Source of the DNA: Prorocentrum cordatum
Lineage: Eukaryota
Reading direction: 5' to 3'
Length of the DNA stretch: 64,000 nucleotides
Assembly: GCA_963575745.1 (NCBI GenBank)
Contig: CAUYUJ010000325.1
Location: forward strand, 62,001 to 126,000
How positions within the stretch are numbered: the stretch's first letter is position 1; every line of letters begins with the position of its first letter. The notes under the pieces were generated by a model, which searched no databases, had not been told where the DNA came from, and saw only the letters and a list, made by a program, of their open reading frames with translations. Positions 1 to 64,000 of this stretch are shown piece after piece. The position numbers and the translations under genes are program-made.

Positions 1-164
1 AACATCGCTGCGCGAACGTCAGTTCGAATCTGCCGGGGCGGACGAGTGGACTAGATAATCCACCACCGTGCCTTCTGCCACGTTGAGGCCTGGAAGAATG
101 CCAAAGTCCGTCTGGTGGGGGTTTTTGGATTCTCATAATGGAACGCCCTTTCTCTGCCTGCAGA

Positions 165-390
165 CTCCTGCGTGCACCGCCCCCCCTTGCCGAGGCAACT
201 TCCCTCGTGCCCGCTCGAGGATGGTGCACTTCCAGCATGGCAGATAATGCCTAATCCCCCCCCCCCGTCCACGCGTGCCCGCTCGAGAATGGTGCACGCA
301 CGTCCCGCATGGCAGCTAATGCCTGACCCCTCATTCCATGCGCGCCCGCTCGAAGATTTTGCTCTTCCCGCATGGCTGCTAACTCCTAGA
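165..390. repeat. Degenerate ~65-70 bp tandem repeat (about 3 full units)
   Basis: Recurring CGTGCCCGCTCGAG..ATGGTGCAC..TCC(A/C)GCATGGCAG.TAATGCCT at about 205, 273 and 340. Confidence 0.7.
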
Positions 391-1709
391 TCCCTCAGCC
401 AACGAACGTCCGCTACAGGATTCTGCGCTTCCCGCGCTCCCAAGCGTTACTTCCGAGCGCCGCAGGGCCTCCCATTCAAACCGACGGATGTGCGACCCGA
501 GCTTCCAAAGCGGCCCAGCTCGTGCAATAAACCAAGGACACCAACATGGCCACAAGGCGACCGAGTACTGCTTCGAGAAGGCCCAACATGTCTCCAAGAG
601 GGCTCAAACATGCCTCCAACAGGGCCCGAGGGGCTCAACACACGCTGCCCCTGCATAGAACGAAAGAGCAAACGGAAAACGAAGGAAGGTGCGGGAACAA
701 AGAGAGGAAATTACATAATAACAACCAAAACCTGATCAGGTGGATGCGAATAGCAGAGTTCGAAGCCGGTAGCATTCAAACCATGTTGTGCCCGCGCCTG
801 TCCTGGCCGCGTGACCGATGCGAGGGCCCACAGCTCACCAACCGATTGTCTGCTCGCTGCTCGACATGGTGACGCTGGTCATCCCATCTGCGCATGCCAT
901 GGTGCACGTTCAGCACAGACGGCAGAACATGGGGCGCAGAAAAATGGGCCCCAGAAGCGAACAGTAGAACCCCACCATAAAACCCAATACTACCCCGACG
1001 CAAAGCCACGCCCCAGAGGACACACTTGAGAGCCCCAGGCGCCTTGGAGCTGCGTTGGCGGCTGCGACGAGCAACAGGGCGGGCCGCAGCGCGCCGCCGA
1101 TAATGCGCGCGAGCGGAAGCCCGCGTCGAGGGCGAAGAACTCCCTCCTGCCATCGGCGCCGCACAACAGGTGCCCTTTGCGCCGCTCCGCGGCGCCCCGC
1201 CGGGATCGGACTCGCCGCGCGCGCCGCCGCCCCGCATTGCGCTACTAGACGCCATGCGCCTCGTCGCCGCCGCCGCCCAACTCACTGAATGACGACGCAA
1301 TCTGTCCAGCGCACGCGGCTCGCTGCCATCTGCTCGAAGAGTCTCGGGCCAGCCAGGTCGCAGCGGGCAGCCCGCAGCGCGCGCCACTCGCCCCGCACTT
1401 GGTGAGATTGTCTGATCTCTCGCTCGAGAGCGAGATGGCCCTGATGCTGGCGTCGTTGCCGACGTCGGCGCCGGCGAAACAAGTGGCACGTGTGCCATGG
1501 CTCTTGCACAAAAAGGAAGGGGCAGGAGGAGGATGTGGAGGAGGAGGGGGGGGGAGAGGATGCCAGAAATCGCAGAAGGAGTGAACAACACAGGGCCGCA
1601 AGAGGGGCTCCAGAGGGCGAGCGCGAGGAGACTCCAAGGGCCGTCCCCCGCAAGATGGTTTCAAAGACCTTTGACGGGTTCCCAGGAAGCCTCCAACTGA
1701 CGCCCGAGG

Positions 1710-3339
1710 GCGCTGAGACGGTGTCCGGGAAGGGGCGGGGCAGGGAGGGGCTGCGGTGCCGAAATAAAGTGGGCGGGGCGGAGGGGGCGCTGGGCGAGCG
1801 CTGGAGCCGTGGGGGGCGCTGAGACGTGTGGGGGAGGGGGCGGAGGATGGGGGGGGGTTGTCGGGGCGGAGGGGGCACTGGGCGGGCGCTCGAGCCGCGG
1901 GGGAGCGCTCAGACGGCGCGGGGGAGGCGGCGGGGCGCGGGGGGGGGGGCGGTGCCGAATTAAAGTGGTCGGGGAGGAGGGGGGCACTGGGCGGGCGCTG
2001 GAGCCGCGGGGGGGCGCTGAGACGGCGCGGGGGAGGAGGCGGAGCGGGGGGGGGTGCGGTGCCGAAATAAAATGGTCGAGGCGGAGGGGGCACTGGGCGG
2101 GCGCTGGAGCCGCGGGGGGGCGCTGAGACGGCGCGGGGGCCGGGGCGGAGCGGGGGGGGGTGCGGTGCCGAAATAAAGTGGTCGAAGCGGAGGGGGCACT
2201 GGGCGGGCGCTGGAGCCGTGGGGGGGCGCTGAGACGGCGCGGGGGAGGGGGCGGAGCGGGGGGGGGGGTGCGGTGCCGAAATAAAGTGGTCGTGGCGGAG
2301 GGGGCACTGGGCGGGCGCTGGAGCCGCGCGGGGGCGCTGAGACGGCGCGGGGGAGGGGGCGGAGCGGGGAGGGGGGGTGCGGTGCCGAAATAAAGTGGTC
2401 GGGGCGGAGGAGGCACTGGGCGGGCGCTGGAGCCGCGGGAGGGCGCTGAGACGGCGCGGGGGAGGGGGCGGCGCGGGGGAGGGGGTGCGGTGCCGAAATA
2501 AAGTGGTCGAGGCGGAGGGGGCGCTGGGCGGGCGCTGGAGCCGCGGGGGGGGCGCTGAGACCGGCGCGGGGGAGGGGCGAGCGGGGGGGGGTGCGTTGCC
2601 GCAAATAAAATGGCCGGGGCGGAGGGGGCGCTGGGGCGGGCGCTGGAGCGCGGGGGCGCCTGAGCGGCGCGGGGGGAGGGGGGAGGGGGCGGAGCGGGGG
2701 GGGGGTGCGGTGCGAAATAAATTGGTCGGGGGGAGGGGGCACTGGGCGGGCGCTGGAGCCGCGCGGGGGCGCTGAGACGGCGCGGGGGAGGGGGCGGAGG
2801 GGGGGGGGTGCGGTGCCGAAATAAAGTGGTCGGGGCGGAGGGGGCACTGGGCGGGCGCTGGAGCCGCGCGGGGGCGCTGAGACGGCGCGGGGGAGGGGGC
2901 GGAGCGGGGAGGGGGGGTGCGGTGCCGAAATAAAGTGGTCGTGGCGGAGGGGGCACTGGGCGGGCGCTGGAGCCGCGCGGGGGCGCTGAGACGGCGCGGG
3001 GGAGGGGGCGGAGCGGGGAGGGGGGTGCGGTGCCGAAATAAAGTGGTCGGGGCGGAGGAGGCACTGGGCGGGCGCTGGAGCCGCGGGGGGGCGCTGAGAC
3101 GGCGCGGGGGAGGGGGCGGAGCGGGGGGGGGGTGCGGTGCCGAAATAAAGTGGTCGAGGCGGAGGGGGCACTGGGCGGGCGCTGGAGCCGCGGGGGGGCG
3201 CTGAGACGGCGCGGGGGAGGGGGCGGAGCGGGGGGGGGTGCGGTGCCGAAATAAAGTGGTCGGGGCGGAGGGGGCACTGGGCGGGCGCTGGGGCCGCGGG
3301 AGGGCGCTGAGACGGAGGGGGCGCATGATGATGATGATG

Positions 3340-3375
<36 letters not shown>

Positions 3376-3422
3376 GTGGTGATTATGATGGGGGGGGTGC
3401 GGTGCCGAAATAAAGTGGTCGG
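1710..3422 (+). repeat. G-rich ~108-bp minisatellite, about 15 units
   Basis: Unit core GGTGCGGTGCCGAAATAAAGTGGTCG.GGCGGAGGGGGCACTGGGCGGGCGCTGGAGCCGCG..GGGGCGCTGAGACGGCGCGG. The last unit is interrupted by (GAT)n at about 3325-3390. Confidence 0.95.
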
Positions 3423-4139
3423 AGCTCTAGACACCCTGTGCAAGAGAATTAATGCCATTATACTGGCGAAGCTTTTGACGACAAAACGCAATTCAAAAAA
3501 ATAAACGCTTAAACGCCAAATGATCGGTACAGCGTTGGACGAATCGCGGCTGACCGAACGCGAGAACGCGAGCGCCCTCGCGATGCTCCTTGCTGCAAAC
3601 TGATGCCCCGATTAGGACCACGATAACAGCGTTTGGCGCGAAAGGGCGCGGACCGAATTGCCTGCCAATCGCGACGTTGCGATCGGGAACCGCCGCGCCA
3701 ATGGCAGCGGCGGCGGTGATAATCGAATAAACACCTTGAGCAAGTGGCACTGCCGCAGCGACATCAAAGGCGCCCTTGCGTTCAATAACACATTGAAGGT
3801 CGCGCAACCACGCGCGAGCCCCATGCGCAACAGCATGATGAGCGGAGAAGTAGACGAGCAAACGCGATGCGCGTGCCGGCGCGCGCTAACCTACAACCGC
3901 GGGCTCGCACGTGCGCGCGCGCACGTTCGAGGGCGGTGGCATCGCCAGAAGTCGCGGCGCGACGACAACTGGTTGAGCAAATTTGCAAGTCGCCAGGCGC
4001 ACCTCTGAAAATTCTCGGGGGCGCAAAACCAGACTGAAAACCGCGCTGCGCATCCAAAGCGACGCGATCACGCGGGACGTACTTTCGCGTGAGACACCAG
4101 GGAGGCGTCGGCAACGTGGCGGCGGGCAGGAACGCATTA

Positions 4140-4400
4140 AATTGTGTTGCCGTGTTTGTGCACCCGGGCCCCCCTGTGAACTTTTGCGACCAGTACGGGT
4201 TCACGAAACAGAAGAGCCCCCATTACACCAGGCATGGTGGAATGGCCCCTGCTAATAGTCTGGCGCGCGAGTGGGCCGGGCAGGGCGATTATTCTTGCGC
4301 CGTGCGGGCCGACCATGATTGCCGGGAAGATTATGCATTCACGCAGGAGGATATCGATGGGCTCGGACAGGGCCCGAAATTCTTGGATACCTTTATGCTT
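4140..4400 (+). pseudogene. Decayed coding fragment, unknown protein
   Basis: Protein-like stretch NFCDQYGFTKQKSPHYTRHGGMAPANSLAREWAGQGDY..DYAFTQEDIDG within otherwise non-coding-looking sequence; no clear start or stop. Confidence 0.3.
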
Positions 4401-4437
4401 TCGCCAGGCCCGCCGATCTGCAAGGATCCATGCTGGA

Positions 4438-4765
4438 TCGTGGTCCACGTGGCGGCGCCGCCCCATGTGGGCGTCCCCCCCCCGTTTCGCGGCCCCACAT
4501 GGAGGTCCACCGAAGGCCCCAATGGCATGGCTCCATGGCGGCGCCGCCCATGCGGGCGCACCCCTCGCACGGTTCGCGGCCCCACATGGAGCTCCACTGA
4601 CGGCCCTGCCGGCAGGGTATACATGGCGGCTGCGCCCCATTTGGCGCACCCCTCGCTCGGTTCGCGGCCCCGCATGGGGCCCCACCGGAGGCCCTAGTGG
4701 CGTGGTCCACATGGCGGCGCCGCCATCTTGGCGCACCCCCCCACGCATTCGCGGCCCCACGTGGT
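4438..4765. repeat. ~90-bp tandem repeat, about 4 units
   Basis: Repeated CATGGCGGCGCCGCCCCAT..GGCGCACCCCTCGC.CGGTTCGCGGCCCCACATGG. Confidence 0.85.
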
Positions 4766-5282
4766 ACCCACAGCTGCATATGGTTGGGTATTCCGCCAGG
4801 CTTATTTGAGTCCAAGTCCTAATCGGCCTTTGCGAGGCCCAGTGGGCGACCGCGAGGGACTCTTTGAGTTTCTTGACATGCGTGGCCGCCCGCCCGCCTC
4901 TCGGCGCGAAGGAGTTGAGTTACGTCGCCTGCTTGCTGCGTCACGCGCGGGGCGGACTTCATGAGCACTGCGCCCACAGAGCATCCTGCGCGCGCTTGCG
5001 CTAGCATCGAGGTTACAGATTGGAGACCAAAGGTGCCGCGATCACTTCGGCGCCCGCTGCGCGTGGATCCGTCGGGACACGTGCTCTACAAGCAAATGCC
5101 TTTCTCATTTCGTCATCATCTGCTCTTGCCGCCCCCCTCGCATCCCCCCCGCGCTGTTCTTGCGTTCTTGCCTTGCCCTGGTTCGCGTTCCTTCTTGTTC
5201 TCCTTCTGCGTTGCGCGCGCGCGCCCTCGCTGCCATTCGACCCGTCTGCCCCCCTGCGCCCGCGCGCTGCGGGCGGCGCCCA

Positions 5283-5612
5283 GCCGACAAAAAAACGATT
5301 CCCCCGACAAAATTGACCGACAAAAAACCGAACCGCCCGACAAAAAAAAAACAACAACCCCGACAAGACAATCGGCCCGACAAAAATGGGCCGACAAAAA
5401 AGAAGAGGTGGCCCGACAAAAAAAAAGAACGGCCGCGACAAAAATCTGACCGACCCAAGAAAGTGTCGCGACAAAATCGTTCCTGGATTTGGCTGCGGGG
5501 CGGATTCATTGTAATTTCACAGTTAGGATGCGCCCCCCCTGGACCCCGCGGCAATTTTGCCCGACGGTCCGGGTGGACATTTTGTCGGTCAGTTTGGTTA
5601 GGCGGTTTGTCG
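5283..5612. repeat. Cluster of CCGACAAAA motifs followed by inverted TTTGTCG copies
   Basis: About 10 direct CGACAA(A) motifs at 5283-5476; reverse copies near 5580 and 5605. Confidence 0.7.
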
Positions 5613-7611
5613 AAGCAGTCTGGTGCGTCCACGAGGTCGCGCCGCGTTCGCCGGGCGATTCGCGGTCCTAACGGGGGCGCAGTAGCATCGCGCGGCGAGG
5701 GGGGGGGGGGCATGGCGGCGCGGCGGGGGGGGAAGAGGAGGGGGGGAGAGAGATCGGCAGGAGGAGGAGGAAAACGATGAGGGGGAGGAAGAGGGCGAGG
5801 GGGCATGGTGGCGGGCATCCCCGACTTCAGCTTGCCTGGCCCAACCCTTCGGGGGGGGGGCGTCGGTCGGCCAGGGCGAACACTGCGTGGAGCTCGCCCC
5901 TGGAAGCTCCCAGGGAGGATTCGGGGGTGCGCGAAGGCTTTGTTATTCCGATGCCTGTGGCAAACCCCGCCGCTACGCCTGCGCTGTGGGTCGCAAGCCT
6001 CTTGGGCGCCGGTGCAGATTTCGCTTTTTTGCGCGAAGGGATTTCCAAGATGCCCTGGGGGCTTTCGCGCAAAACTTGCAAGGCATTGTGGGCGTTCTCG
6101 GCGGCGTCATGGGCCTTCAGGTGGCGCTTGTGGGAGCCTCGCAGGGGCGTCGCGGAGAAATGTGGGCCCTGCTGCGGACAAGTTGGGGCTGCTGGTTGAC
6201 GCTATGTTTCGCGGTTTTCCATCGTATTCCAACCCTCTCCCTTTATCACCCTTCCTTCCTCCTCCCTACTAACTCGCCCACCCTCCCCCCTGCCCCATCC
6301 CTCCCCTTTCCCCTGGCTGCCCCCCTCCTTGGCCCCCCTTCCCCCTTTCCCACATGTTCCCCTCCCCCTCCCACCTCGCCCTACTAACTCGCCCCCCCCT
6401 TCTTCCTGCCCCGTCGTTTCTCTTCCCCTCGCCCTTCCTCGTCGTCGCCCTCCTCCCCCCCGCCTCCTCTCTCTTTTTTCTGTTCCTGCCCCTCCCTGTA
6501 TAATTTCTCTGTTTCGGCACGCCCAACGCATCGCTCCGCGGCCCCAGAGGGAGCTCCACCGGAGGCGCCAGTGGCAGGGTCCACATGGCGACGCCGCTCC
6601 ATTTGAGCGCACACCATCACGCGGCTTGCAGCCCCAGAGGGATCTCCACCGCAGGCCTCAGCGGCAGGGTCCGCCATCTGGACAGCAGAGGGGAACTCGA
6701 ACGCGGCGCGCCGCAGCGCGCTTCGAAACGACGCTGGGCACAATGGCATTTTTACCGCAACGCCGCGAATTTGTTAGCCGCCCCGCGCGGGTGATGCCGA
6801 ACGCATTCGTGTGCTACCGCACGTGCGCCGCCGGAGCTAAGTTTCCGACTTCGGTCGTGAATTGTAGCGCGGGCGCGTGTCAGGCGCCCTCGACGCGTCA
6901 CGTAGGCCCGCGCGTTGGGCGCCCACGCATCACGCCGGAAACATGTCATCCCACTACTCTCGCGTAGTGCAGCGCTTTCGTTGCAGCGCGGTTCGCCGAG
7001 GGCGCTGGTGCGTCGCCGAAAGCGACGGCCAGGTTCCTTTGGCAGGAGGACTGGTGGGGAGGGGTGGAATGGGGGGTGCGCGCGAATGAGGAGGGGGGGG
7101 CAATGCGGCGAGGAGGGGGAGGGCGAGGCGGAAGGCGTGGATGAAACGGGGGAAGGGAGGGGGGGAATTGAAGGTGGTTCAGGGGAGCCGGGGGCGCTCA
7201 GGGCCCCTCTTGGGGCCCTCTCGGAGCCGCCCTGGGGCTCTCTACGAGCCTCGGAAGGCGCCGAAATGGCCCCGAGATAACCCCGAGAGAGCCCCAAGAG
7301 AGCCCTAAGAGGGGCCCTGAGGCGCGTGGACTGCGGCCTGCATGCGGTCCGCGCACTAGTACGAGCGATTGAATATGAAAGGGCAAGCGCGGCACGCGCG
7401 CCATGAAAACGCGGCACGCGGCAGAAATAATTATGAGAAGGACACTCGCGCGCTTCGCGTGCGTCCGTGGACCGAAATTGCTAAATCAGGGCAATGGCGC
7501 GGCGACGACCGCGTTTGTCTCCACCAATCAATAATTCAAAAAATGCAAAACAAATTTGTCGAGGCCCTGGTTTTGTTTCCTGGCGGGGGAGGGGCCCGAA
7601 ATAAGTGCCAA

Positions 7612-9025
7612 CGTTTACGCTGGCGTCGGTGCTACCGTCGCGCTGGTGTAGGCGCTGACATCGGCGCCGGCGCAGGCGCCCGGCGTCGCTGCACCGTCGA
7701 CTATGGTGTGGGCGACGGCGTGGGGGCCGGAGCTGGCGTCTGTGCTGGCGTCGGTGCTGGCGTCGGCAATGGCGTCGGCAATGGAGCAGGCGCTGGCGCC
7801 GCGTTGGCGTCAGCTTCGGAAGTGGCCTCGGCGCTGGGCGCAGCGCCGGTGTAGGCGCTGGCGCCAGCGCTGGCGTCGGCGCCAGCGTTTAACGCCAGCG
7901 ATGGCGCTGGTTTCGGTGCTGGCGTCGGCGCTGGTGCAGGAGCTGTCATGGGTGCTGGCGTAAGCGCCAGCGGTGATGCTGGTGTCGGTGCTAGCGTCGG
8001 CGCCGGCATAGGCCCTGGCGTTGGGGCTGTCGTAGGTGCAGGCGTAGACGCTTGTGTCCGTGCCGGCGAAAACGCTTGCGTCAGTGCTGGTGTCAAGGCT
8101 GGCGTCGGCGCAGGTGTAGGCGATGGCGCTGGCGCCCGCGAAGGCGCTGGCGTCGGCGCTCGCGTCGGCGCGGGCGTAGGCGCTGGCGTTGGCGCTGGCG
8201 TTAGTGCCAGCGTCAAGGCCGGCGCGCAGCGCGCGCCGACGTAGACGCAGACGCAGGTTCTGGCGCCAATGCCAGCGTGGGCGCAGGCTATGGCCGTCAG
8301 TGCCAGCGCATGCGCGGGCGCCCGTGCCGGCGTCGTCGCTGGCGTCGGCGCCGGCATTCGCGACGGCGTCCGCGCTGCCGTCGGGGCTGGCGACGTGGGG
8401 CGCGAGCGTCGGCGATGGCGCGCGCGCCGGCGCAGGCGCCGGTGTCAGCGCAAGCGCCAGCGCCGGCGCTGGCGCCGGTGATGGCGTCGACGCCGACGCA
8501 GACGACGGCGCGCTCAGGCGCTGGGGCGCTCGTCGGCGCCGGCGCCAGCGCCAGCGCAGACGCCTGCTTTTGTGCCGGCGAAGATGCCGACGTTAGCGCT
8601 GGTGTCAATGCTGGCGTCGGCGCCCGCCCGCAGGCGCAAGCGTCGGCGCCAGCGTCGGCGCTGGCGTCGGCGCAGAAGTTGGCGCCGGCAACGACGCTGA
8701 CACCCGCGATGGCGTTGGCGCTGGCGCAAACGCCGGCGCTGGCGCAGGCGGTGAATCCGGCGTCGGCGCTTCTGTCGGCGACCTATAGGCGACGGCGTTG
8801 GTTTCGGCGTCGGTGGCGCGGGCGCCAGCGGGGGCCCCGGCGCCGGGCCCAGCGCCGGCGCCGCCGCGAACAAAGGCGACGGCGCTTGCTGGGCGCAGGG
8901 GCGCAGGCGCAGGCGTAGATGCTGGCGTCGGAGATGGCGTCGGCGCTGGAGTAAACGCCGGCGTTGGCGCTGGCTTCGGCGCCGTCGTCGGCGCTGGCGC
9001 AGGCGCAGGCGGTCGCGTCGGCGTT
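7612..9025 (+). repeat. Degenerate (GGCGYY)n hexamer repeat, left part, split by the 11.6-kb transposon
   Basis: GGCGCT/GGCGTC/GGCGCC runs give Gly-Ala-Val pseudo-ORFs; the repeat resumes in register at 20672. Confidence 0.9.
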
Positions 9026-9095
9026 CTGAGATCCTCTTCAATGCGTCTCAGACGCGTTGATTTTAAATCAACGAATCAACGTACATGTGGCATGC
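9026..9095 (+). repeat. Left terminal inverted repeat
   Basis: CTGAGATCCTCTTCAATGCGTCTCAGACGCGTTGATT... matches the reverse complement of 20602-20671. Confidence 0.85.
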
Positions 9096-9352
9096 ACACA
9101 TTGTAGATAGTGTACACTGCCGTGTGCCACCATGAAGTTGCACATGCACGCATCATGCATTGAGTTGCGTTTGCATTGCATCTAAAAAAAGGAAGTGGAG
9201 GGGAAGGAGGAGGAGGAGGAGAAGGAGGAGAAGGAGGAGGAGGAAAAGGATGAGGAGAGTGAGGAGGAGGAGAGAGGAGGGAGGAGGGAGGAGGCGGCGG
9301 GAGGAGGCAGGTGATCGAAGCGCAGCGGGGACGACTCGCCTGCAGACCCTGC

Positions 9353-9396
9353 ATTGCGATGTTCAGAGGTCCTATAGGACCTCTGAACATCGCAAT
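9353..9396. repeat. Perfect 44-bp palindrome
   Basis: ATTGCGATGTTCAGAGGTCCTA|TAGGACCTCTGAACATCGCAAT. Confidence 0.95.
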
Positions 9397-9690
9397 TCAG
9401 TCATTGTGGCTTGCGCTGGGTCCTTGTGAACCGTGGAATTCGCCCCTTTGTGCTTCCCCCCTGCCTCTGGGTCCGAGAGCACCTGGAAGCCTCCCGTCGC
9501 CCCCTCTCAGTGCGCTGGGGCGTCTTGTTGCTTTGCGTAAGATGACACGATGGTCGGGCACTCCTCGGCCCCCCACATCCCGCCCCAATTTCACGCGAAG
9601 GGGGGCGCTTGAAATCCTGGCTTTCGCTCCGCAGCCGATTTGTGTCGAGAGCCCGCGGATCCATAGAGGCTTCGACCCCGCGGGCCATTT

Positions 9691-10626
9691 ATGGCCGCTT
9701 CCGTGGAACCAGATGGGCCGAGCGGCCCACCAGAGCAATGGCAGTCCTTGCAGAGATCCAAGCGCGTCAAGTGGTCAGTGGATGCCGTGTTTGATTTCGC
9801 ACAGGCGATTTGGACAGGTCTCTCCAAGCATGCCAAAGAAAAAGTTCGGTCGGGCGACTTCAAGGGCCATGTATTTCATTTGGATCGGACATCGGGAGCC
9901 GCCCCGAACACGAAAGACCTTGAGAGAAATTTCAGTCTATTGCAAGCCGTACTTAAGAAGTGGCTCGGTGACCTGTCGGAATGTTTCTGGGCCGACGTGT
10001 TCTTGATGGTGGACTCCGTGTTCGCCGACGGGATGCTGTTCCGGCGCGAGATCGGCAAGGCCGCCGAGGCGGTGCAGACGGCCAAGGACTTGAAGGCGTG
10101 CATCACGTGCTTGAAGAACCTGCGCAGGAACAGCTCGAAATCTAAAGGCCAACGGAGCTTGAACCATGGCAGGGGGAAGAGGGGAGCGAGGAGGAGGAGG
10201 ATGAGGAGAAGGATGAGGACGAGGAGGAGGATGAGGAGGAGGAGGAGGAGGAGACGCGACGGAGGACCTCGAGGAGAAGTAGCAGCATAAGGATGGCGGG
10301 GATGACGGAGAGGACGAGGGGAAGGGGGAGGAGGAGGCCAAGAAGGAGGATGAGGAAGCCGCAGTGGGGCAAGGGGGAGGTTGAGGAAGGAGGAGGTGAG
10401 CTCCATGTAGTTGCCCGTCGTTCGCAGGGGGTGCTCGAGGTGGGCGAGCCCGCAGAGCCCACGCGCGGGCCCATGGAAAGAGTAGCATTTCTGCGTCTTG
10501 GCATCGGGCTTTGTTTGCAAATAAAGCCCGATACCACAACGAAGAAATCATTGAAACATCCCCCTCCCCCAAAAAATACAACCGGTCGCCGACCGACAGC
10601 CCCTTGGGCGAGCAGGGAGAGAGAGA

Positions 10627-10662
<36 letters not shown>

Positions 10663-11968
10663 AAGACATAGAGAGAGGGAGGGAGAGGATGTATCTATAT
10701 ATATATATATATATGAATTTATATATGTATACTAGAACCACGCGCGCGCTTCGCGCGCGCTTAGGTTCTGTCGAGTCACAGACCCAGGAATCGTTGTGAG
10801 AAGAAATTGGTGACGCGAAGCGTCGTGGGGGCGTCCTTGGACGTCTGGGGTCTCCTGGGGCCTCTTGAGGGGCCTCCTGGGGGCCTCCTGGCGGCCTCTT
10901 GGGGCGGAAGGCTCGAGCTTGCGGTTCGTGGTCCCCCTCTGGGCCCCCTCTTGGGCCCGTCTTGGGGCCCTCTTGGGCCATCTTGGGCGCCTCTTGGGCC
11001 GTCTTGGGGCCCTCTTGGGCTGTCCTGGGGCCCTCTTGGAAGCTTCTTGGGCCGTCTTGGGGCGGTCTTGGGCGCCTCTTGGGCCGTCCTGTAACGTCGG
11101 AAAGCCCCAAAGACAACTTTGTTGAAAATGTACGTTTTACGAAGGGAATGGGTCAATTTTTGCGTCTAGGGGCCCTCTTGGGACGCATGTTGGAGGCTTC
11201 TTGGGGCCTCTTGGGGGCGTCCTTGGACGTCTGGGGTCTCCTGGGGCCTCTTGAGGGGCCTCCTGGGGGCCTCCTGGCGGCCTCTTGGGGCGGAAGGCTC
11301 GAGCTTGCGGTTCGTGGTCCCCCTCTGGGCCCCCTCTTGGGCCCGTCTTGGGGCCCTCTTGGGCCATCTTGGGCGCCTCTTGGGCCGTCTTGGGGCCCTC
11401 TTGGGCTGTCCTGGGGCCCTCTTGGAAGCTTCTTGGGCCGTCTTGGGGCGGTCTTGGGCGCCTCTTGGGCCGTCCTGTAACGTCGGAAAGCCCAAAAGGC
11501 AACTTTGTTGAAAATGTACGTTTTACGAAGGGAATGGGCAATTTTTTGCGTCTAGGGGCCCTCTTGGGACGCATGTTGGAGGCTTCTTGGGGCCTCTTGG
11601 GGCGTCCTTGGACGTCTGGAGGCCATCTTCAGCATCTCGGAGCCCTCTTGGAGGCCTCTTGGAAGTTTCTTGGGCCGTCTTGGGCGCTCCTGGGGCCGCG
11701 TCTGACCGGGGAGCCTCCGGCAAGCCCGACGAGCCTCGGGCCCCGGAGCCCACATTTGTGGTCGAGGTGGAGGCCATCTTCAGCATCTCGGAGCCCTCTT
11801 GGAGGCCTCTTGGAAGTTTCTTGGGCCGTCTTGGGCGCTCCTGGGGCCGTTTTGTCTGACCGGGGAGGCCTCCGGCAAGCCCCGACGAGCCTCCGGGCCC
11901 CCCGGAGCCCACATTTGCGGTCGAGGTCCCGGCCCCGGGCCCCCGGACCCGTGTGTATATATAATGTG

Positions 11969-12007
<39 letters not shown>

Positions 12008-12036
12008 GAGAGAGAGAGAGAGAGAGAGACAAAACA

Positions 12037-12077
<41 letters not shown>

Positions 12078-14401
12078 ACCGAGTCGGCCCGCAGGCAGCG
12101 ACAAGGTCACCGAGCTCAAGCAACTGTTGATTGTGGCGACGCTGCCTGAGAGCTCAAGTCGGTTCTCTGACGGCGGCGGCATGAATGGCTATTTCCCCAA
12201 GAGCAAGGCCGAGCAGCCCGAGCAGCTCGAGGGGGAGGCGGCCATCGCTCTCGATGATCTGGGCGAGGAGCCCGCCGAGCAGGATGCCGATGAGAAAGAT
12301 GCATCTGATGAGTCTGGCATGTGCACCGAGGAGGAGGACGCGCACAGCGAGGAGGAGGGTGCGTGCAGCGAGGAGGTGAACGGCGAGCTCCCTGCTGGCG
12401 ACGTCGACGCGGGCAGTCTTGTCGACGTCGACGCGGGCAGCCTTGGCGACGTCGACGCGGGCAGCCTTGTCGACGACGGCGCGGCCATCGTGCTGCCCGA
12501 CGACGGCGAGGACATCCACGGGGAGAGCATCGGCACTCTTTGGGACGAGGAGCTGGTGATCCCTGGCGAAGATGGCATGGCCGAGGCTGGTGGCTTGCTC
12601 ATGGAGGGTTCCATCGGCGAGAGCTTGTCCAAGATGGAGGCTGACGGCGCGCGGCAGTTGTCGAAGAAGGACTCGGCCGAAGCCGACCCCATGGAACAGC
12701 TGGCGATCTTGGAGAACGAGGCCGAGAGCCAGCAGCACGACATCGCCGATGGCAACATCGCGGAGGAGCTGGAGATCAATGCCAAGCCCATCGTGCACGC
12801 TGATGTGGCGGTCGTCGGCAAGAAGAAGAAGAAGAAGCCAAAGAAAGCGGGCCCCAGGAAGAAATCCAAACCGATGAAGACGAAGAAGAAGAAGAAGAAC
12901 ATCCCCAAGTGCGACGCACATGTCATGGATCGGGACGACTCGGACGTCAAGAACACGGACACCCCGCAGAGGAACGAGAAGAAGGCTGCGCTTCGCAAGA
13001 ATGCCGACGACGCCGAGGAGACCCCCGACAAGATGAGCGAGACTGGCCCCACGCAGCCAATCAAGAATGAAAAAGAAGAAGCAGACTGAGGAGATGGAGT
13101 TCATCATCCCTGAGATGCCAGACGGGCCAGACGACGTCGCAGCTGCAAGCGCATACATGGACTGGAACCTCAAGGAGATGGGCATCCCAACCAAGGCATG
13201 GCCCAACCTATCTACTGGCAAGGGCGCCAACTCGTACACCGCGACGGTCGACGGCTTAAGGGTCTCGGTGATCTTGAACAAGATGGCGTACTTCACGGTC
13301 TGCAACAAGCTGACCTACGGCTGGAGCACCTACGGTGGACCCGAGGATACCTCGGGCCAAGTATCGTTTGAACCAGCATTGGCAGATGGGAGGAGGAGGA
13401 GGAGGAGGAGGAGGAGGAAGAGGAGGAGGAGGAGCAGCAGGAAGAGGAGGAGCAAGGATGAAGGAATGTTGGAGAGGATTGCGAGAAAGAGGACGACGAG
13501 GACGAGAAGCAGGATGGGGGAGGAGGAAAAGGAGAAGGAGGAGGCGAGGAAATAAAGAGGTCATTGGATCCCAGGGGGCGAAAAGAGGGAGGCGGAGGAA
13601 GAAAAAGGAGAAGAGGGAGGCGAGGGGGGAGAGGGAGGACGAGGAGGTCTCATCATCCACACATTCCCCTTCACCGCCTCCCCCGTCTGATGTGGCCCCC
13701 GTCTGATGTGGGCCGTCTGATGTGGCCCTGAAGTGTTGGGCTTCTGCGAGCTCCTCCTCCTCCTCCTCTTCCTCCCCCTCCTCCTCCTCCTCCTCCCCTT
13801 TCCTTCCTCCTCCTCCTCCTCCTCCCTCCTCCTCCTCCTCGTCGTCCTCCTCCTCCTCCTCCTCATCCTCCCCCTCCTCCCCGCCCCTCTGTCCCTCCTC
13901 GCCGTACCTCCTTCCTCCCCTCTCCCATTCTCTCCCCGCGCGTCTTTCAGTGCCTCGTCCTTCCACCTCATCCTTCTCCTACTCGTCTTCTTCATCCCCA
14001 TTTCCCTCCCCCCATCTCCCTCCTCCTCCTCCTCCTCCTCCTCCTCCTCTTTCCCTTCCACTTCCTCCCGTTTCCAAACGCTCCTCAACATCATGTTCCC
14101 CCTCTTCCTCCTTCTCCTCCTCCTCCTCCTCCTCCTCATCCCCCTTCCTCTCGTCGTCCTGATCCTCCTTCATTTCCCGTTTGCAACTCTCTCCGAGGCG
14201 GCGCTCGAGACGGCCACCGACGGCTGCAAGGGCGGGAACTCGCCTATAGGCACCTATAGGCTTGCGCACGAGACACTCGTGCTGGGGATCGAGCTCGAGA
14301 GCTCGCTTCAGACAAAAAAAAAAAACACACGCACGGAACCGACATTTGCAAGACTTCCCCGACAAAATCAACAGGTTACGGGCGCACAAATCAACAGGTA
14401 A
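9691..14401 (+). CDS. Transposon gene A, spliced: join(9691-10147, 12095-13345, 14198-14401), one frameshift near 13066. N-terminal helical domain, long acidic and Lys-rich linker, small C-terminal domain possibly AP2-like
   Basis: GC-AG intron 10148-12094 joins SKSKG|SDKVTELKQLL in frame. GA-AG intron 13346-14197 (CCGAG|G at both ends) joins WSTYGGPE|AALETA. The AP2-like call is inference from the NSYTATVDGLRVSVILNKMAYF..YGWSTYGGPEAALETA pattern. Confidence 0.65.
10732..11955 (-). mobile_element. Non-autonomous Helitron-like insert made of CCTCTTGGG-rich repeats, inside intron 1 of gene A
   Basis: Minus strand ends GCGCGCGC-GAA-GCGCGCGC hairpin, then GTGGTT, CTAG|T. Flanked on both sides by (TA)n then (GA)n. 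Internal 386-bp tandem duplication. 5' end not resolved. Confidence 0.6.
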
Positions 14402-14726
14402 CAGGCACCCAATCAACAGGTAAAAGGCAGGTAATCAACAGGTAAAAGGCGGTAACAACCAGTAAACGGCAGCCTCCAGAACGGCCGCGCCCGAAAGATG
14501 AGGGGATTAATGGAGGGAAGAAGAAGGAGGAGGAGGAGGAGGAGGGGGCTAAGGAGGAGGAGGAGAAGGAAGAGGAGGAGCGACCTGCAGGCAATTGAAG
14601 GAGGAAGAGTATGGCAGAGAGGAAATATAGGAGAAAGAGAGGAGGAATTGGAGGGAGGGAGGAGGAAGGGCAAGGAAAAGATGAGGAAGACAGGAGGACG
14701 AGAGGAGTTAAAGGAGGGAGGGGGAG

Positions 14727-15720
14727 AGAGAGAGAGACACTCCCGCGGACGCGGGTCGCCGCCTCGGCGGCCGCCGCGCCGAGCGCCCGCGGGTCGCAGG
14801 CACTCAGCACCATCTCGTCGCCCAGCGCCACGCGGAGGACGAACGCGTGAGGCAATCTGAGGGTGCCCCCAACTCCTGGACCAGTCCACGTGGATGACCC
14901 AGTGCGCGCGGTATGGATGCATCTGCACGCTAGCTCGCGCCACGGCGTCGCACCGCGGCACCAGCGGCCCTGCCGCTGCCCTGCCGCCCTGCGGCCCGCC
15001 CCGCTGCCGCCCTGCCGCCATGCCCCCCCTTGCCCTTGCCCTTGAGCGCGAGCTCGCGGAAGCGGTCGAGCAGGAGCTGGAACTCCTCGGGGTCGTTCGG
15101 GATGTCGTCCCGCGCCAGGGTCAGGCCGAAGCTCGGGCCCAGGGCCGCGAGCTCATCGCGGAGCGCCTCGGCTCTCTCCATGGTGTAGTCCTCGTACTCG
15201 TCGCTCTTGCCCAAGTCCTTGTCCTTGTCCTTGCCCTTGCTCCGACCTGTGCTGTTCGGCGGGCGGCCCCGCTGCACGGGCAGCTCGTCCGCCCAGGCGT
15301 CGTCCAGCATCATGGGCTCGGCCGACGCTGCTGCCCCCTCCGCCGCGTCGTCCACCATCAAACCCTCCTCGACCGTCTCCGTCTTGCTCCCATCGCCCGC
15401 CCTCGCACCACGCCCACGCGGGCGGCGCCGCCGCCGAGGGGCAGCGGGGGGCGCATCCCCCGCCGGCTGTGGCGGGGCGGGCGCACGGGGCGTCGCCAGC
15501 GCGGCGACCGCCGTCCGGAGAAGGCCCTCGGCGGCGCGGATGAGGCGCACCGCCTCCCGCTGGCCGCCCGCCAGCCCAGCAGCCGCGTGCGTCGCCAGGA
15601 CCGCGCCGCGCGCGGCCTCCAGCATCGCCCTCGCGGCGCGGGCGTCCTGCGCACCCTGCATCGGCCGGGCGGCGGGCCGACGGCCCCGCGGCGGCTGACC
15701 TGAGCAAAGATGGCACTGGA
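14727..15720 (-). mobile_element. SL-capped retroposed insert nested in the transposon
   Basis: 5' end TCCAGTGCCATCTTTGCTCAGG (16/22 to DinoSL) at 15699-15720. (TC)n 3' tail. GGGAGGGGGAG duplicated at 14716-14726 and 15721-15731, in a purine-rich context. Confidence 0.65.
14930..15661 (-). CDS. Intronless 243-aa Ala/Arg/Gly-rich hypothetical protein of the SL-capped insert
   Basis: ATG about 38 nt after the SL relic; open frame MQGAQDARAARAMLEAARGAVL..AVRLIRAAEGLLRTAVAAL..LDDAWADE. Confidence 0.6.
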   Translation of the reverse strand: MQGAQDARAARAMLEAARGAVLATHAAAGLAGGQREAVRLIRAAEGLLRTAVAALATPRAPAPPQPAGDAPPAAPRRRRRPRGRGARAGDGSKTETVEEGLMVDDAAEGAAASAEPMMLDDAWADELPVQRGRPPNSTGRSKGKDKDKDLGKSDEYEDYTMERAEALRDELAALGPSFGLTLARDDIPNDPEEFQLLLDRFRELALKGKGKGGHGGRAAAGRAAGRQGSGRAAGAAVRRRGAS

Positions 15721-16230
15721 GGGAGGGGGAGGGAGGGAGAAGGACGAGAGGAGGAAGAGAAGACGTAAAAGGTCCCCTATAGACATGCCTAAAGGTCACC
15801 TAAAAAGGTCCCTGTGTGAAGTTCCCATATGGTCGCCCCGTCCCTCCGTCAAGATTCTGCAGGATTGCGTAAGATGCGCATTTTCTTCAGGGCGTTCCAC
15901 GATTTCCAGGCGAATTGAGAAACAATTCCCGGATGTTTTGTTTTGTTGTTTTTTGTGTGTGTATTTTTTCGTTTTTTCAAGATTTTCACACATTGTCGCA
16001 AATGTCGGCCCACACATCAACAGGGAATAGGCCGGTAATCAACCGGTAAGTGGCGGTAACCACCGGTAATTGGCAGATCAGTGCTCCCGCTAACCTTTTG
16101 CGTGGTCCGTCGCCTGATTTTGGCTCACGTTCGTGGCAGCTCGCGCCCGCCAGGCTAGCAGATGCGCCATCCTCGCTGTCCCACGGCATGCCGCACCTGA
16201 AGAAGAAGAAAAAAACGTGAGCTCAAGAAC

Positions 16231-17221
16231 ATGTCGAGTCCTGAAGTTCCTCATGGGGAGCTCGAGGTTGCGAAGCAGCCAGCAGCCTCGTCCACAGACC
16301 TCAACGCCTGGAAGCGCTTCATCAGGCTGACGAAGAACCGCAAGCGCTTCCCCCTCGAGCTTCGGGACGACCTCGAGAATGACAGGAACGCGCTCTTCAA
16401 CAAGTACCTCGAGATCGGCGAAGACATCAACTTGGTCCTTACGCTGAAGAAAAGGGCCAGCCGTCTGCAGGAGACGACTACAGGGTGGACGTACGCAAAG
16501 GAGCGCGACCTCGTCGGGCCGCCGTGGAACCTACCAGTCAAGAAAAATTAAGGAGCTGATCAAGAAGAGCAAGTGGGTCTACGACCCCGATTTCCCGAAC
16601 GACGACGAGGAGAAGATGTACTGGGTGAGGGAGAGGGTCAGCATGTCGGACAAGAGGAAGATCGAGGCGGAGATCGAGCTGTCGGGCTCGAAGAAGCTCA
16701 AGGCTGACGAGGCGCAGAGTCTCCTGGACGATGGCGCGATCTTCGGTGCTGACACCAGCGTTTCCACCGCTCTCATGGCCGACGACGACATGGACGCAGT
16801 CCTGAAGGAGACCGTCCAAGCGAAGAAGCGCAAGAAGAAGACCACCTCACCCCAGGGCCTGCCAGGTGCAGCTGTTGAGACCACGACGAAGGAGCTGGGT
16901 GCCGCCACCATGGCGACTGTCATGAAGGAGAAGACCGAGGTCCGCCAGTTCCAGTTGAAGATCAAGGGGTCCACAGCTCCCTACGCAAAATATATGTGCA
17001 AAACGTTGGTGCAGTTCAATGAGAAGCAGGATGGGCTCTATGCCATCTTCACGGGAGCTACCAAGGGCGAGGGTAAGGACGCAGACATCACACGGGCCAT
17101 CAACGTCAGCAAGGCGAGGACAGCTTGGTTCGACCAGAACGTTCGGAAGCTCGCCCGCTCGTTGGCGTCGTCCCAGGTGCCTGGCGGCAAGAAGAGCAAG
17201 CCGATCAAGGACTCGGCTTGA
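16231..17221 (+). CDS. Transposon gene B, hypothetical protein of about 330 aa, with one frameshift in an A-run near 16545
   Basis: Strongly coding-like composition. ORF 16231-16551 continues as KIKELIKKSKWVYDPDFPNDDEEKMYWV into ORF 16616-17221 if one A is removed. Confidence 0.7.
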
Positions 17222-17590
17222 GTTTCGGGGGGCGGCAGGCCATGCAGCAACGAGCTGGCATGGAAGCAAGCCGCGCATGCACAGCATGATGGGGGCCTTG
17301 AAAACACACACAGAACAAAGCAACAGTTCAAACATGAACGCCCACAAACAAATGCGCCCAGAAACCGAAAACAATGCCACCATTAACGAACGCGAAACCG
17401 AACACTAAAAGCAAACACGAACCACGTCATCCATAAAACAAAGCATCAGAAGTCAACGCATAACATTCGAGCCCACAAGAGTCCAGTAACAAAACAACAG
17501 TAGCCCGTGCACTTAGGCCCCATACAACAACAACGACAACAGACGCCCAACAATAACATTCAATCACCCGTAGCCCACTTAGGCCCAAAC

Positions 17591-19618
17591 ATGCTTCAGA
17601 AGGAACACCGAGCGCCGTCAGGTGCTCTCAAACGTGGCGTCAGTCTTCGATCTCTCGTCCAGGGGGGGCATGCAGACAGTCAGGCGTCAGCTAAACGTGC
17701 CAAGGCGAACTCGGACAATCTAGTTGCCCAGAACGCCGTGAACTTACTATCCCACGGAGTTCGCCTGAGCGACATCAAACGAGTTTGCAAAACGCATGTT
17801 GGTACCTCTGGCGCTTATTCTGATCAACTTGCTTCGAAGTGCGCAGGCATCGGCGGTGCCAGTTCAAAGAACATCGAGCGATATTCCCACCTGTTCATGC
17901 ACAAAGTTTTCCCTGACGTTCACATCGAGCCGTATGTTATCAAGTTGCCACTTCTGACGGCTCACAGCTCAACGAAATGGTCATGGCAGTGGTACCCCAC
18001 CTTCATGCTCCATGAGATGCTGGAGTTCATCAGCGCTGGAGGCACCATCCAAGAACATGCCAGTCTTATAGGTACTGGCGGAGCCGAGTCTGTGCGCTCC
18101 TTCTGGTGCCACGCTAACCAATGCGAAGGCCTCGTCGATCTCTGCATGCATACCGATGGGCATCCGATTCCTCTCATCAACCATTACGACGGGGTTGTCA
18201 TGTTTCGAAACACGGAGATTGACGTTGTATCGTTTTCATCGGTCATGGTGCACGACAAAGGAATTTCGATATTCGACAAGAAGTTCCCGCTGTGCATTCT
18301 GAAGCACAAGGCCGTGCCCGACATCCTTGCGAAGTCCATGGCGTTCGAGCAGGAAGTGTTGCTATCAAGTAAGCATCCATGCGAGGGCTTTTACGGTGAG
18401 GCCCTCAAGCGAGCGCACACTGCCAAGCCGCTGGGCGTTCGCGCTTGTCTGCTGGGGTGGCACGGCGACTTCAAGGCGAGAAAAGAGTGTCATTGCATGC
18501 CGTGGTACTACCGCACAAAAAGCATTTGTGACCTCTGCGAAGCCCAGCATACGTCAGCCAAAGCTGACCCCACGATGACCGTCAGAGATGTTCGGTCGAC
18601 GGCGAAATGGCGAGATACCGTTTACACGCTGGGACAGCTCAACAGTATGGTGCCGTCACCGTGGTTTAAGATCAGAGGCTTCAGCCATGCGCGAATTTTC
18701 ATGGACGAGATGCATCTTCTCTGGCTGGGGATCTGCCAGATCATCGTTGCAAACGTGACCATTCATTGGCTCGATGGGGGTCAGCTTCGCGAATGGGCCA
18801 AGGCTCGGGCGTGAGAGCGTCCAAGACTGGGGGGGGGGGAGGGACGGATGGGGGACGGCAATATGAGGCGGGCCAGCGAGGGAAGGCGGTGGGACCAGCG
18901 AGCGGAAGGTTGAGGAGGGGTGGGAGGACCAAGGAGGAGAGCGGGAAGATTTGTTTCGGCCCCAAAGGCTCGTGGCAATGATGATCCGTTGGGTGAGCGA
19001 TGGCTTGACTTCAGGGCGTTCGCTGATGCACGCGGCCTGCAACTTAGTTCGTTTTGTTTTTTTTTCACGCTCCGCCATTCGGGCAGAGGCGACGGCAAGA
19101 GGAACCACCCCGAAGTGACCTCGATGGTTTCAGCCGAGAGCGTGAAAGCTTGCGTGATCTACTTAGCTCATGTTGCACACCAAATTGAAACAACCTCGTT
19201 CGAGTGTAAAGTAATTCGGTTGGTGTTGCGGAGCTTGTACAGCATGCTTAGGCCGATGGATTCGTCCCCCGTGTGGCTCCCCAGTGACACCCGCAGGGCG
19301 CTTCAGCGTTTTGTTCGCACAGTGCTTCTAGGCTGCCAACACATGTCGTATTGGGCTCTGTCGAATGATGCCGTGGCTTGGGATCTAAGGCCGAAGCACC
19401 ACTACCTAGATCACGCTGCCACCAACCTAGACGTGTCACCTCTGAACTGGAATGTAACTGCATGCTGGGATTCCGAGAAGTGGCTGGGCAAACTGAAAAT
19501 GTTTGGCAACGCAACGCACTCTGCAAAGGCCGTGGGCCTAAGGGGCTTACAGAGATACGTTGCATTCCTGAAAGTGCGGTTTAAGAATAGGGGTACGTTC
19601 AACAAACCAGATATCTAA
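17591..19618 (+). CDS. CMC-superfamily-like DDE transposase, join(17591-18802, 18968-19618)
   Basis: Motifs in the expected order: PLINHYDG (D), WHGDFKAR (D), CDLC, MDEMHLLWLG, RPKHHYLDH, CWDSEKWLGKLK (E). A 165-bp GC-AG intron with AAG|GCTCG at both ends removes the stop at 18812-18814 and keeps the frame. Confidence 0.8.
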
Positions 19619-20601
19619 CTGCAATCGCTGCAGCTCTGTTGCATCAGAAAATAAAAGCGAGGGGGAAGCGACGAGCGAGGGGGGAGAGGAAGGGGAGGCG
19701 TGGGAGGGGAGGGAGGGCAGAGGAGGGAGGGGAGGGAAGGGCCGAGGAGAGAGAAGGGGAGAGGGCAGAGGGGAGGAGGAACGGGGGAGAGTGCACGGAA
19801 AGAGCGAGGGCAAGCAAGCGCAGCAAGAGGGAACGAGCCCCCCGCCGCCCCCCCCGCCGCCGCCCCGCTTACGTCGGGATCACCTTCACTGCGAAGGCTG
19901 CGGGCTGCCCGACTTCTCTGCTGTCCTCCCCCCCCCCCCCCCCCTCTCCCACCTCTCCTCCCTCCTCCTCCTCCACCTCCTCCTCCTCCTCCTGCTCCTC
20001 CTCCTCTTCCTCCTCCTTCTCCTCCTGTTCCTCCTCCTGCTCATGCCTCCTCCTCCTGTTTCTCCTCCTCCCTCCTCCTCCTCCTCCTCCTCCTTCCTCC
20101 TCCCTCCTCCTCCTCCTCCTCCTCCCCTCCTCCCTCTCGTCTTTTTCCTTCTCCTCGTTTTGCTCCCTCCTCCTCCTCCTCTTTCTCCTCCTCCTCCTCC
20201 TCCTCCTCCTCCTCCTCCATGTGTTTCCGCGCCTCGTTCCTCTGCCTCCTCCTCCTCCTTCCTTTCGCTTCCTCCCGTTCGAAATAAAGAAGGAAGTTCA
20301 GAATGTCAGTTTCTTTCAAACGTTCCTCCTCCCCCCTTTCCTCCTCCTCCTTTTTCTCCTTTTCCTCCTCCTCCTCCTCCTCCTCCTCCTCCTCCCTCCT
20401 CTCGCCCTCCTCCTCCTTCCCTTCCTCCTCCTCCTCTGCCTTGCCTTACAACTAAATTAGTAGATATCTATTTGTATATATAATAGTATTACCATTTTCT
20501 TGTTATTCGTCTGCTTCTTGTGTTTTTTTTGCCGCGGCCCAGCCCGAAAGGGCAGGAGGGCGCTCGCGCGCGACGGATCGCACGATTTTTGGCAACATAT
20601 G

Positions 20602-20671
20602 GTAAGCCAAAAATGCGTTGATTTATAATCGACGAATCAACGCGGCCCAGACGCATCGATGAGGATCTCAG
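20602..20671 (-). repeat. Right terminal inverted repeat
   Basis: ...AATCAACGCGGCCCAGACGCATCGATGAGGATCTCAG. Confidence 0.85.
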
Positions 20672-21030
20672 TTGGCACCGCCGTTGCTGGTGGCGCCCGC
20701 GCTGGCGTAGGCCCCGACGTCGGGGCCGTCGTCGGCGCTGGCGTCGGAGCAGGAGCAGGCTCTTGCGCTCGCGCAGTCTCCCGCGCTGGCGTGCGTGCTG
20801 GCGTAGGCGCCAGTGTTGGCGATGCCGTCGGTGCAAGCGTAGGCGCACGCGTTAGTGCCGGCGCCAGTGCCATGGCTGGCGCAGGCGTAAGTGCCAGGTT
20901 TGGTGCTGGCATCGACGCGAGCGTCGGCGCTGGCGGAAGCGCTGGCGGTGCCGTGGTCGGCATTGTCGTGGGAACTGCGCTCGACTCGTTCTGGGCTGCC
21001 GCGGGCACTGACAGTGGCGTCGCCGTCGAC
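20672..21030 (+). repeat. (GGCGYY)n repeat, right part
   Basis: Same hexamer repeat and orientation as 7612-9025. Confidence 0.85.
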
Positions 21031-21771
21031 GCCCTCAGGACTTGCCGAAAATGGTGGCATCTGCTAGGCGTCAGGAGTCGCACCTCGCGACATCGCCAAT
21101 CCAGCCGGCTGCCTCCGCGGTTGCCGGCATCGGCATTGGAAGCGAACCTGGGAGCGGGGCGGGCGCGGGAGTTGGAGTCGGACCTGGCGTCGGAAACGGA
21201 GTTCAAGCACGTGCTGAAGTCGTGCCCGGACACCTTGAATGCTGGATGGTTAAAACGCGCGCTGGGCGGGGGGGGCAGGGTTTGCCCGCCCTGTCCGTCT
21301 CAAAACACGACGCGCTAGGAAGTGGCAGAACATTTGGAAGCTTAGATTTCAGCAGAAACCTACGCATCTATTCTGGGGATGCCAGCCCATCCTCGGCAGC
21401 TCGTGGGATTCGTCGTGCTGCTGATGGCATCCGTCGTGCTGCTGCTGCTGCTTCGCGCTGTTCCTGGCGCCCGTCGTGCTACTCGTGGCGCCCGTCGCGC
21501 TGCTCCTCGTGCCGGCCGCGGTGCCCATGATATCCGTCGCGCTTGTGGCATTGCTCGCGCAGCTCGTGATATCTGTCGCGCTGATAGAAATATCCACCCT
21601 GCTGCTCACGGTAGCCGTCGTGATGCGCCTGGCACTCGCAACGTAGCTCATGGCGTGCGTCTCCGTCGCCAGGGGCGCTGCGGCGCTGCGCCCGAAGCTC
21701 ATGTCGGAGCTGTGGGCTTGTCGTTCAGCGTGTCGTCATGCTCCACTGTCGCGCTGCGCCGCGCGCAGAGC

Positions 21772-22375
21772 AAGTGGCACGTGCGCCATGGCTCTTGCGC
21801 AAAAAGGAAGGGGGAGGAGGGGGGGGGGGGGGGCGGAATGGGGGGGGGGGAAGGGGGCAAGACATCGCCCCTCGGGGCCAACAGCGTGGCCCGGATCCCA
21901 GATGGGGGGGGGGGAGGTGGCGCGCGTCGCGACGCGGAATAAAGTGCTCGGAGCGGAGGGGGCACGGGGCGGAGGTCCCACTGGGGCGCTGGGGGCGCGG
22001 AGAGGAGGGGGGGAGGCGGTGTTCGTCGCGACGCGGAATAAAGTGGTCGGGGCGGAAAGGCACGGGGCGGGGGTCCCACTGGGGCGCTGGGGCGCAGGGG
22101 CGCGGGGGGAAGGGGGGGGGGGTGTGCGTCGCGACGCGGAATAAAATAGCCGGAGGGCCACGGGCGCCCACCGGGGCGCTGGGGGCGGGGTGGGGAGGCG
22201 GCGCGCGTCGCGACGCGGAATAGAATGCTCGGGGCGGAGGTGGCACGGGGCGGAGATCCCACTGGGGCGCTGGGGACGCGGGGCGGCTCGGGGCAGAGGG
22301 TCACGGGGCGGGGGTTCCACTGGGGCGGCGGGGGCGCGGCGGGGAGGGGGAGGCGGCGCGCGTCGCGACGCGGAA
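21772..22375 (+). repeat. Leader plus G-rich tandem array (about 5 units) related to 1481-3422
   Basis: AAGTGGCACGTG(C/T)GCCATGGCTCTTGC(G/A)CAAAAAGGAAGGGG is shared with 1481-1522. Units contain the palindrome CGCGTCGCGACGCG plus GAATAAAGTG. Confidence 0.85.
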
Positions 22376-25300
22376 GACAACGTTCGTGGCGGAGGGGGCT
22401 GCGCGCAAAATGATATTTAAACCCGCAGCGGCGCCGCCGTCGAACTACCGCTCGTCACCGCGCGGACCAGGGCGGCAAGGCAATCCTGGCAATATCCACG
22501 GGCCCCGGGGGAACAGCTGGGACTGGACTTCCAAAATGGCGCGGGAGGTTGGGGCGGCGCTGCCGGCGGGCGCGGCGGAGATCATCGACGGGGAAAGCCG
22601 CCCGCGGGAAATGAGTGGACGCGCCGCCTCTGGGACGCCAGGTCAATGTGTGACGCGCGCCGCGGGGTGGAGGTGGCGAAGGAAGCGGTCGTCGACGTGG
22701 CTGCGCTGGTTGGCGGTCGCGGAAGCGGCGGCAGCCTTCGCGGCTGCGGGGGGCGCTCAGCCGCGAAGCCCCAGGGCGCGTTGGGCTTCGGCGCGGCCGC
22801 GCACTAGTCGGCGCGCGGGTTGCTGCAGCGCTCGGCAAGCCGCCCCCCAGGCAGCGCGCCCCCAGGCCGCGCAATGCAATGCGCCCTGCAGGCCGCGGCC
22901 GCGCGCGGCGCTGTTCGCGCGAGGAGCTCGGCCGCGAACTCGACGGCGCGCGGCGGCGCGTCCAATATGGAGGAAGCACAGTGGGCAATCCGCCGGCGCC
23001 GCGGGCCGCGCCGGCCCCAGCCGCGAACGCGCAAGACTCAATATGTATGAGCGCGCCGGAGAACGCCTCGTCGACTCTGTCGCGCCCAGCCCGGATAGAA
23101 TCTATTGCTATTCAAGCTGCCGGGCCTGCCCGGGCATCGCCGGCGCGTGTTCCAACCGTTCCACGAGGCGCGCTGCGCCGCCAGCCGCGCGCGGGAGGGC
23201 AGTAACTGACGCAGGAGTCAAACACTTGAATATCTCGCAGAGTGCGGATCTGCGGGCACTGCGGGACCCCCCGACGCCCCAGCTTGCGGCGCGTCCGACA
23301 TTCGAGCTGCGCGTCGGTAATCTGGCCCGTGGCCGCGGCGGCAGCGAGCTGAAAACCCCGCCGGGCACGCAGCGCCGCGCAGCGTCGGAACGGCCGTAAG
23401 TCGTCCGAGGCCAACTGCGTCTCAATATCAGCAGGAGTCACGCTGGCTCTCGCGACGTGTTCCACTGCGCCCTCCACGGATATCGCTAGCACCCCACGAG
23501 GTTCAATAATTCCACGAGGGGCGGCGGGAAAAACGAGTCCTCAGGAGTCCGCCGGGAATCCTCAGCAGAAGCCCGGAATCCTTCAGGAATCCGAAAGGAA
23601 TCTCCAGGAATCCTGTGGGGCGGGGAGCCAAATGGCGCGGGGTGGGCCCATGTGGGCGGCTTCCTGAAGGAATCCGACTGGGAACTCAGATTGAGGAACC
23701 CTACGGGGGAGTCCCAAGGGGGAGTCCTCATGGGATCTGGGATCCTCCTTGCACGCTATCAAAGTCTGGTCAGGGTCAGAATCGATCAGATAGTTAGTGG
23801 CCTTGTTTCCCTTGGCCATTGGGGCTCTCATTGGAAACCGATCGGGGACTTGTTGAAATTCTACCATGATGGTGGTGGGATGCCGCAGTGAGGGTCCTGG
23901 GGGCGGGATATCACGCTCAAGGACGAGACGCTATGCAATTTCCCCGAAATGGGGGGGGGCGATAACTTGTTTCAACGGTTACTACCGTGTGCCCTTCTTG
24001 GGGTCGTGCGTTCGACCAGATTGGATAGCACAACAATGTGATAGGAAGTCGTCACCCCCCAGTGGTACGACAAGCGAGCGCTAGGCACTGAGCATGTACT
24101 ATAAGACTCCTGAACGCGCGAATCGACCATGTGGGGGCGACGCACGCCGAGTAAAAGTATGCTTGGGCGAAGCTGATCGGATGGAGGGCAGTTTTTCTTC
24201 AGAATGGGGCTATCGCTTTAGCATCGCCGCGCTCGTTTGAAAACATAAACGGCGTCCTCGCCTTAGCGCAGCGCTCAATCGTTCTCAGAACTTGCATCCG
24301 TTAGAATGATGGGGGCCGGTTCTTTTTCGAACTGAGGCTTTGGCTTGAGGCTCCCTACACTTTGAAACCCGCAATTTCAATGCGCCACGCAATGCGCGGA
24401 TCGAGGGCGGCTCATTATCAAAATAGAACCTTCGCGTGAGAATTCCTCGAAGCTCATGACCACAAGTGTAAAGCTGCGCAAGACATGCATGGATATGGGA
24501 GCGGCCCTTTCTTTCGCAAGGAAAATATCGCTGGGAACCTCGTTCAATTGTCTGGCAATATTATTTGGAACCCTACTTACACACCATTGGCAGATCTTTT
24601 CAAAACGGGGCACTCGCCAAAATGGCATGTCCTTGCGGCGCGGGCCTTTCAAGAGAGGCACTTTTGGTAGTGACCTAACAAGGTTGCAGGGCAGTATGGG
24701 GAGGGACTTTGGACGGGAGGGTGTCTTGCAACATCGCTGGTGCATAATGGATATATACGAGAAAAGCGCACATGCACCGTGCCATGTCTGGATTTCCTTC
24801 AGGTCCCGCTCCAACGCGGTGCGACGCTCAGGTGCCGAACGACTATGCACCGTACCATCCCTGGGCCGAGGATTCACGACGACTCGGCAGACGCAACCGC
24901 GGCACGGTACATACAGGCCGCCCGCGGAGTTTACTCTAGTCCTCTTCCTCCTGCTCTTCCTCCTTCCGCTCCTCTTCACCCTCCTCCTCCTCCTCCTCCT
25001 CGTCCTCCTCCTCCCCCTTCTCTTCCTCATCCTCCTCCTCCCGTTGGCCTAACCTAAGAAGCAGGAGTGCTTCTCAGGACCTTCCACCCTTCCCCTATTA
25101 CCACCTCCGCATGTGGCCGATCCCCCAATCTCCCGCTCATTCCTGCCAGGGCCTGGCGGACCTCGCGCAGGCCATCCGTGCCGGCAACGCGCGGCCGCAC
25201 CGCGCGGCCGCACCGCTTGGCTCCGCGGGGCAAGGCACAGCCCACGGGCGCAGGGGTATTAAGCAAGCGGCGACGACGTCTGGCCAGAGAGGCTCGAGGC

Positions 25301-26599
25301 GACGTGCTGCGGTGCGTTGGAGAGCGCGTCGCGCGAGCAGTTGCGCTCCAGGGAGAGCAAGGGGCATCCAGAAGCAGGGCGCCCAGAAGCGGGGTCCTCC
25401 CTCATCCAGCACGCCGATTATTAGCTCCATGGGGGGGGGCTACAGTAGCGTTGAAAAAATTGCACTGGTCAAATAAAGTGGACGCACAAACAGGTTCGAG
25501 ACTCACGGTCTCCCTTGCCATAACGGCAAGACAACCACGAATGGACAAATCGCATCACATCCGAGCTTGTTATATACTGCTGTACAATCACGCACGATAC
25601 CGTTCACAAACAACCTCCATTCCCCCACTCCTCTGTCGCCCTCCTGACCAGCCGATGTGCAGCCCTTCGGCTACAGTTTCATCGATCTGGCCACTCGCCG
25701 CTCATGGGCAAAGCTGGCCTCCCTACGTTCACATCATGCCGGACCATTTCTTCGATGGTCACGGGCAGCCTAAGAGTTCTGCGCAACGGCAAGATGAACC
25801 TGAGAGCACTTCAGTCCAGTCAATACAGCCGCGACCGAAAATAAGGACACCCGAGAGGACGCACATGTCTACCAAGGGCGACATGCCACGAACAAACGGG
25901 AAAACACACGGCACGACACGCAGAAGATTGAGAGGACAACCGTGAGGGCGCCTTCGCTTGTGCAGGGCCGACAGCTCCACCCATCGGTCACCACTGTGCC
26001 GCCGAGAGCCTGAACGGAACGCAAACCAAGTCGTGTTTGTGCTCGTTTCTTACAAAGAGGCCAGGGTGTCCGACGTCCACGAGGGGGGGTTGCAACTCAT
26101 GGCCCGAGGTATGTGCGCGGCGCAGGTGGAGCCAGGGGATATATTGAAAGAATAAGGGACGCCATGAAATCCTGGGAGACTATCCCTGGCCATGATATGA
26201 ACCCCCTGGCTTGTCATCACCCCCCTCTCTGCCGCCCCCTAGAAGCAGCGCCCTTGGGGCGCAACACCATGAGGCCAGAGAGCAAAACCCGCCGCTGTGC
26301 TCTCGGCACGCTGGAGGGTGCCAGACTAGGGGAACAAAACAGTACCCGTTCCTCTACTCCACGAGCGAACCCCCCTCCCTGGAGATCACCGCCCTCCGAC
26401 GGACTAGGGCCGCGACCCCCCGAGGTGGGCCAGGGCCTCCCCGAGACGGCCGCAGGGCGCGCACGTCGATAGGTTGGCGGCGCACATAGGGGGGGGGGAG
26501 GGGGAGGGGGGGAAAGCTTCTTAGAGGGAGGCTGCTTCTTAGAAGGCGCCGGCCTTGCGGGTGGCCGAATAAGGGCAAATAGCCCAGGGGCGGGCATTA

Positions 26600-29500
26600 C
26601 ACGTATTCGCACGAGAGCCTCGACGAAGACATGGATCGTCGGCGCCCCTGGATACATGTGTTGCTCCCCCCTTCGCTGTTTGCCTCAATCGTCGCCTCCG
26701 GCACCAGGGCCAGCACCAAGACGGCCCCGCGTCCCCCCTGCGAGACTCCAAGATGATCCCAAGTCTGATGGGTGGCCCTGGACTTCTGGGCTTTCGGTCC
26801 CAAAAAGCCCCACTCAGTTTCCCAATGTCGGCGGCCCGACCACTTCGAATCGGCTCCAGTACAGTCGATCCGCTTCGAAAGCGCCTGCAGGCCTCGCTCA
26901 AACGCTGTACGGTACGTAGTTCTTCGCCAATGAAGGCCGAGCAGATGCGCCGTACGATTCCCAGGTCGGGGATCGACGACGCCTCGATGGACGCCAACGC
27001 GGTACGGTGCACCCAGGTCGTCCAGGGATCCTAGACGAGCCCACGACATCCCGGGAGGCCTCCGAGTCCCCGGGGGGTCTGCAGGGAGGCCTCCAGCGAG
27101 GCCCAGGGCGGCCAAGGCAAGACAGCTACGGACGTTCTGTGCACGTGCTTCTTCAGACACTGCGGGGAGGCTTCAGAAGGCTCCGACCGTCGGAGGTCCG
27201 AGCGGATTTTCTCGGATCGGCGTCTGGGCGTCGCTGCCAGCGGGGCCCAGGCGCCGATCCGAGAAATCCGAGCAGACCTCCGAAAGCTTATGTTTATACC
27301 GCTTTCCTCCTTCGACAGCCACAACACGGCACCAAGACGGTCACAACAAGGCACCAAGACAGCCCTCCCCAAAGAAAACAAGACGGCCCGCCTCGAGAAG
27401 ACTGCCCCGAGATCCGCCGAGAAGACCCCGGCCCTGAGATGCTTCGACCGAGTTGTTTCGGGAGAGCGGGGGGGAACACTCGCGCCCAAATCCCAAGACG
27501 GCCCCGAGATCCTCAAGAGGCTCCCAAGGGATCCCTAAAATAATCACTAGGCACTGGGGCATAAACATAAAAGTTCCAGGGTCCGCGTGGATTGCCGGAT
27601 CTGCGCTGAATCCCCCTCCCCGGCGCGCGGAGTGCGCCAGGGGCGGCGCCCGAGGCGCCGCCAGAGGGGGGCCCAGCGCTGATCAAAGAAATCCGCGCGG
27701 AACCCCGAAAGCTTACTTTTGGTATTCCTTACTTGATCCATGCAACACCCACCAAGGATGCCTCCATGCGAAGCGATGCGATGCGACCACCGTTGCGGAC
27801 AGCGTCCGGGCCTAGAGCAGACCAGGTGGGTGAGGCCATGGCCTCTAGGATCTGATGTGTCAGGACTCATGCAGTGCGAGACATGCTAGAAATTAGAAGG
27901 AAAGGGGGAGGAGGAGGAAACAACAAGTCCTTGGTGTCGGTGTCGGCGCGGGTTGGGCGAGACGTCTCGACGTTCGCAAAGATTCTACGTCATTGGTCTG
28001 AGTCCCAAGTGCTGGTCGACATGAGGTCGGTGAAGTGGTGCTCGAGCGCTGTCCATGCTTCGGTGTCCTGGGCTGTTTGCGTCCATGTGGGCGAGCAACG
28101 ACATATGTACATGTACGCCCTCCGCGGTCTTGCCTGCACGAACGTCCGCGTTGACACGCACTCCGGGGGAAACTAACCGCGTACGTGTACATATGTTGCT
28201 GGCCTCTGACCATGTGATGTCGTTCGGTTGTCCTTTCGAATGGAATTGCGTGGGCGGTCGGTGGAAGTCTGGTCTGCGTTGACGCAAGTAGGTCGTACCA
28301 GCTCTTGTTTTGGCCACCGTGTTGCCTGTGTCCCCGCTGGCGCGGGTTGAAGACTGGGTGCCAACGCAGCACTCGCCATGTCCACCTCGTCCAGCCGTGG
28401 TTTGCGACTCGTGAAGCCATGCGCCAGACTTTCCCTTTGTGCAGCGTCTCCCAGGTGTCAATGTGGTGGAACTTCATGAGGTGCCCTGCGCGTCGTGTCG
28501 CTCGTTGGGTGTAGTCGACCCATGGTTCCATTTCGTCTGCGGTGGTGCTGTCTTCGCCGTCTTCGCTGTGCTTGTCGGGCGTGTCAGGTGCATCACACTG
28601 TGATGGGTTGCTGTCTGCGTCGTCGCTAATGCTGTTGGCGCGGTCTTCGTGGTTTTGTGCTTCGTTGTTCGCGCCGTCGATCTGGACGCCCGACATGGGT
28701 ACGGAGAGAATGGGTACAATGCCCAACAGCAGTTCCTGTTCATTTGAACAGGACTCGCTGTCCGCGCCGCCGCAGCCTGTGTCCATTCGAAACAGAAGGC
28801 TGCCTGCCAAACAGCGGCCGCTGTTGGTTTGGGGCAACATTTGTTGTTGGGCATTGTACCCATTCTTTCGGTACCCATTCCGGGCGTCCAAAGTCGAGAC
28901 CAGGTCCCTGGCCGTCGTGAGGGTCGTTTTTTTTTGTTGTGCGTCTCCGCGGCGTTCTGATGATCATGCGAAGCATGCGTCGTTGTGTCCGTCGTAGATG
29001 CTGCCGTAGAGACTCCGTGAGGGTCCACGTCTCTGCTCCGTATAACGCTGTAGGTGCTACAGTGCTGTTGAAAAGTCGACGTCGGTGAGCCAGTGGGTAG
29101 CGTTTGCTGGTCAGCTCCTGCTTGCGAGACGCGAATGATGCCCAGGCACCTCGCGCGCGGTGGTGGGTTTTCGATTTCATCGGTTCGTGGAAGCTGATCA
29201 AGTGGCCGAGGTATTTTATACTGCCCTCGTATGGAACGATGTCTACATCAATGTCTTGGAAACGTGCTGTGCGTGAGCTCGCCCTTCCGGTCCTTCTCGT
29301 CTGGTTGCTCAATATTTTGGTTTTGCTTGAGTGTAGTTCGAGCCCGCGTAGCCTCGTCGCGCGCGCAATGTCGTCAAGCATCGCTGTCAGGCGCGGGGGA
29401 GTTTGGCTGGTCAGGAGCACGTCGTCGGCGAAGCGCAGGTTGGTCAGCGCGGCGGTGCTCGCGGATCCCAATTCAACTCCCTTCCTTTTTTGCTGATGTT

Positions 29501-32500
29501 CGGAAACCAGCGGTCCAAGGATGTACGGTAGAAGAGCTTTGAAGAGTAGGGGGCTGCGTGGGTCTCCCTGCTTCGTGCCCCGCAGGAGGCTAAAGGGTCT
29601 GCTGCAGACGTCTGTCCTCACCGTGGTTCTGTCCCTCAAAGAGCTGTTGGAGTAGTGCAACGTATCGAGGTTGGACCCCTTGTGCCTTCAGCACTGCCCA
29701 TATGCTCTTGTGCTCAACTGAATCGAGAGTTTTTTTGAAGTCGAGTGCTGCGACCCAGAGGTTTTGGCCCCATTCGCTTGCGCGCTCGCGCAATAAATGG
29801 AAAGTAAAGAGGTGGTCAGTGGTCGAATGGCCCGGCCTGAAGCCCGCCTGTTCGGCAGTCTGGTGTGAGCCAAGCGTCGGTTGTAGCCTGTTGTACAGTA
29901 GTCGGCTGACTAGCTTGCACTACAATGGTATCGTGCAAATGGGGCGGTACTTTTGAACAACGCGAGATTATCACTTTTTGGTACGACTGTGATGACTGTG
30001 CTCTTCCAGCAGGCTGGCGGCGGGGCTTCGCGCTGCAGGATCGTGTTGTAGAGGGGGAGAAGTGCACCTCTGAGTTCATCTGTGCCTTCTTTGAGCATCT
30101 CTGCGAGGAGGCCTTTCGTGTCTGGGGCTTTACCAAGCCGGAGACCTTTGATCGCCTTGTTTGGCTCTTTCGGTGTCATGGGTGGGAGTCGGTGAGTCTG
30201 CTGGTCGCTGTCAGTCGTAGGTCTGCCAAGTCTGTTGGCCGGCGGGAGGGGGTCGGTCTGCTGGTCTGCTGGTCGGTGTTTGCTGCTTTGCCGGTCTGCT
30301 GGTCGGTCTGCTGGTCGGTCAGCGGGGTCGTCGTTTGGTCGTTGTGGGAGTCGGTGGGTCTGCTGGTCGGTCGGTGGCAGTCGGTCTGCCGGTCTGCTAG
30401 TCGGCGGTCGGTCTGCTAATATACTGGTTGGTCGGCCGGCGCGGCGTTCGGCCTGTTGGTTTGCCGGTCTGCTGGTCGGTCTGCTGGCTGGTGTGCTGGC
30501 CAGTGGTCGGTGGGGTCATCGTTCGGTCGTTGTGGGAGTCGGTGGGTCTGCTGGCCGATCGGTGGTAGTCGGTTTGCTGGTCTGCTAGTCGGCGGTCGGT
30601 GGTCGGTCTGCTGGTCTGCTGGTTGGTCGGCCGGCGCGGCGTTCGGCCTGTTGGTTTGCCGGTCTGCTGGTCGGTCTGCTGGTCGGTCAGCGGGGTCGTC
30701 GTTTGGTCGTTGTGGGAGTCGGTGGGTCTGCTGGTCGGTCGGTGGTAGTCGGTCTGCTGTGAGCTGTGAGCTGCGGGGCCTCTAAAGGCTGGAAACAAGG
30801 TGGGCCCGAGGCTCTCTCTCTCAGGAGCCTCCAGGGCCAGCAGGAGGGGGCCGCTTCGGGCCGCCCTCCCCGAGGGGCCGCTTCGGGCCAACCTCCAGCA
30901 CACCCTCACGAGGGGCCGCGTCGGGCCTCTCCGAGGGCAGGCCGCCAGGGCCAACGGGGGCGCCTAGGCCCCAGGGCCACGAGGGCGGGCAGTGCCGAGA
31001 GGCATGCAGAAGCAGCGAAGCTGCACCGATTGCTAGCTCACGTACACATTCAAATACAAGAAATGCGAATGCACGGAGCAAACGGAATTAGCGTCCGCAC
31101 GCAAGGCGAACCGTCCTGCCCCTGGGCCTCGGCAAGGACGAGGAGCCTCTCAAGCGAAAGCGAGGGCCCGTGAGCAACACAGGCGATCGATGCTAACGAG
31201 AGGTCGTCCAAAAAGGCCCAGAGACCGCGAACGGGCTCGTCCACGCCGCCAGCTCCGCCTCCGCGCGGGGGGGCCTCCTCCGACTCCTCCTCGAAGGCCG
31301 TGCCGATGACGACTGGACGCAGGTCGAAGCGGACGCGACGGGCGCGCCGCCCCATGCTTGCACCTCGCCTCCTGCGGACGCGGCTGCCCTCGAAACCAGC
31401 GCCAGGACCAGTACCGCCAGCCACAGGAGCCGCGAGGGCCCCGCCGCCTCCCGAGAGGAGCGCCGCAGGGTGAGCGCGCAGGTACGCCAGAACCGAAGTG
31501 CTGGCCTGTGGCGCCGCCTCCGACACCGAGCAGGTCGTATCCACTTCAGCGTCGGCAGCACCCACCTCCTGATAGTCGAACTCGGCCGAGTCGGCCGCAC
31601 TGCCAGCAGTGCCTCCAGGGCCGAACACGTCAAAGGCATTCATACAGACATCGGCACGCTCAGGCCGAATAGACCCAGGTAGACCATGCAGAGAAGTCGG
31701 ATCCACAGCAGATCCCTTCGGAAGGGCGTCTGCAGGGGCAGGAAAGGACCGATACCGCCGAAGACGATGGCGATGCTCGTCCGCACCCGGCTCATATACG
31801 GCTTGCTCGGCATGGTAGTCCACAGACGCGCCAGCTGCTAGGTGTGCATGCTGTACTTCACACCCAGGTGGGCCTTCAGCAAACTCTGCTTCAGGTTGAA
31901 CAGCTTCAGCACGAGGTGCCTGGGCAGTCAGATGACCGAGCTCGCGAAGCAGGATCTCCGCCTGTTCGCCCTCAAAGGTCGGCATGAACTGCTCGAAAAG
32001 GTCCGAGCCCTGTGGAACGAAAACCGGGGCCTCAGGATTCCAAGCGAAGCCCTCTTGCCTACACTCCAGTCGCGGCCCCTTCTGGAGGCTCTTGAGAGCA
32101 TGCACTCCTGCGCTGGCGATGCTTACACCAGAAGCGTCGGAGTGCAACGCCACGTTCCTCCTGAGGACGCTGACGTGGCTTGGGAGGCGTCCACGCAGCA
32201 AATCCTGGAGTGCTGGCGCCAGTGCCAACAGGCGGTCGGCCAGCTCCGCATCGCCGCCGGCCAGCGCGCCCACGAAGTCGAGCAACTGCATGTGCTGTTC
32301 CCTGATACGACCAAGCTCCTCCGATAGCTTGGAGACCGCTCTATCCGCTGAGCGAATGGCCCAGAGCCGTGCGGCCTTGCGATCTTGTGCCGTTCTCCTC
32401 GGCGCGCATTCCGCGCCGTCCCGTATCGCCATTCCGCGCCCGAGCAAGCATGCTAGATCGCGAACTGACTTGAGCCAAAATGGCTACGGGAGTCGGTCTG

Positions 32501-35500
32501 CTGGTCTGCTAGTCGGCGGTCGGTCTGCTGGTCTGCTGGTTGGTCGGCCAGCGCGGCTTTCGGCCCCTTGGTTTGCCGGTCTGCTGGTCGGTCGGCTAGT
32601 CGGTGGTCGGTGGGGTCGTCGTTTGGTCGTTGTGGGAGTCGGTGGGTCTGCTTGCCGATCGGTGGTAGTCGGTCAGCTGGTCTGCCAGTCGGCGGTCGGT
32701 GGTCGGTCTGCTGGGCTACTGGTCGGTCGGCCGTCGCGGCGTTCGGCCTGTTAGGTTGCGGGTCAGCTGGTCGGTCTGCTGGTTGGTCTGCCAGTCGGCG
32801 GTCGGCGCGATCGTCGTTCGGTCGTTCCGGCTGCGTCGCCGTTGTTGTCGAGTTGTACATTTGCTGGTAAAACTGCGCGAAAACGTTCGCGACTTGTCGC
32901 GTCGTACACTTGTTGCCCTCTGTGTCTGTCATGTGGGTAGTGAGAGTTCGTTTTCTTCGTGCTTTGATACGCGGCATGCTCTTTAAATATCTGAACTGCT
33001 CCAGTACGTTTGCTTTGTGTGCCCGTCGTCTCGTGCTCTTCTGTGCACGGATCTCTTCCTGTATACGTTTACTCAATTGCTTGCGGGCGTGGTGGTCGTT
33101 ATTTGGCGTATCGTGCGGTTCAGTAGTACATTGTCGAACTGCTTGTGATTGCCGCCACTGCTATACGTGATTATTTTGCATTGGATTGCGAAAAAGCGCG
33201 TTCGCAAAAACAAAGCCTTCCAGGGCGGCCCAATGATGTAGCCAACTACCCCTCGAGGTTTGTTCCCCGAACCCATGGCGGCCAACGTGTCTGGAAGTGG
33301 TGCTGTCGAAAATGTCGGCGGCGTCGTCTGCGTCCTCGGAGGTCATGGAAGCCCCCACCTGTGCGGTAAAATCGCCTGCGAGTATCAAATGATGTCGTGT
33401 TTTGGTGCTCTCTCTCTCTCTCTCTCTGTGAAGTTCGTGGATCATGTCGTACATGCGCTGCACGCGTGGGTCATTCTATCCCGAATGAGGAAAATATGCA
33501 GCCACGAGTTGTTGTTGCAGTCTCCCTTTCTTCACCGACACCGAGGCGAGTCTGGGCGAAAGCGCTTGGAACCTCTGTATGTTTTAAACCCAACGTCGAT
33601 GTATGATCAAGGCAACTCCATGGCATGCTTGGTCATTGCCAGATCCGGCGAAGGCGTGCCCTTCCGAAGTTGTCCAGAACTTTTCGGCCGTTGTTTTCCA
33701 TGTTTCGTTGAGAAGGACGAAATCCCAGTGATCGGACTCGGGCTCACTGATTATCTCGCTGACTCGGTCGTCTGTTGAAAGGGACGGGGCGTTTTTGTGA
33801 ATGATTGTCATATGTATGTGGTCGGTCTGCCCTGGTTGTTGTTGGTGCTGTGGAGGGGGAGGAGGAGAGGGGGGAATGATGGGAGGGAGAGGGCTGGACG
33901 ACGTTGCTGCTTGTCTGTTGTCGACGACGATTGGTGATGGAGTTGCTGGTCGTCGCCGGTCGGTGGCAGGCTGGTCGGTTGGGGTCGGTGTTGTTTGCTG
34001 TGATGTGGCTGTGTGGTGTCGGTGGGCGCTGGTGGGCGTCGCTGGTTGGTTTGCGTCTGTGCTGCTTGTGGTGGCGTCGCTGGTAGGTCGTGTTCGGTGG
34101 AGTGCGCTTGTGTGTGCTGTTGGTCGGTTGGGGTCGGTGGTGCTTGTGGCATTGTCTGTCGGTCGCGGTTGTCGGTGGGCGCTGGTGGGAGCTGCTGGTC
34201 AGTTGGAGGTCGTGTTTCTTGCGGTGGCGTTGCCGGTTGTTGCTGGTCGTGAGTGGGTCGCAATGGGCGCTGCTCGTCGGTTGGGGTCGGTGTTGCTTGC
34301 TCTGTTGCTGGTCGGCGGCTGTCGGTGGGCGCTACGGGGCGCCGCTGGTCGATTGGGGTCTGTGCTGCTTGCGGTTGCAGTGCTGGTCGGTTGTGGTCGG
34401 CGGTGGGCGCTTGCGTGCATTGCTATTCGGTCGGTTGCGGTGCTGCTTGTGGTGCCGTTAGTCGGTCGCAGTTGTCGTTGGGTCGTGGTTGTCGGTGGGC
34501 GTTGGTGGTCGTGGCACCGTTGGTCACGGTTGTCGGCGGGTCGTGGTTGGTCGGTCGGTCGCGGTTGTTGTCGGTCGCGGTTGTCGGTGGGTCGTGGTTG
34601 GTCGGTCGCTGTGGTTGGTGGTTGTGGGGCCGTTTGTCGGTTGGGTTCGTTGCTGCTTGCGGCGTTGTTGGCTGGTCGTGGCTGTCGGTGGGCGTTGGTG
34701 CGTGCTGTTCGTCGGTCGGGTGTTGTGTCTTTTGTGGTGGTGTTGTTGGTCGTCGCTGGTCGTTGGCTGGTGGCGGTGGGCGCTGCTTGTCGGTTGGGGT
34801 TGGCGTTGCTCGTTGTGATGCTGGTCGGTGGTTCCCGATGGGTGCGTTGGTCGACGCTGGTCGGTTGAAGCCCGTGCTGCTTGCATTGGACTTGTTGTTC
34901 GGTTGCGGTCGGCGGTGGTCGCTCGCTTGCGCTGTTGGTCGGTTGGGGTCGGTTTTGCTTGTGGTGGTGCTGTCGGTCGGTGGTTACTGGTGGTGATTGA
35001 TGTTGGAGGTCGCATTGTTGTCAAGAAAGATGCCGTGTGGCACGCCGCCGTCGACAGGAGAAGGAGGAGGAGAAGGAGGAGGAAGGAGCAGGGGGGGGAG
35101 GAGGCGGGGAGGGGAAGGAGAAGGTGGGTCGGCGCTGGTGGGTCTTGGGCACTGGTGGTCGCTGGTGGGTGCTGCTGGTCGGTTAGAGTCGGCGCTGCTT
35201 GCGGTGCTGCTGGTCGGTGAAAGAGGTCGGTGGTTGGTGCTGGCTGGTGTTGCTGGTCGGTGTGGGTCGGTGTTGCTTGTGGTGTTGGTCGTCGGTCGGC
35301 GGAGGTAGCTGGTGGGTGCTGCTGGTCGGGTGGGGTCGGCGTTGCTTGTGGATCTGCTGGTCGGTGTTGGTCGACGGTGGGTGCCTTGTTGTGTTGCTGG
35401 TCGGTGGTGGTCCGTGGTGGGTGCTGGTGGATGCTGCTGGTCGGTCTGGGCCGGTGCTGCTTGTGGTGTTGGTTGGGGGTCGTCGGTGGTCGCTGGTGGG

Positions 35501-36990
35501 TGCTGCTGGTCGGTCGGGATCGTTTTTGCTCTGTGGAAGATGCATGCTGGTACGTCGCCGTCTGTTCGTGCATAAGCCTTTCTTCCGCCTCCAGTGCTCC
35601 GCGCTGACGTCGGTGAAGCGGTTGGTCGCGATGTCGGCGTCGAGGCTGCAAGTCCTGAGGGGGCGGTTCCTGAAGACGGGCAACAAATTACACTGCCGTA
35701 TTGGTCTCGCATCGAATTCTGGAAGACACGGGTATTCTCAGCGGGAGGCGGAGGGAGGTAGGGGAGAGGAAAATTCGAATACCCGAGTGTGTTGACAAAA
35801 ACCTCCAAAACTTTCAGGGCCAAGGAAGCCTCCAAGAAGCCTCCAAGGGGCAACGCAACAATCGTGCAATGGACTTCTGGCAGCACAAAGAGCAGGAAAT
35901 GCACAGGAGGCGCAGCGGGTCGGGTAGGCAGGGTCGGGGGGTCCTTCAGAAAGCAGGAGGGGACACGTTGTTTCACGGGCGCTCGTTGACCCGCGAGAAT
36001 GAAAAGATGCAGCCTGGACAGGGGTGAGAGCACGGCCATGCGCACCTTCAAATATGTTTGTCAACGAGGCCCTCAACACCGAAGATGTAGTCGGTAGCGA
36101 GAACACGATTCCTGAATACAGTGTGGAGCAGTCTCAGGCGAAACCGCCGCCTGACCGACGCTGTCGACCTGGCGATCTCGAGCTCCCCGTCCCCACTGTG
36201 GGATTTCTGTTGTCCCTTTTTACTTCCATGAGAAACCTCTAGGGCAAAACTGCCCAGCGGCTTCCAGCTACCCCGAGGAGGTATCCGTCGACTTCAGCAT
36301 GCTGGGGGGAGAAAGCGTGTGAAATGATGAGGAGGACGGGGGGGGAGTCAGGGAGCGGCGCCAGAGCTCCTCAACGCACCTCCCTGGCCCTCGAAGCCTC
36401 TCCAGGACGGTGCAAGAACGGCTCCAATGCGCCCCAGGAGCCTCAAGACGATTCTAGATGGCCGCAAGACAGTTCGAGAAGCTCCCAAGACGCCCGAAGA
36501 GGGCTCCAAGAGGACACCCAAGACCAATGATTTTCTAAAATGTTGATTCAAAACAATAAAACTTGTGCGCTCGCAGTGTTGGCCTAAACGCGCCCCACAC
36601 CATCCCAAGATGGACCAAGAGACCCGGAAAGGGACCCGGAGACGGCCCAAGAAGGGCCCCCAAACCGCCCGAGGGACCCCGAAGACGGCCCAAGAAGTGC
36701 CCAAGAGGGCCCCGACCCGAGGGGGGTAACTCGAAGGGGCTCGGGGGAGCCTCGCCCCCTCCAAGATGGCCTCTAACATGCCCCCGAAGGAGCCCCCAAG
36801 AGGCCGCCAGGCGGCCCCACGGCGCTCCCGGGAGGCCTCACACGGCCCCCTCGGACCTCCAAACGGTCTCCAAGAGGCGCCGCAACACATCCCGGGCGAC
36901 TTCCAAAAAGCCTCGTCGTCCTGCACCTTCTCACCTTTTGAAATCCAGTTCCACAAGAAACGAAGCCGCTGCATCCCCTGAATCACTGTT
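26600..36990 (-). CDS. Multi-exon host gene of unknown product (partial model; ends uncertain)
   Basis: Phase-compatible exons 27811-27762, 27159-27091 and 27030 to about 26845, joined by GC-AG introns, give PDAVRNGGRIASLRME|CLKKHVHRTSVAVLPWPPWASLE|DPWTTWVHRTALASIEASSIPDLGIVRRICSAF. Candidate upstream exons at 35944-36130 and about 36900-36990. Confidence 0.4.
27170..27320. mobile_element. Degenerate copy of the GATTTCT/AGAAATC hairpin MITE family
   Basis: GGATTTTCTCGGATCGGCG...CGCCGATCCGAGAAATCC...CTCCTTCGA. Confidence 0.65.
27545..27740. mobile_element. Degenerate copy of the same hairpin MITE family
   Basis: GGCATAAACAT..GGTCCGCGTGGATT...GATCAAAGAAATCCGCGCGGAACC. Confidence 0.65.
28681..28892. 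mobile_element. 212-bp MITE inserted in the LINE
   Basis: TIRs of about 45 bp: TGGACGCCCG..ATGGGTAC.GA.AGAATGGGTACAATGCCCAACA and its inverse. GTCGA duplicated at 28676-28680 and 28893-28897. Confidence 0.85.
31050..32432 (-). CDS. Intronless 460-aa hypothetical protein with an N-terminal helical region and a PAM2-like motif
   Basis: Uninterrupted ORF starting 36 nt after the SL; WNPEAPVFVP at 32013-32042 resembles the PAM2 consensus LNxxAxEFxP. Confidence 0.7.
   Translation of the reverse strand: MAIRDGAECAPRRTAQDRKAARLWAIRSADRAVSKLSEELGRIREQHMQLLDFVGALAGGDAELADRLLALAPALQDLLRGRLPSHVSVLRRNVALHSDASGVSIASAGVHALKSLQKGPRLECRQEGFAWNPEAPVFVPQGSDLFEQFMPTFEGEQAEILLRELGHLTAQAPRAEAVQPEAEFAEGPPGCEVQHAHLAAGASVDYHAEQAVYEPGADEHRHRLRRYRSFPAPADALPKGSAVDPTSLHGLPGSIRPERADVCMNAFDVFGPGGTAGSAADSAEFDYQEVGAADAEVDTTCSVSEAAPQASTSVLAYLRAHPAALLSGGGGALAAPVAGGTGPGAGFEGSRVRRRRGASMGRRARRVRFDLRPVVIGTAFEEESEEAPPRGGGAGGVDEPVRGLWAFLDDLSLASIACVAHGPSLSLERLLVLAEAQGQDGSPCVRTLIPFAPCIRISCI
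32469..32489 (-). other. Genomic copy (relic) of the dinoflagellate spliced leader
   Basis: Exact CCGTAGCCATTTTGGCTCAAG. Confidence 0.97.
36370..36900. repeat. CCCAAGAGG/CCTCTTGGG-rich dispersed repeat (related copies near 7200-7320, 10800-11950, 27320-27540, 49050-49550)
   Basis: Shared GGCCCCAAGA/CTCCAAGAGG motifs. Confidence 0.7.
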
Positions 36991-37132
36991 ACCCTGGGGG
37001 TCGGCAGAATGACGTTGGCCTAGCGAATAACCATGCTGCGTGAATTTCTATGCTGCATCCACACTGTGGCGGGGTTCGCCGCAGGCAGCTGGATAGAAAA
37101 AAGTAGCATGCGGCATGCGTACAGAGGATGCG

Positions 37133-39050
37133 TCAGGCCTTGCCCAGGATTCTCAATGCGTGCTGCTGCTGTCCAGCGGACCAGAAGCTGCCACCCGCAA
37201 CCTTCTGAGAAGGCCCACGCGGTGGAGATCCGTCACCACCTGCTACCTCTGGAGCAGCACTCTTCCTCTCCATCACGTACTGGGCCCACTCCACCTCCAT
37301 CACGTTGGTCTCCCCGGTGTCCAGATTGTGGACCGTGAACGGCAAGACGTTACCATGGATGGAAGAAGAACGCGCGGCATAGACATGAACTGTCGGACCT
37401 CCGCGCGAAACTCTCGGGTCTGAGCCAGACCCACATCCCTATCGCGAGGAGCGCGCTGGGGGCGGCGCCGTTGGGGGCCCTCGGCGCAGATTCGAGAAAT
37501 CCGCGGGGACCTCCGAAAAATGATGCTCATGCCGCCTTCTCTCCTCCCGACATGGGGTGCACTCTTCTCGTGGCCAGGTCTGAACGCCTGCGGCATGACC
37601 ACGTCGGCGCCGCCCTCGCCCTCGAGCCGGCACCGCTCCAGCACGGGGTCGGCCCGACCGCGCACGTGCCAGCTCGCCTGGCCCGTGTTCAGGTCCTTCT
37701 CGACCACAAGCTCCGTCTCGTCGGGACAGCCCGAGGCGAAGGCGGCCTCCAGGTCGGACAACATCCTTCGAGGAAGGACAAGAGTGCATACATATAAACT
37801 GTCGGAATTCCGCTGGGATTTCTTGGATCGGCGCTCGCCCGCCTGGCGGCGCCTCCGGCGCGGCCCCTGGCGCGCCGCGCGCCAGGGAAGGGGGTCCAGT
37901 GCCAATCCGAGAAATCCTCGCGGAGCTCTGAACATGATGTCTTCGTATGTGATGTGTCTTACTTCGAATCCTGTGGGTGACCTGAAAGTCTGATGCAGCG
38001 TCGAGCAACCTTTCGGCATCCCACTTCCGCGTGCGCGTGAAGCGCTTCAGGAACGTCAGCACCTCGCAGCCATCGAAAGCCAGGAGGGAGTCCTGAACTT
38101 CGTAGAGCAAAGCAAGGCCAACCTGCGCAATCACCTCCCAGCCCACTAGGAGGAAGCGGTCCCAGATGCGGCGAACCAAGGGCTGCGCGAGGTCACTCGC
38201 GAAGAGGGTCAAAAACCACTGCACCGCGTAGTATTCGGAAGTGATGCCATGTCTCTGCAGCCCACCATGTACACCCGGAAGAAAGCATTCCACCAAACGA
38301 TCAAACTGCCAAGTGGTAACGCCAAGCTTGGGGAAGCGCGGCCTGTAGAAGTCGGCCAGCGAGTATCGAAAGAGCAGCGCCTGCGCGCAGTGGAAGACCA
38401 GAGCCTCGTCGTCAGGGAACACACAGATGAGGGTCGCGATGACGAAATTGAGACTCTGTACATAGCCGATGTCACAGAGCTGCACCGCCAGCGCGTGGAG
38501 GACCCGGAAAAGAGCTCCTTGGCCCCTGCCGGCCTTGTCCCGGAAGAGAGCCTCCTGCGGCAACGTCCGCCCCAGGTCGCGCCGGATCACGTCGTCGTAC
38601 GAGGACGGTGCCAGGCCCAGGCTGTGGTACGAGTCCTGCACGGCCTCGGACTGCATGTTTGAAGGAACAAAGAGCGGCAGAAGCATAACTTCTCTGAGGT
38701 CCGAGCAGATTTCTTGGATCGGCGCTGGGCCCCTCCCAGGCGCGCGGAGCGCGCCAGGGGCGGCGACCGAGGCGCCGCCAGGGGGGGCCCAACTCCGATC
38801 CGACGAGAGGTCCGCGCGGGCCTCCAAGAGATCATGTTTATGCCGTTGTTGGTTCCTCGGATGCTCAGGCCATCCATGAAGACCGCCTTCCACGCCCGCG
38901 CCCGCTGCGACGGGTCCAGGTCGGTCTGCCACATCGCCGCCGACTCCGCCTGGCGCTCCCACAGCTGCCTCCACGCGCGGCTCGCGCAAGCGGCCTCGTG
39001 CCAGGACGGCGGCGCAAGCCACAGCCTCAAGTGCCCAGCTGCTACCGATG
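37133..39050 (-). CDS. Rab GTPase-activating protein (TBC domain) with a possible F-box-like N-terminus; exons approximately 39050-38861, 38654-37971, 37765-37551, 37353-37133; 5' exon not resolved
   Basis: RARAWKAVF, VIRRDLGRTLP (IxxDxxRT Arg finger), IGYVQSLNFV (YxQ Gln finger), QWFLTLF, RRIWDRFLLVGW. No stops in the exons once the MITEs are removed. Confidence 0.9.
37359..37550. mobile_element. Hairpin MITE/introner copy 1 in the TBC gene
   Basis: Imperfect TIRs. CATGG duplicated at 37354-37358 and 37551-37555. Removal joins SAPH|GNVLPFTVHNLDTGE. Confidence 0.8.
37768..37967. mobile_element. Hairpin MITE/introner copy 2, equivalent to GA-AG intron 37766-37970
   Basis: TCGA...TCGA termini. 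ATCCT duplicated at 37763-37767 and 37968-37972. Removal joins FQVTHR|MLSDLEAA. Confidence 0.9.
38660..38860. mobile_element. Hairpin MITE/introner copy 3 in the TBC gene
   Basis: Imperfect TIRs. ATGTT/ATGCT flanks (4/5 match). Removal joins FMDGLS|MQSEAVQD. Confidence 0.8.
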
Positions 39051-39212
39051 GTTGCAGAAGAAAAAACAGCATAAGCATCAACGCTCCAGAGCGGGCGCGG
39101 ACCTCCTGGATCAGCGCCTGGACCCCCCCCCAAGCGCGCGGAGCGCGCCATCAACCGCACCCGAGGCGCAGCCAGCGCCGATCCGAGAAATCCGCGCGGA
39201 GCTACGGACACG
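39051..39212. mobile_element. Hairpin MITE copy 4, one arm truncated by the adjacent repeat
   Basis: CAGCATAAGCATC..GGATCAGCGC...GCGCCGATCCGAGAAATCCGCGCGGAGCT. Confidence 0.7.
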
Positions 39213-39214
39213 AG

Positions 39215-39880
39215 TTTGGGGGAATCTACTGACCCAGGTCACTGCAGAACCCGGGTAAGTCAGGCTTCGCAGGATCCTGCACCCAAGCCTGGGTCAGTGC
39301 AGTCCTGGCTCTGCCTGTTTGCATTGACCCCCGTCTCTTGAGCCCCGATATGTGAGTGCCGATTTTCCTTCTTCGAGATGGTTCGGCTACACGCAATGGG
39401 TGACCCCAGGCAAGAGGAGCCTCTGGTGCGCGACTCTCGGTGGGGGGGGCGCGCGGAGGCCAAGCCCGAGCGCGGGAGCTGCTGCTGCCCCATTGCATTC
39501 AGCCACCTGGGGCCCCCAAATTCAAATGTGCCTCGAAGATCCACTGACCTGGGTCCAAGCCCGGGTCAACCTGGCCTTGGATCCTGCAAACTCCAGCGCT
39601 CTGGCTGACCCCCGTTTGCACTGACCCCGTCCCAAGACATACGAGTGCCCGCAGCGGAGGTCACTCCGGCGAAAAGTCACTCTTGCGTGTAGCCGAGTGC
39701 CCCTAGGCAAGAGTGACCTTAGCGAAGAGTGACCTCAGTGCGCGGCCAAGGGCGGACCCTTCGGGGACACCACCAGGCGCGCAAGCCGCTACTACCATCG
39801 CATTCAGCCACCTGGGGCCCCCGAGTGCGCCCGCAGCAAAAGTCACTCCGGGGAAAAGTCAATCGTTACGTGTAGCCGAA
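39215..39880. repeat. Composite repeat with internal direct and inverted segments
   Basis: GCATTCAGCCACCTGGGGCCCC twice; GTTTGCA.TGACCCC twice; TCGGCTACACG inverted against CGTGTAGCCGA (twice). Confidence 0.65.
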
Positions 39881-41824
39881 TGGCGTGCGGCTCCAGGGAG
39901 CCACCTCCAGGCTGGCCGGCCTCGAACTCGCCGCGGCCGCTCCTCCTGCGCTCACCATGTGCGGGCGTCGAGCGCCGATCCCTCGCCGCCGCGCCGCCGG
40001 AGCCGAGGGCACCAGTGACGACGAGTACGTCGCCAGGGAGGCCTGGGAGGCAGGAGCTGCCTCGAAGAAGATGATGGCGCGCCAGAGCGCGGGGGGGAGC
40101 ATCGGGAGAGGGGATGATATGCCTTTTGCAATCCCAGCCTTCTTCCTCGTTCTCGGACTCTGGGGCCAGAGACTGGGCCCCGGGGCCACCGGACATGGAT
40201 CTGGGGCGAAGAGCTACCCCATGGGGAAGGGGTCGGGCCCTCTGGGGCCGCGCATGGGAACAATCACAACGCCGGGCATCTGGGTGTGCATCACCACGAG
40301 GCATCCCCAGAGATCCAACGGCGTCGAAGAGTTCCAGCATCGCCACAGGTCACGGCCGTGGCAGACCCCTGCCGGGTCGACCTGCGAGTGCCCTGGGGCC
40401 AAAGACAGGGCGGAAACGCCCAAAATGAAAGAATGGCCGCGCACGGAGGGCCCAGCTTGTAGGGCACGGGCCAGAGCGCGTTGTCGGTTCCCCCGGCCAG
40501 GCCAGCGAATGGCACATTTACATCGTGCCAGGGCCTCGCCCCGGAGTAGCCCCGTGGATGCCTGCCAGGTGGTGCACGAGCGCAGGAAAGCGAAGGGATG
40601 ACGATGAGAAAAATACGGTGAGAGCATTGGATCGGGAACCAATCCATACGGGATCCAGGGTCTGGAAGCCAGTGCAACCCCAACCGTGGACTGGCCATGG
40701 GTATCACTGCCGTCCTCATCAGGTAAGGAGTCCTCCAAGATCTGAAGCATCCTGGGCATATTTCTTAATCACTGCCCCCACCGTATTGTTCTGCCGCTGC
40801 GAATTGTTGTGGGAAAGAACGACCAAAAAATCTCAATGACGACGAACTCGACGACGACGACGACGACGGCGTGGAACCCAATGTATGAAACATTGCCCAG
40901 CGCGCTGCTGCGTGACGGGCCAACCTGGGCAGCTCTTTTGGAGGCCTCCCCAACTGGAATCCGCGTAGATGAGGTCGGAGGATCGCGCCACATCGCCGAT
41001 GCAGCGCCAATGCATCGGCGAGGTCGGCGATGCATCGGCGCCGTCGGCGTGGAGGAAATCGGGCCCCACATCGAGCCGAATCGCCGATGCATCGGCGATG
41101 CGGCGCGATCCTCCGATCCCATTACTCGGACCCCATGTGGAAGGGTTGGATCTGAATCGTCATCCCACATTGGAAGCGTCTGAGGGGTCTGAACTGGTTG
41201 GGACCCTCCAAATTTTGTCGGGAGGAGGACGACGCCAACTCTGTTCAAAATCGGTCCCTGGACCCCTCCTCCCGGAGTCCAGTTGGTGCAGTTCTGTCAC
41301 CCAAGATCCGTTTGTTTTTATGGCCCAAAGGCCCGAAGACGGCCCCAAGAGGCCGAAAAAGCAAACAAACAAAAAAAAAAAACCTTCCCGAACCCAGATT
41401 CTCGAACCGGCCCGCCCTTCCTACTGGCTGGAATCAATGCTGGGCAACCTCAGAGCCCCAGACGGCTCGAAATCCCGCATTGATCTCCCTCTCCCGGGAA
41501 GACCCGCGGCGGCACCGAGGGGGGCGGGGGGGGCGCGGGCGGCGCTCGGGCCGAAACGTGGCGATGGGCTGCTCGGCGGCGCACGCGCCCTTCGGGCAAC
41601 GACCTCGCGCCCGCAGGCAGGCAGCAGGAGAATGACGAGATGGAATGAGGGGCAAGGATACGGCAAATTCGTGTCGTGTCGACTTCGGCGGTTTCTGACA
41701 CCGTGGGGATCGTTCAACCCTGAACGATCGGCCGGTTTCGAGAAGTCAGACCGTTCAACGTCGCCCGATTCTGGGTCGCTCGCGGCGTTCAAAGGGCCGG
41801 GCAGTGCTACACGCCCCGGGCGGA

Positions 41825-42337
41825 GCTTAGCTTAGCTTAGCTTCAGCTTAGCTGCGCGTAGCTGTAGCTTAGCTTAGTTGTATCATATGATGTCATATCG
41901 TAGCCCAGCATCGCATATCATAGCGCAGCATATCATGGCATGGCATATCATAGCATAGCGCAACATAGCACATTATATCATAGCATCGCGCTGCATATCA
42001 TAGCGTACCATAGCCTTGCATAACATAGCGCAACCTAGCGTAGCTTAGCATCGCGCACTATAGCATAGCATAGCATAGCATAGCATAGTGCAACATAGCA
42101 TAGCATAGCAGAGCAAAGCAGCAAAGCAAAGGCAAATCAACAGCAAAGCACAAGCAACGCAAAGCAAACAAAGGCAAAAGAAAGAGCACAGCAAAGGAAA
42201 GGCAAATCAAAAACAATGTGGTGACGATGAAGATGGTGATGGTGCTGGTGATGATGCTGATGATGACGATGATGGTGACGATGGTGATGGTGCTGGTGAT
42301 GATGCTGGTGATGATGATGATGATGATGCTGATGATT
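41825..42337. repeat. Compound microsatellite (AGCTT)n-(AGCAT)n-(AGCAA)n-(GAT)n
   Basis: Directly visible. Confidence 0.9.
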
Positions 42338-42959
42338 TGAACGCCACTCGCAGAAGCCAAGCACGGCCCTGCTCCCAGCGCCAGCTGGACCCCTCGTGCT
42401 GGCGAATCGCCTCACACGCCCCCGCAGTGGAGAGGAAGAGCGAAAGACGCGCTCCGAGACAGGTATGCGGCGTCACCTGGAACAACGCAGCTCGTGCCAT
42501 CCTCCAGGCCGTGCAACCCTCAAGCCGAAGGTCGCCCACCGAAACCACTCCCTGGGAGCAGAGGTGTGCGGCGTCACATGTGACAGCACAGCGCGCGCTA
42601 TCAGACAAGCCGCGCCACCCTCAAGCCGAGGGTAGACAGCCGAAGCTGTTCCCTCGAATGACACGCGCGTGAGAGAGTAAATCTCTAAGCTGTGGAGAAT
42701 GGATGGATCAGCGCGAGGAAAAAAAAAACAGGGGGGGAACCGCCACAATGGCAACCCCACTGCAATGACACCAGAGGTAATTCCTGTCCAGGTCACGTGA
42801 TCCATCCTGCTTCACTATTGATATTACCTTGGTTCCATTCATAGCCAAGTTCTGTCACGATGCATGGGGAATCGCTCATCGATTTGCAGCAGACGTCCAA
42901 ACCAACGCGATAATCGCCATACGAAACTATCGTAGTCTCCACCCTGTTTGGATGCGTCA

Positions 42960-44040
42960 TCTTGTCCTCGCTGTAACCTCGGACAGCGCCCCAAGCAAAG
43001 CCCGCGAAGGCAGGAGGACCAGGATCAGCATGTACAACTTGACCTCCAAGATTGGCACGATCAGCTTGAAGACCAATATCGGCTTGCCCAGCTTGAAAAC
43101 CAAAATCGGCGCCAGCAGCGGGAAGACAGAGGCCAAGCCCAGCGTGAACAACAGGAGGACGAAGATCGGAAAGACCAGCTTGATGACATGGATCGGCATG
43201 CGCAGCTTGAAGGTCACGTTCGGCACGTGCAGCAGGGCCCAGGTCCGCAATTGCAAGAGGAAAACCGAATGTGCCATGAACAGCTGAAGGACCAAAATCG
43301 GCAGCAGCAGTTTGAAGATCACGACCGGCACGTACAACGTGAAGCCCAAGATCGGCACGTTCAGCTTTACACCCAGATCAGCATGCGCAGCTTGCCGAAC
43401 AAGAGCGGCCCTTTCAGCTGGAAGACCAAGATCGTCAAGCCCAGTTTGTGGACCAAGATCGGTGCCCACAGCTTGAAGACCGAGATCGGCACGTACAGCG
43501 TGACGGCAAAGATCGGCATGCATAGCTGGATGACCCAGTTCCGCAGGGGGGAACAGGAGCACCACGCGCGGCAAAAAGAGCGCCATGACCAAGACCGTCA
43601 GCTTGAAGGCCAAGATCGGCGTCCCCGCGATCATCGGCAAGAACACGAGGAGGATAATCCTCGGCAGCAGCAGGATGAATAGCCGCAAGTGCACCAACAT
43701 CATGCCGAAAAGTCTCAAGAAGAACTGCCTCCAACTCGAGCGCGGTCGGCCCTGGCCAGAACTCGTCGGCGCCCATGTTGAACTGAAGGTGTGGAACGAC
43801 GGCGCGCAAGGAAGATCGCCTTGACGCCTCGGCGCCCTCGCAACTGGGCACCCTATGCCAGCAGACCAAGGGTCTAGACCCCCGCTCCAGGGATCCTCCG
43901 GACCATCCGCAGGAACATCGCCGATGCTACGGCGCCGCCCACCAGCACCAGGACCAGAGCTCTGATCACCACCTCCTCCGTCCTTGTCTCCTCCGTCATC
44001 TCCGCCTCCAGCACTCCTTGCAGGACGGGCGCGTGGAAGC
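42960..44040 (-). pseudogene. Decayed ORF with DPW motifs, a PAM2-like motif and 27-bp (9-aa) repeats
   Basis: EDPWSGGLDPWS and, in a shifted frame, FNMGADEFWP (43753-43782). Period-27 repeat GACCAAGATCGGCACGTACAGCTTGAA on + at about 43015-43625. Confidence 0.45.
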
Positions 44041-44376
44041 ACGGGCTTACAATATATGGTAATCTCGCTGATGCCAGAGTGTCGATGTCGGTGGCGGTGG
44101 TCGCTGCTGCACTGCAACGGCTCCCGAGCTCGAAAAGACTGCACGACCGCTAGCATAGGCGCCTTGCAGGTGGATCTTGAAGACGCACTTCTCCGAGGAT
44201 GTGTCACTTTTGAAGTTGGCGTGCATGGTGATGGTGGCGCCATCTTGGAGTTGCCGCTCCAGCAACGCCAGGCGCGCACAGCACAGCATGGCATGGGGAG
44301 CGAAGCAGGGCTGGGCCGAGGGGCGCAACTGCGTCGGTGTAGCCCGCGTGTCAGCAAATGCTCGACCAAGCGGGCT

Positions 44377-44418
44377 ATGATGATGGTGCTGTTGCTGATG
44401 ATGATGATGATGCTCAAA

Positions 44419-44489
<71 letters not shown>

Positions 44490-45680
44490 AATGATGATGA
44501 TGATGCTGATGATGGCTATGATGATGATGGTGCTGGTGATTATGAATATGCTGCTTGCAATTGGTGGTGGTGCTGGTAATGGTGCTAATGATGATGATTA
44601 CGATGATGCTACTGCTGACGATGATGGTGGTGCTGACGGTGATGCGGGCCAATATGATGGCGATGGTGATTGTGATGATGATGACGATGATGATGATGAT
44701 GATGAAAATGATGATGAACATGATGATGATGATGATGATGATGATGATGCTGATGCTGATGAGTGTGCCGATGATGCTGCGCAAATCATGACGATGCTGA
44801 TGAAAATCATGTTTATGATGGTGGTGATGATGATGAAGCTGGTAATGGTGATGGTGATGATGACGCGGGTGATCTGAAGGTGTCACAATGTTGGCGATAT
44901 CCATAATGGGAAAGATGGTGATGATGGTGACGGTGATGAAAGCGACGACGACGATGACGGCGACGACGATGCGGATGCTGATGCTGATGATGGTGTTGAC
45001 GCCGATGCTGATGATGATGTTGCTGATGATAAAGGAGGTCGTGTAATGGTGTAGTGGTGATGGTGATGAGAACGCGCATGCGGGCGATGCGGATGACGAT
45101 GTTGTTGCTGACGATGATGATGATGCGGATGCTGATGATGATAGTAATGATGATGCTGATGCTGAGTATACGGATGATGCTGATGATACGTATGATGACA
45201 ATGTTGTGAACTGGTGGTGATGACGATAATGATGCTGTCGATGGGATGGTGATGGGGATGGTGATGTTGGTGGTGATGATGACGATGGTGATGGTACTGA
45301 CGATGATGATGACGGTGATGATTTTTGTGATGATGCTGCTGCTGATGATGATGATGACGGCGATGATGATGGCAATGCAGATGATGGTGATTATGATGAT
45401 GATGATGCTGGATATGGTGGTGGTGATGATGCGGGTGATGATGGTGATGAGGATGGTTGCGACGAAGAAATTTAAGACAAGGGAAATAGTATACCGTTAT
45501 GGTGATGCTGATCTGAGAATTATGATGATGGTGAATATGATGATGACAGCGACGAAGACGATGACGGCGACAACGATGATGATGCGGATGATGATGCGAA
45601 TGATGATGCTGATATTGATGTTGATGCTGATGCTGCTGATGATGAAGGTGGTGGTGTGATGGGGATGGGGATGGCGATGA
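44377..45680. repeat. Degenerate (GAT)n low-complexity tract
   Basis: Directly visible; source of the poly-M/D/H/I pseudo-ORFs. Confidence 0.95.
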
Positions 45681-48600
45681 GAACGCCCATGGGGGCGATG
45701 ACCCCCAAGTTACCCCGAGACTGAACACTGAACGGAAGCAGGCACCAAAGAGCTACCCATGGCAATGACTGAGAAGAGAGCAGGAGGATGAAGACGGCTA
45801 GGTGCAGCTGGCACAGGAGGAGCTGCACCAGCGGTAGGGCCGAGGTGGAGGAAGAAGACGAGGCGGAAGGGGAGGCGGAGGAGGAGGAGGAGGAGGAGGA
45901 GGAGGAGGAGGAGGAGGTGGAGGTGGATGAGGAGGACGGCGAAGACGAGGAGGTGGAGGCGAGGCTGAGGGGAGTGACGAGGCGGAGGAGGGAGGAGGAG
46001 GAGGAGCAGGAGGAGGAGGGCAAAGGAGAGGGACGGAGGGAGGGTGGGAGGGAGGGAGGGAAGGAGAGGGGGAAGCAGGGAATAATAACAAAAACTATAA
46101 GGAATGAGGACGGATCAGGAGGCTTCCGGAAGAGGAAAGGAGGACGAGGAGGAGGAGGGATGGGGAAGAAGAGGGAGCACGAGGAAGAATGATGTGGGAA
46201 TAACGGAGAGAGGAGAAGAAAGATGTTCGCAGACCCCCAAGGGCAGAACCGAACGCCCATCCCGGGCCGGCGAAACACGCCCTGGCACATAACACTGCCA
46301 GAAATCCTCTTTTGCATACGGGCACACGTGTATAATAGGAAGCAGGCACAAGCTGAATCCGTCCTCCGGCTTCCTATCGTTGGCTAGCCCTCAATAGAAC
46401 CGGAAACGCCGTCCCTCAGGGGAGAAACCAACAATAGGAAGCAACGGGCAGGACCCGAGCCTTGGACCAGCGACCGCAACCCCGCAGGGTGAGGTCTCCC
46501 CCTGGCCCTTTCCCACCAGCCAACAGGCGGGGCAGGAGGAGGAGGAGGAGGAGAAGGGAGAGACGGATGAGGAGGAGGATGAGGGAGGAGAAAAGGAATT
46601 GGAGGGAGGAGGATGGAGGGTGGATACGCAAAATGAGGAGAAGCAGGAGGAGCAGCAAGGAGGAGCAGCAGAAAGCAAGGCCGCACGTAAGCAAGCAAGC
46701 GAACACCACCGTCCCGCATGCGCAGCCCGTCTGCACAACCCTATCCCGCATGCGCAGCCCGTCTGCACAACCCTCCATGCGCAACCGAATGCGCCAAGGG
46801 GCCACGGGCAACCCCGATGCGATACTCTTCGACTACTCTTCCAGTTTCTTCAGTACTTTATTTCTCTACTGATCAACCACTACGGCGGTTTCGTACATCG
46901 TGAAGACCCCTGCGCTCGTTTCAGACACCACGTGGATCGTTCGACACTGAACGATCACAGCTTTTCGAATGCCAACTCGTTCCACGTTGGCTAATTCTGG
47001 GCCGCTGGCGGTGTTCAACCATGAACGCCCGCTGCGGGATCGCCTCCGCGTCGACACGTCGCGAACCTGCCATTCTACAACTCTTCTTTCTCTCTCTCTC
47101 TCTCGTTCGCTTCTGCTCTACAGTTATACGACTTCTCTCCTGTACGACTTCCATGCGCAACGAGGTAAGGTCCGGTCCCGCGGAAGAAAGTTAGGATGAG
47201 AGTGAATGGTCCTCAGGCTGCTTGCACTTCGCAAGCCACCTGGAACAAGTTGAAACATGGTCCACCATCCAGCCATGAAACTGTTGGCACTCCTAACCTT
47301 ACTGTCAGATATCGCGAGGAAGTCTCAGGCGGAACGCCCCGCCCGCCTGACCGACACGCCTGGTGGCGCAACGACGAGGAGATAACAATTGAGGAAGAGG
47401 GCTGGATGAGGAGGAGAAGAAGCAAGAGAAGGAGCACAACCCTGGGGCGCCGCACCGTCGAAAAGGAGAAGGAGGGGGAGGATGAGAGAGAGAGAGAGGA
47501 ACAACAAAAACGGTCAGGAGGGAGGATGGGAAGGTTGAGGCGGGTGGGATGTGTGCCAAACCTCCTCCTCCTCCTCCTGCTCCTCCTCCTCCTCGCCCTC
47601 CTGTCACTCCAACTCAACCTCATCTGCCTGCTGCTGCTGCTGCTCAGTGAGACTGTTAAACCTTCAAACCACATCACCCCCAGAGAAAACAGCGTCGCAA
47701 TGGGTGATAGACCGCCCCCTTGGCACTCATATTGCTTTCGCTGTGTCAAAACTACACTGTGCCGCCAGTCTGACGTGCATTGTAACTGTGTCCAGCTAGT
47801 CAAGTTCGCCTAATACGAACAGCTGGTTGGGGTCGCGCTGGGGGCTCATGATATCACCAGACTAGACCATCGTGGGCGCGCTTCGCACGCGCTCAAGTTC
47901 GATATGTTTTGGAACCTGGCGTAAAACACACAATAAGGGAAGCGACCAGCGAAACAGGAACCGCAGGTTTCGAAGCCAACAGGTTCGGGACCGAGTGCGC
48001 GATTCGGGTTGGTGCTCGGGGTAGGGCGAGGGGTGCATGACCAATTACACATGGACATGCAATCAACCCTGCTGCTACTCCTCCTGGCCTCCGCACAATC
48101 CGACAGCCAGAGTACGGGAGAGGAGGAGGGAGGGAGCGAGGAGGCAAGGCAAGGAAGAGGTCGGGCAATAGGGACCGGGGCGGAGGGATGAAACGAGGGG
48201 AACAAGGAGGAAGTAGGGAGAAGGACGAGGAGGGAGGAGCAAGAGTAGGGGACTATGTTTCGGACTATGTTGTTCCAGACGGTCCCCGGAGGTTGCCCGA
48301 AGGACTGGGCGACTCCCCGGCGCGGGGGACCATCCGCCCCCTGGGCCTTCGGGTGCCGCGAGCGGGATGGGCGCGTCCGACCCAACCCCTCTCCCGGGCT
48401 CCCCCCCGCGGCCCCGCGCGCCCCGGGTGCAGCGGGGCGGCCCCCGGGGCCTGCCTCCCCCCGGGCCCCAGGGCAGTCGAGGAAACCCACTTGGGAACGC
48501 CGAGCGCCTCGGCGGCGAAGCGTTCAACGTTTCCCTCGGGATTTTTGGCGGGCCTCCGCGGGCCCGCCTGTCGCGGCTCCCCTGGCGCGCCCGTGGTCCC

Positions 48601-49689
48601 GTCAGTCGGACCATGCGTGTTCCGCCGAACAAGTAAGGGCCAAGGCGCCGCCCCCGTCCACCTGACCCTCTCCCGTCCGAGCCCGACCCAGCGCCAAACC
48701 GGGGGGGGGCACCCCAGCGCGAGAAGTCACGCACGGTCTGACCAACCGCGCGGGGCTCTCGCTACAAAATCGCCACCAGCCCCCCCCCCCGGTGGCAGCG
48801 TTCCCGGAGCGGCCCAGACTGGGGCGTCGGCGGCGGGCGCGCCAAGGCATGGGGCTGGGGGGCGACGACAAGGGAGGAGGAGGAGGAAGAGGAGGAGGAG
48901 GAGGAGGAGGAGGAGGAGGAGAAAGGAGGGGGGCACGAGGGAGGCGGAACAATGGAGGGTCGGTTCCCCCTTCGCCTCCAGCCGCTTTTGTCTTTGGGCC
49001 GTTTTGTCTTGAAGTTCTTGTGCGTTTGCTGGAAAATCCGTTTTGGGTGTCTGGTGGCGCCGCTGATCGGCCGTACGGGGTTTCCCCCGGCCTGTCGTGG
49101 ATGTCTCTCGGCGTTGTTTTCGGGCCGTCTTGGGTCGACTCATTGGGGGGGTGTTGGGGGCCTGTTGGGGGCCTGTTCGGGGCATGTTGGGGGCACTTTG
49201 GGCGTCGTGGGGGCAATAATCAAGGTAAAGGCTCCCAAGGTCCCTTCGTTTTCCTCCTCTTGGGCCCCTGAGTGGGACACTGTTGAAAGATGTTGAATCC
49301 TTTTGGGGTATCATAAGCCGTTTTGGGGTCCACTTGGGCCGACGTGGGAGCCTCTTGGGCCGCCTTGGGCAGTCGGGAACCAGCTCGTCTTGAGCCCTCA
49401 AAATTCAACATTGAATTCAACGGTATTTGCCTGTTGGGGCCCTGTTGAAGCCCTCTTGGGGTTTTCTTGGACCGTCTTGGAAACTCCTCGTTGGGGCCAT
49501 CTTGAAGCGGTCGTGGGCGTATTCGGGCGCCCCTGGGCTCTCTCGGTGCTCCAGGGGCAAGGCGAAGCGAGGCGAGGCAAGCGCGCGGTTCCGCCAGGAG
49601 CGGGGCCCTTTAGGGCCTGCGCGGGGGGGCCGTGGCCCTCAGTGCTTGTAGACCTTAATTGCCGAGGTCGGAGCGCTGAGTTAAAAGCT

Positions 49690-50180
49690 GGTGGACGTCG
49701 GAAGCCCAGTTGTGCAGGTGGAAAAGGAGAGTCGGAAGCCAGATGCTGGAGTCGGAATGCTGAGTGGTCGGCAGGTGGAAGCGGAGGTGGAAAGTCGGAT
49801 GCTGGAGAGCGGAGGTCGGAGTGCTGAGCCGCTGGACGCTGGAGGTCGACGGGTGGTGGGGGAGGTGGAGAGTCACATGCTGCCGGAGGGTGGAGGTCGG
49901 AGTGCTGCGCTGCTGGGCGCTGGAGGTCGGCGGGTGGCGGTGGAGATGGAAAGTCACATGCTGCTGGAGGGCGGAGGTCGGAGCGCTGCGCTGCTGGACG
50001 CTGGAGGTCGACGGGTGGAATGGGAAGTGGAAGTCGGAATGCTGGATGCCGGAGGCGGGAGTGGTGAGCTGGAAGAAGCTGGAGGTCAGTAGGTGCAAGT
50101 GGAAGTGACAAAGCGGATGTCGCATGCTGGAAGTCGGGATGTGGACGCGAGAGCTGGGGGTCGGAAGGTGGAGGTCAAAA
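49690..50180. repeat. ~80-bp tandem repeat, about 4 units
   Basis: GGAGGTCGGAGTGCTGCGCTGCTGGACGCTGGAGGTCGACGGGTGG..AGTCACATGCTG. Confidence 0.8.
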
Positions 50181-50249
50181 GCTTGGAATTGGTACGCGTG
50201 TCCAGCTCGCTCTGGTTCGATTTCACGTCTTGGCGGACGGGCCAAGTGT

Positions 50250-51870
50250 TTCAGTTCGTGTCGTCCGCGCTTTGATGGTTGACGGCGCATCGCAAACGCT
50301 TGTCCTCTAAGCCCTGCCAGGTGTAGCTATCGTGCGCCAGCGCAAACCACCATTCGCAGCCAGTATCATCGGGGAGTCTCTTGTTGTTGTCAATCATATC
50401 CGAGGTGCCCAAAAATGTGACGACCTCGTTGTCCCAACGCTTCCTCGGTCCGCCTTGTTTTCGTTGTGCGGGTCTTCTGTCGCGCAGAGGAGGCCGCCGA
50501 GCGGCGGCGGGAAAATTGGCAACCCGCTTGGCCCATCTCCACTTTGCATTAAAGTCGTGCGAAGCCCAATCCTCGACTTTCGCGCGTCTGGCATGGGCAT
50601 CGGCTGTGTGCGTCGCTCGTCGGATGAAGTCCACCCATGGCTCTAATCCGTCGTTGCTGTTGGTGTCGCCGTCGTTGCTGCTGGTATAGCCGTCGTCGTC
50701 GTCGTCGTCGCTGTCGCTGCTTTTACTGCTTCCGTCGTTGCCAAAGTCGTCGTTCTCAGTGCTGTCGTCATTGTCTGGGTTGCTTTCGGCGAAGTCTCCG
50801 TCAAGCTCTGCGCACTATGCTCCATCTCCCTCCTCCAGTTGGCCGCTGCTAAGTTGGAGGTCTTTCTCATCGTCGTTCCAATGATTCCCTCGCGCGCCTC
50901 GTCTGCCAATCCCCACGATGATTCGGACCACCTTCCGCTGCGCACGCTGTAGTAATGTAAGCGCGTCTTTGGTTAGAGCCCACGAGCTGCATCCGTACAT
51001 GACACTGGGCGTTACGGTCCCACTGAAGAGGCATAGGCGACTTGCGCGAGGGTAGCGTTTGCATGTCAATTCGTGTCTCAAATGGTTGAATCGGCGTCAA
51101 CCCGACGCGATTCTGGCGTCGAGCTCCGCGATGTGGAATTCATGGTGTGTAAGATCCCTGCCCAATTACTTCGTGCTCCGCGTTGCGCCCACAATCTCGA
51201 CGCTATCACCTTCGATGTTATGGAATGGCCTTGGTAGGTCTGCCTTGTCGCTGGGTGACGTTGGACCGTACTTTCGTCTTGTCTGGGTTTAACTCGAGGC
51301 CGCATTGAGGTCGCGCAGTGAGAATTTCAGTTGACGCAAATTTGGCGCACACAAAATAAAACGTCGTCTGCAAAACGGAAGTTGGTGAGGAGGGTGTCTG
51401 CGGTGAAACCCATATGTATGCCAAGCTGTTTGTTGCGCCATGTGTCCTTCATGCGTCGGAATTTGCTTGTAAGTAGTGCGCTGGAAAATAGGGAGCTCAG
51501 TGGGTCTCCTGGTTTCACACCTCGCTGGATGTTGAAGTGTCTGCTCGTGCTGTCCGTCCGTACTGTAGCGGTCTGGTCGGTGTAGAATTGTTTGAGGAGG
51601 TGTATGTAGGATGCCGGCGCCTGCTGCTCTCTGAGTGAGTCCCATAGTGTGTTGTGGTTGACACAGTCGAATGCTTTCTTAAAGTTAACCGCCGCTACCC
51701 AGAGTGGTACATGCCATTCTTCAAACTGGTTGTGCAGGAGAGCCGGCGTTGTGAATAAGTGGTCGTCGGTGCTGTAGCCGTGTCTGAAGCCTGCTTGGTC
51801 TACGCTTTGTTGCTTGTCTAACAGTGGACCCAATCGCTTGTACAGGAGTCGAGACATAAGCTTGTCCAGG
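50250..51870 (-). mobile_element. 5'-truncated, decayed RTE-like LINE (RT and C-terminus)
   Basis: QAGFRHGYSTDDHLF, VNFKKAFDCVNH, RGVKPGDPLS, NFRFADDV, VMYGCSSW, KWRWAKRVA; frameshifted. Confidence 0.92.
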
Positions 51871-53067
51871 GGCCTCCCGGGGCAACCCGTGGACGCAGGG
51901 AGGCCCCAGGGGCGGGAGAAACCACTTGGTTTACACTGGGTTCCGCAGGTGTGCTGCAACCCCCTCGGGGCCCCGAGGCCCCCCAGGGCTGGGTTCGTGG
52001 TATATGAGATGCGAGGCGATTTTCATCGCTAGAGTCGGACCTGGGACAGAATAATACCCTCAGCTGGCCAAGCTAAATGATACACGAGGGCACCCTCCCC
52101 CAGGATGCACAAAAACATCCAACGAACACGAAAAACTTGGGGCATCCTCCCCGAAGCTGCCTCGATCTTGCGCTTCGCACCGACCGTACTATAGACTTTA
52201 TGTATAAACCCTTAGGTTGCAGGATGATGCTGATCATGACTGGTGGCTCCAGTGCAGCAATCAGAGCAGGGCAGGTTCACGTCCCTGTGCCGTGGGCGTT
52301 GGTCCCTGACACCACGTGGACAGCTCAACCTTGAAAGATCGACGCTCTCATACAGCAGAGGTCGTTGACCACGGGTCTAGCTCGCACAGCTCGGGGAGGC
52401 ACACCTTGAAGGCCCACGCTGTTGTCGCCGCCGCGCCAACGCGGCGCGAACCTGCTGTACAGGCAATGTGTGCCAATAAGAGAACCAATCAAAGTGGAGG
52501 ATGACACATTCTTTGGTAGCAATTCTTCAAACACGATGCGCCCGAACGCCCCGGGCAACCTCATATCACTTGATGAGCGGGTTCGCGAAGAGAAGCACCT
52601 GAGAAACTTTCCCTGCGCCCACTTGACCGATTACCCATCCTCCTGCTTCTGTTCCTGCAACTGCTCCTGCCCCTGCTCCTGATCCGCCTCCTGCTTCTCC
52701 TCCTCCTTCTCCACCCACCCATATCCTCCTCCTCCACCTCCTCCTCCTCCTCCTCCTCCGCCTCCTCCTCATACTACCCTCATCCTCCTCCCCCTCCTCC
52801 GACTCCTCCTACCTCCTCGATGGAGGTCAACTTCTTTTCAAGAGGGGTCTCGCTCGAAACTTCCGCTGGCCTGGCGACGAAAACCTGAAATTGTGCAACC
52901 CTTGCACGGATGGAGGGTGAACCCTGTACAAACGGGGTCTCGCCTGAACGGCACGCCCACCAGGCCGTTCGTCATTCAAGGGGGCGCTTCCCACGGTGGG
53001 GAGAGGAGGGGGGTCCCGGGAAAAAACCGGGGAAGTCCCGGGTCAGATGCGCCTCCCCACCCAAGCG

Positions 53068-53535
53068 GTTCGGCCCTGGCCCCGGCCCCGGCCGGGCCCC
53101 GGCCCTGACCCCGGCTCCCGGCCCCGGCTCGGGCCCCCGTCCCAATTCCAGCCCCGGCCCCGACGCGCGGCCCCGACCCCGCCCAGGCTCCGGCCCCGGT
53201 CCCGCTCTCATTCCCGGCCCCGGCCCCGACCCCGCCAGCCAGGCCCTCGCCCCCAGCCCCGGCTCCCGTTTCCGGCCCCAGCCCCGGCTGGCGGCCGGTC
53301 CCAGCCCCGGCCCCGGCCCGGGCTCCGCCCCCCGATCCGCCCCGCCTCCGATCCCCATTTCCGGCCCCGGCCCCGACCGCAGCTGGTCCCAGCCCCGGCC
53401 CGGGCCCCAGGTCCACCCCAGCCCCGGCCCTGGTTCTGGCCTTGTTGGCCTCGGCCCTGGCCGGGCCGCGGCCCTGACCCCGGCTCCCATGCAGTCCCGG
53501 TTCTGACCGCGGCCCCAGCTCCCGGTCTCGGTTCG
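53068..53535. repeat. Degenerate (CCCGGC)n repeat
   Basis: Directly visible. Confidence 0.9.
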
Positions 53536-53807
53536 GGCTCCCACTTTGAGGCCCAACTATGTCAAAATAGATATCGAATAGTCGTGCTACACTTTAGCAA
53601 TAGTTGTAGCATAGTTATGGGATAACCAATAAGTCCTACAAGTATTCCCAAGCCATCTCAGATCTACGTATTCCATAGCAACATGTTGCAAACTACGATG
53701 CAACTATAGCCTGCCGGAAATTGGAACACATGTCATTCTACATGGTTTGTACCAAACATGTTCTAATACATCATGTTTCCAATTGAGTATGTGGTGTTTT
53801 GCGTGCT

Positions 53808-53810
<3 letters not shown>

Positions 53811-53856
<46 letters not shown>
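53811..53856. repeat. (TA)n microsatellite ending an AT-rich island (53550-53900)
   Basis: Directly visible. Confidence 0.95.
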
Positions 53857-53865
<9 letters not shown>

Positions 53866-54399
53866 TCACTGTTTTTTGCTTAGCTGACAAATCTTACTCC
53901 TGACGAAACATCGCGCGCGCGGCTCGCTTCGGAAACTCATCGAGCTCGATCATGCCGCGGCATCGCGAGCATTGCTCGCGCCCGCGCATGCATGAGGACG
54001 ATGACGATGAGAATTGCGGGTTATTGTGGTGAAGGTCTCGATGGTTGTAGCCGCGTTGGCACGAGCGCCGCAGCCTGTGCCGCAATTGCCGTCCCTGCCC
54101 GAGCGCGCTGAGCTATGGCGGTCGCGTCGCGATCGCCATGGCGCAGTCGAACGATGTGGTCGCGGCCGCGTGCGAGGTATCCGCCTTAGTTTCCGCGGCG
54201 AGCTTTGCTCGTGTGACGGTGTATATACAGTTGTGGTGCAAAAAAACGCTGCTGCTGTGGCGTTGCAGCGTAGACGAGCATTGCCCGCGTGGCGTTAAAA
54301 AGCGCCAGCGCTGCCAAATGGCGAGCTTTGCTCGCGCGGAGAGAGGCGCGCGACGCGCGCGTGCGCAACTAAGGCCGGCGTTGCCGGCGCGAGGTCGAC

Positions 54400-57300
54400 G
54401 CGGAGCATGGAGGAGCGCGCCTCCGCGCTGGCGCCACTCATCAATCAGCAGCTCCAGCTGCACAACGCCGGCATGAAAGTCGAGGGAGTCTCGGCATTCC
54501 AAGCCAGGCTCCTCGGACTCATCAGGCGCTGCGGCCTGTGCGAGTCGAAGTGCGCGCGCGCGATGAAGGCGGGGGCGCGCCCCGACAACCGCGACGAGGC
54601 TGGACTCGCGCCGTTCGACGTCCACGACTTGTTGGCCACCCTGACGGTCAAAGGGTTGGGGCGACGACGAGACGTCGGAGGCGCTCGCGTGCGAGAGCCA
54701 TTCGGCTTGCGCCATTTCCGCAAGGGCTGTCGAGACACGCGTCCGTGCTTCCTGCAGCAATTCCTTTGGCGAAAGCGAAAATTGCGCGCCACGCGCGCTA
54801 TTGCGAGCGTCCGCTCGCGAGATTGGATCGACGAGCGTGTGCTCGCCTTGCAAACCTGCGCAACGTGGGCTAGTTGATCCCAATCGGCGACACCAAGACC
54901 CGCGACTTCAACGTGAAATTAGCGGTGGGGTCGGACGGCTTGCTCCCTCTGATAGAGGGCCCGAGAGAGCTGCTGGTCGCCGCTGTGCGACGCTCGCGCA
55001 CGACGGCCACGCTGCGCTGCATCCATGGCACGGCGCGGTCGGTGAACCAGGGTATCTCAGATGGGCACGGCCGCGTCTCCATGGCTCGCATCTGTCTGTG
55101 AGCGACAGCCGTCGTTCAAGCAGCCATTGGAGCGCAGCTTGACGTGCAGCGTAACCAGCGCCCTGGTGGTGACGCGCAGCACGGACCCGATGCAACTCAC
55201 GGCCCAGAGCGGCCACGCGGACCGCGGGGCCGCGCGCCCGGCCACCACGGCGCAGCGCGCCAAGAAGGTCTGGATGATCGCGACGCTGCAGCCGAGCCTC
55301 GAGACGGCCGAGGACTGGGCGAAGGCGCAGCGCATTGCGGCACTCGGCGTGTCGCGCGAGTTCGAGAGGGAGCCCCGTGCAAGACGACCGGCTCGCGCCA
55401 TGATCGCCGCCGCTCATGGCGAGCATGCTCGCCGCCCCGAGACGAGCGCGCAGGGTGGCAGGCGCGAGTGGGACAGGGAGGTGGGGGTGGGGGGCCGAGG
55501 AAAGGCTGACAGGAGAAACGGCGTGCCTTGCACGCCTGACTGAACCCCGACGTGGCGGGGCAGTGCGGACGTCAGCTTCGTCCGAGCGTGGAGTGGTGGG
55601 GAGGAGGGCGACATGCTCAACGTCCTGGAAAAAATTGGCGGAGCCCCACCACGAAGCGCACCGTCGCACCATCGCCCCCGACGACCTGCAGGCGCTCAGC
55701 CAGTTGCAGCTCTCGGAGGGCCCGCTGCGGGCGCTGGCGACGATGGAGGCGCAACTGGCGTCGCCCCCGCGGTGGGCGACGCCAGGAGGCGAAAGCGCAC
55801 TCTTGCCCACCGCGGACTGCAAGAGCGCGGGCCACGGTGGGAAGAACAGGACGTGAGCGACGCCATCATGCAGAAACTCCTGTCGCAGCTGGACACTCGC
55901 CAGCGATCGATGGCGATGGGTCGGGGGGTCGGGGAGGAAGGCGGGGGGCGGCGAGCGATGCTCGCTGGGAAAGGAGCGATGGCGAGCGATGCTCGCTCGC
56001 TGGCGCAGCCCGCTGGGCGGCGCGCGCGCGCAGCGGGCCAGGCGCTGGGCAAGAAGTGCGATGACCGCAAAGAGCACCACTTTATGGTCGACGTGGCGGC
56101 CGACTTCTGGGAGGCCATCAAGCCGACAAGATGCGGATTCGCAGCGCGGCGTTGCTGAAGCTGGACGTCCAGCCTGGCGTCGGCGACCTCGGCGAGAGCG
56201 AGAAGCCGCCTCCTCGGAGGGCCAAGGAGACGCCCGCGGCGCACCTAGGGATGGCGCCCCCACCAATTATGGACGGGGGGTCGGTCGACCCGCAGGTCTG
56301 CAAGGCCAGAGGCTTCGAGGTCGGCGCCACCGTCGCACCGAACGGCGCGAAGACGGGCGTGCTCACGATCGCGGCGATCAATGATCATACCGCCCACTTT
56401 AATGGACGGCCTGATCATGACATCACGATGAAGATGAGCGAGGTCCTCGACGTTTACGCGGTATTCGTGATGATCGAACCCAAGGCCTGTGCGTTGTCAT
56501 TCGTAAGAAGAATATCAGAGGCAACGCCTTATAAAGACGAGCGCTGACATAATCGCAGCGGCGTGGCGAGGCCGGTTGGGGGCGAGGGGGTGGGGAAGGG
56601 CGGGGCGGCGAGGATGCGCATGATGGTGGTTGCGAGGCTGTCGTTTGCAAGCAGCTCGACAAGCGTCGGCATGCGAAGAATCACGCGATCGAGTGCGCGA
56701 AGGCGCGCTGGCGGGTCGCAGCCGACTCGGCCGTCGACGGCGAGATCTTCGGGGGTGGCGTGCAAACGTGCGCCCCGTGGCGCAGCGAACTCGCGAGCGA
56801 CGCTCGCATTCGCGATCTAAGATCCTCCGATCCCTCCCCGCGCTTGCGAGCTAAGCTCGCATGTGACCAGCCATATGCAGCGACAGCACACCACCCGTAT
56901 AGTATACCCCGCCGCCCAGGAGTTCAAGGGCAAGGCGCCATTGACTGCGACGAGCTCCTTCAAGAGGGGCGAGCTGCAACTCGCAGCGATGTTTGACATT
57001 ACCACAACCGGTAAACAAACATGCAACGAAACCACCATCATCAACAATGGGAACTTCGTTTCAGCCGCGGCGGCGCCCTCGGTACTTCAACTTGCCTGCG
57101 CAACCGTTCGGCGCTGGCGTGGCAGCCTCGACGACGAGAGGCAATTATTTGCAAACCCGTTCTGGCATGTCCAGTTAGTGCACCAAGGAGGAGACAATGT
57201 CGAGCTTCGCTCGCTCGAACTCTCGGCCTTTGACAACGAGGTGGTCGCCCCGACGTGGGTCAGCGCGAAGGGCATCAGAGAGGGGCGCCCATTCTGGGGC
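54400..57300 (+). pseudogene. Decayed large gene; N-terminus possibly ParB/Srx-like
   Basis: Collinear protein-like fragments across frames: RPDNRDEAGLAPFDVHDLL..KG, NVKLAVGSDGLLP, RTTATLRCIHG, ARGFEVGATV, FANPFWHVQLV. Many stops and frameshifts; the domain call is inference. Confidence 0.4.
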
Positions 57301-57949
57301 CGCTCCAGGACAAGAGCGGCGACGCGGGCGTCGCAGTCGGCAAGGGCAGCACCGCCGCCAATTGCGGCAACAGCGGCATGGGCGGCTGCAAGGGCGGCAG
57401 GGGCGGCAAGGACGGCAAAGTGCCCGGTCGCAGCAGGGGGCGGGGCGCGTAGAATGTGCCGACGCCATGCCTAACATCGACCACGCGAGCGCACATGAAC
57501 ATTTAAACGCTCGAACCTCTTTCCATTCACCTCCCATCCACCACAGCACCGCGATAACCATCATGGCCGATGTGGCGAGCAGTGCTGGCCGAGGCCGCGC
57601 ACCACGCGAGATCGACGCATCGGGGCGTCTGGGGCGACGCGCGCCGCGCGCGCTCCTCATGCGCCGCGAAGCCGAGCAGCGCGCGGCGCGCGCTCGCGGG
57701 GGCTCGGCGGGCGCCGCGGCGCCGAAGCGCCCTCGCCATGCGAGGGTGATGCGCGACGCCGTGGTGGTCTACGGCGGCAGCGGCGCGAAGGGGCGGCATC
57801 CGCGGCTGCCCGGCCTTCGGCGATCGAACTGAAGGAGTTTGTTCGCCTTGGCCGAGGTGGCTGAGAGTTGGCTCGTTTTTTTTGTCGTCGCTCGTGCCCA
57901 GCGTAGCGCGTGTCGCATGTGCGCAGCAGCGCGTGGACACATGTGCGCC

Positions 57950-60900
57950 AGGTTTCTCGGCCATGCCCTGCAATGCGGCAAACCCAACGCAGGGCGCCGA
58001 AACGCAATGGCAGGTCGCGGCGCTGCCCGAGGCAGCGGCGGGCTGCTACGTCGAGCAGAACAAGCCGCTGGCAATTACATTTGTATATCGAGATGTGTTC
58101 GTGCGCGAACCACACTCGCAACCTATGCCCCCGTTAGGGCCGGATGGCCGACATGACTCCGTCATCCAACGCTGCCTTGGAGTCGACGGGGCAACCTGTT
58201 CCTGGCAGCGGGAGTACCGCGATGCCTGGAGATCACGCACCCAAGGTTCAGCTCGATGGGTCGGGAGTTCCCTCCCCACGCTATTTTCGCGAAGGCCGCC
58301 CCGACCATGGGCGAGAAGCTGCGGGTCGAGTTCGCAGAGGATAACAAAAGTACGCTGCTCACGCGTGCCCGCGCACACATTTCAATCCATTTCCGAACAC
58401 AGAGGATTCGCAATATCGAGCGCGCGTGCTCCGACCAGCAGACGATGCTTGTTGTGTGCACCGACGCTTGAAAGTTTAATCGATGGGTGGTGGTTGCGCG
58501 GGCAGTTGAAGGGTAGCGCTTCTGCCAGCGAGCTGTGCTCGCTAGAGGTGGCAGATGAGCTTCGATGCCGTGGCCGATGCGAGCGAGCATCGCTCGCAGT
58601 CGGAATTCAAGATTTGGATATCGAGATGCGATGCTCTTCCTGAGCTACCCGATCTTCATGTGCAACATCGCGGGTACAAACGCGAGTGCGACGGCGACCC
58701 GCCCGTGCAATGGGCTGCGCCCAACGTGAAGTGGGTCAAGCGTCAACAGAAACAATCAGGAAGACTCGCCTGGTCCATGAGCGCCAAGTACACGACGAAA
58801 GACGGGCTAAAGGAGATCCACGCGACGCCAGCGCAGCTCGAGGACCGCGCGCATTTCAGATGCGAATGCACGCGCGAGCGGTGCTCGCGCATCTATCCAC
58901 CCGGGCCCTTCCCCACGCACGTGTTCAGGAATTCCTTGCGTCGTAGTTTCGGTGGGCAGGCCCACAGGACTGGGGCAAGCACGTCGAGGCGGCGCGCCTG
59001 ACGGATGCGCGTCTGCAGGAGATCTACGACGGCAAGAACGTCAGCGGCGACGACAGCATCGACGCCGTCTCCGCCGGATCACCGCCTTGCCTGGGGGCAA
59101 GGGACGCAGAGAACATCGCTCGCGAGCCAGCAAGCGTGCTCGATGGCGCGAGTCCAACCGCGCAGCGCACGCTCGAGCCCACGAGTGAGGCGTCGCCCGC
59201 GAGCAGCACCTCGCGCCGCATAGAGCAGATTCTTCCGCAGGGCCAAGCCATTTTGTGTGGTCAATTTGTTTGAAGCGTTTCGAGAGCCCGCGCGATCGCG
59301 CATGCGCTGGCATGAAAGGCGATCATGTTCAGCGCCGCTGTCGCCTCGCACAATCAACAACATGATCGCCATCATCATCTTCATCACCCTCGCCATCACA
59401 GCCACCCTCCCGCCCATGAGCCGCCCCGTCCCAACCCCAACCACAAAGATCCCAGACCGACCGTTGCACGCTCGATCCGCGCCATCGGTCGCGCGCCCCG
59501 CGCGCCATGTCGCAGATCCTGAGCGCGGAATTCGCAGTCCCCCCAAGGGGCGCGGACCCATCGACCACCCTGTGCGACCCGAACGCACAGCGGTACAATG
59601 GCGGGGCGAGGTTCACAACAGCAGTGTTGGACAACGCCTGTCAACGCCTTACTTCGCATGCCAAGTGCGAGCTGCGCCCGCACTGATGCACGCGAGCGTT
59701 GCTCGCCATGTGCCACATATTGGGGCGGGGCATGGACAATTGCCGCCGCGCTAACTGCGCTCGCACTGTGGCGCGCGAGCGTTGCTCGCCATCAGGATGA
59801 TCGACCCTCGACGGGTAGCGCGCTGAGGTCACAAGGTCTCAGCGCAGTCGCTCAAAAACACCATCGGCAAATTGGGTTTCGAGAGGGCTGCGGAGCGCCC
59901 GCTCTTGCAGCCTCGAGACGCTCCACGGCAAGGGCGCGACCTACCTGGGCGTGTCCAAGTGTTTCCGGAGTGCTGTCGCTCGGCGCCGCCTCAAGTCAAG
60001 CGCGCGAATGGGCGCGAGTGGGCGGCGAGCAATGCCCGCCAAGACGCACGCGCCGCCTGCCAAGGGGGGGGGAGGTGAGCCATGCTCGCCAAGGTGTACG
60101 CGCCGCTTCCCTGACGATCGCCAGGCAGCGGACGTCGCTACTGGATGGTCGCGCGGTCCTACGCCGTCAAGACGACCATCCTGAAGCTCCGCGAGGACCT
60201 CCACCCAAACCCGCCGTTTGAGATGCGGGCGGCGGTGGCCGACGCCACCAGTGGCGACCACCTCGGCAGCGTGAAGGCGCGGGGTTGTATGCGTGCATGT
60301 GCGCATGTAGGTATAGACCCACGCATGTATGCACTTGCGCCTGCACGCGCGCGCGTTTGGCGCGCCGCGCGCGCAGCAGTTGCCAGCGCACGCGCGCCGC
60401 GCGCAAGGTTGACCACGATGCATCGGTCGCTCTCGTGCTGGAGGAGTTCAAGCTTCAGCACGGGATCGCTCCGCTGCGCCCCTGCCAAGTGCTGAACTTC
60501 GAGGACGTCGAGCCCGTGGCCCGCCCGCGCGCGCAGGCGCCTTGAGTGGGGCAGCGCGCGCGCGGCCGTAACGCGGCCCATCCCTCTGCCCTCCTTCTCC
60601 CCAGCCTTCTCTTCCCCCTCCTCCTCCTCCTTCGCCCTCCTCCACGCCCCCCCCCCCCCCCCCCGCCTCCCATCCTCCTCCTCCTCCTCCCCGGGCGCGT
60701 CTGGGCGCGGAGGGCGCGCCGTTCCTGCCGCGTGGCAAACAAAGCACGCATGCGAGCATGCTCAAACTCACCGCGCTCATCTCCATCTCGTCCGTCGCCC
60801 TCCCGGACCCCCTCTCCCGCGAGGCGCGCATCGCGCGGGAGCGATGGCGACGCGGGGGGTGCGACTGGGCTGGGAGGAAGTGGATGCAGCAGGGCTCCGC

Positions 60901-63260
60901 CGACAGCGCGGCAATGGGCCGGCGGGGGGGGGGCGCGCGGCAACGAGCGACGCGATGTCGAGATTCTACGATGATGACATCGACGACGAGATGATGATGA
61001 GAGCGCTGACGATGCTCATGCAGCCGGTTTTGGCTCGCGGGCGCGCCCCACGCTGCGCGCCGCCGCCCCATGGATCGCGGGCGCGCCCCGCGCTGTGCAG
61101 CCGCGATGCTGCCGACGGGCCCGTGCCTAGCCGCCATGGTGGCTACGCGTTCAAACATGCATCTCATGTGTCGGCTGCGCGTGACTGCGATCATGCTCGC
61201 AGTCACACGCGAGCCCACATGCGCGGGGCACGCGCCTGCGCAGATATGTAGGTGCACCGACATGCGTTCACAGAACATGTCATATGCTGCTCCATGGATC
61301 AGCACGTGACATGTGTATGCAATTTCTTATACAGGTACATGCACATATAGGAGGCGCGGGGCTGCGCGGACGCGAGCGACGCGGCCGAGCGGCGGCGCTC
61401 GGCGGCGCCGCGCCCGCCCGCGGATTGGTCGCCCGTGTCGCCGCGGCGCCGCCCGCAGCGGCCAGCGCCCCCGCCGCGGCGGCGCGGCGGCCGCCGCGGC
61501 AGCGCCCGCGAGGACTACCACGGCGGAGTAGTGTGTCGCGTCGTTCGTGCGCAGGTGGAGACGCGGTGAATGGGGAAGGTGCGCGCATGGCGAGGCGGGG
61601 GTGGGGGGGGGGGCGCGCGGGGGGGCGGGGTGGGCGGGGCGGGGCGGGGGCGGGGAGGGCGGCGGCGGGGGGTGGGGCGGGGTTCGGGAGGGGGGGGGGG
61701 GGGGGGGGAAGGGGGAAGGGGGGGAAGGGGTGGCGTAGGGTCAGGATGCATGGGGCGCGTGGTTGCGTCTGTGGGGGAGGGGGCGGGGACGCGGCATGGG
61801 CGCGGTGAGCATGCCCGCGACCCCCCCCCCCCACTCCCCCGGCCCGCCCCTCCCCCGGCCCCTCTCGGAGTGCAGGGCCCCTGCATGGAAGTGGAGTCGG
61901 AGCCTGCGGCGGGCGCGGCCGCTGCAGGTGAGAGGGGGGGAGGGGGGGGGGGGCAGCGCGGGCGCGATGGCCACCGATGGGCCGCGCCCCGCCCCGATGC
62001 GATCACATCGGCGTCGCAATCCAGTCGCTCCTGCCAGATCACCGCCACCCCGCGCTGACATGTCTGCATGGGGCGGCGGTGATCTGGCAGGAGCGACTGG
62101 AGCGAGGGCGACGATGCCGACATGATGCCGTCGGGGCGGGGGGCGCGCTCCAACGGCGGTCGTTGCGCCCGCGCGCGTAAGACGACCGAGGAGTGCCTCT
62201 CTGCGGCCGAGGCGCCCCAGACGGACGAGCGACGGGCTGCAGGCGCGCAGAGTCGCATCGCGAGCTTTGATCGGCCGCCGTCGGTGCACAACGTGCCAAG
62301 CTCGCGCAGACCGCGCGCGAGCTGTGCTCGCGCATTGCATGCGTCAGCTGCGCGCGCGTGGCGCGCGTGGTCACTGCACCCCAGCAGGGCGACAGCGTCG
62401 AGGAGGTGGAGGCAGGCAGGGCGGCCAAGGATCAGCGCCAGAACGGTGCGGACAGCTACTAGCAGCTCTACAACATACCGTCCATATACCTTCATACATG
62501 CGATCCAATTGCGGGCATGATCGCGGTTGTTTGTATGCGCTTATCAACGAAATGGCCGGTCGCCGCCGCTATCTTTGATCGCAGATGTGATCGGCCAGGC
62601 CGTTGATAGTTGCGATCGCAGGACCCCCAAGTCGATCGACGGCGCTGCGCTTGTGCCTGAGCGCTGGGCGCCTGGGCAGCCGCTCCATATCCGCCAGTGC
62701 ATCGGCCCGCCCGAGGAGCAGGACGTCGGCGAGTGGCCCCCAACGCGCGGCGGCGAGCCCGCTCCGCCCCCGCCGGGGTGGAACTGGGCCGCCACTGCGA
62801 GCGGCAACAGCGGGGCCTACATGAACGCGTCCTTCCGCGTGATGTTTCGCAAAGACGTCGGGAGCAATGAAATCGGGGGAAGAGTGGGGTCGGCGAGCAT
62901 AACTCACCGTGTGAAAATAAGATCGGGCGAGCGGCGGGGTCGGCGAGCATCGCCCGCAGTGCGAAAAGGGGGTTGGGGAGATTTTGATGGCTAATGGGGT
63001 GGTTCTGCGCGTGGCGCACAGGGAAAGACCGGCGGCGGCGAGCGGGTCGCTGCCGAGAAGCTCATCGAGCGGCTCGGGCGCCTGGAGACCACGCTGGCGA
63101 CGGGCGAGCTGCAGGAGCTCGCCGAAGTCGCTCGTTCGTCGTATCGCGTCGTGTCCCGCGAGCATTGCTCGCGCCCGCCGTGCGGTTCGATGACGGTCGC
63201 GCTGGGCATAGCTCGCTGCGGCCGCCATCGATCCAATGCACCCAGGAGACGAGCGGGCCC
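57950..63260 (+). pseudogene. Further decayed coding fragments; the last part is weakly reminiscent of a Pif1-like helicase C-terminus
   Basis: Fragments such as LRVEFAEDNKSTLL, WSMSAKYTTKDG, KTTILKLREDLHP, YMNASFRVMFRKDVG..ANGVVLRV, separated by G/C-run spacers. Confidence 0.25.
61984..62146. repeat. ~160-bp fold-back with perfect 27-bp arms
   Basis: TCCAGTCGCTCCTGCCAGATCACCGCC (62020-62046) is the exact reverse complement of 62075-62101; centre GACATGTC. Confidence 0.9.
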
Positions 63261-64000
63261 GCGGCGCCGAGAGCGCCGCCGAGGGCGCCGCCGAAGGCGC
63301 GGCCGTCGACGCGCGAGCCGTCGCCGCGGCGCTCGCCGCCGAGGGCGCCGCCGCGGCGCGTGGCGCCGACGCCGAAGGGCCCGCCGCGGGCGGCCCCGCC
63401 GCCGCGGGCGCCATCGCCGCGGCGCGCGCCCAGGACCCCGCGGCGCCGCCGCGGCCGCAGCCCACCGCCGCGCGGCAGCGGCAGCGGGCATGGCCCGCCG
63501 CAGCGCAGCGCCCGCCCCCGCGCGGCAGCGCGTTCCGCGCGCTGGCGCCGGGCCTCAGCTACGCCCAGCGGCTGGGCCTGCACGGCTGAGCGGCGGCTGG
63601 CGGCGGCGGAGGGCCGCGCGGCGGGCGGCGGCGGCGACCGCCATCCCTCCTCCACGACGCCGGCGGCGGCGACGATGGTGGCGACCACGATGGCAGCGAC
63701 GACGATGACGATACTGAAGCGACAACGTCGACGACGGCATCGCATACGTCGACGCCGGTATGACGACGGCGACGACGACGACGGCGACGACGATGACAAC
63801 GTTGACGACGATGACACCGATGACGACGATGACGCCACCACGCACCGCCGAAGACGACGATGCAGACCGACGGCGGCACCTCATTTTCACACTTGCTGCA
63901 CCGTTCTCTCATCACCAATCGGTGCGTGCATGCCCATGCGTAACACGCCGCCCAACGCGATGCGCCACACACAAAGGGGGCCGAAGCCGATGTTTTCATT

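Follow-up and report, generated by a model that had tools for sequence, protein, structure and literature searches.

The 64-kb window analysed here (the whole stretch of DNA under study, 64,000 nucleotides) contains an element of 11,646 bp at positions 9026-20671, flanked by the dinucleotide TT on each side (left copy 9024-9025, right copy 20672-20673). Its extremities carry the 11-mer CTGAGATCCTC, at 9026-9036 on the plus strand and 20661-20671 on the minus strand, and these are the sole exact copies in the window, while three matches with one mismatch elsewhere in the window show no likeness beyond the 11-mer itself. End-to-end comparison of the left terminus with the reverse complement of the right reveals a 37-bp terminal inverted repeat (9026-9062, plus strand, starting with CTGAGATCCTC; 20635-20671, minus strand), in which 32/37 positions are identical and the first 11 match exactly. 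The host sequence at the site is a GCNGGC hexamer repeat that returns to phase when the element is deleted along with a single TT, with 14/14 GGCG motifs in 8900-9025 and 15/15 in 20674-20960 then lying in hexamer phase 2 (29/29 in all). Given that the phase breaks with any duplication length that is not 2 modulo 6, this pattern backs the identification of TT as a 2-bp target-site duplication, a length that rests on one insertion. GC content is 59.1% within the element, versus 71.1% and 70.1% in its 2-kb flanks. The inverted termini, TT duplication and restored host hexamer proposed in an earlier sequence-only reading are all upheld, and the completeness it claimed holds in the structural sense: positions 9026-20671 hold a genuine cut-and-paste DNA transposon, 11.6 kb long and complete in structure. 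That the interval is instead an immobile block of host genes, lying by chance between short inverted repeats, would suit the single copy seen, yet we find this scarcely credible, given that the 37-bp inverted match falls exactly at the break in a phased repeat whose phase is recovered by removing the element plus 2 bp, that the GC step is sharp, that the 8-mers described below are confined to both ends, and that a transposase signature is present in the encoded protein, whose family is large, multi-copy and highly diverged.

Close to the termini, the 8-mer CGTTGATT forms a left cluster of three (9055-9062, plus; 9066-9073 and 9074-9081, both minus) and recurs twice at the right (20616-20623, plus; 20635-20642, minus). 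All five exact copies in the 64-kb window (5/5) are found no more than 60 bp from one end or the other, and in a shuffle control at least five copies occurred anywhere in 4/100 shuffles; we regard these 8-mers as candidate transposase-binding sites. A subterminal (GGA)n tract (9197-9307, plus) is mirrored near the right end by its inverted counterpart, plus-strand (CTC)n/(TCC)n tracts at 19955-20218 and 20324-20436. The only palindrome of its kind in the window, 52 bp long with no spacer and with 26-nt arms that are 96% complementary, lies at 9349-9400 and is predicted to fold as a DNA hairpin at -25.5 kcal/mol (z -11.5). Further inside, a 386-bp unit is present in 2.1 tandem copies with 98% matches (10826-11619, plus); it is composed of short LGPSWG-type repeats and resembles host repeats at ~36.6 and ~49.3 kb. 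A block of ~65 bp rich in GGTAATCAAC also occurs twice on the plus strand, the first copy (14411-14472) ending a 4x AATCAACAGGTAA array (14366-14439) and the second (16027-16078) lying 150 bp upstream of ORF-4.

The three head-to-tail genes of the sequence-only reading proved to be an inexact count, as the plus strand carries four to five ORF sets (9691-10290, 12181-13089, 13067-13555, 16231-17221 and 17591-19618), two of them broken at A5 runs, and the minus strand one uncertain ORF. ORF-1 (9691-10290, 199 aa) has an Arg-rich tail encoded by a GGA tract; its relative P0169, from a eukaryote proteome set, is 94% identical to it over 115 aa, lacks 43 nt present here and has its tail in another frame (G5 run, 10172-10176). 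ORF-2 (12181-13089, 302 aa) is of low complexity, acidic and then Lys-rich, and ORF-2b (13067-13555, 162 aa), with 110 globular-looking residues followed by a GGA-tract tail, is either a separate ORF or ORF-2 continued, if the frame shifts by 1 nt in the A5 run 13070-13074. ORF-4 (16231-17221) would encode ~329 aa if read through, which requires the frame to shift by 1 nt in the A5 run 16543-16547; its first part stops at 16549-16551, its second ends at 17219-17221, and the sequence search returned no relatives. The minus-strand ORF (14933-15799, 289 aa) is rich in Ala, Gly and Arg, has a GC3 of 0.84 and only sub-threshold Pfam matches, and is possibly a captured fragment. ORF-1, ORF-2, ORF-2b and ORF-4 are without a Pfam match, in keeping with the earlier view that the accessory genes cannot be assigned to known families. 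These upstream ORFs may have a role in the element.

The last gene (17591-19618) encodes 620 aa and appears to contain a single GC-AG intron. Exon 1 (17591-18802, plus; aa 1-404) supplies D200 (18188-18190), D293 (18467-18469), C313/C316 (18527-18538) and D372/H375 (18704-18715), and exon 2 (18968-19618, plus; aa 405-620 and the stop) supplies K547 and H549-x3-H553 (19394-19414) and E574 (19475-19477). The 165 nt between them (18803-18967), identified as a putative intron by family alignment, are in frame and G-rich, contain two TGA stops and have the direct repeat AAGGCTCG (8 bp) on either side. Read as spliced, the gene gives 620 aa with no internal stop; if this segment is retained, the protein ends at residue 407, before H-x3-H and E.

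Several of these features would also fit a dead, composite copy, in which the 165-nt segment is a disabling insertion, the frameshifts of ORF-2/2b and ORF-4 reflect decay, most of 9.0-16 kb is captured or hitch-hiking host sequence and the transposase is the sole true element gene. Frame changes at A5 runs in two ORF sets, the direct-repeat flanks and two in-frame stops of the 165-nt segment, the likeness of the 386-bp tandem unit to repeats elsewhere in the window, the high GC3 of the minus-strand ORF (against 0.59-0.79 in the other ORFs), the lack of relatives of ORF-4, and the 43-nt gap and frame change separating P0169 from ORF-1 all point in this direction. However, all three frame differences fall in homopolymer runs, which are a usual site of assembly error; the plus-strand ORFs are all co-oriented, no further stop or gap separates the transposase from its family, and a single proteome set contains relatives (91-94% identical) of both ORF-1 and the transposase. 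Moreover, the 165-nt segment has GC..AG ends with a G after the acceptor, its deletion restores both the exact family alignment and the 620-aa frame, and GC and GA donors are allowed in dinoflagellate gene prediction, according to the methods of PMC10666404. Consequently, we consider a dead copy rather unlikely, and favour a transposase gene from which the 165-nt segment would be spliced.

A search of 1.84 billion representatives with exon 1 (P0001) gives 370 relatives at E<=1e-3, of which 85 reach E<=1e-10, and together exons 1 and 2 align end to end with this unnamed family, the full-length relatives of which measure 587-670 aa. In a 60-row family alignment, the catalytic candidates D200 (58/59), D293 (57/58) and E574 (36/38) are conserved, as are C313 (58/58), C316 (55/58), H375 (56/58), H549 (40/41) and H553 (36/43), the five Cys and His positions all lying between D293 and E574. 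The motifs that had been noticed in the last gene (D, D and E, with CxxC, DxMH and KxH) are present and constitute the best-conserved columns of the family; we take the D-x-M-H and K-x-H-x3-H boxes to resemble those of plant Tnp2. Passages of PMC12730594 and the legend of its Fig. 4 give the CMCT clade (CACTA/Mirage/Chapaev/Transib/Plavaka/RAG1) the signature D, D, E plus 2C+3H, in which the stretch from the second D to E contains C(2)C and H(3-4)H. The eight conserved residues equal this signature at the sequence level, with the position of the third H assumed. By the same source, the 2-bp duplication is within the CMCT range of 2-5 bp, and the CTGAG..CTCAG ends differ from the CA..TG of most CMCT lineages.

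Searches against named families were negative at the level of sequence profiles. Pfam returned no transposase family for the ORFs of the window, nor for 22 family members, 60 members scanned at E<=5 and 89 further members, sets that overlap and amount to 170 scans of 148 different relatives (the set of 60 comprising 59 relatives and the window protein); no Pfam model of any CMCT family, including Transposase_21 (PF02992) and Plavaka (PF18759), matches the window protein or the 148 relatives. NCBIfam gave 0/7 matches, and RAG1 and Transib were absent from the results of all PDB searches, whether run with single sequences or with two profiles. The sole PDB matches were DIS3L2 and ZBTB7A, which we dismiss as noise. 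An unsupervised search with protein-language-model features of two family members placed the Plavaka cluster PF18759 nearest among named clusters (0.91; 20/30 matches), followed by RAG1 RNase H/ZnC2/ZnH2 (0.86-0.87, ranks 11-13) and Transposase_21 (0.85), although scores of 0.85-0.91 with 109-157 shared features fall below the confident range and serve as a lead only.

The enzyme might belong to another or a separate DDE superfamily, in a real TIR transposon whose CMCT-like residues arose by convergence. The missing HMM and PDB sequence links to CMCT families, the ends that are not CA..TG (PMC12730594) and the sub-confident language-model matches are in line with this. Nevertheless, the top three named sets in the feature search (Plavaka, RAG1 and Transposase_21) are all CMCT members, and a 2-bp duplication, while it fits CMCT, fits none of hAT (8 bp), MULEs (9-11 bp), Transib proper (5 bp) or PIF (3 bp). 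The eight conserved residues, furthermore, follow the order published in PMC12730594, with RAG1-like spacing. We judge convergence improbable, and retain the CMCT assignment, by which the "CMC-like" label of the sequence-only reading is broadened on the strength of signature, duplication and feature neighbours, and is left without a Pfam or PDB profile link.

Within the CMCT group, individual lineages share some features with the element and differ in others. Plavaka, of fungi and some algae, is the closest by language-model features and has transposases of similar size (~600 aa). According to PMC12730594, PlavakaA makes 2-bp duplications, and Plavaka transposases carry C(2)C and H(3-4)H in the interval from the second D to E, as here. 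It differs in that PF18759 recognises none of the proteins scanned, and in its ends, TGT..ACA or CATCA..TGATG, as opposed to CTGAG..CTCAG in a dinoflagellate host. With RAG1 and Transib the transposase shares the D-D pair, a C-x2-C 19-20 residues past the second D, a long insertion, an H-x3/4-H pair and an E 20-21 residues later: the distance from the second D to the first C is 20 here and 19 in mouse RAG1, and that separating the last H from E is 21 here and 20 in RAG1; the insertion that separates the second D from E holds both (here predicted) Zn-ligand pairs, as it does in RAG1 (PMC4914335). However, PDB sequence profiles do not match the chains of RAG1 or Transib, and the histidine pair is H-x3-H in place of their H-x4-H. 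The duplication of Transib is 5 bp, against 2 bp here. CACTA/EnSpm, Mirage and Chapaev resemble the element in having a DDE enzyme with CxxC and short duplications (2 bp in Mirage), and CACTA elements additionally in their subterminal short repeats and extra ORFs upstream of the transposase. Here both subterminal 8-mers and upstream ORFs are present, with no Pfam-recognisable domain in any ORF and no recognisable TnpA-like protein; moreover, the duplication is 2 bp and not the 3 bp of CACTA/EnSpm, and PF02992 finds no match. The termini, described early on as unusual, are indeed so, being neither CACTA nor CAC..GTG, the latter a hallmark of Chapaev (PMC4079192).

Taken together, these observations make it probable, in our view, that the locus records one insertion of a class II TIR transposon into a GC-rich hexamer-repeat locus of a dinoflagellate, with a 3'-most gene encoding a DDE transposase of 620 aa, from a deeply diverged and unnamed family within the CMCT group. 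Because the transposase carries the CMCT catalytic signature, the element would be a new branch of a known kind and not a new kind of element. Under this model the transposase would recognise the termini of 37 bp and, just inward of these, probably also the CGTTGATT 8-mers; D200, D293 and E574 would form an RNase H-like centre that cuts the ends, C313/C316 and H549/H553 may build a zinc module in the long D293-E574 insertion, as in RAG1, and joining into a target whose strands are cut 2 nt apart would generate the TT duplication. More tentatively, and as a possibility to which we give less than even weight, the element may be the first anatomically complete member (with termini, duplication and gene set) of a distinct RAG1/Plavaka-like lineage widespread in marine protist data, may be active and may carry lineage-specific accessory genes. 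The suggested breadth follows from the 370 representative clusters, and the possible activity from the intact 620-aa frame together with protein fragments from eukaryote proteome sets, some identical and others 91-94% identical.

The genomes of dinoflagellates are very large and full of repeats, and to our knowledge hardly any autonomous DNA transposon has been described from them with its ends, duplication and genes; a full-text search of one collection of papers found no CACTA-, Plavaka- or Transib-type element described in a dinoflagellate. If the copy is decayed and its family already stands in Repbase under another name, the present result is routine repeat annotation. If, however, the transposase is intact and RAG1-like, it would add a deep protist branch to the group that gave rise to RAG1; our reading, if true, would also account for a considerable number of unannotated proteins known from marine sequence data and provide a native candidate vector for dinoflagellates, which are very hard to transform.

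The proposed dinoflagellate origin of the DNA gains support from a complete 22-nt sequence at 32469-32490 on the minus strand, which we take to be a relic of the dinoflagellate spliced leader. Such relics mark dinoflagellate retrogenes, as stated in the abstract of PMC6050394. The 5' leader of the transposase gene (17500-17590, plus) itself contains two spliced-leader-like boxes, GTAGCCCGTGCACTTAGGCCC at 17500-17520 and CCGTAGCCCACTTAGGCCCAAAC at 17568-17590, and CCGTAGCC has two copies only in the window, one in this leader and the other in the true spliced-leader relic. One such box, 16 nt upstream of the start codon, is a hint that this gene may at some time have gone through an mRNA copy that was trans-spliced.

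The candidate transposon (window 9026-20671, 11,646 bp) is delimited by the paired ends CTGAGATCCTC..GAGGATCTCAG. Across the 64 kb of the window, only two exact copies of the 11-mer CTGAGATCCTC are present, one at 9026-9036 and an inverted one at 20661-20671. The inverted match between the ends comprises 32 identical positions out of 37 bp, and a TT dinucleotide is found immediately before the left end and immediately after the right end; with the junction marked by a slash, the left boundary reads ...GGCGTCGGCGTT / CTGAGATCCTCTTCAATGCGTCT... and the right boundary ...AGACGCATCGATGAGGATCTCAG / TTGGCACCGCC... The inverted CTGAGATCCTC ends and flanking TT had been described in the sequence-only reading, and both are borne out. 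Single-mismatch versions of the 11-mer at 23737, 27504 and 56817 were considered as solo ends, and were rejected as chance matches, given that they lack similarity to the termini past the 11-mer itself.

The element is flanked by a degenerate GCNGGC hexamer repeat, with a GC content of 71.1% and 70.1% in the flanks versus 59.1% within the element. Restoration of this host repeat upon removal of the element, also claimed previously, was tested via the hexamer phase of GGCG motifs with the element and one TT taken out, and it holds: 14 of 14 motifs within 125 bp on the left side of the element lie in a single hexamer phase, and on the right side all of the 15 motifs within 287 bp fall in the left flank's phase once the element and one TT are removed. 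Because the length of the element is a multiple of six, the phase break at present is due to the extra 2 bp, and a 2-bp duplication is therefore supported independently of the identity of the TT. Alongside these observations, the notion that the interval is a block of genes that has never been mobile appears highly improbable. The host target (window 7618-9025 and 20674-20960) is itself a long degenerate GCNGGC array in which several frames are open, and on the minus strand it encodes an Ala/Ser/Asp/Gly-rich repeat from an ATG near 21050. Given these open frames and this minus-strand reading, the element may interrupt a gene for a repeat protein.

All five exact window copies of the 8-mer CGTTGATT are situated no more than 60 bp from the element termini (three at the left, two at the right). 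The AATCAAC core, which is common to these subterminal 8-mers and to an internal block of ~65 bp, is present 15 times in the window versus approximately 4 expected, and 11 of the 15 lie inside the element. The internal block is rich in GGTAATCAAC and forms a direct repeat (14411-14472 and 16027-16078, 1.6 kb apart), to which belong a fourfold AATCAACAGGTAA array containing the core (14366-14439) and the single core copy at 16037; it may constitute an internal binding or promoter module. A (GGA)n tract also lies 170-280 bp inside the left end and has its mirror counterpart in (TCC)n and (CTC)n tracts close to the right end, and the left subterminal region contains a near-perfect 52-bp palindrome (9349-9400), unique in the window, with a folding energy as single-stranded DNA of -25.5 kcal/mol (z -11.5).

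The transposase gene is represented by two open frames, 17504-18811 and 18914-19615, which share the same frame, with two TGA stops between them. When the first part of the transposase was used as the query in a full HMMER scan against 1.84 billion representative proteins, 370 relatives scored at E<=1e-3, of which 85 reached E<=1e-10 and 5 reached E<=1e-30; full-length relatives are 587-670 aa. In an alignment with 14 relatives the two window ORFs span the family end to end, and the sole segment left out lies between '...REWAKA' and 'RGNDD...'. This segment (18803-18967, 165 nt) has GC at its 5' end and AG at its 3' end, with G as the next base, and a copy of the 8-bp direct repeat AAGGCTCG lies on each side of it; GC and GA donors are allowed in dinoflagellate gene prediction as described in PMC10666404. 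Its excision gives a 620-aa frame from ATG 17591 with no internal stops, and the start of close relatives falls at the position equivalent to this ATG. Consequently, we infer that 18803-18967 is an intron of the transposase gene. Its identification as an introner was rejected, since it is without the inverted repeats that form part of the published definition as worded in PMC10666404.

No curated model in Pfam or NCBIfam recognises the transposase: Pfam scans of the window ORFs, of 22 family members, of 60 members at E<=5 and of another 89 members assigned none to a transposase family, and NCBIfam gave no match in seven proteins. PDB sequence and profile searches with the family gave noise only, cluster annotations of the relatives state sources and almost no names, and a word-indexed protein search with a 41-row profile recovered one protein among 8000 scored candidates, a search in which shared 5-residue words are needed and blanks are thus weak. 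The conserved residues of the family alignment are more informative. In the numbering of the spliced protein, these are D200 (58/59), D293 within a G-D-x-K-A-R motif (57/58), C313 (58/58), C316 (55/58), D372 (57/57), H375 (56/58), G380 (57/57), K547 (37/42), H549 (40/41), H553 (36/43) and E574 (36/38). As delineated by Kojima (PMC12730594), the CMCT clade comprises EnSpm/CACTA, Mirage, Chapaev, Transib, Plavaka, ESTA, Lanisha and RAG1, and the window protein carries exactly the residue set presented there, in the same order. Spacing is also similar to that reported for mouse RAG1 (PMC4914335), in which D600, D708 and E962 are accompanied by a single zinc site, formed by C727/C730 and H937/H942, in the D708-E962 insertion: the second D and first C are 19 residues apart in RAG1 and 20 in the window protein, and the last H and the E are 20 and 21 residues apart, respectively.

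An independent lead, and no more than a lead given its scores, comes from language-model features: with two family members as queries, Plavaka clusters came top among the named ones (0.91, 20 of 30 hits), followed by RAG1 clusters (0.86-0.87) and a Transposase_21 cluster (0.85), all of which are CMCT members. In a quick maximum-likelihood tree built from the 52 rows with 400 aa or more (8 shorter rows were excluded, and a careful search was unfinished), the family is deeply diverged, with a median tip length of 1.0, and the window protein occupies a long branch within a supported group of six. Taken at the level of sequence, the family is probably one of CMCT-type DDE transposases, and it is too distant from the named CMCT lineages for HMM detection. 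An origin in a different or separate DDE superfamily would accord with the want of a profile link to any named family, yet we consider it rather unlikely. For a CMCT-type enzyme, and by analogy with others of the clade, the transposase would bind the element termini and probably also the CGTTGATT repeats, cutting would be performed by the D200/D293/E574 centre, and insertion into a target cut with a 2-nt stagger would generate the TT duplication.

Upstream of the transposase gene, the element carries four plus-strand ORFs, together with a doubtful minus-strand ORF (14933-15799), so that the earlier count of three genes is inexact; its description of accessory genes without a family remains apt, as no upstream ORF has a Pfam match. 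The four plus-strand ORFs are ORF-1 (9691-10290, 199 aa), ORF-2 (12181-13089, 302 aa), which is acidic and Lys-rich, ORF-2b (13067-13555, 162 aa) and ORF-4 (16231-17221). Three apparent frame changes are present, all in homopolymer runs: G5 at 10172-10176, A5 at 13070-13074, via which ORF-2 and ORF-2b would be joined, and A5 at 16543-16547 in ORF-4. The main competing explanation concerns the state of the element rather than its identity, and holds that this is a decayed composite copy, in which the transposase is the only element gene and has been interrupted by insertion. We regard this as possible but doubtful; the frame changes would be as compatible with assembly indel errors as with decay. 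Word-indexed searches, which need shared 5-residue words and in which a blank is weak, found no relatives of ORF-4 (0 of 1282 candidates) and returned 1 of 21 candidates for ORF-1. In blastp of five accessory ORF pieces against 165 collected proteins, the only match was between ORF-1 and P0169, and no fused forms were found.

P0169 (159 aa), whose source set bears the label of a prasinophyte green alga, is the closest non-identical relative of ORF-1 (94% identical over 115 aa). It is without 43 nt present in ORF-1 and its acidic tail is read in another frame, and one of the two copies has therefore been altered. The closest non-identical relative of the transposase, P0007 (70 aa, 91% identical), belongs to the same set, so this second data set contains counterparts of both ORF-1 and the transposase, diverged to a similar degree. 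There is thus modest support for ORF-1 as a gene of the element, and for the existence of diverged copies. By analogy with TnpA in CACTA elements, the upstream ORFs could serve in end recognition or regulation.

Additionally, a 114-aa protein in a eukaryote proteome collection is identical to transposase residues 186-299. Metagenome contigs gave no match to the transposase protein or to a 21-base TIR pattern, prokaryote genome contigs none by protein or TIR pattern, and viral contigs none by protein search, while Rfam (window 8000-22000) and a tRNA scan returned nothing informative. No RNA run was listed as sharing words with the sequence; among DNA runs the best match contained 0.34 of the words, and the shares in three metagenome runs were 0.05-0.07. 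Elements of this kind, in which TIRs enclose a gene for a RAG1/CACTA-like DDE enzyme, are already known; distinctive here are the lineage (no Pfam model, CTGAG..CTCAG termini), the host group and the extra ORFs. Searches of full-text literature returned no account of such an element in dinoflagellates, and a deposit in Repbase or in paper supplements may exist.

A full 22-nt match to the dinoflagellate spliced leader occurs on the minus strand at 32469-32490, and the ORF immediately downstream of it (31053-32483, minus strand, 477 aa) has no Pfam match. The two together are likely to represent a retrogene, and the relic supports the assignment of the window to a dinoflagellate genome, as first proposed, because genomic spliced-leader copies mark dinoflagellate retrogenes (PMC6050394). 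This contrasts with the green-alga label of P0007 and P0169, which could reflect a true host, a shared element, data-set carry-over, or transfer. Within its 5' leader (17500-17590), the transposase gene has two boxes resembling the spliced leader: CCGTAGCCCACTTAGGCCCAAAC, which stops 1 nt short of the ATG, and GTAGCCCGTGCACTTAGGCCC, 68 nt further upstream (start to start). In an alignment to the spliced leader, about 18 of 22 positions match, with one gap. The string CCGTAGCC has just two window copies, one in this 5' leader and the other in the true spliced-leader relic. The boxes may be the decayed remnant of a transposase mRNA that was retro-copied, or the resemblance may be due to chance.

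The neighbourhood of the element is repeat-rich, as evident from two minus-strand RVT_1 fragments (28743-29687, E 1.2e-11; 51330-52022, E 3.3e-14), which are probably remains of non-LTR retrotransposons, and from many G-rich tandem repeats. Two of the latter have AATAAAGTG-type boxes, at 1860-3315 (108 bp unit, 13.5 copies) and 21905-22339 (unit of about 99 bp, 4 copies).

Follow-up and report, generated by a model that had tools for sequence, protein, structure and literature searches.

Retrogenes that carry a relic of the dinoflagellate spliced leader (SL) were first reported by Slamovits and Keeling in 2008, as cited in the later papers on these genes (Song et al. 2017, PMC5585692; Song et al. 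2018, PMC6050394; PMC12014239, 2025). In the passages of these three papers considered here, SL-relic retrogenes make up 22-23% of the genes in two Symbiodiniaceae genomes and number 477 in Prorocentrum minimum, and the SL consensus is given as DCCGUAGCCAUUUUGGCUCAAG (PMC5585692). The term 'Target site' has 0 occurrences in PMC5585692, PMC6050394 and PMC12014239 as a whole, and the passages considered describe neither target-site duplications (TSDs) nor 3' junctions. It is thought that much of the dinoflagellate genome arose by retroposition.

L1-mediated processed pseudogenes and retrogenes of mammals are made in trans by the LINE machinery and have TSDs of 10-20 bp, and the consensus for the L1 nick is T-rich/A. 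A clean TSD together with an untruncated insert is what usually marks target-primed reverse transcription (TPRT) by non-LTR elements. SINE/LINE pairs of the stringent type (RTE, CR1, L2) end in short tandem repeats. Proteins with a PAM2 motif, examples of which are PAIP2 and ataxin-2, bind poly(A)-binding protein (PABP) through its MLLE domain.

The locus described here lies in a window of 64,000 nucleotides, which is the whole stretch of DNA that was analyzed. The window contains an RNA-derived insert within an older LINE-like element (Table 1). The insert is very probably young, a processed retrocopy (retrogene) made from a mature mRNA that carried a trans-spliced DinoSL; this mRNA belongs to a multi-copy family, and LINE-type machinery would have inserted the copy. 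Since SL-relic retrogenes are well documented in dinoflagellates, the element is taken as an ordinary young retrogene. It shares with the known SL-relic retrogenes a DNA-encoded SL directly upstream of the 5' UTR, a continuous ORF, membership of a multi-copy family with several SL relics, and a dinoflagellate (Prorocentrum) origin, but here both junctions are legible (13-bp TSD, empty site, no poly(A)). This kind of retrogene is already known in dinoflagellates; the present example adds a clean tail-less insertion with a TSD and a new dinoflagellate family with a PAM2-like motif.

Table 1. Features of the insert and of the element that hosts it, in window positions
Feature	Position	Strand	Remarks
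RNA-derived insert	30760-32490	-	1,731 bp; perfect 13-bp duplications on both sides
Single sense-strand C between TSD and SL	32490	-	occupies SL position 1
DNA-encoded dinoflagellate spliced leader, nt 2-22	32469..32489	-	exact match to consensus
5' UTR	32433..32468	-	36 nt, read from sequence
ORF P0001	31050..32432	-	intact, 460 aa plus stop
Conserved N-terminal helical domain	32058..32405	-	about residues 10-125
PAM2-like motif FAWNPEAPVFVP	32013..32048	-	residues 129-140
3' UTR	30760..31049	-	290 nt, G+C-rich
Three GGCCCGAAGCGGCCCC hairpin-core units	30847-30862, 30874-30889, 30912-30927	-	1 mismatch in one unit, none in the other two
3' terminus, two CAGCTCA heptamers, CAGCTCACAGCTCA	30760..30773	-	no A-run
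TSD AGTCGGTCTGCTG, element 3' side	30747..30759	.	
TSD AGTCGGTCTGCTG, element 5' side	32491..32503	.	
Host LINE-like element	28740..34198	-	older, degenerate; same orientation as insert
Host LINE RT ORF	28740-29687	-	RVT_1 at E 1.2e-11
Tandem repeat in host LINE, 188-bp period	about 30182-30759 and 32491-32826	-	insertion target

At the 5' boundary, the minus strand from 32489 to 32469 reads CCGTAGCCATTTTGGCTCAAG; with up to 3 mismatches allowed, nothing else in the window matches the leader, and 0 matches are expected. The leader of the insert agrees with the consensus, as given in PMC5585692, at 21 of 22 nt. Position 1 is C in the insert; the consensus has D there (U, A or G), and in another copy the letter is T. 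A leader that is complete save for its first base indicates a recent insertion. The reading frame behind it is continuous from 32432 to 31050 on the minus strand, with no internal stop over 460 aa. The exact SL and the intact ORF had both been noticed in an earlier sequence-only reading of this DNA, and both hold.

The same reading had noticed the 13-bp TSD. AGTCGGTCTGCTG occurs twice in the whole window, as the two TSD copies, where 0 occurrences are expected. The 13-mer stands a single time in each intact unit of the flanking repeat, and it is in precisely these 13 columns that the flanks overlap. In addition, an empty site was found: one contig, from a run guessed to be DNA (the 'DNA' and 'RNA' labels of the runs are automatic guesses), joins 30746 to 32491 and skips 1,744 letters, and the joint has 13 ambiguous letters that fit either side. 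The TSD is therefore genuine and not a product of the repetitive flank, an outcome that the sequence-only reading had named as one against its view. It had also named polyadenylation of a parent mRNA at this point, and here the outcome is less favorable to it, as another copy has a short A-run followed by G at the same 3' boundary, which resembles a published dinoflagellate polyadenylation-site motif. Since no listed contig crosses the junctions of this insertion in the window, its support comes from the assembly, the TSD and the empty site. With the SL, the TSD and the empty site in place, the proposal that an SL-capped mRNA was copied and inserted as by LINE-type machinery is borne out.

The 3' terminus had been described as a (CAGCTCA)2 tail without poly(A). 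The sequence is as described, and the TSD follows the last heptamer without any A-run in between. The TSD letters that come next (CA/CAGC, 2-4 nt) prolong the heptamer repeat and form a microhomology at the 3' junction. The heptamers are, however, not a tail specific to the insertion. Both are present in other copies (loose ends at 30757/30758), and in two RNA-like runs there are contigs that follow the window across both heptamers before entering unrelated sequence; the heptamers thus belong to the 3' UTR of the source transcript and were not added as a tail. The heptamers are missing entirely from one variant (loose end at 30773). The hairpin-forming repeats reported further upstream in the 3' UTR were also recovered: three GGCCCGAAGCGGCCCC units are observed versus 0.24 expected, and each folds as a hairpin, one of them clearly better than its shuffles (z -3.07) and the others less so (z -1.40 and -0.88). 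The z for folding of the whole 3' UTR against shuffles is -1.32.

The family to which the insert belongs is multi-copy and dinoflagellate-specific, and the source mRNA would have come from P. cordatum or a very close relative. All eight near-length homologs (8/8) are from Prorocentrum cordatum, with 44-94% identity, and the 5 clusters that were looked up comprise 15 P. cordatum models on 13 contigs. The translated leader, PFW[LF]K, begins 5 of 150 family proteins; gene models that start in this way show that other copies too have a DNA-encoded SL. Other copies have the same two ends with different flanks, of at least two kinds (loose ends at 32489 and 30757/30758). In run X1, 584 contigs lie on the element at depths of 10^4-10^5 and 0 lie on the flanks. 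This depth reflects expression of the family and is not assignable to this particular copy. At 31477, 32058 and 32319 the window's letter is in no contig of any run covering these sites, so the expression signal is not tied to this copy.

The nick position falls after GGTCTGCTG (30759) and before GTCTGC, and this G+C-rich site (CTGCTG^GTCTGC) does not fit the T-rich/A consensus of L1. In the mechanism proposed for the retrogene, a LINE that is not L1-like would supply the reverse transcriptase and endonuclease in trans. The plus strand would be nicked at this point, within the internal tandem repeat of the older LINE, and the freed 3' end would act as a primer by pairing with 2-3 nt (CA/CAG) at the extreme end of the mRNA 3' UTR. 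Pairing there would leave the poly(A) uncopied. The entire mRNA would be reverse-transcribed up to the SL, and a second-strand break 13 bp away would give rise to the TSD. The full SL, the 13-bp TSD, the G+C-rich nick, the microhomology of 2-3 nt and the missing poly(A) point to TPRT by a LINE that does not need poly(A). Like the L1-mediated copies of mammals, the insert is a full-length mRNA copy with no promoter or introns and with a TSD, but it differs from them in having no poly(A), a G+C-rich nick site and a trans-spliced leader at its 5' end. Classical L1-type processed pseudogenes keep a remnant of poly(A), and its absence here is a point against the retrogene reading.

The same features can be read in other ways. 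Insertion without a LINE endonuclease, in which end-joining would seal a free cDNA into a staggered double-strand break, with microhomology at the junction, is quite unlikely: the absence of poly(A), a 3' junction microhomology of 2-3 nt only and one extra nucleotide at the 5' junction are all compatible with it, and the retroposition machinery of dinoflagellates is stated to be unknown in a passage of PMC5585692, but a clean 13-bp TSD and a full-length insert with no deletions and filler of at most one base argue against it. A chimeric assembly that put cDNA-like or paralogous sequence into the repetitive LINE, or a segmental duplication at the DNA level, is extremely unlikely. A misassembly would not yield a perfect 13-bp duplication in exact repeat register, with boundaries exactly at the first nucleotides of the SL and at the end common to other copies, and a segmental duplication would be expected to bring donor flanks, yet the flanks are continuous LINE repeat. 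This explanation draws on the repetitive flanks, on the absence of a junction-spanning contig from an independent run among those listed, and on the three sites at which the window's letters are absent from every run covering them.

The sequence-only reading had seen in the element no ordinary retrogene and had taken it for a specialized retroposon, trans-spliced and non-autonomous. The reverse transcriptase of a stringent (RTE/CR1-like) LINE would recognize its CAGCTCA repeats and 3' hairpins, and its PAM2 protein would recruit PABP to a tail-less RNA or hitch onto LINE RNPs. The insert does share with stringent SINE/LINE pairs the absence of poly(A), a terminal short tandem repeat, stem-loops just upstream and junction microhomology, and its heptamer repeat runs on for 2-4 nt past the junction, a pattern also found in LINEs with microsatellite tails. 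The occurrence of the same ends on at least two different flanks, the heptamer-less variant (that is, a tail of varying length), a nick site that is G+C-rich and not L1-like, and a conserved PAM2-like motif that is genuine are also in its favor. We nevertheless consider this explanation very unlikely. In contrast to such pairs, the insert encodes a 460-aa protein of host type and the heptamer repeat is also found within longer transcripts from other copies; RNA-like contigs of two runs place it internally in the source transcript. The 3' UTR is matched nowhere else in the window, Rfam gives nothing above noise, the JGI metagenome contigs contain no exact match to the insert terminus, and none of the three yielded a partner LINE that shares this 3' end. 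SL-relic retrogenes are already about a fifth of dinoflagellate genes, going by the passages cited above, and the motif follows a host-family pattern, as described below. The specialized retroelement was set aside on the abundance of the SL-relic class, the place of the heptamers in the source 3' UTR and the distribution of the motif. It is highly unlikely that the family promotes its own retroposition, with a LINE reverse transcriptase recognizing the structured, non- or weakly polyadenylated 3' end (three hairpins and the heptamers) and the PAM2 protein acting in cis on PABP RNPs; if true, such a self-promoting family would stand midway between host genes and SINEs, as a trans-spliced 'retroposon gene' that codes for a protein.

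The protein encoded by the retrogene has no match in Pfam when searched whole, and its N-terminal helical domain has no family in Pfam and no relative in the PDB. For a 38-aa segment, PAM2 (PF07145) is the sole matching Pfam family (E 0.012), at 15.7 bits, which is below the curated gathering cut-off of 20 bits. The motif has the core hydrophobic-N/S-P/A-x-A-x-x-F-x-P in common with PAM2 proteins, often followed by G in relatives, but has W in place of the usual L. In the structure model pLDDT is <50 in the motif region, from residue 126, and this region and the long tail after it are probably disordered; the low-confidence, probably disordered setting, conserved among relatives, is likewise found in PAM2 proteins. 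The PAM2-like pattern occurs in 28 of 150 family proteins, just after the N-terminal domain, whereas shuffles give a mean of 0.385 and a maximum of 2. P0001 is the defining member of a dinoflagellate family in which a PAM2-like motif is conserved; motif and N-terminal domain are present, with unrelated C-termini, in 144 cluster representatives, including Tripos and environmental sequences, and these relatives span at least two dinoflagellate orders. Given this recurrence in the family and in distant relatives, the motif is, on the sequence evidence, a feature of a host protein family and not an adaptation of a retroelement. The PAM2-like motif that had been reported was thus retained as the only Pfam match and as a recurrent feature of the family, with a score below the cut-off and without being specific to the element. 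As a host factor in mRNA metabolism, the protein most likely attaches to PABP at the MLLE domain, a putative binding in which the motif, unlike that of known PAM2 proteins, is attached to an N-terminal helical domain without known relatives. This makes the protein a candidate PABP partner in dinoflagellates, where gene regulation is largely post-transcriptional.

Selection among copies, which had been put forward earlier as a dN/dS comparison, was assessed from 33 listed coding variants, 16 of them synonymous and 17 non-synonymous (360.7 and 1,019.3 sites, respectively), which give a pN/pS of about 0.38 in the family. Codons 38-136 have 10 synonymous versus 1 non-synonymous variants.

The upstream ORFs of the host LINE look endonuclease-like by eye only, and a Pfam search of them gave no match; its RT has 457 relatives, some of them from Karenia. 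In the 5' UTR of the insert there is an upstream ATG at 32451 that is out of frame with the ORF. The GA-dinucleotide run in the 3' UTR differs in length between copies (length variants at 30812-30820). The third GGCCCGAAGCGGCCCC unit is substituted at 30920 (G>T variant), and the alternative letter, which restores the canonical unit, has all of the depth in three of four runs and most of it in the fourth.

The sequence-only reading of this insert had listed a spliced leader (SL), an open reading frame (ORF), a target-site duplication (TSD), terminal heptamers and hairpin-forming units, all of which were recovered (see the table). Its interpretation held in part. The insert is RNA-derived, was placed by a LINE-type insertion and encodes a PAM2-like motif, but its reading as a specialised retroelement is not supported. 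The best explanation, quite probably, is an ordinary young retrogene carrying a relic of the dinoflagellate spliced leader (DinoSL).

Features of the insert and its target site (P0001, the product of the insert's ORF)
Feature	Position	Strand	Length or remark
Insert	30760-32490	minus	1,731 bp
TSD copies AGTCGGTCTGCTG	30747-30759 and 32491-32503		perfect; flank the insert
Single C ahead of SL	32490	minus	
SL CCGTAGCCATTTTGGCTCAAG	32489..32469	minus	21-mer, nt 2-22 of DinoSL
5' UTR	between SL and ORF	minus	36 nt
ORF of P0001	32432..31050	minus	460 codons, uninterrupted
3' UTR		minus	290 nt; ends in CAGCTCACAGCTCA
3' terminus CAGCTCACAGCTCA	30773..30760	minus	no A-run ahead of the duplicated 13-mer
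PAM2-like motif FAWNPEAPVFVP	directly after N-domain of P0001		

The CCGTAGCCATTTTGGCTCAAG match is unique in the window, even when three mismatches are allowed, and no further SL relics were found there at up to two mismatches over 15 nt. The DinoSL consensus in the accessible text of PMC5585692 is DCCGUAGCCAUUUUGGCUCAAG, where D is U, A or G. Position 1 of the SL (32490) is a C, which is off this consensus; it is T in another copy. The C could be filler at the 5' junction or a modified first nucleotide misread by reverse transcriptase. The 5' UTR also contains an upstream ATG at 32451 that opens a short out-of-frame ORF overlapping the main start, with a possible role in translational control within the family.

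The 13-mer AGTCGGTCTGCTG occurs exactly twice in the 64-kb window, with 0 copies expected by chance. Since the flanking DNA repeats in tandem about every 188 bp, the caveat raised from the sequence, that the flank alone explains the duplication, needed testing. When the two flanks were aligned with three uninterrupted repeat units, the unit was found to contain the 13-mer once and the left and right flanks overlapped in exactly those 13 columns. Public contigs from several sequencing runs, whose DNA or RNA type was guessed, were aligned to 30600-32650. One contig of run X2 (guessed DNA) joins 30746 directly to 32491 at a depth of 37, skipping 1,744 letters, with 13 letters at the joint that fit either side. 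This joint represents the empty site, in an allele or in a further copy of the host repeat. The flank alignment and the empty-site contig thus establish the insertion and its 13-bp TSD as real, and the repetitive flank does not account for the duplication.

The 3' end was examined in contigs of X4 and X11, which come from two studies with different organism codes and have a guessed RNA label. These contigs match the window to 30758 and 30757, covering both heptamers and two to three letters of the TSD, and then continue into unrelated sequence. A repeat of about 20 bp, of the same kind as this downstream sequence, precedes the SL in X2 and X4 contigs whose matches to the window end at 32489, and the first SL base in these contigs is T. 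It follows that other copies have exactly the same two ends in a different flank, and that the heptamer pair came from the source sequence and was not added at insertion in the window. The proposed (CAGCTCA)2 tail is therefore internal to longer transcripts. Another X4 contig departs from the window at 30773 into sequence without the heptamers, so heptamer copy number varies among family members. The first two to four letters of the TSD (CA, CAGC) extend the heptamer and so account for the 2.6 copies given by Tandem Repeats Finder; this extension may be read as junction microhomology.

Read on the sense strand, the X4 copy continues past the heptamers with CA, three A's and G. Genomic marks of dinoflagellate polyadenylation sites are, as Bachvaroff and Place found, three to five A's with G or C after them (PMC2488372, accessible text). 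Since the A-run and G of the X4 copy fit this motif, the 3' boundary of the insert is plausibly a normal cleavage site; the X11 copy has no A-run after the heptamers, which makes this reading suggestive only. No poly(A)-like end was seen among the 24 of 51 loose ends listed, and the lack of an A-run genuinely belongs to the insertion event. No exact match to the 21-nt terminus turned up in JGI metagenome contigs. A near-match to CAGCTCACAGCTCA at 17958-17971 (one mismatch) lies within an unrelated long ORF and was dismissed as chance.

When 1.84 billion cluster representatives were searched with P0001, 144 relatives scored E <= 0.001, and 55 of these reached E <= 1e-10. Almost all match residues about 1-142 only, usually at their own N-terminus, and carry unrelated tails after this N-domain, with total lengths from 66 to 1,562 residues. 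The ten relatives that were looked up comprise four from P. cordatum, one from Tripos fusus (MMETSP) and five from environmental contigs of about 0.8-1.5 kb. An AlphaFold2 model from a nine-sequence alignment is confident for residues about 10-125 only, with helices at 15-57, 62-79, 86-97 and 110-117, and pLDDT falls below 50 past residue 126. No name for the N-domain was obtained from Pfam (0 families on the whole of P0001), from the family profile against the PDB (0 matches), from a structural search with VIA-align (generic long helices only, Z <=5.5) or from the ESM Atlas (no usable match). No common C-terminal domain was found by Pfam in 25 long relatives and five cluster members, and a search of JGI metagenome contigs with the single protein matched 580 pattern stretches and 0 relatives.

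PAM2 motifs bind the MLLE domain of poly(A)-binding protein (PABP). PAM2 (PF07145) is the sole Pfam match to the 38-residue segment containing FAWNPEAPVFVP, at 15.7 bits, under the cut-off of 20. The pattern [LFWMIVY][NS][PAV]xAxx[FWYL]xP recurs at the equivalent place in 28 of 150 stored proteins, in forms that include LNPNAAEFFP, LNPLAKEFVP and LSADAAEFVP, compared with a mean of 0.385 and a maximum of 2 in shuffled sequences. This recurrence marks it as a conserved short linear motif of a host protein family, which, given the role of PAM2 motifs, may reasonably be expected to bind the MLLE domain of PABP. PDB sequence matches to the segment were designed SAKe repeat proteins only and were judged spurious. 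Among the matches listed for "PAM2" and "dinoflagellate" in the literature, no title concerned such a family. P0001 represents a dinoflagellate family, hitherto unnamed, that carries a PAM2-like motif.

All eight near-length homologs of P0001 are annotated "unnamed protein product [Prorocentrum cordatum]", with 44-94% local identity. Exact look-up of five of the eight returned clusters of 1, 1, 9, 3 and 1 members, all from P. cordatum and spread over 13 contigs; neither the 460-aa nor the 477-aa reading of the window copy was found in the collection used for this look-up. UniRef labels one cluster member "E3 ubiquitin-protein ligase", a name without Pfam support. Five of the 150 stored proteins have PFW[LF]K at their start, as an SL translated in frame would give, so other genomic copies also have a DNA-encoded SL.

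These observations bear on how the insert arose. In the proposed mechanism, a mature mRNA would have served in trans as the template for target-primed reverse transcription (TPRT). The insert runs full length from an exact SL to an mRNA 3' end and has a clean 13-bp duplication; with a single additional base at its 5' junction and microhomology of 2-3 nt at its 3' junction, these features form a TPRT signature. The alternative put forward from the sequence was a dedicated non-autonomous retroposon, with a protein serving its own mobility. The heptamers on which it drew are internal, the motif is one of a broad host family, and no partner LINE sharing the 3' end was found in the window, Rfam or JGI metagenome contigs. 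This alternative is left without support and is unlikely, and the ordinary DinoSL retrogene is the preferred reading. The plus-strand nick, after GGTCTGCTG, falls in G+C-rich sequence, and poly(A) was not copied; in both respects the window insertion differs from mammalian L1 as generally understood, so the enzyme does not behave like L1. An endonuclease targeting a GGTCTGC-like word, which is also present in the flanks of other copies, was considered and rejected since both kinds of flank are low-complexity repeats and the junction positions differ.

DinoSL-relic retrogenes are a documented and abundant class, to which the window element belongs. In the accessible text of the respective studies they account for 22-23% of the genes of two Symbiodiniaceae genomes (PMC6050394, PMC5585692) and number 477 in a transcriptome survey of Prorocentrum minimum (PMC12014239), while DinoSL-containing transcripts represent 20.1% of P. 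cordatum gene models (PMC10666404). The retroposition machinery is described as seemingly different from LINE1 and unknown (PMC5585692, accessible text). The term "target site" has 0 occurrences in the accessible text of the main retrogene papers (PMC6050394, PMC5585692 and PMC12014239). Compared with the published retrogenes, the window element adds legible junctions, and these hold a mechanistic clue: the insertion has a TSD and its nick site is G+C-rich, yet it lacks a poly(A) tail.

The two TSD copies are identical (13/13) and the SL is unmutated (21/21). Variation was assessed from the 39 best-supported of 92 differences between the window and the contigs. The 33 variants in the ORF comprise 16 synonymous and 17 non-synonymous changes over 360.7 and 1,019.3 sites, respectively, giving a pN/pS of about 0.38, which is constraint on the family and not on the window copy. 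The ratio of synonymous to non-synonymous changes is 10:1 in codons 38-136, 2:9 in codons 184-251 and 5:8 in codons 313-431. The window's letters at 31477, 32058 and 32319 occur in no contig of any run covering these sites, so the aligned contigs give no sign of transcription of the window copy itself; it may have gained a few private substitutions since insertion. Run X1, which could not be labelled as RNA, has 584 contigs on the insert (307 with >=99% identity), their depths summing to 10^4-10^5, and none on the flanks; it behaves like deep RNA data of many expressed variants.

The family is also mosaic. From about 31604 (minus strand, residue about 277 of P0001) to the 3' end, sequences are near-identical across subfamilies, and the 5' halves differ; the family members P0004-P0006 share about 50% identity in the N-domain and >90% towards the C-terminus. 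It is exactly at 31604 that X1 and X11 contigs depart from the window, and an X2 contig connects 31604 straight to 32465, that is, the SL plus 4 nt. The mosaic points to recombination, to gene conversion or to a short form that is trans-spliced separately. At 31134-31288, 153 nt (51 codons) are replaced by TCT in X1 and X11 contigs, corresponding to a gap in protein P0002; the ends are not intron-like, which marks this stretch as an indel variant among paralogs.

The 3' UTR contains three GGCCCGAAGCGGCCCC units, two exact and one with one mismatch, against 0.24 expected. Hairpins with these units as cores have energies of -22.0, -15.9 and -23.5 kcal/mol, and the third alone is clearly above shuffles (z -3.07, with -1.40 and -0.88 for the other two); the fold of the whole 3' UTR is not above shuffles (z -1.32). 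The top Rfam match to the element, mir-341, scored 20.4 bits against a gathering score of 90 and is noise. A single base, at 30920, sets the third unit apart from the others. The alternative letter, which renders all three units identical, makes up 100% of the depth in X2, X4 and X11 and the majority in X1 (6,650/7,624), so the window's letter is a minority form and may be a substitution found in this copy alone.

The target repeat lies within a LINE-like element that is older, degenerate and oriented the same way as the insert. An ORF at 28740-29687 (minus strand) matches RVT_1 in Pfam (E 1.2e-11) and has 457 relatives at E <= 0.001, mostly environmental contigs with some from Karenia brevis. 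ORFs upstream of the repeat are endonuclease-like by eye only, with no Pfam match. The X2 depth is 44-75 on the flanks versus 10-17 across most of the insert, from which the host repeat itself is multi-copy. Between the endonuclease-like and reverse transcriptase parts, the host element has long in-frame tandem repeats (30182-30759 and 32491-32826), an unusual feature in a LINE ORF; the 188-bp-period repeat encodes ADQQTD-like units, and a long P/T/Q-rich repetitive stretch lies farther upstream (33800-35700). A dispersed repeat of about 70-135 bp, with 74-88% identity and in both orientations, is shared between 27190-27720 and 37440-39200. It adjoins the presumed 3' end of the LINE, has several copies around 37.4-39.2 kb, and is possibly a small mobile or intron-associated element.

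Follow-up and report, generated by a model that had tools for sequence, protein, structure and literature searches.

Introns made of hairpin elements, most without an AG acceptor, in an expressed TBC gene of the core dinoflagellate Prorocentrum cordatum

The non-canonical introns of Amoebophrya A25 and A120 are introner elements that have been validated genome-wide by RNA-seq (Farhat 2021, PMC7789003). In the section of a 2024 review that treats them, introns with "other boundaries" reach up to 67% and are assigned to Amoebophrya alone (PMC11453091). The corresponding figure for a core dinoflagellate is 9.32% of "other" splice sites, in Fugacium kawagutii (PMC7789003, Table 1). Introner elements are also described in Prorocentrum cordatum, with inverted repeats of 8-20 nt and direct repeats of 3-5 nt, and account for 2.4% of its introns (Dougan 2023, PMC10666404). 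The account of the gene models in that paper admits GT, GC and GA donors only and makes no mention of AG-less splicing (PMC10666404), so that introns of the type presented here would be left unmodelled. In the portions of the literature that we cover, we found no report of hairpin introns lacking AG in core dinoflagellates; they are described for Amoebophrya only.

We analysed a 64-kb stretch of P. cordatum DNA (hereafter the window), which carries on its minus strand a RabGAP/TBC gene that is intact and expressed. All gene features below are on this strand; exons are numbered in the direction of transcription and introns by increasing coordinate. The gene runs from an ATG at 39958 to a stop at 37133, and excising each inserted element with one copy of its repeat gives a single open frame of 1,386 nt (461 codons). 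Exon 1 (39880..40100) includes the 5' UTR and the start codon (39958-39956), from which the frame was read. It is covered by contig pieces in all four RNA runs, as is exon 2 (38861..39047), which is colinear with its orthologues. Exon 3 (37968..38654), the central one, matches RabGAP-TBC (Pfam PF00566) better than the cut-off (E = 1.7e-40). Exon 4 (37551..37762) is covered by contig pieces and has a junction, HR|MLS, that is kept in orthologues. Exon 5 (37026..37353) encodes the conserved C-terminus and the stop codon (37135-37133), followed by the 3' UTR; its contigs end at 37026/37027 (runs X1 and X9), 37007 (X11), and 36933 (X15).

The encoded protein argues for the same exon structure. Its 461 residues are colinear with 12 + 5 dinoflagellate homologues over every junction, and orthologues have no additional residues at junctions 2 and 3. 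Exon 3 is 81% identical to a P. cordatum protein and 63-66% identical to proteins of Polarella and Symbiodiniaceae. The C-terminal exons become readable only once 197 and 205 nt are taken out, neither length being divisible by 3, and exon 5 then shows the stretches LPF.VHNLDTGET and GSFW...LGKA, conserved among orthologues. The translation of exon 3 contains IRRDLGR (IxxDxxR) and YVQ (YxQ), which we take to be the arginine and glutamine fingers of the TBC domain. The closest P. cordatum protein model is without the 23 residues carrying the arginine finger, which may be an example of the annotation errors produced by pipelines restricted to GT/GC/GA-AG. The first-pass annotation of this locus, made from the sequence alone, had described TBC exons free of stops and retaining both fingers, and a frame restored exactly by removing each element with one repeat; the Pfam match, the motifs and the open frame bear this out, and the alignment of orthologues across junctions that it had called for is colinear at all of them. 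Its upstream limit was too short, since the gene extends to at least 40100.

The RNA evidence comes from four runs, each of a different study, as assembled contigs that were all made via reverse transcription; polyA RNA is the recorded material of two runs (X9 and X11), and the other two (X1 and X15) are not recorded as RNA. With no splice-motif constraint applied, the joints in these contigs sit exactly at the direct repeats. Each element is missing from the mRNA along with one of the two repeats of 3-5 nt that flank it, which makes the mRNA equal to the pre-insertion sequence. Intron 1 (37354..37550, 197 nt) is copy 1 of a miniature inverted-repeat element (MITE), is flanked by CCATG, and has its joint in three of the four runs. 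Intron 2 (37763..37967, 205 nt) is copy 2, flanked by AGGAT, and intron 3 (38655..38860, 206 nt) is copy 3, flanked by AGCAT/AACAT, two repeats that share 3 nt; both joints were found in all runs. The 832-nt intron 4 (39048..39879), flanked by CCAT, has its joint in 3/4 runs, and a candidate intron 5 of 1,398 nt in 1/4. The gene-strand repeats of the three complete copies are thus as first annotated. Reading the junctions free of motifs was the refutation proposed for the original claim, and they fall at the direct repeats in four runs.

A repeat at both borders allows each junction to slide, and we tabulated all the boundary registers this creates. The slide is 5, 5, 3, and 4 nt for introns 1 to 4, equal to the repeat length in introns 1-3 as in the CCAT of intron 4. 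Among 200,000 random pseudo-introns drawn from the window, slides of at least 5, 4, and 3 nt have probabilities of 0.012, 0.028, and 0.071, so that the four repeats correspond to null probabilities of 0.012, 0.012, 0.071, and 0.028. Intron 1 can be read as TC..TG, GT..AT, TG..CA, AT..CC, CA..TC, or CC..AT; intron 3 as CC..AT, TC..CA, AT..AC, or CA..AA; and intron 4 as TC..AT, TT..CA, AT..CC, CA..AC, or CC..AA. Over the five introns, including the 5'-UTR candidate, G..AG occurs in just one of 23 registers, the GA..AG of the 205-nt intron 2, which is the sole intron to offer it. AG is absent from every register of introns 1 and 3, and three of the four well-supported introns (1, 3, and 4) have G..AG in none. 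It had been proposed that GA..AG is restricted to copy 2 and that copies 1 and 3 are removed precisely without an AG acceptor; the tabulation and the joints (3/4 and 4/4 runs) agree. With joints at the repeats and a slide of the repeat length, removal is precise and, for two of the three complete copies, does without an AG acceptor.

Two canonical readings were considered for these boundaries and rejected. The AT..AC register of intron 3 recalls a U12-type intron. The U12-type 5' splice-site consensus is RTATCCTY (PMC5032977), which none of the 23 registers matches; in its AT..AC register, intron 3 begins ATCCGAGG. Nested canonical splicing, as in stwintrons, was dropped by reasoning, the outer ends still needing G.. 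and ..G/AG.

Ordinary spliceosomal introns might instead use cryptic GT/GC/GA-AG sites in or near the elements, and in-frame pairs of such sites are present in the sequence. One of them, the pair AAG|GC near 37536 and CAG|TT near 37390, had been put forward in the first-pass annotation as an alternative for copy 1. The corresponding GC-AG joint (GC 37535, AG 37390) is absent among the joints listed for all four runs, where the joints observed are at the repeats, and 22 of the 23 registers lack G..AG. Nor do the orthologues carry additional residues at junctions 2 and 3. The GA..AG register of intron 2 does fit one target-site class of the Polarella introners, AGGH (10.1101/2020.10.14.339549), and this intron may be of the ordinary GA-AG type. 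Its terminal 45 nt pair poorly (-13.7 kcal/mol, with 419 of 500 random pseudo-introns as low). For introns 1, 3, and 4, the cryptic-site explanation is refuted, and as an account of the whole gene we give it practically no weight.

A strong hairpin with non-canonical ends and short direct repeats is also what reverse transcriptase classically leaves behind when it switches template across the hairpin from one repeat to the other. The introns would then exist in cDNA only, and the elements would stay in the mRNA. Artefacts of this kind have been described (PMC2923612), and all our data went through reverse transcription. An artefact should, however, be a minority product, and no form other than the joined one was seen at intron 1, whose interior (37404-37550) has zero depth in 4/4 runs. 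The joined form is also the major one at intron 4: in X15, its depth is 262.7, against 43.6 for a 169-nt contig (39033-39201, 1 mismatch) spanning the border between exon 2 and intron 4. The joints are identical across four libraries of four studies. Retained elements would shift the frame upstream of the TBC domain, and the exons are conserved in the frame given by precise removal only. Finally, candidate intron 5 has just 1 nt of overlap, and the ends of intron 4 are unpaired. We therefore hold template switching to be very improbable. Inside introns 2 and 3, the depth is due to contigs whose continuation differs from the window, i.e., to other copies of the family, and is uninformative on retention.

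The joints could also be empty target sites, if the mRNA came from a paralogue or retrocopy free of insertions and the locus in the window were silent or a pseudogene. Removing an element and one repeat yields exactly the pre-insertion sequence, as this would require, and duplicated genes are abundant in dinoflagellate genomes of this kind (PMC10666404). Against it, a single 1,633-nt contig of X1 contains four joints and has no mismatch to the exons and UTRs of the window. From the supposed empty copy, the locus would differ by at least six insertions (copies 1-4, a second element termed X, and intron 5, in addition to an unrelated stretch within copy 4) that total ~2.8 kb. The exons are intact through 461 codons, and the MITE copies, 72-87% identical to one another, are not the product of a fresh burst. 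The contig over the border of exon 2 and intron 4, together with a depth of 0 in the intergenic bins (36300-36851), indicates that the MITE-bearing locus is itself transcribed. A retrocopy, for its part, would presuppose the very splicing it is meant to explain. There is in our view only a slim chance that the transcripts stem from another copy.

The elements belong to a palindromic family of ~200 nt with direct repeats of 3-5 nt at the flanks. An nhmmer profile of the three complete copies (37355-37552, 37763-37971, and 38655-38864) matched a fourth one at 39049-39206, in agreement with a separate repeat search, and six copies in the whole window. The two outside the gene, given without strand, are a short one at 27189..27314 (E = 2.5e-17) and another at 27556..27741 (E = 1.4e-24). 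The best pairwise identities, in either orientation, are 72-87%, in line with the earlier description of four diverged copies of one ~200-bp hairpin element within 2 kb. The inverted-repeat ends start with TCGR/CCGA (they read TCGGGAGG, TCGAAG, CCGAGG, and TCGGCTAC), and the 3' ends of all copies are rich in pyrimidines (TTCTTCTTCC, TCCTTCCTC, TTGTTCCTTC, TTTTCTTCTGC). At ~200 nt, the elements are too short to hold an open reading frame, and form a repeated family without a transposase gene. Complete copies 1, 2, and 3 have minimum free energies of -100.5, -100.5, and -121.8 kcal/mol, with z-scores of -3.7, -5.3, and -7.4 (100 dinucleotide shuffles each). An alignment of five copies, including that at 27556..27741, has 80 consensus pairs, of which 13 show changes on both sides. 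A palindromic transposon yields a predicted fold of this sort regardless of any role in excision.

Searches beyond the family gave little. The Rfam scan of the 64-kb window returned 0 matches at the gathering threshold, Pfam profiles matched nothing in 18 long open reading frames of the window beyond two reverse-transcriptase fragments, and a window-wide scan for inverted repeats was dominated by low-complexity GGA/TCC tracts. When metagenome contigs were scanned for a core motif of 18 nt, 101 loci were obtained, of which three only match the family profile: one is a full copy with TACCC at both flanks (L083), and two are partial (L078 and L093). A further locus is marginal (L008) and the remaining ones are chance matches.

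The 832-nt intron 4 is a composite. Its outer ends are unpaired: the duplex of the terminal 45 nt, which we compared in each case with 500 random pseudo-introns, has -18.1 kcal/mol, and 351 of the 500 are as low. Within it lies element X (39382..39879), from a second family of hairpin elements, with ends TCGGCTACACG..CGTGTAGCCGA(A) and CCAT on either flank. Its inverted repeat (39382-39404 and 39858-39880) spans 23 nt at 83% complementarity and gives an end duplex of -42.4 kcal/mol (16/500 as low). It adjoins MITE copy 4 (39052..39376), each element having its own repeat (CCAT or CCATC); for copy 4, this is the 5-nt CCATC at 39377-39381 and 39047-39051. Copy 4 had been taken as incomplete, which we correct here: it is a full MITE into which an unrelated insert has come to lie (~39207-39339), with the 3' part at 39049-39206 found by nhmmer and a 5' end at ~39376-39340, whose first 40 nt can be aligned with the corresponding ends of copies 1-3. 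Its end duplex has -36.0 kcal/mol (46/500).

Candidate intron 5 (40101..41498) lies in the 5' UTR and reads CC..AT or TC..GA. It has inverted ends (CCCGGGAGAGGG / CCCTCTCCCGA), and its end duplex of -41.7 kcal/mol is equalled or exceeded in stability by 16 of the 500 pseudo-introns. Beyond it, a single X15 contig suggests a possible first 5'-UTR exon (41499..41526), whose 28 nt are followed by Illumina adapter letters. The initial view that all introns of the gene are one MITE family is thus roughly right, except that the 832-nt intron adds a different hairpin element and the 5'-UTR candidate is bounded by yet another. Another X15 contig, joining 36933 to 25838, was not counted as a sixth intron; it has GA..TT ends, no repeat, and unpaired ends (-24.3 kcal/mol, 220/500 as low).

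We consider it probable that all introns of this intact and expressed TBC gene are insertions of non-autonomous terminal-inverted-repeat transposons, and that the base of the hairpin places their excision from the mRNA. We infer that the hairpin would guide the cut as follows. Within the pre-mRNA, each element would form a long hairpin, bringing its two ends, and hence the two exon ends, side by side. Cutting and rejoining would be positioned from the base of this hairpin rather than via GY/AG dinucleotides, and adjoining elements would be excised each as its own unit. Unit-wise removal would explain the 832-nt intron, because its outer ends are unpaired and the ends of both sub-elements are paired. 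The enzyme may be a spliceosome for which the terminal dinucleotides are immaterial once the ends have been paired, as proposed for Amoebophrya, which we slightly favour over a separate endonuclease and ligase.

Removal at the RNA level might also be real and the hairpin irrelevant to it. The spliceosome would then rely on signals internal to the element, for instance a branch site and the 3' end rich in pyrimidines, and the repeat would be a leftover target-site duplication. Every copy does end in a pyrimidine-rich stretch, and when the whole repeat is assigned to the upstream exon, AT closes the intron in four of five cases and the next exon base is G, also in 4/5, which amounts to a weak common signal. 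We find this unlikely: the pyrimidine tract simply complements the inverted repeat at the 5' end, which is rich in purines; element X and intron 5, from other families, are removed at their own ends; and the composite intron is explained more easily element by element.

Our analysis covers one gene. Extending hairpin-placed excision to core dinoflagellates, beyond the parasitic Syndiniales, is a tentative proposal that we hold rather doubtful: RNA excision there would be independent of sequence and measured from the base of the hairpin, with each palindromic insertion removed singly, even when adjoining or nested. If so, insertions in coding exons would be nearly harmless, the pre-insertion mRNA being restored; the route would be older than the split of Amoebophrya and Prorocentrum, or would have spread along with the elements; and gene models of the giant dinoflagellate genomes constrained to GY-AG would systematically miss a class of introns. 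Precise removal without GY or AG ends is at odds with the common view of splice-site choice, and annotation limited to GT/GC/GA-AG will mis-model such genes. Finding an Amoebophrya-like architecture with RNA support in a bloom-forming core dinoflagellate suggests that the mechanism may be broader or older, and the machinery could now be sought in a host that is free-living and culturable. The adjoining elements of the 832-nt intron provide a natural test of unit-wise hairpin removal.

Several described systems share part of this architecture. As outlined in the cited work, the introners of Polarella glacialis and Symbiodiniaceae derive from DNA transposons, have inverted ends and target-site duplications of 3-8 nt, and their removal gives back the pre-insertion sequence (10.1101/2020.10.14.339549). 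The AGGAT of intron 2 fits the Polarella AGGH class, where the duplication supplies both sites. However, the classes described there all have a GH 5' site and an AG 3' site (10.1101/2020.10.14.339549), and introns 1, 3, and 4 have neither. More generally, the canonical introners of Polarella, Symbiodinium, Micromonas, and Aureococcus take GY(GH)-AG from their ends, the duplication, or both, which is found in intron 2 alone and not in introns 1, 3, 4, and 5. The introns of Crypthecodinium cohnii with an identical repeated intron boundary (IRIB), also from a core dinoflagellate, have a repeat of 2-9 nt at both borders that occurs once in the mRNA (Mendez 2015, PMC5032977). Their repeat is described as always including GG, with AGG always at the 5' site and often at the 3' site, so that a U2-type splice site can be placed (PMC5032977), whereas CCATG, CAT, and CCAT are without AG. 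The nonconventional introns of euglenids have variable non-canonical borders, a stable structure that joins both junctions, and a preference for a purine where the following exon begins (PMC12501133, PMC6221363); in the present cases, this base is G in 4/5. The Euglena signature N3-CDG ... CH'G-N5-6 | R (PMC12501133, PMC6221363) is found in 0/23 registers. Euglenids belong to another eukaryotic supergroup, and the introns of this gene clearly belong to a transposon family with target-site duplications.

The comparison with Amoebophrya, already drawn in the first-pass annotation, is apt in architecture, even if the host is a core dinoflagellate rather than Amoebophrya and a single gene is concerned. 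As described for Amoebophrya (PMC7789003), the introns are RNA-supported and have neither GT-AG nor another constant pair of terminal dinucleotides (the joints occur in 3-4 of 4 runs, with 22 of 23 registers other than G..AG). In both, inverted repeats at the intron ends form a hairpin (PMC7789003); in this gene, the folds and the 80 consensus pairs accord with inverted repeats of 8-20 nt or more, for intron 4 in each sub-element and not in the whole. Direct repeats of 3-5 nt lie over the exon/intron borders (PMC7789003), with 5, 5, 3, and 4 nt in the present introns and 1 nt only in the weak intron 5. Both sets are repeated MITE-like elements without a transposase, with a typical length of ~240 nt in A120 (PMC7789003); ours has six copies in the window, as well as one full and two partial copies in metagenomes. 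The differences concern composition, ends, and kinship. The GC content is ~62% in the window versus 47.8-55.9% in Amoebophrya genomes and 44-49% in their introns (PMC7789003), and one of our copies also offers GA..AG. The inverted repeats start with TCGR/CCGA and those of Amoebophrya with TAT (A120) or TTA (A25) (PMC7789003), and judged by the published starts, our elements show no sequence kinship to the Amoebophrya families. The elements of this TBC gene are thus of the same kind as the introner elements of Amoebophrya, and belong to different families.

The hairpin elements that interrupt the RabGAP/TBC gene on the minus strand are precisely lost from its RNA, each together with one copy of its flanking repeat. 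Part of the window is present in 19 of 24 listed public runs, and those called RNA contain ~0.36–0.57 of the sampled window words, roughly the exon share. Contigs from four runs, each of a separate study, were aligned to positions 36300–41800; two of the runs are recorded as polyA RNA (X9 and X11) and two have no recorded kind (X1 and X15). The evidence on splicing concerns one gene and assembled contigs. The contigs skip 197 nt from 37353 to 37551 (intron 1, three of the four runs, a joint that can slide by 5 nt), 205 nt from 37762 to 37968 (intron 2, four runs, 5 nt), 206 nt from 38654 to 38861 (intron 3, four runs, 3 nt), and 832 nt from 39047 to 39880 (intron 4, three runs, 4 nt). A candidate fifth intron in the 5' UTR (40100 to 41499, 1398 nt, slide of 1 nt) was seen in one run, with 28 nt on the short side of the joint. 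A single X1 contig of 1633 nt holds four of the joints with zero mismatches to the window. The first-pass annotation had proposed non-canonical removal, with cryptic GC-AG sites as a fallback; the joints lie at the direct repeats, the fallback sites are absent from the joints listed in all four runs, and the main proposal withstands the refuting condition that was set with it. Template switching by reverse transcriptase would fit this joint signature, but it is a very improbable source, because the joined form is the sole or major form in four libraries and the conserved protein requires removal in vivo.

The depth of bin 37404–37587 matches in all four runs the expectation from its 37 exonic bases alone, and intron 1 is therefore without any cover. 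Interior depth in introns 2 and 3, among the contig pieces listed (289 further exist), exceeds exon depth and is uninformative on retention, because the contigs extend into unlike sequence, i.e., other copies of the MITE family. A contig of 169 nt at 39033–39201 (depth 43.6 versus 262.7 for the joined form), together with intergenic bins of zero cover, shows that the TBC locus itself is transcribed. This, too, argues against an origin of the mRNA in a MITE-free paralogue, which we regard as highly unlikely: at least six insertions would be needed in the present copy, yet exons and UTRs are identical over 1633 nt. Two positions in exons beside hairpin introns differ between the window (T) and contigs (C), 38957 in X9 and X11 and 37679 in X9 only, X1 and X15 being identical to the window. 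These are A>G on the mRNA strand, a direction that fits A-to-I editing, though strain variation is likelier. Separately, an X15 contig leaves the TBC 3' UTR at 36933 for 136 nt of the window (25703–25838), the adjoining 30 nt matching 25809–25838 exactly. The 11,094-nt skip (GA..TT) lacks a direct repeat, its ends do not pair, and a canonical-looking AAAAG/GTGAGA is found 2 nt upstream from the break point; the contig could reflect a chimera, read-through, or a genuine long intron in the 3' UTR.

Splicing at the observed joints yields an open coding sequence of 1386 nt (461 residues) from the ATG at 39958, and its product aligns end to end with dinoflagellate homologues, both transcript-derived and genome-derived. 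The earlier assignment to TBC holds: the open stretch at 37968–38654 (minus strand) matches the Pfam RabGAP-TBC model (E = 1.7e-40), and the translated central exon contains IRRDLGR and YVQ, which we take to be the finger motifs. The frame restoration that had been read from the sequence is likewise confirmed, since the strongly conserved C-terminal stretches are in frame only once 197 and 205 nt are removed, and no residue is gained or lost at junctions 2 and 3 relative to the homologues. The spliced product is thus intact and conserved, and this is a working gene. For the central exon, protein identity is 81% to an entry labelled Prorocentrum cordatum, 90% to a metatranscriptome protein, and 63–66% to homologues from Polarella, Effrenium, Durusdinium, and Symbiodinium; the protein collection searched contained no 100% match. 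In the protein alignment, the closest named homologue (P0067) lacks 23 residues, including the arginine-finger motif, and begins at an internal Met. This pattern suggests that canonical splice sites were imposed on the gene model, possibly around a non-canonical intron.

The intron ends are non-canonical. We enumerated all 23 registers that the repeats permit in the five introns: TC..TG, GT..AT, TG..CA, AT..CC, CA..TC, and CC..AT for intron 1; CC..AT, TC..CA, AT..AC, and CA..AA for intron 3; TC..AT, TT..CA, AT..CC, CA..AC, and CC..AA for intron 4; and CC..AT and TC..GA for intron 5. Only one has G..AG, the GA..AG of intron 2, as the first-pass annotation had stated for this copy, and introns 1 and 3 have no AG. 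None of the 23 fits the U12 5' consensus or the nonconventional code of Euglena. Slides of at least 5, 4, and 3 nt have probabilities of 0.012, 0.028, and 0.071 in random pseudo-introns of the window, so the flanking repeats are not due to chance. When the whole repeat is kept upstream, the introns start with the element ends (TCGG, TCGA, CCGA, TCGG, and CCCGGG), four of five end in AT, and in four of five the following exon begins with G. This is a weak common feature, which may be only a target-site preference.

A profile of the three complete copies, searched against the window, matched copies 1 to 3 (37355–37552, 37763–37971, and 38655–38864), the 3' part of copy 4 (39049–39206), and two copies outside the gene (27189–27314 and 27556–27741). 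The copies are 72–87% identical to one another (best over either orientation). The gene-strand flanking repeats have exactly the letters reported before (CCATG, AGGAT, and AGCAT/AACAT for introns 1 to 3), and an additional copy in a metagenome contig has TACCC at both flanks. We interpret these elements as non-autonomous DNA transposons whose target-site duplications are 4–5 bp long. The window also holds retroelement remnants, two minus-strand ORFs matching RVT_1, the Pfam reverse transcriptase (28743–29687, E = 1.2e-11; 51330–52022, E = 3.3e-14). Each complete copy is predicted to fold into a single long hairpin (−100.5, −100.5, and −121.8 kcal/mol for copies 1, 2, and 3; z = −3.7, −5.3, and −7.4 against 100 dinucleotide shuffles each). 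The alignment of five copies, one from the metagenome contig, has 80 consensus pairs, 13 of them changed on both sides. On the likeliest model, each element in the pre-mRNA would fold into a hairpin that brings its two borders together, and the hairpin, not the terminal dinucleotides, would position the cut and rejoining. The AGGAT of intron 2 would also permit use of GA-AG by the ordinary dinoflagellate spliceosome, by analogy with the AGGH class of Polarella introners.

Copy 4 had been taken as truncated; it is complete and split by an insert. Its first ~40 nt lie at 39376–39340, alignable to the 5' ends of copies 1–3, followed by an unrelated stretch of ~130 nt (39207–39339), and CCATC flanks it on both sides (39377–39381 and 39047–39051). 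Abutting copy 4 on the upstream side is a second, distinct hairpin element, X (39382–39879), with ends TCGGCTACACG and CGTGTAGCCGA and CCAT flanks. Against a background that is blunt because the window is GC-rich and repeat-rich, the outer ends of intron 4 are unpaired (−18.1 kcal/mol; 351 of 500 random pseudo-introns are as low), and X and copy 4 each have ends that pair with one another (−42.4, 16 of 500, for X; −36.0, 46 of 500, for copy 4). Abutting elements would be excised as separate units under the hairpin-guided model. Intron 2 has a strong full fold, yet pairing between its outermost 45 nt is poor (−13.7 kcal/mol). Further inverted repeats in the copy 4 insert and the interior of X (39221–39238/39288–39305, 39231–39244/39542–39555, and 39291–39315/39603–39627) suggest that intron 4 contains more nested small hairpin elements. 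The inverted ends of candidate intron 5 resemble those of copy 1 and pair (−41.7 kcal/mol; 16 of 500), which lends some independent support to its joint. Inside it, 40969–41122 is a dense palindromic block (unit CGCCGATGCATCGGCG, 43-nt arms, 86% complementary), of which 41066–41122 is covered by RNA contigs in all four runs, probably from copies elsewhere. Upstream of the gene lie ~43 copies of (AGCAT)n (41907–42120) and an imperfect 1.1-kb tract of ATG period (44377–45455).

GC content is ~61–64% across 36–40 kb and ~62% in the window, close to the 59.7% given for P. cordatum (PMC10666404) and far from the 47.8–55.9% of three Amoebophrya genomes (PMC7789003, Table 1). Together with the protein identities, this points to a Prorocentrum-like core dinoflagellate as the host, either P. 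cordatum itself, for which P0067 would be a paralogue, or a sister species. In the available text on Amoebophrya A25 and A120, the "introner elements" among non-canonical introns have inverted repeats of 8–20 nt, direct repeats of 3–5 nt over the borders, a hairpin joining the exon ends, and, in A120, a length of ~240 nt (PMC7789003). The TBC introns are alike in architecture but differ in end motifs and host. The introners of Polarella and Symbiodinium all have GH..AG in the accessible part of the preprint (10.1101/2020.10.14.339549), which only intron 2 shares, and the repeated intron boundary of Crypthecodinium always includes GG, its 5' site being AGG (PMC5032977). In the available sections, the P. 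cordatum genome paper counts inverted/direct-repeat introns, but within gene models restricted to GT/GC/GA donors (PMC10666404), and a 2024 review attributes "other" boundaries, up to 67%, to Amoebophrya only (PMC11453091). In the literature searched, with Roy et al. as a preprint, we found no description, for Prorocentrum or any other core dinoflagellate, of hairpin introns that are delimited by repeats and lack AG. The TBC introns are of the same kind as those already described in Amoebophrya, not a separate kind.
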